Shown here: piece after piece, positions 1 through 32,000 of the stretch
Position numbering within the stretch: the first letter of the stretch is position 1
How the letters are laid out: each line of letters begins with the position of its first letter
Assembly: GCF_000012905.2 (NCBI RefSeq)
Contig: NC_007493.2
Span: forward strand, 1,170,001 to 1,202,000
DNA: 32,000 nt
Origin: Cereibacter sphaeroides 2.4.1
GTDB lineage: Bacteria; Pseudomonadota; Alphaproteobacteria; Rhodobacterales; Rhodobacteraceae
Direction: 5' to 3'
Translations under genes and position numbers: made by a program
Notes under the pieces: model-generated
Told to the model about the DNA's origin: nothing
The model's database searches: none
What the model saw: the letters and a program-made list of their open reading frames with translations, nothing else

Positions 1-1
1 C

Positions 2-1513
2 TGGACGGAATGGAACGCGGCCAACCTGATCGGCGTCCTCCTCTTCATCGGCGCCATGGGCAAGTCGGCCCAGCTCGGCCTGCACACCTGGCTACCCGAC
101 GCGATGGAAGGTCCGACCCCGGTGTCCGCGCTGATCCACGCCGCCACCATGGTGACCGCAGGCGTGTTCCTCGTCTGCCGCATGTCGCCGCTCTACGAAT
201 TCGCGCCCGACGCCAAGACCATGATCGTGGTCGTCGGCGCCACCACGGCCTTCTTCGCGGCCACCGTGGGCCTCGTGCAGAACGACATCAAGCGCGTGAT
301 CGCCTATTCGACCTGCTCGCAGCTCGGCTACATGTTCGTGGCGGCGGGCGTGGGCGTCTATTCGGCGGCCATGTTCCACCTCTTCACGCACGCCTTCTTC
401 AAGGCGATGCTGTTCCTCGGCGCGGGCTCGGTCATCCATGCGATGCACCACGAGCAGGACATGCGGAACTACGGCGGCCTCCGCTCGAAGATCCCGCTGA
501 CCTTCTGGGCCATGATGATCGGCACGCTCGCCATCACCGGCGTGGGCATCCCGCTGACCCATATCGGCTTCGCGGGCTTCCTGTCGAAGGACGCGATCAT
601 CGAGAGCGCCTGGGTCGGCTCGGGCTATGCCTTCTGGCTTCTGGTCGTGGCGGCCTGCTTCACCAGCTTCTATTCCTGGCGGCTCATCTTCCTGACCTTC
701 TTCGGCAAGGAGCGGGGCGACCATCACGCCCATGACCATGCCCACGAGAGCCCGACCGTCATGCTGATCCCGCTCGGGGTTCTGGCGCTCGGCGCGGCCT
801 TCTCGGGGATGATCTGGTACAATTCCTTCTTCGGAGACCATAACAAGGTCGCGACCTGGTTCGGCATCCCGCATCATGCGGAAGCCTCGGAAGAGGGCGA
901 GTCCCACGCCGAAGCGGCGGCCGATCATGCGGCCGAGCCGGCGGCCGGGGCGACCGTCACCGCCGACGAGGCGCTGCCCGAGGCGGGCAACCTGGCCGGT
1001 GCCGGCGAGGCGCCGGAGCCGGGCGAGGCGGAAGCCCATGCAGAGGTGGCAGCCCTTGGCCCGATCGGCGCCATCTACATGGGCCCCGAGAACCATGTCA
1101 TGGACGAGGCGCACCACGCCCCGGTCTGGGTCAAGGTCTCGCCCTTCGTCGCGATGCTGATCGGCTTCGGCATGGCCTGGCTCTTCTACATCGCGAAGCC
1201 CGCCCTGCCGGCGGCCCTCGCGCGGAGCCAGCGCCCGCTCTACCTGTTCCTGCTGAACAAGTGGTATTTCGACGAGCTCTATGACGTGATCTTCGTCCGC
1301 CCGGCCCGTTTCCTCGGCCGCTTCTTCTGGAAGCGCGGCGACGGGACGGTGATCGACGGCACGATCAACGGGATCGCGCTCGGGATCATCCCGGCGCTGA
1401 CCCGGCTCGCGGGCCGCGTCCAGTCCGGCTACATCTTCCACTACGCCTTCGCCATGTTCCTCGGCATCGCGATCCTCATTACCTGGATGACGCTCACGGG
1501 GGGCGCGCACTGA
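2..1513 (+). CDS. nuoL: NADH-quinone oxidoreductase (complex I) subunit L, 5'-truncated by the window edge
   Basis: Frame 2 is open from the window start. The translation ([36 protein letters not shown]...) is the conserved NuoL/ND5 antiporter-like core. nuoM and nuoN follow directly, and the TGA stop at 1511-1513 overlaps the nuoM ATG by 1 nt. Confidence 0.95.
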
Positions 1514-3054
1514 TGGAAAACCTGCTGTCGATCATCACCTTCATCCCGCTGGTGGCGGCGCTCATCATGGCGCTGTTCCTGCGGGGCGATGACGCGGCCG
1601 CGCAGCGGAACGCGAAGTGGCTGGCGCTGCTCGCCACCTCGGCGACCTTCCTCGTCTCGCTCTTCCTGCTGGCGGGCTTCGACGCGCAGGACACGGGTTT
1701 CCAGTTCGTCGAAAGCTACGACTGGATCGCGGGCCTGCAATACAAGATGGGCGTGGACGGCATCTCGATCCTCTTCGTGATGCTGACCACCTTCCTCATG
1801 CCGCTCACCATCGCCTCGGCCTGGGAGGTCGAGACGCGGGTGAAGGAATATATGATCGCCTTCCTGATCCTCGAGACGCTGATGCTGGGCGTGTTCTGCG
1901 CGCTCGATCTCGTGCTCTTCTACCTCTTCTTCGAGGCGGGGCTCATTCCGATGTTCCTCATCATCGGGATCTGGGGCGGCAAGGACCGGATCTACGCGGC
2001 CTTCAAGTTCTTCCTCTACACGTTCCTCGGCTCGGTCCTGATGCTGATCGCGATGATCGCGATGTATTACGACGCGGGCACAACCGACATCCCGACGCTG
2101 CTCAGCCACGAATTCTCTTCGGGCACGATGACGCTCGCGGGCTTCCAGATCGTGGGCGGGCTGCAGACGCTGCTGTTCCTGGCCTTCTTCGCGAGCTTCG
2201 CCGTCAAGATGCCGATGTGGCCGGTGCACACCTGGCTGCCCGACGCCCACGTTCAGGCGCCGACGGCGGGCTCGGTGGTGCTGGCCGCGATCCTTCTGAA
2301 GATGGGCGGCTACGGCTTCCTGCGCTTCTCGCTGCCGATGTTCCCGATCGGGTCCGAGCTTCTGTCGCCGCTCGTCTTCTGGATGTCCGCCATCGCCATC
2401 GTCTACACCTCGCTGGTGGCGCTGGCCCAGTCGGACATGAAGAAGCTGATCGCCTACTCGTCGGTCGCGCACATGGGCTATGTCACCATGGGCATCTTCG
2501 CTGCCAACCAGCAGGGCGTGGACGGCGCCATCTTCCAGATGCTGAGCCACGGTTTCATCTCGGGCGCGCTCTTCCTCTGCGTGGGCGTGATCTACGACCG
2601 GATGCACACCCGCGAGATCGACGCCTATGGTGGCCTCGTGAACCGGATGCCGGCCTATGCGCTGATCTTCATGTTCTTCACCATGGCGAACGTGGGCCTG
2701 CCGGGCACCTCGGGCTTCATCGGCGAGTTCCTGACCCTCGTCGGCATCTTCCAGGTCAACACCTGGGTGGCGATGGTGGCGACGAGCGGCGTGATCCTCT
2801 CGGCGGCCTACGGCCTCTGGCTCTATCGCCGGGTGGTCTTCGGCGAGCTGGTGAAAGAGGCGCTGCGCACGATCCGAGACATGGACCGGCGCGAGAAGGC
2901 GATCTTCGCCCCGCTCGTGGCCATGACGCTGCTGCTCGGCGTCTATCCGAGCCTCGTCACCGACATCATCGGGCCCTCGGTGGCCCGTCTGACGACCGAC
3001 TACCAGTCCGCGACCGCCGCCCTCGAGGCCGGCACGCGGCTGGCCATGGAATGA
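1513..3054 (+). CDS. nuoM: NADH-quinone oxidoreductase subunit M
   Basis: 513-aa polytopic membrane protein carrying the NuoM/ND4 motifs ([43 protein letters not shown]). It sits between nuoL and nuoN. Confidence 0.95.
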
Positions 3055-3064
3055 GGGACGCACG

Positions 3065-4501
3065 ATGACCTCCGCTGACTTCTCGACCGTCCTTCCCGAG
3101 ATGGTGCTCGCCATCTCGGCCATGCTGGGCCTGATGGCCGGTGTCTATGGCGGCAAGGACCGGCTGACGCCGGTCATGACCTGGGTCTTCGCGGGCCTGA
3201 TGCTGTTCCTCGCGCTCTGGATCGGCTTCGGCGGCTCGGGCGCTCGCACCGCCTTCGGCGGCATGTTCATCGAGGATCCGTTCTCGCGCTTCGCCAAGGT
3301 CACGATCCTCGCTTCGGCGGCGGCCGTGCTGCTCCTCGGGCAGGAGTACATGCAGCGCCGCGACCTCGGGCGTTTCGAGTTCCCGATCCTCGTGGCCCTG
3401 TCGGTCACCGGCATGATGATGATGGTGTCGGCGGGCGACCTGATCGCGCTCTACATGGGGCTCGAGCTCCAGAGCCTCGCGCTCTATGTCGTGGCCTCGC
3501 TGCGGCGCGACTCTGTCAAGTCGACCGAGGCCGGGATGAAGTATTTCGTGCTGGGCGCGCTGTCGTCGGGCCTCCTGCTCTACGGCGCCTCGCTCGTCTA
3601 CGGCTTTGCCGGCACGACGCTCTTCTCGGGCATCCTCGCCACGGTGAACGAGGGCGTGCCGTTGGGGCTTCTGTTCGGCCTCGTCTTCATGCTGTCGGGC
3701 CTCGCCTTCAAGGTCTCGGCCGCCCCCTTCCACATGTGGACGCCGGACGTCTACGAGGGCTCGCCCACGCCGGTGACGGCCTTCTTCTCGACCGCGCCCA
3801 AGGTCGCGGCCATCGCGCTCATCGCCCGCACGGTGCATGACGCTTTCGGCGGCATCCCGATGGACTGGCGTCAGGTGCTGGCGGCGCTCGCCGTGGCCTC
3901 GATGTTCCTCGGCTCGGTGGCGGCCATCGGCCAGCGCGACATCAAGCGTCTGATGGCCTATTCCTCGATCGGTCACATGGGCTATGCGCTGGTGGGCCTC
4001 GCCGCGGGCACGGCCGCGGGCGTGCAGGCGATGCTCCTCTACATGGCGATCTATGTCACCATGAACGTGGGCACCTTCGCCTTCATCCTCTCCATGGAGA
4101 AGGACGGCCGGCCCGTCACCAGCATCGACAGCCTGAACATGTTCGCGAAGCGCGAGCCGCTGAAGGCTCTGGCGGTGCTGGTGCTGATGTTCAGCCTCGC
4201 CGGCGTGCCGCCCTTCATCGGCTTCTTCGCGAAGTTCTACATCCTGAAGGCCGCCGTCAGCGCCGGGATGGCATGGCTTGCGGTGCTGACCGTGCTCGCG
4301 GCCGTGATCGGCGCCTACTATTACATGCGCATCGTCTACTACATGTACTTCGGCAAGGATGGCGATCCGGTCGAGAGCCGCATGGGCGGGGTGCAATGGA
4401 CCATGCTGATGGCGGCCGCCGCGATCAACGTGCTCGGCGTCATCAACATGTTCGGGCTCGAGCCCCTGGCGGCAGTGGCGGCCGAGACGCTTGTCCGCTG
4501 A
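3065..4501 (+). CDS. nuoN: NADH-quinone oxidoreductase subunit N
   Basis: 478-aa membrane protein with the NuoN/ND2 signature ([31 protein letters not shown]). It is the last gene of the nuo operon. Confidence 0.95.
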
Positions 4502-5246
4502 TGCCTGGCCGGAGGGCGTGGCGCGCCACGCCCTCGACTCTGTCGATTCCACCAATGCGGTGGCGGCTCGCCTGGCCTCGAGCCTGAGCGGGCCTGCCTG
4601 GATCGTCGCCGCCGAGCAGACCGCGGGCCGGGGGCGGCGCGGCCGGCCCTGGAGCTCGCGGCGCGGCAATTTCTACGGCACGCATCTCCTGCATCCGACC
4701 GAGCCGCGGGAAGTGGTGGCGCTGCGCTCCTTCGTGGCGGCGCTGGCGCTCCGCGATGCCTGCGTGGCGCTGACGGGCCTGCCGGAGGCCTTCTCGCTGA
4801 AATGGCCGAACGACGTGCTGCTGAACGGCGGCAAGCTCGCGGGCATCCTGCTGGAGAGCCTCGGGCAGGGCGGGCGCGTGCAGCATCTGGCCATCGGCAT
4901 CGGCGTCAACCTGATCGCCGCCCCCGATGCGGCCGAGGTGGAGCCGGGCGCGGTGCGGCCGGTGAGCCTTCTGGCCGAGACCGGTGTGCGCGTGACGCCC
5001 GAGACCTTCCTCGAGGCGCTGGCTCCGGCCTATGCCCGCCGCGAGGAGAGCTTCACCCGGCTGGGGTTCGGGCCCACCCGCGAGGCGTGGCTCTCCCATG
5101 CGGCGCGTCTGGGCGAGCAGATCCGCGCGCGGACCGGGCACGAGCTGCGCGAGGGGCTGTTCGAGACGGTGGACGCCCACGGCGCTTTGGTGTTGAAGAC
5201 GGGAAGCGGCCGCGTGGCGATCCCCGCGGCCGAAGTGTTCTTCTGA
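4491..5246 (+). CDS. birA: Biotin--[acetyl-CoA-carboxylase] ligase (group I, no DNA-binding domain)
   Basis: 251 aa containing DSVDSTN and the biotin-binding loop [12 protein letters not shown], then [17 protein letters not shown]. The ORF begins with TTG at 4491 and overlaps the nuoN stop, so the exact start is uncertain. Confidence 0.85.
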
Positions 5247-5256
5247 AGGAGAAGCG

Positions 5257-6030
5257 ATGCTTCTGGCGATCGACTGCGGCAACACGAATACGGTCTTCTC
5301 GATCTGGGATGGCACGCAGTTCCTCGCCACCTGGCGCATCGCGACCGACCACAAGCGCACTGCGGACGAATATCATGTCTGGCTCTCCACCCTGCTGAGC
5401 CTGACGAAGATCGAGGCGCGCATCAGCGAGGCGGTGATCTCCTCGACCGTGCCGCGGGTGGTGTTCAACCTGCGCGTCCTCTGCAACCGCTACTACGACT
5501 GCCGGCCGCTGGTGGTGGGCAAGCCCGAGTGCCGTCTGCCCGTCGCGCCGCGCGTGGATCAGGGCACGACCGTCGGGCCCGACCGGCTGGTCAACACGGT
5601 GGCGGGCTTCCATCTTCACGGCGGCAACCTGATCGTGGTGGATTTCGGCACCGCCACCACCTTCGACGTGGTGGATGCGGACGGCGCCTATATCGGCGGC
5701 GTCATCGCGCCGGGGGTCAATCTCAGCCTCGAGGCGCTGCACATGGCCGCGGCCGCGCTGCCGCATGTCGACGTGACCAAGCCCCAGCAGGCCATCGGCA
5801 CGAATACGGTGGCCTGCATCCAGTCCGGGGTGTATTGGGGCTACATCGGCCTCGTCGAGGGTATCGTTCGCCAGATCCGGCTCGAGCGGGACTCCCCGAT
5901 GAAGGTCATCGCGACAGGGGGCCTGGCACCCTTATTCGACCAGGGATTCAATCTGTTCGACAGGGTCGAGGACGATCTGACCATGCAGGGTCTCGTCCTG
6001 ATCCACCAATACAACAAGGATCTGGAATGA
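5257..6030 (+). CDS. coaX: Type III pantothenate kinase
   Basis: 257 aa with the N-terminal MLLAIDCGNTNTVF ASKHA-fold phosphate-1 motif and DFGTATTFD. The birA-coaX adjacency is common. Confidence 0.9.
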   Translation: MLLAIDCGNTNTVFSIWDGTQFLATWRIATDHKRTADEYHVWLSTLLSLTKIEARISEAVISSTVPRVVFNLRVLCNRYYDCRPLVVGKPECRLPVAPRVDQGTTVGPDRLVNTVAGFHLHGGNLIVVDFGTATTFDVVDADGAYIGGVIAPGVNLSLEALHMAAAALPHVDVTKPQQAIGTNTVACIQSGVYWGYIGLVEGIVRQIRLERDSPMKVIATGGLAPLFDQGFNLFDRVEDDLTMQGLVLIHQYNKDLE

Positions 6031-7700
6031 GTGCAAACCGGCTGATCTATCTGCCGCTCGGCGGAGCGGGCGAGATCGGGATGAACTGCTACGTCTACGG
6101 CTACGGGCCGGAGGGGCGCGAGCGGCTGATCGTCGTCGATCTCGGCGTGACCTTCCCGGACATGGAGACGACGCCCGGCGTCGATCTCATCATGGCCGAC
6201 ATCTCCTGGCTCGAAGAGCGTCAGGATCGGATCGAGGCGATCTTCATCACCCATGCCCACGAGGACCATATCGGCGCGCTCGGCCATCTGTGGCCGCGGC
6301 TGAAGGCGCCGGTCTATGCCCGCCGTTTCACCGGCACCATCGGCCGGCTGAAGTTCGAAGAGCACGGGCTGCCCGCCGACCAGATCACCATCGTGGGCGC
6401 GCGCCCCGAGGTGGTCGAGGCCGGCCCCTTCGAGGTGCAGTTCGTGCCCGTCTCGCACTCGATCCCCGAAAGCTCGGCGCTGGTGATCGACACGCCTGCG
6501 GGCCGGATCGTCCATTCGGGCGATTTCAAGCTCGACCGCTCGCCGGTGGTGGGCGAGCCCTGGGCGGACGAGACCTTCCGCGCCATCGCGGCCGAGCGGC
6601 CGGTGAAGGCGCTGATGTGCGACTCGACCAACGTCTTCTCGCTCCATCCCGGCCGGTCGGAGGCCACGCTGGGCGACCCGCTGAAGGCGCTGATCGCGGG
6701 CGCCCGCGGCATGGTGGTGGCCACCACCTTTGCCTCGAACGTGGCGCGGCTGAAGACGCTGGCCGAGGCTGCGGCCGCGGCGGACCGCTCGATCTGCCTT
6801 CTGGGCCGCGCCATGCGCCGCATGGTGACGGCGGCACAGGAGAGCGGCGTGCTGACGAGCTTCCCCGCTGTCGTGAGCCCCGAGGAGGCGGCCGAGATCC
6901 CGCGCCAGAACCTGATGCTGATCGTGACCGGCAGTCAGGGCGAGCGGCGCGCGGCCTCCGCCCAGCTTGCGCGCGGGAAATATCTCGGGCTCGAGATGAA
7001 GGAGGGCGACCTCTTCCTCTTCTCCTCCAAGACCATCCCCGGAAACGAGCGCGGCGTGCTGCGCATCGTCAACTCCTTCTCCGAGATGGGGGTGGATGTG
7101 GTGGACGATGCGGGCGGGCTCTATCACGTCTCGGGCCACGCTAACCGCCCGGATCTCGAGCAGGTGCATACGCTGCTCTGGCCCGAGATGCTGGTGCCGA
7201 TGCATGGCGAGCACCGCCATCTGCGCGAACATGCGCGGATCGCGGCGGCCAAGGGCATTACGGCGGATGTCATCACCAACGGGATGATGGTGGATCTGAC
7301 GCGCGGGCTGCAGGTGGCGGAATATATCGACACCGGCCGCAGCTATCTCGACGGTTCGGTGCTGATCGGGGCGCGCGACGGGGTGGTCCGCGACCGGATC
7401 CGCATGGCGTTGAACGGCCATGTGCTGACGACGGTGATCCTCGATGAGCAGGACGCGCCGCTGGGCGACGCCTGGGTGGAGCTGATGGGCCTGCCCGAGC
7501 GCGGCCGCACCGGCCGGGCGCTGTCTGAGACGCTGGAAGAGGAGCTGTCCGACTATCTCGGCCGGGCGGGGGCCAAGGTGCTGCGCGACGACGACAAGCT
7601 CGACGAGGCGATCCGTCGGATGGTGCGTCAGGTCGCGATGGAAGAGATCGGAAAGAAGCCGGAAGTGACGGTGGTCGTCAGCCGGTTGATGGAAGGCTGA
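6027..7700 (+). CDS. rnj: Ribonuclease J (metallo-beta-lactamase / beta-CASP family)
   Basis: The start is taken at the ATG at 6027 (MSANRLIYLPLGGAGEIGMNCY), which overlaps the coaX stop as ATGA. The HAHEDHIG (HxHxDH) motif is present. The longer track ORF from 5529 is an out-of-gene extension through coaX. Confidence 0.9.
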   Translation: MSANRLIYLPLGGAGEIGMNCYVYGYGPEGRERLIVVDLGVTFPDMETTPGVDLIMADISWLEERQDRIEAIFITHAHEDHIGALGHLWPRLKAPVYARRFTGTIGRLKFEEHGLPADQITIVGARPEVVEAGPFEVQFVPVSHSIPESSALVIDTPAGRIVHSGDFKLDRSPVVGEPWADETFRAIAAERPVKALMCDSTNVFSLHPGRSEATLGDPLKALIAGARGMVVATTFASNVARLKTLAEAAAAADRSICLLGRAMRRMVTAAQESGVLTSFPAVVSPEEAAEIPRQNLMLIVTGSQGERRAASAQLARGKYLGLEMKEGDLFLFSSKTIPGNERGVLRIVNSFSEMGVDVVDDAGGLYHVSGHANRPDLEQVHTLLWPEMLVPMHGEHRHLREHARIAAAKGITADVITNGMMVDLTRGLQVAEYIDTGRSYLDGSVLIGARDGVVRDRIRMALNGHVLTTVILDEQDAPLGDAWVELMGLPERGRTGRALSETLEEELSDYLGRAGAKVLRDDDKLDEAIRRMVRQVAMEEIGKKPEVTVVVSRLMEG

Positions 7701-7725
7701 GGCCTCCCTTTCCTGTCCCATCGAT

Positions 7726-7753
7726 AAAGGGCCGGCGGAAGCCGGCCCTTTTC
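7726..7753. terminator. Rho-independent terminator, probably bidirectional (rnj on + and the lipoprotein gene on -)
   Basis: aaagggccggc-ggaa-gccggcccttt forms an 8-bp GC stem (7729-7736 with 7741-7748) extended by AAA/TTT, with a GGAA tetraloop and a T-run on the + strand. The A-run upstream gives a U-run on the - strand. Confidence 0.75.
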
Positions 7754-7881
7754 GTTGAAGCTATGGGCCCGCGCGCGGGGGCTGTTGGGACGAGGCCCTG
7801 CGGGATTTCCGCTTCGGCCAGACGAAGGGCGGCCGGGTTTCACCTCTGTCTCCGCAAACGAGCCTCACCCCGGCAGAGAGG

Positions 7882-8046
7882 TCAGTCGACCAGCGTTCCC
7901 GCCGCGCCGCCGACCAGTGCGCCGGGCGGGCCCGCGACAACCGCGCCCCCGAGGGCGCCGGTCGCTGCGCGCTCGGTGTCGTTGGAGCCGCAGGCGGCAA
8001 GGAGGAGAAGGCCCGCGAGGGGCAGGACGGCAGTGAGGCGGATCAT
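7882..8046 (-). CDS. Small (54 aa) Gly/Ala-rich lipoprotein, glycine-zipper-like
   Basis: The internal ATG at 8046-8044 gives MIRLTAVLPLAGLLLLAACGSND. This has a signal peptide plus the lipobox LAAC, followed by a GALGGAVVAGPPGALVGGAAG glycine-zipper-type tail. A GGAAAGG Shine-Dalgarno lies 7 nt upstream. Confidence 0.65.
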   Translation of the reverse strand: MIRLTAVLPLAGLLLLAACGSNDTERAATGALGGAVVAGPPGALVGGAAGTLVD

Positions 8047-8091
8047 GGCAGCACCTTTCCAAGTGGAGGATGCTGACCAACGCACAGCGCG

Positions 8092-8470
8092 CCGAATCGT
8101 TTCACGCTGGGGATGAGCCGCCTCGCAGAGGGACGGGCGCCTGCAAGGCGCCGGACCGTTGATCGGTGCAGATCGGGAGATTCCGGCCAGCAAAGCCGTC
8201 GAGTCCCGTCCCGGACGAGACGGTGCGCCCCGCCGAGGGACGCGTGCGCGGGTCTGTACGGCAGCGGGCTATCCCCAAGTGCGGATCGGGAGATCCCGGC
8301 CCGCAAGGCAGTCGAGGCGTTTCACGGAACAGATGACGGCCGTGCCGCTGAAGGCGCGCGGGGCGCCGCAGGGCGGTGGGCTGTCGCCCGGTGCAGACCG
8401 GAAGATCCCGGTTCCCGGGAATGAGAGCAGGTCTGCCTGACAAGGCCGGAAGATGAGGGCTCAAGGCCGG
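8092..8470. repeat. Intergenic tandem array, period about 112-113 nt, three full units plus a degenerate one
   Basis: A conserved 23-nt core occurs at 8166-8188 (gtgcagatcgggagattccggcc), 8279-8301 (gtgcggatcgggagatcccggcc; 21/23 identical) and 8391-8413 (gtgcagaccggaagatcccggtt; 18/23 identical). Flanks are degenerately similar, including cgtttcacg at about 8098 and 8317 and recurring gcaaggc motifs. Confidence 0.7.
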
Positions 8471-8497
8471 CACGCTGAGGCGCCGGCCAGTGCGGTC

Positions 8498-10048
8498 TCA
8501 GGCCTCGCCGTCGCCCGCCAGCATCTCTTCCGCGGCCTCGGGGACGGGCTCCTCTTCGTCGGAGGCCGTCAGGCTCGGGATGCGGAAGCTGCGGAGCAGG
8601 AAGTCCGGCACATGGTCGCCCATGCCCACCACGCGTTCCTCGCGGCGGTCGCGGTCACGCTCGCGCCGGTTGTTGCCGCCCTCGCGGCGCTCGTCGCGCC
8701 GCTCTTCGCGGCGGGGCGGGCGCTCCTCGCGCACTTCCCGCACTTCGGGAACGGCCGCGGCCGGGGCTTCCACGGCCTCGACCCGGGGCTCCTCGCGCCG
8801 GTCGCGGTCGCGGCCGCGACGGCCGCGCGCAGGGCGTTCGGACCGCTCGCCGCGTGCGTTGTCACGCTCGGGCCGGTCGGGGCGATCCTCGAGGCTGAAG
8901 CCCTCGGGCAGCTCGCCGCGCGGGATCGCCTGTTTCACGAGGCTCTCGATGGCGGTCACATGCTTCTCGTCCGACGGCACGGCGATCGTGTAGGCCTTGC
9001 CCTTCCGGCCCGCGCGGCCGGTCCGGCCGATGCGGTGGACGTAATCCTCGGGGTGGGTCGGCACGTCGAAGTTGAACACATGGCTCACCGCCGGAATGTC
9101 GAGCCCGCGCGCGGCCACGTCGGAGGCTACGAGCAGGTGCAACGACCCGTCGCGGAACCCGTCGAGCGTCTTCATGCGCTGCGACTGTTCGAGATCGCCA
9201 TGGATGGGCGACGCGTTGAAGCCGTGCTGCTTCAGCGACTTGGCCACCACGTCCACGTCCATCTTCCGGTTGCAGAAGATGATCGCGTTGGTGCAGGCCT
9301 CGCCTTCGGCCCGGATCAGCGCCCGCAGGACGGCGCGCTTGTCGGCGAAGCTACGCTCCTTCCGCGTCGGTGTGACCTGGATGAGCTTCTGCTCGATCGT
9401 CTCGGAGGTCGTGGCCTGCCGCGCCACCTCGATCTTCACCGCGCCGGTGAGGAAGGTGTTGGTGATCCGCTCGATCTCGGGCGCCATGGTGGCCGAGTAG
9501 AACAGCGTCTGGCGCGTGAAGGGCGTCAGCGAGAAGATGCGCTCGATATCCGGGATGAAGCCCATGTCGAGCATCCGGTCGGCCTCGTCCACCACCATGA
9601 TCTGCACGCCGGTGAGCAGAAGCTTGCCGCGCTCGAAATGGTCGAGGAGGCGTCCCGGGGTGGCGATCAGCACGTCCACGCCGCGGTCGATCAGCTTGTC
9701 CTGCTCGGTGAAGGAGACGCCGCCGATCAGCAGCGCCTTCGAGAGCTTGGAGTGCTTGGCATAGATGTCGAAATTCTCGGCCACCTGGGCTGCAAGCTCG
9801 CGCGTCGGGCAGAGCACGAGGCTGCGCGGCATCCGGGCGCGCGCGCGGCCCTTGCCGAGGATGGTGATCATGGGCAGCGTGAAGCTGGCGGTCTTGCCGG
9901 TGCCGGTCTGGGCGATGCCCAGCACATCCTTGCCTTCCAGCGCATGCGGGATGGCCTGCGCCTGGATCGGGGTGGGCGTTTCGTAGCCGGCTTCCTGCAC
10001 GGCCTTCAGCACGCGGGGATCCAGCGCGAGGTCGGAGAACTTGGTCAT
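8498..10048 (-). CDS. rhlE: ATP-dependent DEAD-box RNA helicase with an Arg/Glu-rich C-terminal extension
   Basis: It carries the Q-motif (GYETPTPIQAQAIP), Walker A (AQTGTGKT), DEAD (VVDEADRML), SAT, and HRIGRTGRAG. The start is taken at the ATG at 10048 (MTKFSDL), with an AGGA Shine-Dalgarno 5 nt upstream. The track ORF extends further, to 10174. Confidence 0.9.
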   Translation of the reverse strand: MTKFSDLALDPRVLKAVQEAGYETPTPIQAQAIPHALEGKDVLGIAQTGTGKTASFTLPMITILGKGRARARMPRSLVLCPTRELAAQVAENFDIYAKHSKLSKALLIGGVSFTEQDKLIDRGVDVLIATPGRLLDHFERGKLLLTGVQIMVVDEADRMLDMGFIPDIERIFSLTPFTRQTLFYSATMAPEIERITNTFLTGAVKIEVARQATTSETIEQKLIQVTPTRKERSFADKRAVLRALIRAEGEACTNAIIFCNRKMDVDVVAKSLKQHGFNASPIHGDLEQSQRMKTLDGFRDGSLHLLVASDVAARGLDIPAVSHVFNFDVPTHPEDYVHRIGRTGRAGRKGKAYTIAVPSDEKHVTAIESLVKQAIPRGELPEGFSLEDRPDRPERDNARGERSERPARGRRGRDRDRREEPRVEAVEAPAAAVPEVREVREERPPRREERRDERREGGNNRRERDRDRREERVVGMGDHVPDFLLRSFRIPSLTASDEEEPVPEAAEEMLAGDGEA

Positions 10049-10279
10049 TAGCATCCTGTCAATGCGGTATCGGACCGCATGGTACTCAAGGGGACGCTGA
10101 TGGTCCGGGCGTCCCGGCGTCTTTCGGCCCTCATGGCCTCGGGCGGCCTTAGCCCAAATTACCCCGAGGGTCAAGGTTCGGGCTGCGTTTGCGCCCTTTT
10201 CGCGGTCCCTGTCTCATCAGGGCCGCGGTTTCGGGCTGGAAGAGGCAGCCGCGGGCGAGGCGCCGCGCGGCGCCCCGGT

Positions 10280-11884
10280 TCAGACCATCATCTCCTTGGT
10301 GGCCGTCAGCCGCACCTCCGGGTGATCCCGGCTCACGCGGTCGATGTCCCACTGCAGGCGGGTGAGATAGACGAGGTCGCCGTCGCTGTCATGGGCGATA
10401 TGGCCCTTGTTGACGTTGACGAAGGCCTCGACAGCCGCCTTCGGCCCCATCACCCAGCGCGCCGAGGTGAATTGCGAGCCCTCGAACCGCACGGGCAGCG
10501 AATATTCCAGCTCGATCCGGCTGGCCAGCACGTCGAACTGCAGCGCACCCACCACGCCCACGATGAAGCCCGAGCCGATCATCGGCTTGAAGACCTTAGC
10601 CGCACCTTCCTCGGCGAACTGCATCAGTGCCTTTTCCAGATGCTTGGCCTTCATCGGATCGCCCGCCCGCACGCCCTGCAGAAGCTCGGGCGCGAAGGAG
10701 GGGATGCCGGTGAAGCGCAGCGCCTCGCCCTCGGTCAGCGCATCGCCGATGCGAAGCTGGCCGTGGTTCGGAATGCCGATGATGTCGCCCGCCCAGGCCT
10801 CCTCGGCAAGCTCGCGGTCGGCGGCGAGGAAGAGCACGGGGTTCGTCACCGCCATCGGCTTCTTCGAGCGAACGTGGAGGAGCTTCATCCCGCGCTCGAA
10901 ATGGCCGGAGGCGAGGCGTACGAAGGCCACCCGGTCGCGGTGCTTGGGATCCATGTTGGCCTGCACCTTGAATACGAAGCCCGTCACCGGCGTCTCCTCG
11001 GGCGCGATGCCGCGCTCGGCCGCCTTCTGGATCTGCGGCTCGGGGCCGAATTCGCCCATGCCGCTCATCAGCTCCTTCACGCCGAAGGAATTGATCGCCG
11101 AGCCGAACCAGATCGGGGTGAGGTGGCCTTCGAGGAAGCTCTGCCGGTCGAAGGCGGGCAAGAGCGCGCGCGCCATCTCGAGCTCTTCGCGGAGCTTCTC
11201 GAGCTGTTCGGCCGGAACATGCTGGGCGAGCATCGGGTCGTCGAGCCCCTCGATCTTGATCGACTCCGCCACCCGGTTCCGGTCGGCCCGGTCCATGAGC
11301 TCCAGCCGGTCGTGCAGGATGTCGTAGCAGCCGAGGAAGTCGCGCCCCATGCCGATGGGCCAGGAGGCGGGCGCCACATCGATGGCGAGGTTCGACTGGA
11401 TCTCGTCGATGATCTCGAACGTGTCGCGGCTTTCCCGGTCCATCTTGTTGCAGAAGGTCAGGATCGGCAGGTCCCGCAGGCGGCAGACCTCGAAGAGCTT
11501 GCGGGTCTGGCTTTCCACGCCCTTGGCGCCGTCGATCACCATGATGGCCGCATCGACCGCCGTCAGCGTGCGGTAGGTGTCTTCCGAGAAGTCCGAGTGG
11601 CCGGGCGTGTCGACGAGGTTGAAGCGCCACTGGCTGAAATCGAAGCTCATGGCCGAGGCCGAGACCGAGATCCCGCGCTCCTTCTCCAGCGCCATGAAGT
11701 CCGAGCGCGTGCGCCGCGCCTCGCCCTTGGCCCGGACCTGACCCGCCATCTGGATCGCGCCGCCGAAGAGGAGGAACTTCTCGGTCAGAGTCGTCTTGCC
11801 GGCGTCCGGATGCGAGATGATCGCGAAGGTCCGGCGGCGGGCGATTTCGGGAGGCAGGGCGGGGCGGTTCGACTGGTCCAGCAT
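10280..11884 (-). CDS. prfC: Peptide chain release factor 3 (translational GTPase)
   Basis: 534 aa with RRRTFAIISHPDAGKTTLTEKFLLFGGAIQ (G1), DTPGHSDF (G3) and NKMDR (G4). The length and motifs are typical of RF3. Confidence 0.93.
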   Translation of the reverse strand: MLDQSNRPALPPEIARRRTFAIISHPDAGKTTLTEKFLLFGGAIQMAGQVRAKGEARRTRSDFMALEKERGISVSASAMSFDFSQWRFNLVDTPGHSDFSEDTYRTLTAVDAAIMVIDGAKGVESQTRKLFEVCRLRDLPILTFCNKMDRESRDTFEIIDEIQSNLAIDVAPASWPIGMGRDFLGCYDILHDRLELMDRADRNRVAESIKIEGLDDPMLAQHVPAEQLEKLREELEMARALLPAFDRQSFLEGHLTPIWFGSAINSFGVKELMSGMGEFGPEPQIQKAAERGIAPEETPVTGFVFKVQANMDPKHRDRVAFVRLASGHFERGMKLLHVRSKKPMAVTNPVLFLAADRELAEEAWAGDIIGIPNHGQLRIGDALTEGEALRFTGIPSFAPELLQGVRAGDPMKAKHLEKALMQFAEEGAAKVFKPMIGSGFIVGVVGALQFDVLASRIELEYSLPVRFEGSQFTSARWVMGPKAAVEAFVNVNKGHIAHDSDGDLVYLTRLQWDIDRVSRDHPEVRLTATKEMMV

Positions 11885-12043
11885 GGGCGCGATATAGCCG
11901 CTGGCCCGCGGCTTGGAAAGCGCGTCCTGAGCGCCCGCTGTCGCAGCGGGCCGGCGGCACCCCGCACCTGCGCCCGTTCCGGGTTTCGATCACGGAGCAG
12001 GGCTGCTAAGTCGAGCGGGAAACGATGTATGGGAGAGATGACA

Positions 12044-12823
12044 ATGGATCTGGGTATTCGCGGTCGCCGGGCACTGGTCTGCGCCTCGTCGAAGGGGCTG
12101 GGCCTTGGCTGTGCGGCGGCTCTGGCCGAGGCCGGTGTCGATCTGATGATGAACGCGCGCGGCGCCGAGGCGCTCGAGGCGGCGGCCGAGGATCTGCGGC
12201 AGCGGTTCGGCGCGAACGTGACCACGGTGGCGGCAGACATCGTCTCGGAAGAGGGGCGGGCGCGGGTGCTCGAGGCCGCGGGCGCGGTCGACATCCTCGT
12301 GACCAACGCGGGCGGCCCCCCGCCCGGCCTCTGGTCGGACTGGACGCGCGACGATTTCATCCGGGCGCTCGATGCCAACATGCTGACGCCCATCGCGCTG
12401 ATGACCGCGCTGCTGCCGGCCATGATCGAAAGCGGCTGGGGCCGCGTCGTCAACATCACCTCGCAGTCGGTGCGCGCCCCGATCCCGGCGCTCGGCCTGT
12501 CGAACTCGGCGCGCACGGGGCTGACGGGCTATGTGGCGGGCACCTCGCGGCAGGTGGCGCAGCACGGTGTCTGCATCAACAACCTGCTGCCGGGCATCCA
12601 TGACACCGACCGGGCCGAGGCGCTCGACCGCAATGCGATGAAGGCGCAGGGCATCACGCGCGAAGAGGCCCGCGCGCAGCGGGCGGCCAGCATCCCCACC
12701 CGCCACTACGGCCGGGCCGAGGATTTCGGCGCCGCCTGCGCCTTCCTCTGCTCCGAGCATGCGCGCTTCATCGTGGGCCAGAACCTGCTGGTCGACGGCG
12801 GCGGCACCAACCTCACGGTCTGA
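12044..12823 (+). CDS. Short-chain dehydrogenase/reductase (SDR) family oxidoreductase
   Basis: MDLGIRGRRALVCASSKGLGLG is a Rossmann glycine motif variant, and NAGGPPPG and SQSV...GLSNSAR are also present. In-frame ATGs occur at 12029, 12038 and 12044; 12044 has a GGAGAG Shine-Dalgarno 6 nt upstream. The upstream 1.9 kb of the track ORF is antisense to prfC and is not coding. Confidence 0.8.
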   Translation: MDLGIRGRRALVCASSKGLGLGCAAALAEAGVDLMMNARGAEALEAAAEDLRQRFGANVTTVAADIVSEEGRARVLEAAGAVDILVTNAGGPPPGLWSDWTRDDFIRALDANMLTPIALMTALLPAMIESGWGRVVNITSQSVRAPIPALGLSNSARTGLTGYVAGTSRQVAQHGVCINNLLPGIHDTDRAEALDRNAMKAQGITREEARAQRAASIPTRHYGRAEDFGAACAFLCSEHARFIVGQNLLVDGGGTNLTV

Positions 12824-12859
12824 GACAGCCGCGGCCCGGAGGCTTGATCCGGGCCGCGA

Positions 12860-13996
<1,137 letters not shown>

Positions 13997-14163
13997 ACGC
14001 GTGCCCTGGGGCGGGCTGCGCACCCCGCGAAAGCTCGTTGCAGCGAAAGCCCCGGGACAAAAAACGCGGAGGCGGCGCGAAAGGGTCTTTGATCCGGGGG
14101 CGCGAACCAATAACTAGGGGCAGTGACGAAGAGAGGCCGCATGTCGGCCGCAGGAGACGCGAG

Positions 14164-14376
14164 ATGCTCAACAATATCGGTTTGCCCGGCCTGCTGCTCA
14201 TTGCGGTGGTGGTGCTCGTGCTGTTCGGGCGCGGCAAGGTCAGCTCGCTCATGGGCGAAGTTGGCAAGGGGATCAATGCCTTCAAGAAGGGCATCAAGGA
14301 AGAGACGGCCGAGATCGAAAACCGCCCCGAGACGACGCGCGACGTGACGCCCGCCTCCGAGCGCGACAAAGTCTGA
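14164..14376 (+). CDS. tatA: Twin-arginine translocase subunit TatA
   Basis: 70 aa: MLNNIGLPGLLLIAVVVLVLFGRGKVSSLMGEVGKGINAFKKG. This is the classic TatA/E transmembrane helix plus amphipathic helix, and tatB and tatC follow. Confidence 0.9.
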   Translation: MLNNIGLPGLLLIAVVVLVLFGRGKVSSLMGEVGKGINAFKKGIKEETAEIENRPETTRDVTPASERDKV

Positions 14377-14386
14377 CAGGCCCCCG

Positions 14387-14863
14387 ATGTTCGACATCGG
14401 CTGGAGCGAGCTGCTCGTCATCGGCGTGGTGGCGCTGGTCGTGGTGGGTCCCAAGGACCTGCCCGAGATGTTCCGCACCCTCGGACGTGTGACAGCCAAG
14501 GCCCGCAACATGGCGCGCGAGTTCCAGCGCGCGATGGAGGCGGCGGCGGACGAGACCGGCGTCAAGGATGTGGTGAAGGACGTCAAGAACGTGACCTCGC
14601 CGCGCAGCATGGGTCTCGACGCGATGAAGCAGGCGGCGGACCGGTTCGAGAAATGGGACCCGATGAAGCCGCAGCAGGGCGCGCCGAAGCCGGCTGCTCC
14701 GGCGAGCAGCATTCCGGCCGCGAAGGCCCAGCAGGGCGCAGGCGCCGCTGCCGTCACCGCGCCGCCCGCATCCGAGCCGGCTGCCCCGGTGCCGCAGGCT
14801 CCTGCGGCGGCGGCCCCCGAGGCCGCGTCCCCCGCGCCGGCCGAGCCCAAGAGTAACGCATGA
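14387..14863 (+). CDS. tatB: Twin-arginine translocase subunit TatB
   Basis: 158 aa beginning [34 protein letters not shown], with an Ala/Pro-rich tail. The stop overlaps the tatC start by 4 nt. Confidence 0.9.
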
Positions 14864-15729
14864 GCCTCGACAGCCGAGACGACATCGACAGTTCCAGTGC
14901 TCCGCTGATCGAGCATCTGGCAGAGTTGCGGAACCGGATCCTGATCTCGCTCGCGGCCTTTCTGGTCGCTATGCTGGCGTCGTTCACGGTCTGGAACCCG
15001 ATCTTCAACTTCCTCACCCACCCGATCTGCGACGCGCTGAACGCGCGGGGGCAGGACTGCTCGCTGATCCTCATCAAGCTGCAGGAAGGCTTCTTCGTGG
15101 CCATCCGCATCTCGGTGATGGGGGGCATCATCCTCTCCTTCCCGATCATCGCATGGCAGATGTGGCGTTTCGTGGCGCCGGGGCTCTACCGCAACGAAAA
15201 GGCGGCCTTCCTGCCGTTCATCGTCGCCTCGCCGCTCATGTTCCTGCTGGGCGGCATCTTCGCCTTCTACATCGTGCTGCCCATCGCCTTCGACTTCTTC
15301 CTGGGCTTCCAGCAGTTCATGACCGAGCAGCCGGGCGCTGTGCGCGAAGACGGCACGATGCCGCTCGCAGGCGTGGTGTTCCAGGGGTCGATGGAGCAGT
15401 ATCTGGCGCTGACCACGACCTTCATCCTGGCCTTCGGTCTCTGCTTCCAGCTTCCGGTCCTGCTCACGCTGATGGGCAAGGCGGGGCTCGTGACGGCGCG
15501 GGGCCTCTCCTCGATGCGCAAATATGCCATCGTGCTGATTCTGATCGTGGCGGCCTTCGCGACGCCGCCCGACATGATGTCCCAGATGATCCTCTTCGGC
15601 GCGGTCTATCCGCTCTACGAGATCTCGATCCTGCTCATCCGCCGGATCGAGCGGAAGCGCGAGGCCGAGCTGCGGGCGCAGGGGCTGTGGTTCGAGGACG
15701 AGAACGAGGAAGAGGACGGCAAGGCATGA
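14860..15729 (+). CDS. tatC: Twin-arginine translocase subunit TatC
   Basis: 289-aa polytopic protein with the conserved N-terminal [14 protein letters not shown] motif. It lies in tatABC order. Confidence 0.92.
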
Positions 15730-16565
15730 GCGACGACGCCCTGTCGCGCATCGCGGCGGCGCTCGAACGGATGAGCCCGCCGCCGATGCCCGCCCCGGAC
15801 TTCTCGGCGGTGGATGCCTTCGCGTGGCACACGTCGCCCGACCGGCTGGAGCCGGTGCCGCGGGTGGCGCGGGTGGATCTTTCGCTTCTGGTGGGGGTGA
15901 ACCGGGCGCGCGACATCCTGCTCGACAATACCGAGCATTTCGCGCGCGGGCTGCCTGCGAACAATGCGCTCCTCTGGGGCTCGCGCGGGATGGGCAAGTC
16001 GAGCCTCGTCAAGGCGATCCATGCGGCGGTGGTGGCCAAGGGCCTGCCGCTCAAGATCGTCGAGTTGAGCCGCGAGGATCTGCCCTCGGTCCAGCGGCTC
16101 CTGAAGCATCTGCGCGGCGCGCCGTTCCGCTTCATCCTGTTCTGCGACGACCTGTCGTTCAGCCACGACGACCAGCATTACAAGTCGCTGAAGGCGGTTC
16201 TGGACGGCGGGATCGAGGGGCGGCCCGAGAATGTCATTCTCTATGCGACCTCGAACCGGCGGCATCTGATGCCGCGCGACATGATCGAGAACGAGCGCTC
16301 GACCGCGATCAGCCCCTCCGAGGCCGTCGAGGAGAAGGTCTCGCTCTCGGACCGGTTCGGGCTCTGGCTGGGCTTCCATCCCTGCTCGCAGGACGAGTAT
16401 CTCGAGATGATCCGCGGCTATTGCGCGGCCCACGGGCTGAGCGTTGCCGAGGAGGAGCTGAGGGCCGAGGCCATCGAATGGCAGGCCACGCGCGGCGCCC
16501 GCTCTGGCCGGGTGGCGTGGCAGTTCTTCACCGACCTTGCGGCGCGGCACGGCGTGGCGCTCTGA
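15726..16565 (+). CDS. AAA/P-loop ATPase of the DUF815 family
   Basis: The start ATG at 15726 overlaps the tatC stop as ATGA. The protein has the P-loop GSRGMGKSS and a Walker B-like [10 protein letters not shown]. The track ORF from 15153 is an out-of-frame extension through tatC. Confidence 0.75.
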
Positions 16566-16591
16566 GCCTCATACGGCGAACCTCGACATGA

Positions 16592-16632
16592 AAACTGCCG
16601 CAGCACTTCATGTGCTGCGGTAGTTTGCTTTT
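16592..16632. terminator. Bidirectional rho-independent terminator between convergent genes
   Basis: aaactgccgcagcac-ttcat-gtgctgcggtagttt forms a 14/15-bp stem (16592-16606 with 16612-16626). The + strand is followed by gctttt, and the upstream aaaa gives a U-run on the - strand. Confidence 0.75.
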
Positions 16633-16659
16633 CTAACCCCTTGGGAGAGATCGGATTTC

Positions 16660-17859
16660 CTACTGAAGATAGGGCATCGGATCGACGCTCTCGAACCCCT
16701 TGCGGACCTCGAAATGGACGAAGGGCGGGTCGGCCGCGCGCACCACGGCGATGGGCTGTCCGCGCTTCACGCTGGCACCCTTGGTGACCTTGATGCCGTC
16801 GATATTGGCATAGACCGTCAGCAGGTTGTCGGGGTGCCGGATCACGAGGATCGGCACCTGATCGGTGTCCTGCGTGATGGCCGCCACCGTCCCGTCCGCG
16901 GCCGCCGCCACCGGCGTGCCCACGGCCGCCGAGATGTCGATGCCGTCGTTCTTCTTCTTCACATAGCCGCGGATGATCTTGCCCTGCACCGGGAATCCCA
17001 GCCGCGAGGCGGAGGCCTGCGTGCGCTGTGCGCCCATGTCGGGCGAGGCCGGCTGGCCTGCGGGTTTCGAGGCGGGCGTGGTCGACTCGGCGGGCAGCGG
17101 CTTGGCCGCCGAGGGCGGGGTGGGCGTCGGCGAGCCTGCCCCGGGCACCGTGACCGCGGTCACATTGGCGGGCACCGTGGGCGGGGGCGCAGAGGCGGTC
17201 GGGATCATCAGATACTGGCCCTCGCGGATCGCGAGATCCGGCCCGAGCCCGTTCCAGTCCGCCAGCGCCTTGGGCGAGACATTGTAGCTGCGCGCGATCG
17301 AATAGGCGGTCTCTCCCCGCGACACACGGTGGCGGGCAGGCTCTGTCGCGGCAGACTGCACGGGGGCCGGAGCGGGAGCGGCGGCCACCGGCGCGGTGGC
17401 AGGGCCCGCCCGGTCGAGGGCGCTGGTGGCGATGGCGGTCACGTCGATGCCGCCGGGGCTCGCCGCGCCGGGCGCCGTCATGACGGGCGCCGGGGTCATG
17501 GCGGGAGCCGCCGCCACGCGCTGCGGCAGCACGACCACTTCTCCGGCGCGCAGAGGGTTCTGCGGCGAGAGGGCATTGTAGCTCGCGACCTGCGTGGCAT
17601 CGAGCCCGAGGCGGCTCGAGAGCGAGGCGACCGTCTCGCCCTGCCGGGCAACGGCCACCTGATAGGTCGGATAGGAGATGATCCCGCGGTCGTCGGCGCG
17701 GGGGCGGGGGGCGCTGACCGCCCGCGCGGCCTCGGCCGTGCTGAGCCCGCCGGGGCGACCGCGCAGGTCCCAGTCTAGGTCCGAAGTGCTGCAGGCGGCG
17801 AGGATCGTCAGCGTCGCCGTCATGCAAAGGGCGCCTGCGCGCGTGGGACGGTGGAACAT
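16660..17859 (-). CDS. nlpD: LysM-domain M23 family murein DD-endopeptidase lipoprotein (NlpD-like)
   Basis: The N-terminus is a signal peptide with lipobox (MTATLTILAACS). There are two LysM-like segments (YQVAVARQGETVASLSSRLG... and HRVSRGETAYSIARSYNV...) and a C-terminal M23 domain (GIDISAAVGTPVAAAADGTV...HPDNLLTVYANI...VHFEVRKG). It sits in the surE-pcm-nlpD context. Confidence 0.88.
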   Translation of the reverse strand: MFHRPTRAGALCMTATLTILAACSTSDLDWDLRGRPGGLSTAEAARAVSAPRPRADDRGIISYPTYQVAVARQGETVASLSSRLGLDATQVASYNALSPQNPLRAGEVVVLPQRVAAAPAMTPAPVMTAPGAASPGGIDVTAIATSALDRAGPATAPVAAAPAPAPVQSAATEPARHRVSRGETAYSIARSYNVSPKALADWNGLGPDLAIREGQYLMIPTASAPPPTVPANVTAVTVPGAGSPTPTPPSAAKPLPAESTTPASKPAGQPASPDMGAQRTQASASRLGFPVQGKIIRGYVKKKNDGIDISAAVGTPVAAAADGTVAAITQDTDQVPILVIRHPDNLLTVYANIDGIKVTKGASVKRGQPIAVVRAADPPFVHFEVRKGFESVDPMPYLQ

Positions 17860-17982
17860 GCTCTGCCTCTCGTCTTGCGGTCCGGGTTGATCCCGGAGCT
17901 TGTCGATCGCCCGGGCGGGATCCCGGAGCCACTCCGGCGCTGCTCGGCGCCGGTGGACCGTCCGGGCACCCCCGGTGACGGG

Positions 17983-18642
17983 TCAGTCCGACCCGATGCC
18001 TTCGACCAGAGGCACGAAGCGCACCGGACGAAGTTCCTCGTAATCGTAACCCTGCTCGAGCCGGGTCACCTTGATCAGGTTCTGCACCGCATCGGTCTGG
18101 CCGACCGGGACGACCATGATACCGCCGATCTTCAATTGTGCCAACAGGGGGCCGGGCGGGTCCTCGGCCGCGGCAGTGACGAGGATCCGGTCGAACGGGG
18201 CCTGTTCCGGCAGGCCGAAACTGCCGTCCGCAATGAGCGCGGTGATGTTGGTCAGGGACAGGCGGTGGAAGACCTCGGTCGCCTCGCGCACGAGGCGGCG
18301 ATGACGGTCGACGGTGTAGACGCGGCGGGCGAGCTGGCTCAGGACGGCGGCCTGATAGCCCGAGCCGGTTCCCACCTCGAGCACCTTGTCGCGCGGGTTC
18401 ACCGCCAGCGCCTGGCTCATCAGCCCCACGACCGAGGGCTGGCTGATGGTCTGGCCGCAGGCGATGGGCAGCGGCATGTCCTCATAGGCACGGTCGGCGA
18501 AGATGCCGCGGACGAAGGCGCCGCGGTCGATCCGCTCCATGGCGGCGAGCACGCGGGCATCCGTGACGCCCCGCGAGCGGACGGCGAACAGGAACCGCAT
18601 CTTGCGTTCGGCCGGATCCTCCCCGTCTGCCTCTGCCGTCAT
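17983..18642 (-). CDS. pcm: Protein-L-isoaspartate O-methyltransferase
   Basis: 219 aa with [12 protein letters not shown] and the SAM-binding [15 protein letters not shown] motif. The start overlaps the surE stop by 4 nt. Confidence 0.92.
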
Positions 18643-19424
18643 CCGATGAGCGCCTCCAGCTCGGCCAGCCGGTCATGCGCAGTCAGATCCGCGCGCAGCG
18701 GCGTGATCGAGACGAACCCTTCGAGGTTCACGGCCGCATCGGTGCCGGGCAGCGTCGGGCTCTGCTGGGCGCCGCCCCGGATCCAGAGGAAGCGGCGACC
18801 CGAGGGCGACATGTGCGGCTCGACCCCGAAGGAGGTGTCGCGCCGGAAGCCCTGCGCCGCCACGCGGTGGCCGCGCAGGTTCGCAGCCGGCACGGGCGGG
18901 AAGTTCACGTTGTAGAACAGCCGGTAGTCCTCGCCGTCCCAGAGCCCGCGCTCGAGCAGGAGGCGTACGATGCGCGCGCCATGGGTGCGGGCGCATTCGA
19001 ACGGATCGGCCAGCCCCTCCGTTTCGGGGCCGAGGAACTGGGACAGGGCGATGGCGGGCAGGCCCTGCAGCGCCGCCTCGAGCGCGCCGCCCACCGTGCC
19101 GGAATAGAGCACGTTCTCGGCGGAGTTGTTGCCCCGGTTCACGCCCGAGAGCACGAGGTCGGGGCGGGCGCCCTGCAGCACGTCGTAGAGCGCGGCGAGC
19201 ACGCAGTCGGCGGGGCTGCCCTCCGCTGCGTAGCGGCGCGGACCGAGCTTGGCGATCATCATCGGATGCGTGTAGCTGATCGCGTGCGAGACGCCGGACT
19301 GCTCGAAGGCGGGAGCGACGGTCCAGACCTCGCCCTCGGGGCCGGCCAGTTCGAGGGCGATCTGCTCGAGCACCTCGAGGCCGGGAGCGTTGATGCCGTC
19401 GTCGTTCGTGATCAGGATGCGCAT
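18639..19424 (-). CDS. surE: 5'/3'-nucleotidase SurE
   Basis: 261 aa with the N-terminal [16 protein letters not shown] signature and [21 protein letters not shown]. Confidence 0.93.
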
Positions 19425-20208
19425 GGGCCTCTCTCGTTTTCGATCATCTGCTTAGACGAGCGGGCGCCGGGGGTAAAGCACGCAGGTCCGGCACACGGCC
19501 CGAGGCGCCTGCATGTGGTCTGCGCGTGAGCTTTCGAACCGGAGGGCGGGTCTCTGCGGGGAACCATCCCGGACCCCGCGTGTTGCGGGGGCTCGGACGG
19601 GGCCACGCGGCCCTCGGTCAAGCCGCCCAACCGTTCATCGTAGGAGGTCCATGCCCGTGCTGCGCCGCCGCAGAAGACCGATGCAGGTGCAGCGGCGAGG
19701 CCCCGCCTGCGGCGGGAAACGGACCTTGATCTTCCCGGAGGTTCGCCGGTGGTTGGGGCAGGGGCGTCCGGTTCTTCACCTTGCGCGCACCGTGCGGGGC
19801 GTTCGTTCTACCTGGGGATGTTGCAATTACGTCCTTGAGTTGCAGAGGATTCCAGGATCACCGCAGGGCGGGAACTATCAATCGCAGCCTTGAAAAATGC
19901 CTAGAATCGGCGAGGATCATAAGGGCTGAAGCCTCGCCAGAGAATCACCCTCACCCGTCGGTGGAGCCCAGTGTCCTTTATGATTACGACGAGGCAATTT
20001 CGCGGGTGCAGCAAGAATCCGCACAACCGCGATGAATAAACCGCCCTGAAAATGGGCATGTCTTGACACTTTGGCGAAAGCGTTAGAAATTCTTGTTCTC
20101 ATTTGGACAATAATCAACCCGGAAGTCTTGGCACGACATGGCTCAGTAATTTCTGGATTAAAGTCGGTCCGTGCCTGAGTGGCGACACTCAAAAGCAACA
20201 GGTGTTTC

Positions 20209-20922
20209 ATGGAATTCAATCCACAATCGTCTCTGACTCCGGACAACGTCAGTCCGGATCACCTCTACCTGTCCTCGCTGCCACAGGTCGCCCAGGCGGC
20301 CTCTGCCCCCGTGGGCGGGGTGCTGAAGCGGCTCATCGACGTGGCCATCGCGGTGACGGCGCTGATCGCGCTCGCGCCGCTCATGATCGGCGTGGCGCTG
20401 ATCATCTGGTTCGGCAGCAACGGCCCGATCCTCTACGGCCACCAGCGCGTGGGGTTCGGCGGGCGGACCTTCCGCTGCTGGAAGTTCCGCTCGATGGTGG
20501 TGGACGGCGACGTGGTGCTCGAACGCCACCTGCGCGCCAACCCCGAGGCGCAGCGGGAATGGGAGCGTGACCGCAAGCTTCGCAAGGACCCGCGGGTGAC
20601 CCCCATCGGCGCCGTGATCCGGATGCTGTCGATCGACGAACTGCCGCAGCTGTTCAACATCCTCGCGGGCGAAATGAGCGTCGTGGGCCCCCGTCCGGTG
20701 GTCGCCGCCGAGCTGCGCCGCTACCGCGGGTCGGCCGGTCACTATCTGCGCACCCGCCCGGGCCTCACCGGCATGTGGCAGGTGAGCGGCCGCAGCGACC
20801 TCAGCTACCGGCAGCGCGTCCTGCTCGACCGCTACTATGTGATGCGCTGGACGGTGGTTTCCGACCTCGCGATCATCCTGCGTACGGTCCCGGCGGTGCT
20901 TCGCTCGCGCGGCTCCTGCTGA
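20209..20922 (+). CDS. exoY: Undecaprenyl-phosphate sugar phosphotransferase (bacterial sugar transferase family, ExoY-like priming enzyme)
   Basis: KRLIDVAIAVTALIALAPLMI (TM helix), FRCWKFRSM, DPRVTPIGAVIRMLSIDELPQLFNILAGEMSVVGPRP and RPGLTGMWQVSGRS are present. These are the hallmark PF02397 motifs, and the size and C-terminus resemble rhizobial ExoY. The start could be the GTG at 20179 or the ATG at 20209. Confidence 0.88.
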   Translation: MEFNPQSSLTPDNVSPDHLYLSSLPQVAQAASAPVGGVLKRLIDVAIAVTALIALAPLMIGVALIIWFGSNGPILYGHQRVGFGGRTFRCWKFRSMVVDGDVVLERHLRANPEAQREWERDRKLRKDPRVTPIGAVIRMLSIDELPQLFNILAGEMSVVGPRPVVAAELRRYRGSAGHYLRTRPGLTGMWQVSGRSDLSYRQRVLLDRYYVMRWTVVSDLAIILRTVPAVLRSRGSC

Positions 20923-20993
20923 CCTCCCACTCCTTTTGGCAGCGGCCGCGGCGGAAGCTCCCGCCGCGCCTTCATGTTCAGAAAGGTATCCGA

Positions 20994-22226
20994 ATGGCTG
21001 CCCTGCGCCGTCACCTCCTTCCCCTGTTCGTCGTGGCGCTCCTGCCCGGCGTTGCTCTGGCCGACAGCTACACGATCAGCGAGAGCGACCTGCTTCGCCT
21101 GCGGGTGCTGGAATGGCAGCCCGTCGACGGCACCATGCGCGAGTGGGAGGCGATGACGGGGGAATATCGCGTCAATGCCGACGGCACGATCTCCGTCCCG
21201 TTTCTCGGCCCGGTCGAGGCCGCAGGCCACACGCCCGCCCAGCTCGGCACGCTGATCGCCGACGGGCTGATGGAGCGCCTGGCGCTGCCGGACATGCCCG
21301 ACGCGACCATCGAGATCGCCGAATACCGCCCCATCATCGTCGCGGGCCATGTGCGCGAGCCGGGCGAGGTCGTCTTCCGCCCGGGTCTGACCGCACGGCA
21401 GGCCATCGCCATGGCGGGCGGCCCCAGCGACGAGATCCGCAGCACGCCCGCCCTCGTGCGCGACCTGATCTCCGAGGAGGGGGCGCTGCGCATCCTGCTC
21501 GACAGCCGCGAGGGCATGATGGCCCGGCGCGCCCGGCTTCTGGCCGAGCGGGACAACCAGACCGAGCTCGGCCCGGTGCCCGAACTCGACACGGCGCGGG
21601 GCCGCGCGCTCCTGGCCGAAGAGAAGTCCTTCATGGATCTCCGCCGCGATCAGGTGGACCGGAACCTCGCGGCCATCGACGCCCAGAGCGAGCTTCTGAA
21701 GGCCGAGATCGAGGCGCTGCAGGCGAAGACCGGCCAGCTCGAGACCCAGCGCACGCTGGCCGAGAAAGAGACCGCCAACGCCAAGAACCTCTCGGAGCGG
21801 GGCCTCGTCGCCAGCGGTCGCCTGTTCGAGACCCAGCGCACCCTGTCGACGGTCGAGAGCCAGCTGCTCGACACCTCCACCGCCATCCTGCGCGCGCGTC
21901 AGGGCATCACCACCGCCGAGCGCGACCGGATCGCGCTGATCGACGGACGGTCGTCCGAGATCGCCGCGCAGCTGCAGGAGGTCGAGGCGCAGATCCTCGA
22001 GATGGACCGCAAGATCGACACGCAGCGCAGCCTGTCGGTGTCGCTCCTGAGCCAGGCGGGCGGGAAGGATGTGGCGGCCGATCCCTCGACCATTGCCGCC
22101 ATGAGCGATGTCGTGGTGATGCGCTTTGCGGGCAACGAGATGCGCCAGATCCCCGACGCGATGGACGTCCGGCTCGAACCGGGCGACATGGTGCAGATGA
22201 CCCTGCGGGCGCCGTCTACGAACTAG
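20994..22226 (+). CDS. exoF: Polysaccharide export protein (Wza/ExoF family) with a coiled-coil C-terminal half
   Basis: The start is the ATG at 20994 (MAALRRHLLPLFVVALLPGVALA signal peptide). A Poly_export-like segment (DLLRLRVLEW...YRVNADGTISVPFLGPVEAAG.TPAQL), an SLBB-like segment (IIVAGHVREPGEVVFRPGLTARQAIAMAGG) and then a long heptad-rich region follow. Confidence 0.8.
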   Translation: MAALRRHLLPLFVVALLPGVALADSYTISESDLLRLRVLEWQPVDGTMREWEAMTGEYRVNADGTISVPFLGPVEAAGHTPAQLGTLIADGLMERLALPDMPDATIEIAEYRPIIVAGHVREPGEVVFRPGLTARQAIAMAGGPSDEIRSTPALVRDLISEEGALRILLDSREGMMARRARLLAERDNQTELGPVPELDTARGRALLAEEKSFMDLRRDQVDRNLAAIDAQSELLKAEIEALQAKTGQLETQRTLAEKETANAKNLSERGLVASGRLFETQRTLSTVESQLLDTSTAILRARQGITTAERDRIALIDGRSSEIAAQLQEVEAQILEMDRKIDTQRSLSVSLLSQAGGKDVAADPSTIAAMSDVVVMRFAGNEMRQIPDAMDVRLEPGDMVQMTLRAPSTN

Positions 22227-22262
22227 GGGCGCCCCCGCTGCGGGACATGGAACGCTGACTTG

Positions 22263-22295
22263 AGGAGGGCGCCGGCCGCGGCCCCTCCTTTTTTA
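22263..22295 (+). terminator. Rho-independent terminator after the exoF-like gene
   Basis: aggaggg(c)gccg-gccg-cggcccctcct forms an 11-bp stem with one bulge and a GCCG loop, followed by a T-run that overlaps the end of the stem, 37 nt after the stop. Confidence 0.75.
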
Positions 22296-22401
22296 TGGGC
22301 GGTGGGCCGGGACCGCTCTCCACCCGGATCCCGACCGGAGGGGCGCAGTGCTCCGGCCGTGTGGCACCGGGCCAGCCGGCTCGAAGACGGGCGGGTCGAC
22401 C

Positions 22402-23691
22402 TCAGGCGGCTGCGGTGGGAGGACCGTCCGAGGGCAGGCGCACGTTGCGACGGACGGGGGCGCCGACGGGCAGGCGCGCCTCGCGCATCCGGCGCACGCC
22501 GTAGACCAGGGCTGCCACCAGCATGAGGGTCATGAGGTCGAACTGGGTGTAGCCCACCACCTCGGACATGCTGAGCACGGCGCTGCGCATCATCAGCGCG
22601 GTGAGGAAGATGGACTCGGCCCGGGGCTCGCGGAAGGCCCAGAGCACCGCGAGGCCGAGCGCGCCGAACAGCGCCGCCGCCTGCATCGCCACGCCGATGG
22701 CGCCGATCTCGACCGCGTTCGAGATGAAGGTGTTGTGGAAGTGGAAACCGCGCTTGCCTTCGATGCCGAACTCGCTCCACATCGCCTCGGCCCCGGGGTT
22801 CCCGGGCACCCAGTAGGCCTGGAAGCCCACGCCGGTGAAGGGATGCTGCACGATCTCGCGGAAGGCCAGCGCCCAGAGCTCGGTGCGGCCGGTGAGGGTC
22901 GCGTCCTTGCCCGTCGTCTCGAGGATCAGCGCCATCACCTCGTCCTGCAGCGCGACGAGCAGGATCGTCACCACGATCCCGAGCCCCAGCGTGAAGCCCG
23001 CCAGCAGCAGACGCTGGGTCACGGTGAGCCAGCGGCCGAGGAAGAAGGGCAGGGCGAAGGCCAGTGCCGCGCCGGTGGCCAGAAGCTGGCCCGCCGACTG
23101 GGCCTGGATCAGCAGGAAGGTTCCGAGCAGGAAGGCCCCCGTCGCCACCAGCCGCCAGCTGCGCGGCTGATTGCGGTCGAGCATGATGGCGAAGGCGCAG
23201 AGCATCAGCGTCGACATCGGCAGCGAGAAGGCGTTCTTCGAGCCGAAGATGCCGAGCCAGCCGTTCCCGTCCGACCGGACGCGCCCGAAGAGCACGCTCA
23301 GGACGGCCGCCAGCAGATGCGCGCTGAAGAGGATGCGCAGGAAGGTGAGCGGCGACAGCCGGTTGGCGATGGCCACCGCAATCGCGAAGGTCACGCAGAG
23401 CTGGATGCCGTAGCGCAGGCTCAGCGAGGCATATTGCGACCAGAGCACCGTGAAGAGGCACCAGCCCGCAAGCGCGAAGATCATCCAGTAGCGGCGGATC
23501 TCGAGAAGCGCGGTATGGGGCCGCCTTACGACGAGGAGGCAGCCCGAGGCGAGGAAGCCCGCCGCCGCGATCGAGCCCACCCACTGCACGAGCAGCAGGG
23601 ACAGGATCGTGAGGAACGCCAGAACCGCCGTCGGACAGACGTCGATGAAGACCCCGGCGGAGCGGGGGGGGCGCGGTCGGACGGCGGTCAT
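22402..23691 (-). CDS. O-antigen ligase / Wzy-type polysaccharide polymerase family membrane protein (ExoQ-like)
   Basis: 429-aa polytopic protein with the Wzy_C-type motif FHFHNTFISNAVEIGAIG near the large periplasmic loop. It starts 16 nt downstream of the stop of the upstream GH16 gene on the same strand. Confidence 0.75.
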   Translation of the reverse strand: MTAVRPRPPRSAGVFIDVCPTAVLAFLTILSLLLVQWVGSIAAAGFLASGCLLVVRRPHTALLEIRRYWMIFALAGWCLFTVLWSQYASLSLRYGIQLCVTFAIAVAIANRLSPLTFLRILFSAHLLAAVLSVLFGRVRSDGNGWLGIFGSKNAFSLPMSTLMLCAFAIMLDRNQPRSWRLVATGAFLLGTFLLIQAQSAGQLLATGAALAFALPFFLGRWLTVTQRLLLAGFTLGLGIVVTILLVALQDEVMALILETTGKDATLTGRTELWALAFREIVQHPFTGVGFQAYWVPGNPGAEAMWSEFGIEGKRGFHFHNTFISNAVEIGAIGVAMQAAALFGALGLAVLWAFREPRAESIFLTALMMRSAVLSMSEVVGYTQFDLMTLMLVAALVYGVRRMREARLPVGAPVRRNVRLPSDGPPTAAA

Positions 23692-23707
23692 CGGGTCAGG
23701 CGTCTCC

Positions 23708-24490
23708 TCAATTCTCCAGCTGACATAGCACGGATTCGGGGAACTGGCACGCCTCTCCCGGCGCGGTCCAGGCTACCCAATCGACCTCGAGCGCGACCGG
23801 TTTCTGCGGCGCGCGGAAGGCCCCCATCCATTCGGTCAGGACATCGGTGCTCCAGTGGCTGAAGAAGATCTTCTGCGCGGTCACGGGCAGGGTCTCGGTC
23901 GCCTCGTGGACGAGCTTGCCATCGACGAACCAGCGGATGCGCTCGGGCTCCCAGATGAAGGAGAACGTATGCCAGTCCTCGTCGGTCGGCGGGTCGAGCG
24001 CGACCTTGGCCCCGTTCTTCGGCTCGCCCGAGACATAGGTGTTCACATCGACCGAAGAGGTGTTGCGGGTCAGGATCTCGAAATCGATCTCGTCATGGGG
24101 CTCGCCATGGACGGGGCCGATGTAGCTGAAGAAGGCCGCATTCAGCCCCGAAGCCCGGTGATCGGTGCGCACGCGGGCTTCGAACGTGCCATGCAGGTAG
24201 CGCTCCTGCGTCTGGATCTCCGAACAGCGGTTCTTGCCCTGGCCCGAGGGGTCGGTGAAATACATTAGCTTCAGGATGCCGTCATCGGCGCGCACCGCCT
24301 TCTGCGACCAGTCGCAGTTCTGGTGCGGGCCGTTGGTCCAGCCGTCCGAGATGAACCAGCGCTTGCCGTTGATGCGGTCGAAATCCTCGCGGAAGGAGGC
24401 GGGCCCGTCCTGCGCCGCAGCGGGCAGGGCGAGGAGAAGGGGCAGGCTCGCCGCAAGGCAGCGGCGCAGAAGGGTCTGACGGGGACTCAT
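23708..24490 (-). CDS. exoK: Secreted glycoside hydrolase family 16 endo-beta-1,3-1,4-glycanase (ExoK-like)
   Basis: It has a signal peptide (LPLLLALPAAAQDG), the GH16 catalytic motif HDEIDFEIL (ExDxE), and the flanking segments RWFISDGWTNG, IRWFVDGKLVHE and KIFFSHW. Confidence 0.85.
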   Translation of the reverse strand: MSPRQTLLRRCLAASLPLLLALPAAAQDGPASFREDFDRINGKRWFISDGWTNGPHQNCDWSQKAVRADDGILKLMYFTDPSGQGKNRCSEIQTQERYLHGTFEARVRTDHRASGLNAAFFSYIGPVHGEPHDEIDFEILTRNTSSVDVNTYVSGEPKNGAKVALDPPTDEDWHTFSFIWEPERIRWFVDGKLVHEATETLPVTAQKIFFSHWSTDVLTEWMGAFRAPQKPVALEVDWVAWTAPGEACQFPESVLCQLEN

Positions 24491-24695
24491 CGGGGGCTCC
24501 GTTTCTGTTCGGTCCAGAGGTTAGGCGGCGCGGGCCTCCGTGGCGACCTCTCCGCGATCACATTGGCAACAGCTTGCCGCGGTGCCGCATAAGTTGGCAG
24601 ACTGGCCCGCACGGCCGCGCCTTGGCGCCGCGCCGGCTTACGCCCTTCGCACAGGGCGGTTACACAGGAACGATTCGGGCTGGGGCGGAGGACTT

Positions 24696-26126
24696 ATGCG
24701 GATTTCGGTGCTGATGGCGAACTACCGCGGTGCGGCCTACCTGCCCGAAGCGGTCGAATCGGTCCTGCGCCAGAGCCACACGGACCTCGAGCTCATCGTG
24801 GTGGACGATGCCTCGGGCGACGAGAGCGTGGCACTGCTCCAAGAGATCGCGGCCACGGACGACCGCGTCCGGGTGATCGCGATGGCGCAGAACGGCGGCC
24901 CGTCGGCGGCGCGCAACCGCGCCCTCGAAGCGGCCAGCGGCGACTGGCTCGCGGTGATGGATTCCGACGATGTGCTCCACCCCGACCGTCTGGCGCGGCT
25001 TCTCGCGGCGGCCGAGGCGCTCGAGGTCGATGCGGTGGCCGATGACATGCTGTTCTTCGGCGAGACGCCGGATGCGAGCGGCCGCACGCTGCTCGAGAGC
25101 CTGCATCTGGTCGAGCCGATGGCGGTGGATGCGGCGACCTTCGTCGCGGCGAACGGCGGGTCGGACGATCTTCCGCCCATGGGCTACCTGAAGCCTCTGG
25201 TGCGCCGCGAGGCCTGGGGCGCCCTGCGCTACGACGAGACGCTGCGGGTGGGCGAGGATTACGACCTCTATCTCCGGCTTCTCCTGTCGGGCGCGCGGCT
25301 CGCGCTGCTGCCCGAGGCGCTCTATCTCTACCGTCGCCACTCCGCCTCGATCTCGCACCGGCTGTCGGTGGGCACGCTGGAGCCGCTTCTCGCGGCACAC
25401 GACCGGTCGGCGGCGGGCGAGACCGATGCGGCGCTTCTCGCCATGATGCAGCGCAGGCGCGCGGGGCTGGTGCGGCTGCTTGCCTTCGAGCATCTGGTGG
25501 CCGCGATCAAGGCCCGGCGGCCGGTGGCGGCCCTCGCGGCCCTCCTGCGCCGGCCGGTTCTGACGCTCGAGCTGGTGCGGAGCCTGCGCGAGCGGCTGGG
25601 GCGGCGGGCGGCCGAGGCGGTCGAGCCGCATCCCTTGTCGATCGTGCTCTCGGCCGATCCGCGGCCCGTGGGCGAGGGGCAGCGGCTGGTGGCGGTGCCG
25701 CCGCTGCTGCCGCCCGAGCATCCCCATCCCTGGCCACCGGCACAGCAGGCGGCGCTTCTTTCCGATCTCGCGGCGCGCCACGAGCTCGACATCTGCGCCG
25801 AGGGCGAGGAGGGTCTGTTCTGGCTCTGGCTGGTGCCACGCTGGACCCGCGCCGAGGTGGTGCTGCCCGAGGGCAGCTGGGCAGAGCTGCCCCCCGGAGC
25901 CGAGCTCGCCGCCTGGACGCTCGAGGAGGAGGAAGAGGAGACCGCGAAGGACGAGCCCATCGGCGGCGAGTTCGACACGGCCTTCGATCCGGACCTCGAA
26001 GAGGACGTGGCCGCGGAGGAGCTCGGAGACCCGGCGGCGCCGGACGGAGAGCCATCGCGGCGGACCGTCTGGCGCGACCCGTCCGACGAGGACGAGGCCG
26101 AGGAGCGGGCCGGCCGGTCGCGCTGA
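24696..26126 (+). CDS. Family 2 glycosyltransferase with a roughly 230-aa non-GT C-terminal extension ending in a highly acidic tail
   Basis: The start is the ATG at 24696 (GGAGGA Shine-Dalgarno just upstream): MRISVLMANYRGAAYLPEAVESVLRQSHTDLELIVVDDASGDES...NGGPSAARNRALEAASGDWLAVMDSDD (DxD). The C-terminus contains EEEEEETAKDE...DEDEAEE. Confidence 0.82.
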   Translation: MRISVLMANYRGAAYLPEAVESVLRQSHTDLELIVVDDASGDESVALLQEIAATDDRVRVIAMAQNGGPSAARNRALEAASGDWLAVMDSDDVLHPDRLARLLAAAEALEVDAVADDMLFFGETPDASGRTLLESLHLVEPMAVDAATFVAANGGSDDLPPMGYLKPLVRREAWGALRYDETLRVGEDYDLYLRLLLSGARLALLPEALYLYRRHSASISHRLSVGTLEPLLAAHDRSAAGETDAALLAMMQRRRAGLVRLLAFEHLVAAIKARRPVAALAALLRRPVLTLELVRSLRERLGRRAAEAVEPHPLSIVLSADPRPVGEGQRLVAVPPLLPPEHPHPWPPAQQAALLSDLAARHELDICAEGEEGLFWLWLVPRWTRAEVVLPEGSWAELPPGAELAAWTLEEEEEETAKDEPIGGEFDTAFDPDLEEDVAAEELGDPAAPDGEPSRRTVWRDPSDEDEAEERAGRSR

Positions 26127-26141
26127 CCGGCCCGCGGCTCG

Positions 26142-27098
26142 TCAGACCGGCAGCAGGAACCGCTCGGCCCGGGGCGGGGCAGGTGGGCGCAGGGCGGCGA
26201 TCTTGTCCCGCGCGACCCCCTTCGCGATGGGAAGGAAGCGCGCGGGCGGGGCGAGCGCAAAGCCGAGGGCCGCGCCGAGGCCTGCCTCGGCCTTCCGGTC
26301 GAGGAACTGGCGCAGCAGGAGCTTGGCCTGCACCTGCCGCAGATGGCGGCGCATCGCCTCCTGCGTGGCGGGCGAAGCGGGCATCTCCAGATGCGCCCGG
26401 CAGCAGGCCTCCAGCGCCGCCAGATCCGCCGTCCGATGCCGCCCCGAGAGCGACGCGCCGCGCTGGACCGCGGCATAGCCTACGGCCCGCGTCAGGCCGA
26501 AGCGCGCGCCCAGCAGAAGCATCCGCATGTAGAGGTCGAAATCTTCGCCGAGCCACATGCGCTCGTCATAGCGGAGCCCGTGGCGGGTGAGGAAGGCGCG
26601 CGACATCACGGGCTTCAGAAAGCCCAGTTCGCCGCGGTGCACCCCCTGCGCCAGATTGCCGAGCGCGAACCGTTCGGCGTCGAGCATCTCCACCTCGCGC
26701 GGGGCCGCCGGCAGGTTGGTGGGATCGAGCCGGGCCGCATGCTCGGGCGTCACGAAGACGATGTTGTCGGCCGCGAGATCGAGATCCGGGTCGAGCCGCG
26801 CGAAGCGGCCGGGCAGGAAGAAGTCGTCGGCGTCGAGTATCGCGATGCGCGGCGCCTGCGAGAGCGCCACAGCGCGGTTGCGCGCCGCCGACGGCCCGCC
26901 GTTCTGCGCCTGCCGCTCGACGATCAGCCGGCCGCTGCCATCGGAGGCCGCAAGCGCGGCCTCGGCGGTGGCATCGGAAGAGGCATCGTCGACCACGACC
27001 ACCTCGGCCACCTCGGCTTCGGCGAGGGCAGAGGTCACGGCCTGCGCGATGGTGGCTTCGGCATTGTAGGCGGCGATGATGACGCAGATGTCGCTCAT
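26142..27098 (-). CDS. Family 2 glycosyltransferase
   Basis: 318 aa: MSDICVIIAAYNAEATIAQAVTSAL...VVVVDDASSDAT...NGGPSAARNRAVALSQAPRIAILDADD. The start ATG overlaps the stop of the upstream nucleotidyltransferase gene as ATGA. Confidence 0.85.
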   Translation of the reverse strand: MSDICVIIAAYNAEATIAQAVTSALAEAEVAEVVVVDDASSDATAEAALAASDGSGRLIVERQAQNGGPSAARNRAVALSQAPRIAILDADDFFLPGRFARLDPDLDLAADNIVFVTPEHAARLDPTNLPAAPREVEMLDAERFALGNLAQGVHRGELGFLKPVMSRAFLTRHGLRYDERMWLGEDFDLYMRMLLLGARFGLTRAVGYAAVQRGASLSGRHRTADLAALEACCRAHLEMPASPATQEAMRRHLRQVQAKLLLRQFLDRKAEAGLGAALGFALAPPARFLPIAKGVARDKIAALRPPAPPRAERFLLPV

Positions 27099-28231
27099 GC
27101 GGCTTTTCCTTCACGGCGGGCAATCAGGCCGGAGCGGATCAGCCCCTTCAGCCAGAGGCGGTGGGCTTCGGAGGATTTCGCCGCCAGAGTCTCGCGCGCG
27201 AAGCGCAGGGGATGGCGGCCCGAGAGCGCCCAGAGGATGCGGCTCCGGCGTGGCCAGTCGAGGTCCGGTTGCCAGGGCGCAACGAGCATCCGGCGCAGAT
27301 CCGGCGCGGGCAGGGCGCCGAGCGGGTTCGACCCCTGCGCGTAAGGTCGGGGAGAGAGGCCCTCGAACAGGGTGTCGACCCCGTGGCTGGCGAGCGCGAG
27401 CGTTTCGCTCAGCCCTTGCGCGGCCGCGATGCCGGGCAGGGCGCGGGCCTCGTCGGGGCTGAGCCGGTCGAGGCTCGCCCGCAGATCGCAGAGATGGCCG
27501 GCGCAGGGCTCCTGCGCGACGAAGGCCTTCACCACGCCGATGGCCGCGACGAGGCAGCGGTCGGGCCCGGACACCATCGGCACCCTCTGCCCGGCGTAGG
27601 ACATGTCCGTGGCGCGGGTAAGGAAGTCCGCCGTATGCCGCGGGCGCGGTGCGCCGGGTTGCTGGAGCCGGTGGTGGAGGTCCACCACAGGTCCGCCCTC
27701 GGGGCGGCGGAAATGCTGCTCGCCCAGATGCCGCGTCCACCAGTCGGCGAGCTCTGCCTCCTGTGCGACGTAGCCCGCCGCGCGCAGGGCCGCCGCAGCG
27801 GTGGCCAGATCGGCCTCTGCCACCAGCAGATCGACGTCACCCGTGGGCTTCCAGCAGGGGCCGCCATAGAGCGCGATCTGCTGGAGCGGCCCCTTGAACT
27901 GGACGTGGGCGATCCCCGCCTCCTGCATCAGCCGCGCCACTTCGAGGCTCGTGCGCAGGCTGTGGCCGTTCCGCGCGGCGGTCTGAAGCCGCATCGTCTC
28001 GAGCTGCGGCGCCATCGCCGACCAGTCGGCGGGAAGGTCGGCGGGGCGGGGCGCAAGGAAAAGTCCCACCTTGTTCAGCCGCCCCATCTCGAAGAGCACC
28101 CGGGGCGTGACGCCCTCGGGAAGCTCCGCGGGGTCGCCGAAGCTGCGGGCGAGCGCCCGGCGCAGGGCCTCGGTCTCCGTCCGGCACGCGTGTTCACGCA
28201 CGAGGGCGAACTGTTCAGGCGCGAAGGTCAT
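27095..28231 (-). CDS. Uncharacterised nucleotidyltransferase-fold protein (NTP_transf_5 / PF14907-like), a candidate lasso-peptide tailoring enzyme
   Basis: About 378 aa from the ATG at 28231 (MTFAPEQFALV...); the track ORF begins at a GTG at 28273. The segment KGPLQQIALYGGPCWKPTGDVDLLV...VVDLHHRL resembles the pol-beta-type G[SG]...DxD core of this family. It is transcribed divergently from the lasso precursor gene. The family call comes from motif recall and is not verified. Confidence 0.65.
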   Translation of the reverse strand: MTFAPEQFALVREHACRTETEALRRALARSFGDPAELPEGVTPRVLFEMGRLNKVGLFLAPRPADLPADWSAMAPQLETMRLQTAARNGHSLRTSLEVARLMQEAGIAHVQFKGPLQQIALYGGPCWKPTGDVDLLVAEADLATAAAALRAAGYVAQEAELADWWTRHLGEQHFRRPEGGPVVDLHHRLQQPGAPRPRHTADFLTRATDMSYAGQRVPMVSGPDRCLVAAIGVVKAFVAQEPCAGHLCDLRASLDRLSPDEARALPGIAAAQGLSETLALASHGVDTLFEGLSPRPYAQGSNPLGALPAPDLRRMLVAPWQPDLDWPRRSRILWALSGRHPLRFARETLAAKSSEAHRLWLKGLIRSGLIARREGKAA

Positions 28232-28407
28232 CCCGTCCCTTTCGTCCGGATCCTGCCCCCCATCTCGAATCACTCGCAGGAGGGAGAGGCGCTCCTACCT
28301 CAAAATGAGGTCGGAGTCGCCATTCGAGTGAGGATCTTCGCGTTAAGGTTGTTGAATCTGATGATTTTTCGGGCAGCATCTTTTTCGCGGAAAGATTATT
28401 GCTCATT

Positions 28408-28436
28408 TTGACCTCAACTGCCGATTGCATTATTCA
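28408..28436 (+). promoter_or_regulatory. Candidate sigma70-type promoter for the lasso precursor operon
   Basis: TTGACC (28408-28413), 17 nt, then TATTCA (28431-28436), within the AT-rich divergent intergenic region about 140 nt upstream of the precursor start. This is a sequence match only. Confidence 0.25.
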
Positions 28437-28576
28437 CGTCATCTGATAAATATTTTCGTTAGACTGTCAGAGTGCGCTGCGCTCGGACTCTCCCCGCGTT
28501 GACTTCATGCTCGTCCGGACACAGGCTTTGGATCGGTCCTATAGGCCGTAGATACCTTATCCTGAGGAAATTTGAC

Positions 28577-28729
28577 GTGGCAAACAACATCCAAACCCTT
28601 GCGTACGAAGCTCCCGTGCTGCGCGTTCATGGCACGCTCGAAGCGATGACCCATGGTGCGACCGACGGCTGGGCCCTCGACGCCTCGTTCCCGGTGGACA
28701 CTCCCAAGGGCGACCTGACCTTCTCCTGA
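28577..28729 (+). CDS. Lasso peptide precursor (A): 26-aa leader plus 24-aa core
   Basis: The GTG start has a GAGGA Shine-Dalgarno 8 nt upstream. The peptide is (M)ANNIQTLAYEAPVLRVHGTLEAMTH|GATDGWALDASFPVDTPKGDLTFS. The leader matches YxxPxLx3Gx5Tx exactly (Y10, P13, L15, G19, T25). The core starts with Gly and has Asp at position 9. It lies immediately upstream of the B1, B2 and C genes. Confidence 0.85.
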   Translation: MANNIQTLAYEAPVLRVHGTLEAMTHGATDGWALDASFPVDTPKGDLTFS

Positions 28730-28751
28730 TTTCAGGACGAAGCTGACGACG

Positions 28752-28780
28752 GGTCGAGGCAGTCCATGACTGCCTCGACC
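28752..28780 (+). promoter_or_regulatory. Perfect 13-bp stem-loop between the precursor and B1 genes (candidate partial terminator or mRNA stabiliser)
   Basis: ggtcgaggcagtc-cat-gactgcctcgacc lies 23 nt after the precursor stop. There is no immediate T-run (tatgaaagacatttt follows). Confidence 0.5.
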
Positions 28781-28809
28781 TATGAAAGACATTTTACATC
28801 CAAGGAATA

Positions 28810-29076
28810 ATGACCGTGAGCATCAGGGCGGCCGAAGGCTGCGTTCCCTGCGCGTTCGGCGATGGCATCGCCATCTTCGACACGAGCAGCAACTCCTATT
28901 TCAGCATGAACGCCGTGGGCGAGTTCGTGTGGTCGCAACTCGACCAGCCGATCACGCTCGAGGATCTGGTCGGGCGCGTGGCCGACCGTTACCGGATCGA
29001 ACCGACGGTCTGCGAGGGCGACATCCGCAAGCTGGTGGATGATCTCGCGGCGCACCGGCTCGTGACCCTGTCCTGA
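28810..29076 (+). CDS. Lasso peptide biosynthesis protein B1 (PqqD-family RiPP recognition element)
   Basis: 88 aa with a PqqD-like pattern: IAIFDTSSNSYFSMNAVGEFVWSQLDQPITLEDLVGRVADRYRIEPTVCEGDIRKLVDDLAAHRLV. The GTG at 28816 is an alternative start. Confidence 0.85.
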   Translation: MTVSIRAAEGCVPCAFGDGIAIFDTSSNSYFSMNAVGEFVWSQLDQPITLEDLVGRVADRYRIEPTVCEGDIRKLVDDLAAHRLVTLS

Positions 29077-29086
29077 CGGAGGCTCC

Positions 29087-29560
29087 ATGCGTCGACTGCG
29101 CCGCATCCTCTCGCTCCGGCCGGCCGAGGCATGGGCCTTGTGTCAGGCGCTGGTGACGGTGGCCGCGGTCCGCCTCGCCATTGCCCGGCGGCGGACGGAC
29201 GAGGTGCGGGCCGCAACGGCGGCGCTCGGGGCCGAACGTCAGGCGCCCCAGTCCGACCTGCGGGTCGTGGCCTGGAGCGTGACGGCGGCGGCGCGGCTGA
29301 TCCCCGGCGCCACCTGTCTCACGCAGGCGCTGGCCGGGCAGAGGATCCTCGCCCGCAAGGGCTATGCCTCGACGGTGCGGCTGTCCCTGCCGGCGGGACG
29401 CGACAGCGACTTCCGCCCCCATGCTTGGCTGCTGGCCGGCAATGTCATCGCGCTCGGCGGCACGGCGACGGATTATCGCCATCACCGCGCGCTTCTGGAT
29501 TATGAAAGCTCGGGCCGGGCCGATCCGGTTTCCGAACCTGCGACGGGAGCCGGGCAATGA
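29087..29560 (+). CDS. Lasso peptide biosynthesis protein B2 (transglutaminase-fold cysteine leader peptidase)
   Basis: 157 aa with the catalytic-Cys context GATCLTQALAGQRILARKG and the His context FRPHAWLLAGNVIAL typical of lasso B2 proteins (PF13471-like). The stop overlaps the C start as ATGA. Confidence 0.85.
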   Translation: MRRLRRILSLRPAEAWALCQALVTVAAVRLAIARRRTDEVRAATAALGAERQAPQSDLRVVAWSVTAAARLIPGATCLTQALAGQRILARKGYASTVRLSLPAGRDSDFRPHAWLLAGNVIALGGTATDYRHHRALLDYESSGRADPVSEPATGAGQ

Positions 29561-31437
29561 GCGCGCTTGCAGCCTTCGTCACGCTGGGCGGAGATCCGGG
29601 CGAGGCCCAGAGCCGCGTCCTGTCGATGCTGTCCGCCATGCCCACGCGCGGCACGGAGCTCCGGGTGCGCGCGCTGACCGCGGGCGTGGCGCTGGGGCAC
29701 GGGCGGCCCGCGGGGCGCGGCGGCCTCGGGCCCTGGCGGTTGCGGCCGGGCGGCCCGGTCCTGACCGGCACCGTGCGGCTCGACAACGGTCCCGAGCTGC
29801 GCCGCGCGCTGGGGCTGGCCGAGGCCTCCGACGCCGAGACGGTGCTCGCGGTCTATGACCGCTGGGGGCTCGATCTGCCGCTCCATCTCGACGGCGACTT
29901 CGCGCTGGCCCTGTGGGATCCTGTGGCCGCGCGCCTCATCGGGCTGCGCGACCGGTTCGGCGTCCGCCCGTTCCTCTACCGCGCGACGCCGCAGGCGGTG
30001 GCGGTTGCCTCCGGCATCGAGGCGCTGGTGGCGGCCTTTCCCGCCTGCGAGCCCGCCCTCGACGAGGTCTGGATCGCGGAATATCTATCTGGCCAGCCCA
30101 CCTGTGCCCGCCGGACCGTCTATCGCGGCATCTCCCGGCTCGAGCCCGCCCACATGCTGCTGGTCGAGAAGGGCCGGACCGAGGTCCGTCGCTACTGGCA
30201 GCTGGAGGTGGCGCCGCGGCGCCGCGCCGATCCGCCCGAAGCGCTGCTCGAACTGCTCGACCGCTCCGTGACGGCGCGGATGCAGGGCGGCCCGGTGGGC
30301 TCGATGCTGAGCGGAGGGCTCGATTCCGGCACGGTCTCGATGCTGGCTTCACGCCGGTCGGAGGGGCCGCTGCCGGTCATCTCGATGAAGTTCGACGATC
30401 ATCCGGAGATCGACGAGAGCGAGTGGATCGCGAAGATCCATGCTGCCGGCCGGTTCCGTCCGGTCTGGATCGACGGTCGTGACGCCCATGGTGGCGATGT
30501 GGCCGAGCTGCTGGCCGAGCAGGGGGGGCCCTTCTTCGCGCCCAATCTGGCCACCTCGCGCTGGCTCTACCGGCGCGCGGCGGAGGCCGGCGTCGAGATT
30601 CTGCTCGACGGCCATGGCGGCGACGAGGTGATCTCCTTCGGCGTGGCCCGGCTGACCGAACTGGCCTCCGAGGCCCAATGGCGGACCCTCTGGCAGTCGA
30701 CGGCCGCCGTGTCGGACCTGTTCGGCGGATCGCGGCGGGAGTTCTTCCTGAATTCGATGGCGCAGGGCGCGCAGTCCCGCTGGCTGCGCGCCATGGCGCG
30801 GCGGCTGAATGTGGGCGCAAAGCGCGATCCCCGGGCGTGGCGGCAGGCGCTCCATCCGGCGCTGGTGGCGCGGACGGGCCTCGTCCAGCGCGTGCAGGAG
30901 GCGGCCGGCGCGCGCAAGCGGGGGGCCACCGACGACATCCGCCAGCATGTGGCGACCCTGACCGCCCCGCGCTATCCGACCACGCTCGAAGTGCTCGACC
31001 GCGCAGCCACGCTCTGCGGGATCGAGCCGCGCTATCCGTTCCTCGAGCGGCGGCTGATCGAACATTGCGTGGCCCAGCCCGCCGCGGCGAAGTTCCACGA
31101 TGGCATGACACGCGCCCTCCTGCGCGATGCGGTGCGGGGGCTTCTGCCCGACGAGGTGCGGCTGCGCACCAGCAAGACCAATTTCACCCCCAACGTCCGC
31201 GCGCGCATGCTGACGAGCTGGGGCGACAATCTCAACCGGATCGCCGGCTGCAATCCCGGCCGGATCGGCGACTATGTCGATCTGGCCGTCATCCGCGAGG
31301 GCATCCAGCGGCTGCGGGCGGGCGAGCCCGACCAGCCGGCCCTCCTCCAGACCATGCGGGCGGTCGTGCTCGACGAATGGCTGCGCGGCGGATCGTCCGC
31401 GCTGGCCCCCCGCCTCGACAGAAGGACCCCCGCATGA
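29557..31437 (+). CDS. Lasso peptide cyclase C (asparagine synthetase-like, ATP-dependent macrolactam synthetase)
   Basis: 626 aa with an AsnB-like fold and the PP-loop SMLSGGLDSGTVS. The N-terminal nucleophile Cys2 is absent (the protein starts MSAL), as in lasso cyclases. It lies in the A-B1-B2-C context. Confidence 0.88.
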   Translation: MSALAAFVTLGGDPGEAQSRVLSMLSAMPTRGTELRVRALTAGVALGHGRPAGRGGLGPWRLRPGGPVLTGTVRLDNGPELRRALGLAEASDAETVLAVYDRWGLDLPLHLDGDFALALWDPVAARLIGLRDRFGVRPFLYRATPQAVAVASGIEALVAAFPACEPALDEVWIAEYLSGQPTCARRTVYRGISRLEPAHMLLVEKGRTEVRRYWQLEVAPRRRADPPEALLELLDRSVTARMQGGPVGSMLSGGLDSGTVSMLASRRSEGPLPVISMKFDDHPEIDESEWIAKIHAAGRFRPVWIDGRDAHGGDVAELLAEQGGPFFAPNLATSRWLYRRAAEAGVEILLDGHGGDEVISFGVARLTELASEAQWRTLWQSTAAVSDLFGGSRREFFLNSMAQGAQSRWLRAMARRLNVGAKRDPRAWRQALHPALVARTGLVQRVQEAAGARKRGATDDIRQHVATLTAPRYPTTLEVLDRAATLCGIEPRYPFLERRLIEHCVAQPAAAKFHDGMTRALLRDAVRGLLPDEVRLRTSKTNFTPNVRARMLTSWGDNLNRIAGCNPGRIGDYVDLAVIREGIQRLRAGEPDQPALLQTMRAVVLDEWLRGGSSALAPRLDRRTPA

Positions 31438-32000
31438 GTGCCCTCCAGTCGCTCCGCCCCGCACTGCGCACCGCCTACGGCTTGGCCGTTCGGTCGGACA
31501 TCGACCTGCCCGAACTCGAGCCCCTGCCGGGCGACGGGGCTGCGGATCTGACCGTGCGCCGCGGCGCGCTTCCGGAGTTGCCGGGCGAGGGAGGCTTCCG
31601 CACGCGCTTCGCGCCCGAGCGGGCCGAGCTCTGGTGGCAGACGGTCGGCACCTTCCGTGTCGAGCCGGGCCTCGTGACGGCAAGCCCCCATGCCGGCGTC
31701 TCCGAGGATCTGGTGGCCTATCCGCTTCTGGGCTCGGTGCTGGCGCTGGCGCTGGAGCAGCTCGGCCTCTTCACGATCCATGCGAGCGCCGTCTCGGTCG
31801 GCGGCCATGGCGTGGTGATGATGGGCGACAAGGGCGCCGGCAAATCCACCACCGCCACGGCGATGATCCGGGCGGGCCATCCGCTGATTGCCGACGATAT
31901 CGTGGCGGTGGACGAGGGGTTCCGGCTGCGCCCCGGCTTCCCGCAGGTGAAGCTCTCGCCCGCGGCGGCGGCGGCCTTCGACGCGCCCGATGCGGTCCAC
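31434..32000 (+). CDS. HPr-kinase-like serine kinase (lasso peptide kinase candidate), 3'-truncated by the window edge
   Basis: This ORF is not in the supplied track because it is open at the window end. The ATG at 31434 overlaps the C stop as ATGA. My translation is MSALQSLRPALRTAYGLAV...LGLFTIHASAVSVGGHGVVMMGDKGAGKSTTATAMIRAGHPLIADDIVAVDEG. HASAV followed by a GxxGxGKST P-loop and then ADD is the HprK C-terminal-domain pattern. Confidence 0.75.
   Translation, partial: MSALQSLRPALRTAYGLAVRSDIDLPELEPLPGDGAADLTVRRGALPELPGEGGFRTRFAPERAELWWQTVGTFRVEPGLVTASPHAGVSEDLVAYPLLGSVLALALEQLGLFTIHASAVSVGGHGVVMMGDKGAGKSTTATAMIRAGHPLIADDIVAVDEGFRLRPGFPQVKLSPAAAAAFDAPDAVH

Follow-up and report, generated by a model that had tools for sequence, protein, structure and literature searches.

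Does the gene cluster at the 3' end of this stretch of the Cereibacter (Rhodobacter) sphaeroides 2.4.1 genome encode a lasso-peptide pathway with its own tailoring kinase, and what might such a peptide do beside genes for exopolysaccharide? The proteins encoded in the window, by which we mean the whole 32,000-nucleotide stretch analyzed, are exact matches to those of C. sphaeroides 2.4.1, and the cluster corresponds to RSP_2554 to RSP_2559. An earlier note, made from the DNA alone, had described five co-directional genes as a lasso RiPP cluster of the split-B kind that includes an HPr-kinase-like kinase, in an alphaproteobacterial host, together with a divergent NTP_transf_5/GT2 operon. All of these genes were found where it had placed them, and domain matches, catalytic residues, and precursor features agree with the assignment. 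We therefore regard the locus, with good though not full confidence, as an intact lasso-peptide biosynthetic cluster that belongs to the kinase-bearing, paeninodin-like type and shows the proteobacterial gene order A-B1-B2-C-K-D. Its features are as follows.

26142..27098, minus strand: GT2 glycosyltransferase (PF00535, 4e-24)
27095..28231, minus strand: NTP_transf_5 nucleotidyltransferase-fold protein, PsmN-like, 378 aa (reading frame open to 28273)
28232..28576, no strand: divergent, AT-richer intergenic control region with conserved blocks in a three-species alignment
28577..28729, plus strand: precursor gene A (RSP_2554), 50 aa, GTG start, GAGGAA ribosome-binding site 7 nt upstream; leader MANNIQTLAYEAPVLRVHGTLEAMTH, core GATDGWALDASFPVDTPKGDLTFS (24 aa)
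28751..28781, plus strand: hairpin between A and B1, perfect 14-bp G+C-rich stem
28810..29076, plus strand: B1, PqqD-like RiPP recognition element (leader-binding chaperone), 88 aa
29087..29560, plus strand: B2, transglutaminase-fold cysteine protease (leader peptidase), 157 aa
29557..31437, plus strand: C, asparagine-synthetase-like lasso macrolactam cyclase (RSP_2557, ABA78715.1), 626 aa
31434..32000, plus strand: K, HPr-kinase-like peptide Ser kinase (RSP_2558, ABA78716.1), first 189 of 306 codons in the window

Genes, families, catalytic residues, precursor features, and synteny could be read directly. The leader of precursor A reads ...AYEAPVLRVHGTLEAMTH and contains the YxxPxL recognition motif; Thr at position -2, Gly1, Asp9, and a C-terminal Ser are present, and the peptide ends ...DLTFS. 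In an alignment of 23 distinct family precursors, Thr -2 and the C-terminal Ser were found in all 23 and Asp9 in 22. The tail motif, DAsFPxgTPxgdLTFS, is unusually conserved among these precursors, with a pairwise identity of 63% in the tail versus 38% in the ring interior and about 35 to 50% in the kinase. Three Cereibacter/Rhodobacter species share the GTG start and the ribosome-binding site, and the exact 50-aa precursor is present in UniRef as "Lasso RiPP family leader peptide-containing protein." Short peptides are seldom called as genes, and for this reason a search with the 50-aa precursor retrieved two proteins only. The earlier note had staked its reading on a short precursor ORF adjacent to the enzymes in homologues, and in all lineages examined a canonical precursor is encoded immediately upstream.

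Searches with profile models returned all five predicted Pfam families (PF05402, PF13471, PF00733, PF07475, and PF14907) above curated cut-offs. B1, which is conserved in orthologous loci, matched PF05402 (5e-16; 59 bits, cut-off 23) and, at 1e-10, the lasso PqqD models, under their strict cut-offs. B2 matched PF13471 (Transglut_core3; 2.9e-19) and the NCBIfam model NF033537, lasso_biosyn_B2 (50 bits, cut-off 33), and its Cys77, His112, and Asp138 are invariant in the alignment. C matched PF00733 (Asn_synthase; 2.6e-45), and its best NCBIfam model was the lasso isopeptide cyclase NF033535 (2e-109; 367 bits, under the 525-bit cut-off); SGGLDS stands at residue 252, and the N-terminus, MSALA, lacks the Cys2 glutaminase nucleophile. 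B is split into two ORFs, and a fused B protein of the astexin type is absent. The ATGA stop/start overlaps proposed at B2/C and C/K are both present, and a third joins NTP_transf_5 with GT2 on the minus strand, which couples them translationally. Counting against an intact lasso cluster are the scores of lasso-specific models: those of the NCBIfam models for B1 and C fall under strict cut-offs, and the lasso-leader models match precursor A weakly and below theirs. On the other hand, we found the B1-B2-C-K-D block in 34 lineages, defined by clustering at 70% kinase identity, with kinase identity down to about 30%; thus, the cluster is not a chance assembly.

The kinase matched PF07475 (Hpr_kinase_C) at 1.3e-11, and its full length can be read on an identical public contig (L001). 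K aligns to the catalytic core of the HPrK/P structure 1ko7, and its His116, Lys137 (in GDKGAGKSTT), Asp154, and Asp155 are invariant in 15 homologues; this His-Lys-Asp-Asp motif was shown to be essential in lasso kinases (PMC9266682). It belongs to a large family, of which 5343 representatives were retrieved at E <= 1e-30. ThcoK and SyanK, the latter from Sphingobium yanoikuyae, act on the C-terminal Ser of linear precursors, and SyanK (poly)phosphorylates that residue of its precursor in vitro (PMC9266682, PMC8498205). By analogy with ThcoK, SyanK, and PsmK (PMC9266682, PMC6993621), K may phosphorylate precursor A, and the lasso product would then probably bear a phosphate on its last serine. 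The cluster does run past the 3' edge, as had been noted, K being unfinished at position 32000. The statement that no exporter lies in the window also holds, but an ABC exporter, D (618 aa), sits just beyond that edge on L001, 3' of K with a 4-nt overlap. A, B1, B2, C, K, and D are co-directional, A to K being within the window and D taken from L001. Pfam searches and gene calls revealed no isopeptidase within 10 kb on either side of the cluster.

Two noncoding elements accompany precursor A. The divergent intergenic region contains conserved blocks, e.g., TGATAAATATTTTC at 28444-28457 and CGTTGAC near 28498, and G+C content is 0.60 in 28001-29000 versus about 0.72 on either side; no regulator was identified for this region. 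The hairpin between A and B1 has a free energy of -31.8 kcal/mol (z -4.3), which none of 200 shuffles equalled. Strong hairpins of unrelated sequence occupy the same position in three other lineages (L007, L008, and L009), and in two of these a U-tract comes next; the fold at this position in L006 was not beyond its shuffles (z -1.3). No T-tract follows the C. sphaeroides stem, and there is no classical terminator there; the hairpin is probably an attenuator or a transcript-stabilising stem that sets the precursor-to-enzyme transcript ratio. We gave no weight to a promoter-like site at 28782-28811, which overlaps the start of B1. Rfam and tRNA scans of the 32,000-nt window gave no matches.

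The divergent pair was also as described, with matches to PF14907 (2.3e-26) and PF00535. The earlier note had the NTP_transf_5 gene right but started it at GTG 28273, which gives only the longest ORF; the likely start is ATG 28231, which is preceded by an AGGGA ribosome-binding site and is used by public gene calls. Lys113, Gly114, Asp132, and Asp134 of this protein are invariant. A PDB sequence search gave no match, but a Foldseek search with its AlphaFold model (pLDDT 89) matched MenT1, LnuA, ANT(2'')-Ia, and FKRP. The DxD pair at 132/134 corresponds to the catalytic pair D134/D136 of PsmN, and the ANT(2'')-Ia structures 5cfs and 4xje are neighbours of both proteins (PMC6993621); the likeness to PsmN rests on these residues and structural neighbours. 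PsmN is needed for the addition of one or two hexoses to phospho-Ser in pseudomycoidin, according to a single in vivo study in E. coli that left sugar and mechanism open (PMC6993621). A word-index search with NTP_transf_5 gave 20 matches, none from Firmicutes. Among 15 dereplicated lineages, 11 have this gene divergent to A, and Paracoccus contaminans (L007) lacks it; NTP_transf_5 and GT2 remain neighbours in lineages of the Cereibacter and Mesorhizobium types and in L009, L036, and L069. The GT2 gene at 26142..27098 is a candidate tailoring enzyme, or else the first gene of the polysaccharide locus.

These components suggest a pathway whose chemistry, threading, and phosphorylation timing are all modeled on characterised homologues. 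B1 would first bind the 50-aa precursor via its YxxPxL leader, and B2 would cleave after Thr-His. C would use ATP to activate the Asp9 side chain and join it to the Gly1 amine, closing a 9-residue ring threaded by a 15-residue tail. The PsmN-like protein, perhaps with the coupled GT2, would by analogy probably add a sugar to the phosphate, and the ABC transporter just past the window would export the product. The predicted neutral monoisotopic masses are 2449.14 for the unmodified peptide, 2529.11 with one phosphate, and 2691.16 with one phosphate and one hexose. Since pseudomycoidin was unthreaded when its kinase and PsmN were left out of its production (PMC6993621), threading is not to be assumed here.

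How does the locus compare with known systems? An "A B1 B2 C K D" arrangement was listed as a putative proteobacterial clade by Zhu et al. 2016 (PMC5067487, which also summarises Hegemann 2013). With this clade, and with Sphingobium yanoikuyae ATCC 51230 (SyanK/SyanA) in it, the C. sphaeroides cluster shares gene order, split B, exporter, alphaproteobacterial host, an HPr-kinase-like K with the His-Lys-Asp-Asp motif, and a precursor ending in Ser. The paeninodin cluster of Paenibacillus dendritiformis C454 (PadeK) is likewise class II, with split B1/B2, an exporter, and a kinase whose target is the C-terminal Ser of the still linear precursor (PMC9266682, PMC8498205); however, it belongs to another phylum and has the Firmicutes order C-A-K-B1-B2-D, and the precursors share little besides the C-terminal Ser. 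The pseudomycoidin cluster of Bacillus pseudomycoides (PsmK, PsmN) also combines a kinase with an NTP_transf-type protein that has a catalytic DxD pair and ANT(2'')-Ia neighbours, but psmN lies between B2 and D, whereas its C. sphaeroides counterpart is transcribed divergently from a position upstream of A and is coupled to GT2. Lasso peptides of the astexin, caulosegnin, and sphingopyxin types likewise come from Alphaproteobacteria and are class II, their ring being closed by an Asp/Glu isopeptide bond; their loci have a fused B and an isopeptidase and lack kinase and exporter (PMC5067487). The view that kinase-bearing split-B clusters had been characterised mainly in Firmicutes is broadly right, given the putative clade listed in PMC5067487 and the intact B of characterised proteobacterial systems. 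The companion statement, that no product is characterised from a locus like this one, stands for a mature product, none being reported from an A-B1-B2-C-K-D type locus in the literature searched, but not for the class, whose SyanK kinase was characterised in vitro. Because the clade was already listed and no mature product has been reported, the locus is a further example of a catalogued type; the cluster type is already described, and the product of RSP_2554-RSP_2559 is uncharacterised. Our literature search found no paper mentioning RSP_2553 to RSP_2558, although antiSMASH annotations of C. sphaeroides strains already include lasso clusters (PMC11676352).

A comparison of relatives, suggested earlier as a check for an accessory locus, showed the cluster conserved in place across Cereibacter species; many strains of C. 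sphaeroides carry identical or near-identical copies, as do C. johrii, C. azotoformans, and Rhodobacter sp. NSM. This conservation, and a G+C content like that of the surroundings, led us to reject a strain-specific island. Scanning genome contigs with a single kinase sequence gave only Cereibacter and Rhodobacter relatives; the wider set came from homologue look-ups and a metagenome scan.

The following flanking genes, which are context and not lasso core, were called on L001 with Pfam and their coordinates shifted by +19556.

20209-20922, plus strand: priming transferase
20994-22226, plus strand: Poly_export
22402-23691, minus strand: Wzy_C
23708-24490, minus strand: GH16
24696-26126, plus strand: flanking GT2, confirmed by Pfam in the window

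Beyond the window, exporter D is accompanied by a small membrane protein, exoP (RSP_2561, PMC9275681), two GT2, a GT4, and an NTP_transferase. The small gene that follows the exporter is only weakly ExoX/SyrA-like, with 9e-5 in the Mesorhizobium copy; the Cereibacter copy did not match SyrA. Of 15 dereplicated lineages with adequate flanks, 12 by raw count have hallmark polysaccharide assembly/export genes (Wzz/GNVR, priming transferase, Poly_export, and Wzy_C) no farther than about 10 kb from the cluster. The other three have glycosyltransferases only; no hallmark gene is near the cluster in L090, L063, and L074. The order of the polysaccharide genes varies between genera, and their linkage to the lasso cluster persists.

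What, then, could the peptide do? It may be an ordinary secreted antimicrobial lasso peptide, with immunity given by the exporter and incidental polysaccharide surroundings, a possibility that we take seriously while thinking it unlikely. An McjD-like ABC transporter directly after K fits this, as exporter-containing clusters such as that of microcin J25 encode antimicrobials with transporter-based immunity (PMC5067487). Against it stand the strong conservation of the core tail across genera, the recurrence of polysaccharide linkage despite rearrangement, and the literature on characterised phosphorylated lasso peptides, for which no antimicrobial activity is reported (PMC13381572).

We consider it slightly less probable, and so tentative, that the cluster serves the exopolysaccharide locus rather than antibiosis, either through a phospho-Ser tail that is glycosylated via its phosphate and attached to the polysaccharide or its repeat unit, or as a regulator of polysaccharide production or biofilm formation. 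This reading competes on function, not on biosynthesis. It draws on the nearby hallmark genes, retained despite rearranged order, on the higher identity of the tail than of the ring interior or the kinase, which is unusual for an arms-race antimicrobial, and on the coupling of NTP_transf_5 to GT2; moreover, the structural neighbour FKRP puts ribitol phosphate onto a glycan. The linkage could nevertheless reflect co-inheritance of one ancestral locus, L007 lacks NTP_transf_5, and L090, L063, and L074 lack a hallmark gene nearby. Exo-type loci, e.g., that of Sinorhizobium meliloti, function without lasso genes, and we know of no chemistry linking RiPPs to polysaccharides; both points also count against such a role. 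In its favor, paeninodin-like clusters in Bacilli co-localise with capsule loci (PMC13381572), and the placement in exopolysaccharide loci parallels that association; the Bacilli loci, where paeninodin-like and LPP clusters occur, belong to another phylum with other polysaccharide machinery, and LPP clusters have a signal peptidase in place of B2 and C (PMC13381572).

It is improbable that the locus is silent or decayed and gives no product, or that its peptide is branched-cyclic and unthreaded. Many lasso clusters stay cryptic in laboratory culture, our literature search found no expression data, and pseudomycoidin without its tailoring steps is a precedent for an unthreaded product (PMC6993621). 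Yet all frames are intact, catalytic residues and the precursor start codon and ribosome-binding site are conserved, and copies are retained in the Cereibacter and Rhodobacter strains named above.

A polysaccharide locus with an asparagine-synthase-like amidotransferase and an HprK-related/PqqD cassette fits the gene context, and C matches the XrtA/PEP-CTERM amidotransferase model and K and B1 match HprK_rel_A and PqqD_rel_X, all far under cut-offs, but we rejected this highly implausible reading because C scores 146 bits on that model versus 367 on the lasso cyclase model and lacks Cys2, with the lasso-specific B2 score and the upstream precursor of all lineages examined also against it.

With an intact lasso cluster as the preferred reading, the value of the locus is its location in a genetically tractable model organism, C. 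sphaeroides 2.4.1. A product from this strain would be the first mature one reported from the proteobacterial A-B1-B2-C-K-D clade in the literature searched. Literature from 2026 states outright that the biological role of phosphorylated lasso peptides is not known (PMC13381572); the recurrent exopolysaccharide placement, the conserved tail, and the nucleotidyltransferase-GT2 pair point to a role linked to surface polysaccharide. More speculatively, and with considerable doubt, we propose that phospho-lasso peptides of the alphaproteobacterial clade are parts of exopolysaccharide systems and not free antibiotics, the phospho-Ser serving as a handle for the PsmN-like enzyme and GT2. If so, the product would be a peptide-phosphodiester-glycan conjugate, or a marked peptide controlling polysaccharide export or chain length, and the capsule-locus association in Bacilli would reflect one function common to both phyla.

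All of the ORFs that the earlier note assigned to a lasso peptide locus were present where it had placed them, and B1, B2, C, K, NTP_transf_5, and GT2 each gave Pfam matches above the curated cut-off:

26142-27098, minus strand: GT2 glycosyltransferase (Glycos_transf_2, 4e-24)
27095-28273 (ORF), minus strand: NTP_transf_5, a PsmN-like nucleotidyltransferase (NTP_transf_5 family, 2.3e-26)
28577-28729, plus strand: precursor A, 50 residues, GTG start at 28577 with a GAGGAA ribosome-binding site 7 nt before it
28810-29076, plus strand: PqqD-like protein B1 (PqqD, 5e-16)
29087-29560, plus strand: leader protease B2 (Transglut_core3, 2.9e-19)
29557-31437, plus strand: cyclase C (Asn_synthase plus GATase_6/7, 2.6e-45)
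From 31434, plus strand: HPr-kinase-like kinase K, 189 codons in the window (Hpr_kinase_C, 1.3e-11)

The ATGA stop/start overlaps proposed at B2/C and C/K were borne out by the sequence, and a third was found on the minus strand between NTP_transf_5 and GT2. Among NCBIfam models, B2 passed the lasso_biosyn_B2 cut-off and the top model for C was lasso isopeptide cyclase (2e-109); for C, B1, and the leader alike, scores on models specific to lasso systems fell below the strict cut-offs of those models. No exporter lies in the window, as had been stated; one nonetheless exists just outside it, on the public contig L001, which matches window positions 19557-32000 with 0 mismatches and extends 10 kb further. 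On L001, full-length K has 306 aa, and its gene overlaps by 4 nt the next one, D, which encodes an ABC transporter of 618 aa containing ABC_membrane and ABC_tran domains. Thus, the system is complete (A-B1-B2-C-K-D), and its reading as a split-B, kinase-type lasso cluster is supported with minor corrections. L001 is ENA ERZ938332, a 238-kb "human skin metagenome" contig with 100% identity to the window across 12.4 kb; C. sphaeroides DNA is therefore present in that skin data set, possibly as a control or contaminant rather than a skin resident.

C, K, and the precursor are exact protein matches to the 2.4.1 entries ABA78715.1, ABA78716.1, and RSP_2554 (ABA78712.1), and the UniRef label of the precursor already reads lasso RiPP leader-containing protein. 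Upstream in the window lie the housekeeping genes nuoLMN-like, birA, coaX, a DEAD-box helicase gene, prfC, tatABC, an M23 peptidase gene, pcm, and surE. Since the last three are RSP2543 to RSP2545 (PMC5442454) and the Wzz/GNVR gene that comes after the exporter is exoP, RSP_2561 (PMC9275681), the lasso genes are RSP_2554 to RSP_2559. At 6030-8498, the G+C third-position filter called no gene, though long ORFs are found there (e.g., 5529-7700, plus strand). The locus keeps its position in numerous strains of C. sphaeroides as well as in C. johrii, C. azotoformans, and Rhodobacter sp. NSM. A strain-specific island was ruled out by this conserved place across relatives and by a G+C content like that of the surroundings.

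Zhu et al. (2016) listed five lasso clades (PMC5067487). Every testable defining feature of a class II lasso cluster, of the kinase type, and of the A-B1-B2-C-K-D clade was found at this locus, whereas those of astexin-type isopeptidase clusters were not. Lasso clusters in C. sphaeroides strains have already been reported by antiSMASH (PMC11676352). In another alphaproteobacterium, Sphingobium yanoikuyae ATCC 51230, the kinase SyanK (poly)phosphorylates the C-terminal Ser of the precursor SyanA in vitro, and the peptide of that locus is still termed putative in reviews (PMC9266682, PMC8498205). The locus is a new, uncharacterised example of a cluster class already known.

The enzymes carry the expected signatures. 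Across 15 aligned kinases sharing 35-88% identity, His116, Lys137 (within GDKGAGKSTT), Asp154, and Asp155 were invariant; lasso kinases have been shown by mutagenesis to require this His-Lys-Asp-Asp motif (PMC9266682). The kinase segment also aligns with the catalytic core of HPrK/P structures. B2 retains Cys77, His112, and Asp138. SGGLDS occurs at residue 252 of C, whose N-terminus is MSALA; C thus lacks the glutaminase nucleophile, Cys2, that true asparagine synthases have. For NTP_transf_5, the most likely start codon is the ATG at 28231, which gives 378 aa and is the one used in public gene calls. Lys113, Gly114, Asp132, and Asp134 of this protein were invariant, and its AlphaFold model (pLDDT 89) matched the pol-beta-type nucleotidyltransferases MenT1, LnuA, and ANT(2'')-Ia, with FKRP weaker. 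The templates reported for PsmN of the pseudomycoidin cluster, ANT(2'')-Ia 5cfs and 4xje, also match this model; the catalytic pair of PsmN is D134/D136 (PMC6993621).

The 50-residue precursor consists of MANNIQTLAYEAPVLRVHGTLEAMTH followed by GATDGWALDASFPVDTPKGDLTFS, with the core region at 28649-28729. Across the family, 23 distinct precursors were recovered. All have Thr at -2 and Ser as the C-terminal residue; Asp occupies core position 9 in 22 of them, and 16 have a core of 24 residues. Among these 24-residue cores, tail positions 9-24 share a mean pairwise identity of 63% (consensus D-A-s-F-P-x-g-T-P-x-g-d-L-T-F-S), compared with 38% for ring positions 1-8 and about 35-50% for the kinases, so that between genera the tail is much more conserved than either the ring interior or the enzymes. 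Such conservation of the core is unusual for lasso peptides, and the sequences suggest either a conserved partner or recognition by tailoring enzymes. Eight loci (L044, L050, L052, L055, L058, L062, L070, and L089) encode precursors with two Cys, one at core position 4 and one at about 22-24, and with a longer tail that ends in ...LTCGAEDGLS, which suggests a disulfide-bridged variant within the family. Two tandem precursor genes were seen at L060 and L089, and at L078 and L079 two lasso gene sets of the kinase type lie back to back, with a different gene order in the second.

Between A and B1, a hairpin at 28751-28781 has a perfect 14-bp stem (-31.8 kcal/mol, z -4.3). Hairpins of unrelated sequence occupy the equivalent site in other genera (L006 to L009), making five genera including the window; the folds were better than shuffles in 3 of 4 loci tested, L006 being no better (z -1.3), and two of the hairpins bear a U-tract. 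Such a hairpin fits attenuation or transcript stabilisation, either of which would raise precursor over enzyme transcript. In the AT-richer intergenic region between the divergent genes, TGATAAATATTTTC (28444-28457) and CGTTGAC (about 28498-28504) are conserved among C. sphaeroides, C. azotoformans, and Rhodobacter sp. NSM, and may be promoter or regulator sites.

Genes, motifs, and synteny were observed directly; for the chemistry and threading, which we infer, a pathway as for paeninodin-type peptides is best supported. The leader would be bound by B1, and K would add phosphate, perhaps several times, to the Ser at the C-terminus of the linear precursor. B2 would then cut off the leader after Thr-His, C would close a Gly1-Asp9 isopeptide around the tail, and D would export the product. 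If NTP_transf_5 acts like PsmN, it would put a sugar on the phosphate, possibly together with its coupled GT2. The predicted neutral monoisotopic masses are 2449.144, 2529.110 (+P), 2609.076 (+2P), and 2691.163 (+P+Hex).

Kinase homologues identified the same block in Mesorhizobium, Paracoccus contaminans, Caulobacter sp. S45, and one further genome assembly, and another 80 loci came from a metagenome scan. After dereplication at 70% kinase identity, 34 lineages remained. B1-B2-C-K-D was retained to about 30% kinase identity in a tblastn map. A kinase profile retrieved 5343 representatives (50%-identity clusters) at E <= 1e-30; thus, the class is common. In Cereibacter, polysaccharide genes stand on both flanks of the lasso genes, which lie within a succinoglycan-like exopolysaccharide locus:

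Window 20209-26126: priming transferase, Poly_export, Wzy_C, GH16, and GT2 genes
L001 14785-21873, past the window: small membrane protein, exoP, two GT2, GT4, and sugar nucleotidyltransferase genes
L001 14785-15042, minus strand, just past the window (also L006 10862-11134): coordinates of that small membrane protein

The small predicted membrane protein (79-90 aa) has its gene immediately after that of the exporter, on the other strand, in four genera. Its Mesorhizobium copy gave a weak match, under the cut-off, to the SyrA/ExoX "exopolysaccharide production repressor" family (9e-5); the Cereibacter copy gave no SyrA/ExoX match. The GT2 at 24696-26126 (plus strand) ends in a long C-terminal extension that is highly acidic and of low complexity, EEEEEETAKDEP...DEDEAEE.

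A similar polysaccharide neighbourhood, with the genes rearranged, is found in Mesorhizobium, Paracoccus, Caulobacter, and most of the metagenomic lineages. Adequate flanking sequence was available for 15 dereplicated lineages. In 12 of these, a hallmark gene for assembly or export lies no more than about 10 kb away, and the other three have glycosyltransferases only, an enrichment gauged against a rough inferred expectation of a few per cent. NTP_transf_5 is present in 11 of the 15 and absent at the P. contaminans locus (L007). No hallmark polysaccharide genes were found near L090, L063, or L074. L090 is a more distant A-B1-B2-C-K locus (809-2628) adjoined by a 2OG-Fe(II) oxygenase and a LuxR-type response regulator; it has no polysaccharide genes within the 7.4 kb available, so the polysaccharide context is not universal in the wider kinase family.

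The roles of paeninodin-like lasso peptides from capsule loci of Bacilli are still described as unknown (PMC13381572), and a limited literature search found no description of an alphaproteobacterial counterpart of that linkage. Given the linkage, the conservation of the tail, and the coupling of the nucleotidyltransferase to GT2, a polysaccharide-related role of the lasso product is plausible, though unproven. The cluster type itself will not surprise specialists; the combination of a model organism with a recurrent polysaccharide context makes the function of phosphorylated lasso peptides directly testable.

Follow-up and report, generated by a model that had tools for sequence, protein, structure and literature searches.

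A nucleotidyltransferase gene (N) and a family 2 glycosyltransferase gene (GT2) overlap in the genome of Cereibacter sphaeroides 2.4.1, beside a lasso-peptide precursor gene on one side and genes of exopolysaccharide (EPS) synthesis on the other, which raises the question of whether the two enzymes decorate the lasso peptide together, both make EPS, or serve different pathways. The window analysed here is the whole stretch of 32,000 nucleotides of contig NC_007493.2 in which they lie. N encodes 378 residues on the minus strand (27095..28231) and GT2 encodes 318 residues on the same strand (26142..27098). The stop of N and the start of GT2 overlap at 27095..27098: the minus strand from 27103 to 27090 reads GCCGCATGAGCGAC, in which ATGA is common to the TGA of N and the ATG of GT2, and a Shine-Dalgarno-like AGGA lies within N about 9 nt upstream of this ATG. 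An earlier note on this DNA had described an NTP_transf_5-like gene (28231 to 27095) that overlaps a GT2 gene (27098 to 26142) as ATGA and diverges from the precursor across an AT-rich spacer of 345 nt. The sequence and the Pfam matches confirm this pair, and the spacer (28232..28576) is exactly 345 nt long; its GC content is 50.7%, compared with 68.7% over the window.

The same 4-nt overlap is found in C. azotoformans, C. changlensis, Rhodobacter sp. NSM, Thioclava and Sagittula (loci L003, L004, L081, L084 and L089) and, because it recurs in other genera, it is not a chance arrangement. The two genes are also adjacent in about 45 Mesorhizobium species; the gap between them in Mesorhizobium is 4 nt. 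This conservation of the coupling and of the adjacency favours a two-enzyme tailoring module, in which N would add a first sugar to the phosphoserine and GT2 would extend it to yield a phospho-oligoglycosylated lasso peptide. The published work on pseudomycoidin lends it further weight, as products that depend on the nucleotidyltransferase PsmN bear one or two hexoses, a role of a host glycosyltransferase was not excluded by the authors, who also pointed to a kinase-lasso cluster from cyanobacteria in which a glycosyltransferase can be recognised (PMC6993621).

N matches the Pfam model PF14907 (NTP_transf_5) with an E-value of 2.1e-26 and a score of 93.5 bits, where the cutoff is 31.2; in C. 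sphaeroides ATCC 17029 the gene is Rsph17029_1212. Its start is the ATG at 28231, preferred over an upstream GTG at 28273, because Met1 and the N-terminus align with those of 18 homologues. Residues K113, G114, D132, D134, E171 and H186 are invariant in an alignment of 19 homologues. The AlphaFold model of N has a pLDDT of 89, and its Foldseek matches comprise MenT1, LnuA, ANT(2'')-Ia (5cfs and 4xje among its entries) and FKRP, the FKRP matches (6kal and 6kam) being weak, with a TM-score of about 0.25 on the query and sequence homology undetectable. A search of PDB sequences with the nucleotidyltransferase profile gave no useful relative, and NCBIfam holds no family for N or for the Wzy_C protein of the window. 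FKRP and fukutin share the predicted catalytic fold of N and offer a precedent for an X-phosphate-sugar linkage, as a mechanistic analogy only. LicD is likewise an NTase-fold phosphotransferase, which forms phosphodiesters on glycans.

The closest characterised parallel is PsmN of the Bacillus pseudomycoides pseudomycoidin cluster (Zyubko et al. 2019; PMC6993621), whose gene is needed for a hexose of +162 Da on the phosphorylated peptide; the earlier note had described PsmN as adding hexose to the phosphorylated C-terminal Ser, which agrees with that paper (PMC6993621). Both PsmN and N are uncharacterised members of the nucleotidyltransferase family encoded in a lasso cluster with an HPr-kinase-like kinase K and a precursor ending in Ser, and both would be expected to modify the phosphorylated terminal Ser. 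The metal-binding DxD motif of the active site stands at almost the same place, D134/D136 in PsmN and D132/D134 in N, and the two ANT(2'')-like structures cited for PsmN, 5cfs and 4xje (PMC6993621), are also among the Foldseek matches of N. The likeness, which is drawn from annotated family, predicted fold and motif, points to PsmN-like capping of the lasso peptide at its phosphorylated C-terminal Ser as the most likely role of N. The two loci differ in that PsmN comes from a Firmicute and its gene lies between B2 and D, whereas N diverges from A and reads into exoU; unlike the locus of N, the psm cluster has no EPS context.

The window encodes N together with lasso genes A, B1, B2 and C and an HPr-kinase-like K, and the precursor ends in Ser. 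The precursor gene A (28577..28729, plus strand) encodes 50 residues and starts with the GTG at 28577, which slightly corrects the earlier description. Its product is VANNIQTLAYEAPVLRVHGTLEAMTH followed by the 24-residue core GATDGWALDASFPVDTPKGDLTFS, with Thr at position -2, a predicted ring between G1 and D9 and a C-terminal Ser. Orthologous precursors were recovered from 75 loci; all 75 end in Ser and share D-A-x-F-P-x-G-T-P-x-G-D/E-L-T-F-S. On the plus strand, A is followed by B1 (28810..29076), a PqqD-like leader-recognition element (PF05402, E 5e-16), B2 (29087..29560), a transglutaminase-like leader peptidase of the Transglut_core3 type (PF13471, E 3e-19), C (29557..31437), a lasso cyclase (Pfam Asn_synthase; NCBIfam NF033535, E 2e-109), and K (31434..32000), a putative HPr-kinase-like peptide kinase with the P-loop GDKGAGKST (PF07475, E 1e-11), which is cut by the end of the window. 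In sister genomes (L081 and L003), K is followed by D, an ABC exporter gene, then by a small exoX-like gene and exoP/Wzz.

The distribution of N places it with these genes. Of 78 species-level genome loci of 20 kb, 74 have lasso genes within 10 kb of N, and so does every one of the 27 informative metagenome loci, which are those with sequence upstream of N. N is co-located with A, B1, B2, C, K and D across four alphaproteobacterial orders, and in Sphingomonas and Rhizorhabdus it closes an A-B1-B2-C-K-D-N operon from whose surroundings EPS genes are almost absent. The nucleotidyltransferase is thus a member of a phosphorylated lasso-peptide cassette. By position it is not strictly a cassette gene, because in Paracoccus and Falsirhodobacter it is placed among EPS genes, adjoining a second GT2 gene (GT2b), GH16 and Wzy_C, 1.5-11 kb from A-D; N is under purifying selection there (dN/dS 0.18-0.30). 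Three Paracoccus loci (L049, L050 and L053) have EPS genes and no lasso genes within 10 kb, with an intact N whose dN/dS is about 0.2, and the idea of a nucleotidyltransferase without lasso genes was dropped because the contig of L050, one of the four exceptions, carries exoY followed by A-B1-B2-C-K-D 11.5 kb away, as found by a kinase search. The distant homologue P0019 is on a contig of only 9.5 kb. M. japonicum is not among the nucleotidyltransferase loci or the cluster members; the mlr5249-mlr5276 cluster of M. loti R7A/MAFF303099 (PMC8227245) may or may not include the cassette.

These counts bear on the reading that both genes are plain EPS genes, in which N would modify the polysaccharide with a phospho-substituent, as LicD and FKRP do on their glycans, and the lasso cluster would be a chance neighbour. 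The Paracoccus arrangement, in which EPS glycosyltransferase genes flank N at a distance from A-D, and the presence of FKRP, a CDP-ribitol phosphotransferase acting on glycans, among the structural matches are consistent with it. Against it, N homologues were found with lasso genes at the 74 genome and 27 metagenome loci, among them the Sphingomonas and Rhizorhabdus loci where N ends a lasso operon and EPS genes are almost lacking, and the sampled lasso-free EPS clusters of the same type do not carry N. We give this reading hardly any probability.

GT2 has a different distribution. It contains a catalytic domain of the GT2 (GT-A) type (PF00535, Glycos_transf_2, E 4e-24), and its 1748 homologues, many at 55-65% identity, include many named ExoU by JGI; NCBIfam equivalogs gave only sub-threshold matches to the GT2 proteins of the window. 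Seven homologue contexts were sampled, and in five of them (L082, L083, L086, L087 and L088) GT2 occupies the same slot of a cluster that has neither lasso genes nor N. An exoX-like gene immediately precedes the homologue in four of these, while in L082 a dissimilar ORF of 194 aa stands in the place of exoX. The Tabrizicola locus (L086) has the Cereibacter gene order minus the cassette, the Aliihoeflea locus (L087) has the Mesorhizobium order minus the cassette, and the Shinella locus (L088) follows the canonical order of the S. meliloti type, exoZ-Q-F-Y-X-U-V-W-T...H-K-L-A-M-O-N, its exoU slot being filled by the homologue, at 54% identity. In a neighbour-joining tree of GT2, clusters with and without the cassette are interleaved and the topology tracks host taxonomy. 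As for exoU of the Sinorhizobium meliloti succinoglycan cluster, the slot of GT2 is the one right after an exoX-type gene for a small membrane protein, with homologues of exoY, exoF, exoQ, exoK and exoP around it; unlike in S. meliloti, exoX and exoU of C. sphaeroides are parted by a lasso cassette of seven genes, and exoU is translationally coupled to N. The flanks of GT2 in the window are those of exo clusters, interrupted by the cassette. On homology, context and tree, GT2 is an exoU orthologue, a core gene of a succinoglycan-like EPS cluster, and not a lasso-specific partner.

The loci with lasso genes and N lead to the same point. About 20 such loci of Sphingomonadales lack this GT2 (in Sphingomonas, Rhizorhabdus, Sphingobium, Erythrobacter-like genomes, Porphyrobacter, Novosphingobium and Croceicoccus), as do L005, L092 and L093, and in Paracoccus, Pseudoroseicyclus and Brevundimonas GT2 is present apart from N. 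A glycosyltransferase dedicated to RiPP tailoring is expected to co-occur with RiPP core genes and to be missing elsewhere, and GT2 shows neither feature. The two-enzyme module is very improbable in view of these absences and separations, of the GT2 copies in five EPS clusters without lasso genes or N, and of a phylogeny that mirrors host relationships, whether or not the cassette is there.

Across genomes the pair thus splits: N follows the lasso genes and GT2 follows the EPS genes. Of the tailoring link proposed in the earlier note, the part that concerns N stands, as a lasso-associated candidate of the PsmN type, and the part that made the coupled GT2 a co-tailoring partner specific to the lasso peptide falls, since GT2 sits in EPS clusters free of lasso genes and N and is absent from many loci with both. 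The competing explanation in that note, which made both of them ordinary members of the EPS cluster, fits GT2 as an exoU orthologue and fails for N.

The other EPS genes of the window lie on the side of the pair away from the lasso genes. A second GT2 gene, of 528 aa (24540..26126, plus strand; Pfam), is convergent with exoU and syntenic in the lasso-free L082, L083 and L086. On the minus strand, a gene at 23708..24490 encodes an ExoK-like endo-beta-1,3-1,4-glycanase of family GH16 (Pfam E 1e-32; 323 bits against NCBIfam ExoK, slightly under the cutoff of 350), and another at 22402..23691 encodes an ExoQ-like polymerase or ligase of the Wzy_C family (PF04932, E 1e-15). On the plus strand lie an exoY-like gene for a priming phosphoglycosyltransferase (20179-20922; Bac_transf, E 6e-59) and an exoF-like gene for a Poly_export protein (ORF 20775-22226; E 8e-14), whose true start is probably near 20994; the orthologue in L081 has 410 aa. 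The small genes that adjoin the cassette were considered as lasso-specific partners and rejected: hyp125 has a homologue in the cassette-free Aliihoeflea, and the exoX/SyrA-like genes for proteins with two transmembrane segments are found with and without the cassette. Because their homologues exist in cassette-free clusters, both are EPS genes.

The cassette is nested in or adjoins succinoglycan-type EPS genes (exoP/Wzz, exoK/GH16, exoY and exoQ) in at least seven gene orders from four alphaproteobacterial orders, namely those of Cereibacter/Thioclava, Sagittula, Mesorhizobium, Paracoccus/Falsirhodobacter, Pseudoroseicyclus, Brevundimonas, Erythrobacteraceae (Wzz and a BBP2 porin) and Sphingomonas (GH16-RTX). 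This conserved embedding of the whole lasso cassette in an EPS cluster is the main result, and it lies outside both of the alternatives considered earlier. In the literature on lasso peptides together with exopolysaccharide, succinoglycan, Mesorhizobium or sphaeroides, the association was not found described, and the C. sphaeroides lasso cluster appears there in mentions of the antiSMASH type only.

We consider it probable that N acts in the phospho-lasso cassette, that GT2 is the exoU of the EPS cluster, and that the cassette is flanked by the exoX-like gene and exoU. From gene content and characterised homologous systems we infer the enzymology and the co-transcription of this arrangement. 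N is the seventh gene of a conserved alphaproteobacterial cassette, A-B1-B2-C-K-D plus N. B1 and B2 would remove the leader, C would close the G1-D9 macrolactam, and the predicted Pol-beta-type active site of N (K113-G114, D132-x-D134 and E171/D184/H186) would convert the terminal phosphoserine to a phosphodiester. The group added would be a hexose by analogy with PsmN, or else N may form a nucleotidyl intermediate, and D would export the product. The EPS cluster comprises exoY, exoF, exoQ/Wzy_C, exoK/GH16 and the two GT2 genes, with exoP and exoX just past the window. The most likely task of GT2 is in assembly of the EPS repeat unit, to whose undecaprenyl-PP-linked form it would add a glucose, the peptide not being involved. 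With the cassette (D-K-C-B2-B1-A and N) in the exoX-exoU gap, N reads straight into exoU via ATGA and the two would be translationally coupled. The AT-rich region of the divergent lasso promoter probably drives exoU as well, so that peptide tailoring and EPS assembly would be co-expressed. The adjacency of N and GT2 in Cereibacter/Rhodobacter, Thioclava, Sagittula and Mesorhizobium, the first three of which keep the 4-nt overlap, could reflect selection for coupling and not one inherited insertion. The cassette may have entered the gap by insertion, or its patchy presence may stem from repeated loss.

Since the embedding of the cassette is conserved, a link between lasso peptide and EPS is possible, and a direct one is plausible. 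In its strongest form, this link would make the lasso peptide a component of the machinery for succinoglycan-type EPS, as opposed to a free antibiotic. In a covalent version, N would take the (poly)phosphorylated C-terminal Ser as an NTP-like substrate and join it by a phosphodiester to an EPS sugar or to the lipid-linked repeat unit, giving a peptide-capped or peptide-decorated polysaccharide; in a regulatory version, the exported peptide would control EPS polymerisation, chain length or processing via exoP, exoK or the exoX/exoY pair. The exoU enzyme would then build the acceptor or a co-regulated product and would not tailor the peptide. Besides the recurrent position in or beside EPS genes, the core peptide is unusually conserved over four orders, which suits a conserved endogenous partner better than an antibiotic in an arms race. 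Kinases of the Sphingobium yanoikuyae kinase-lasso clusters (Zhu et al. 2016) add one or more phosphates to the precursor at its C-terminal Ser, and such polyphosphorylation by proteobacterial lasso kinases (PMC8498205) would supply an NTP-like leaving group for an NTase-fold enzyme; the PsmN products, moreover, are phosphodiester-linked hexoses (PMC6993621). The evidence for this role is purely positional, and EPS clusters of this kind also function where the cassette is absent. Since some arrangements may share one ancestral insertion, fewer than seven events would be independent, and Sphingomonas has only the GH16-RTX gene and one GT2 gene nearby. We know of no chemistry of the kind proposed for a peptide-EPS linkage, which also counts against it. 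This role of the peptide in the EPS machinery is unlikely, and the separate assignment of N to the cassette and of GT2 to the EPS cluster is preferred.

Lasso clusters that pair a kinase with a nucleotidyltransferase were known already. The bsf cluster of Bradymonas sediminis (bsfA/B1/B2/C/D/K/N), from Proteobacteria, contains both K and N (PMC10368454), and it resembles the locus studied here in its kinase and predicted nucleotidyltransferase. BsfK phosphorylates Ser3 and the bsf flanking genes are unrelated, whereas the precursor of the window ends in Ser and its cassette is inside an exo-type EPS cluster. In the present loci an orthologous, strongly conserved lasso peptide is wired into exo-type EPS clusters, both in genetically tractable and well-studied bacteria (C. 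sphaeroides and many Mesorhizobium) and in Alphaproteobacteria that are common in the sea and in soil. Should the link prove functional, lasso peptides would gain a physiological role in the biology of surface polysaccharides, in the formation of biofilms or in symbiosis, and the odd chemistry of PsmN-type enzymes would be explained. Insertions in N or in the upstream spacer are likely to be polar on exoU, and therefore EPS and peptide phenotypes could be mixed up.

The divergent spacer has the features of a regulatory region. In an alignment of five Cereibacter/Rhodobacter spacers, the blocks ATTGCAT (about 28424-28430), TGATAAATATTTTCG (about 28444-28458), GTTGACTT (about 28498-28505) and a GAGGA ribosome-binding site are conserved in Cereibacter species. 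A simple scan gave a single weak match to a sigma-70-like promoter (28424-28395, minus strand), and a simple terminator scan of the 345 nt gave none that was convincing. Immediately 3' of the precursor gene, a perfect hairpin of 12 bp (GGTCGAGGCAGT-CCATG-ACTGCCTCGACC; 28752..28780, plus strand) is a possible attenuator between A and B1. The computed neutral monoisotopic masses are 2449.14 Da for the lasso peptide, 2529.11 Da with phosphate, 2835.14 Da with phosphate and UMP, 2858.16 Da with phosphate and AMP, and 2691.16 Da with phosphate and hexose.

By its sequence, the locus is a lasso cluster of the kinase/nucleotidyltransferase type inserted into an exo-type exopolysaccharide (EPS) cluster, to which it would be transcriptionally tied. 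The window (GC about 69%, chromosome 1 of Cereibacter (Rhodobacter) sphaeroides) carries two gene blocks by Pfam annotation, the first of which, up to 19424, is housekeeping (nuoLMN-like genes, birA, coaX, RNase J, a DEAD-box helicase, RF3, tatBC, nlpD, pcm and surE). The second has an exoY-like Bac_transf gene (20179-20922, + strand), an exoF-like Poly_export ORF (20775-22226, +), a Wzy_C gene (22402-23691, -), an ExoK-like GH16 gene (23708-24490, -; NCBIfam match of 323 bits), a 528-aa GT2 named GT2b (24540-26126, +), a 318-aa GT2 (26142-27098, -) and the PF14907 nucleotidyltransferase (NTase or N, 27095-28231, -), and then, across a 345-nt spacer, the lasso precursor A (28577-28729, +) followed by B1, B2, C and the kinase K, which the window end interrupts. 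As listed, the exoF-like ORF overlaps exoY by 148 nt and runs 73 residues beyond the length of its Rhodobacter sp. NSM orthologue (410 aa); translation probably begins at the Met near 20994, ahead of the signal-peptide-like MAALRRHLLPLFVVALL. The C-terminal tail of GT2b (EEEEEETAKDEP...DEDEAEERAGRSR) is long, acidic and of low complexity; GT2b homologues in other genera have 382-497 aa.

The earlier note saw in the NTase and the 318-aa GT2 a conceivable lasso-tailoring pair, the competing idea being that both are plain EPS genes. Homologues of all local genes were placed by tblastn on 78 species-level genome loci, each centred on an NTase homologue, and on 35 metagenome loci. The NTase was found to follow the lasso genes: they accompany it in 74 of the 78 genome loci and in every one of the 27 metagenome loci that extend upstream of it. 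Of the four genome loci that differ, L013 is a contig of 4 kb that lacks upstream sequence and the remaining three are Paracoccus loci; in Paracoccus locus L050 the lasso genes lie on the same contig, 11.5 kb away. In Sphingomonas and Rhizorhabdus the NTase closes an A-B1-B2-C-K-D-N operon, D being the ABC exporter, and such a GT2 is absent nearby. The NTase, which has 99% identity to C. sphaeroides proteins (Rsph17029_1212 is one cluster member), is a member of this seven-gene lasso unit, and the idea of two plain EPS genes is wrong for it, since its homologues travel with lasso genes.

For the GT2, homologues at E<1e-10 number 1748, and JGI calls many of them ExoU; five of the seven homologue loci whose contexts were inspected keep the same EPS gene order, with NTase and lasso genes both absent. 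Of these five, L082, L083 and Tabrizicola L086 have the Cereibacter order without the cassette (Wzz / exoX-like small gene / GT2 / GT2b / GH16 / Wzy_C / ... exoF exoY), L082 deviating by a dissimilar 194-aa ORF in the exoX-like place and an exoF that is not called. Aliihoeflea L087 (exoF exoY / exoX-like / GT2) has the Mesorhizobium order without the cassette, and Shinella L088, with the canonical exoZ-Q-F-Y-X-U-V-W-T...H-K-L-A-M-O-N, bears the GT2 homologue in the exoU slot. The cassette is present in the other two contexts, Thioclava L084 and Sagittula L089. For Sagittula the kinase served as the anchor, which makes this locus independent of the NTase search; both loci have the 4-nt N/GT2 overlap. 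In a neighbour-joining tree the GT2 sequences group by host taxonomy, with cassette-bearing and cassette-free clusters interleaved. The GT2 is exoU, part of the EPS cluster; the tailoring interpretation is supported for the NTase, as a candidate enzyme, and abandoned for the GT2 as its dedicated partner.

The AlphaFold model of the NTase is confident (pLDDT 89.4), and its Foldseek matches are the minimal nucleotidyltransferases MenT1, LnuA and ANT(2'')-Ia, and also the CDP-ribitol phosphotransferase FKRP. Among the ANT(2'') matches are 5cfs and 4xje, both of which are cited in connection with PsmN, the nucleotidyltransferase of the pseudomycoidin cluster (PMC6993621). Residues K113, G114, D132, D134, E171 and H186 are invariant in the homologue alignment; in PsmN, the D134A/D136A change is inactivating (PMC6993621). 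Proteobacterial lasso clusters with a kinase and a nucleotidyltransferase, such as bsf, are already reported (PMC10368454), and the C-terminal Ser is where lasso kinases of Proteobacteria carry out (poly)phosphorylation (PMC8498205). Given these fold and residue matches, reported clusters and kinase chemistry, N, with a predicted activity, can reasonably be assigned to the PsmN/BsfN type as an additional member.

Across all cassette arrangements the precursors are orthologues with strong sequence conservation, with a YE(T/A)PxL...T leader (T at -2) and a core formed by a 9-residue ring followed by D-A-x-F-P-x-G-T-P-x-G-D/E-L-T-F-S; an antibiotic shaped by an arms race would not usually be conserved to this degree. 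An Erythrobacteraceae variant (loci L060, L061, L065, L067, L069-L072, L074-L076) has the core ASGCPDALDATFPAGTPFGDLTCGxEDGxS, with two Cys (possible disulfide), a 4-7-residue extension and the terminal Ser kept. In the frame extraction for Rhodobacter sp. NSM (L002/L081, about 9500-9660, -) the N-terminal half of the precursor is out of frame when set against the conserved GTG-GCA-AAC-AAC start of the DNA alignment, perhaps through a frameshift or a fault in the assembly.

The gene coordinates, ATGA overlap and spacer length described earlier agree with the sequence, as does the low GC of the spacer (50.7% vs 68.7%), and the NTase start at 28231 is backed by an invariant Met1 in the homologue alignment. 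The 4-nt overlap, found again in five other genomes, marks the junction of cassette and EPS cluster, so the divergent lasso promoter region most likely now drives exoU expression. Spacer blocks aligned among Cereibacter/Rhodobacter species at 28424-28505 (ATTGCAT, TGATAAATATTTTCG and GTTGACTT) are candidate operator/promoter elements for the two divergent operons, N-exoU and lasso. Between precursor stop and B1 lies a perfect 12-bp hairpin (28752-28780, +; GGTCGAGGCAGT-CCATG-ACTGCCTCGACC), with a T-run absent downstream, which by analogy with other RiPP operons may set the precursor:enzyme ratio.

The seven-gene unit, in which D-K-C-B2-B1-A share a strand and N lies on the opposite one, occupies the space between exoX and exoU in a succinoglycan-type cluster, and the small genes flanking it (exoX/SyrA-like two-transmembrane proteins, hyp125) also occur in cassette-free clusters. 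Nested in or adjoining EPS genes, the cassette occurs in at least seven gene orders in Rhodobacterales, Rhizobiales, Caulobacterales and Sphingomonadales: Wzz exoX / D..A / N exoU / GT2b / exoK exoQ / exoF exoY (Cereibacter, Thioclava); exoY / exoU N / A..D / Wzz GT2 GT2 hyp exoQ exoK (Sagittula); exoF exoY exoX / D..A / N exoU hyp exoK ugd GT GT GT wzx (about 45 Mesorhizobium species); exoU .. N / GT2b / exoK exoQ exoY / A..D / exoX Wzz (Paracoccus and Falsirhodobacter, the Falsirhodobacter locus giving no Wzy_C (exoQ) match); wzx .. D..A / N ... Wzz exoU GT2b exoK (Pseudoroseicyclus); Wzy_C GT2 / D..A / N / GT2 exoU .. Wzz (Brevundimonas); Wzz, BBP2 porin / D..A / N (Erythrobacteraceae, Novosphingobium); and GT2 .. 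A..D N / GH16-RTX (Sphingomonas, Rhizorhabdus). A single ancestral insertion may lie behind several of these arrangements. The peptide is accessory rather than required, as cassette-free EPS clusters of the same type also exist. We regard a functional link between peptide and EPS as plausible and unproven, and a direct coupling of the two, biochemical or regulatory, as rather unlikely; the evidence is positional throughout. Full-text literature searches found no paper describing this lasso-EPS association.

In M. loti R7A/MAFF303099 the EPS cluster is exoQFYXUKTLAMONP (mlr5249-mlr5276, a range in which locus tags outnumber named genes), and exoU mutants have strong symbiotic phenotypes (PMC8227245); many other Mesorhizobium species carry the cassette precisely between exoX and exoU. 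In Paracoccus sp. R86501 (L050/L085) the whole EPS and lasso supercluster is on one 52.5-kb contig, JAXHPZ010000004.1, together with RepA and ParA replication/partition genes, an RTX-Hint protein and an IS transposase, and is probably plasmid-borne and mobile. A GH16 gene fused to RTX repeats adjoins the NTase in Sphingomonadaceae, Novosphingobium (L076) and Croceicoccus (L078), as in Rhizorhabdus L063 (11003-13063) and loci L057, L064, L068 and L077; its product resembles ExsH, the secreted succinoglycan depolymerase of S. meliloti. Sulfotransferase genes (PF13469, PF03567) at the cluster edge in Thioclava (L084, 19383-20153) and Sagittula (L089, 148-792) may act on the EPS or the peptide; sulfotransferases also stand alongside Firmicute kinase-lasso clusters (PMC8498205). 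The top NCBIfam match of the D transporter in L081 (4036-5892) is HepA, the heterocyst envelope polysaccharide exporter, which at 276 bits is below cutoff and outscores MsbA and bacteriocin-exporter families.
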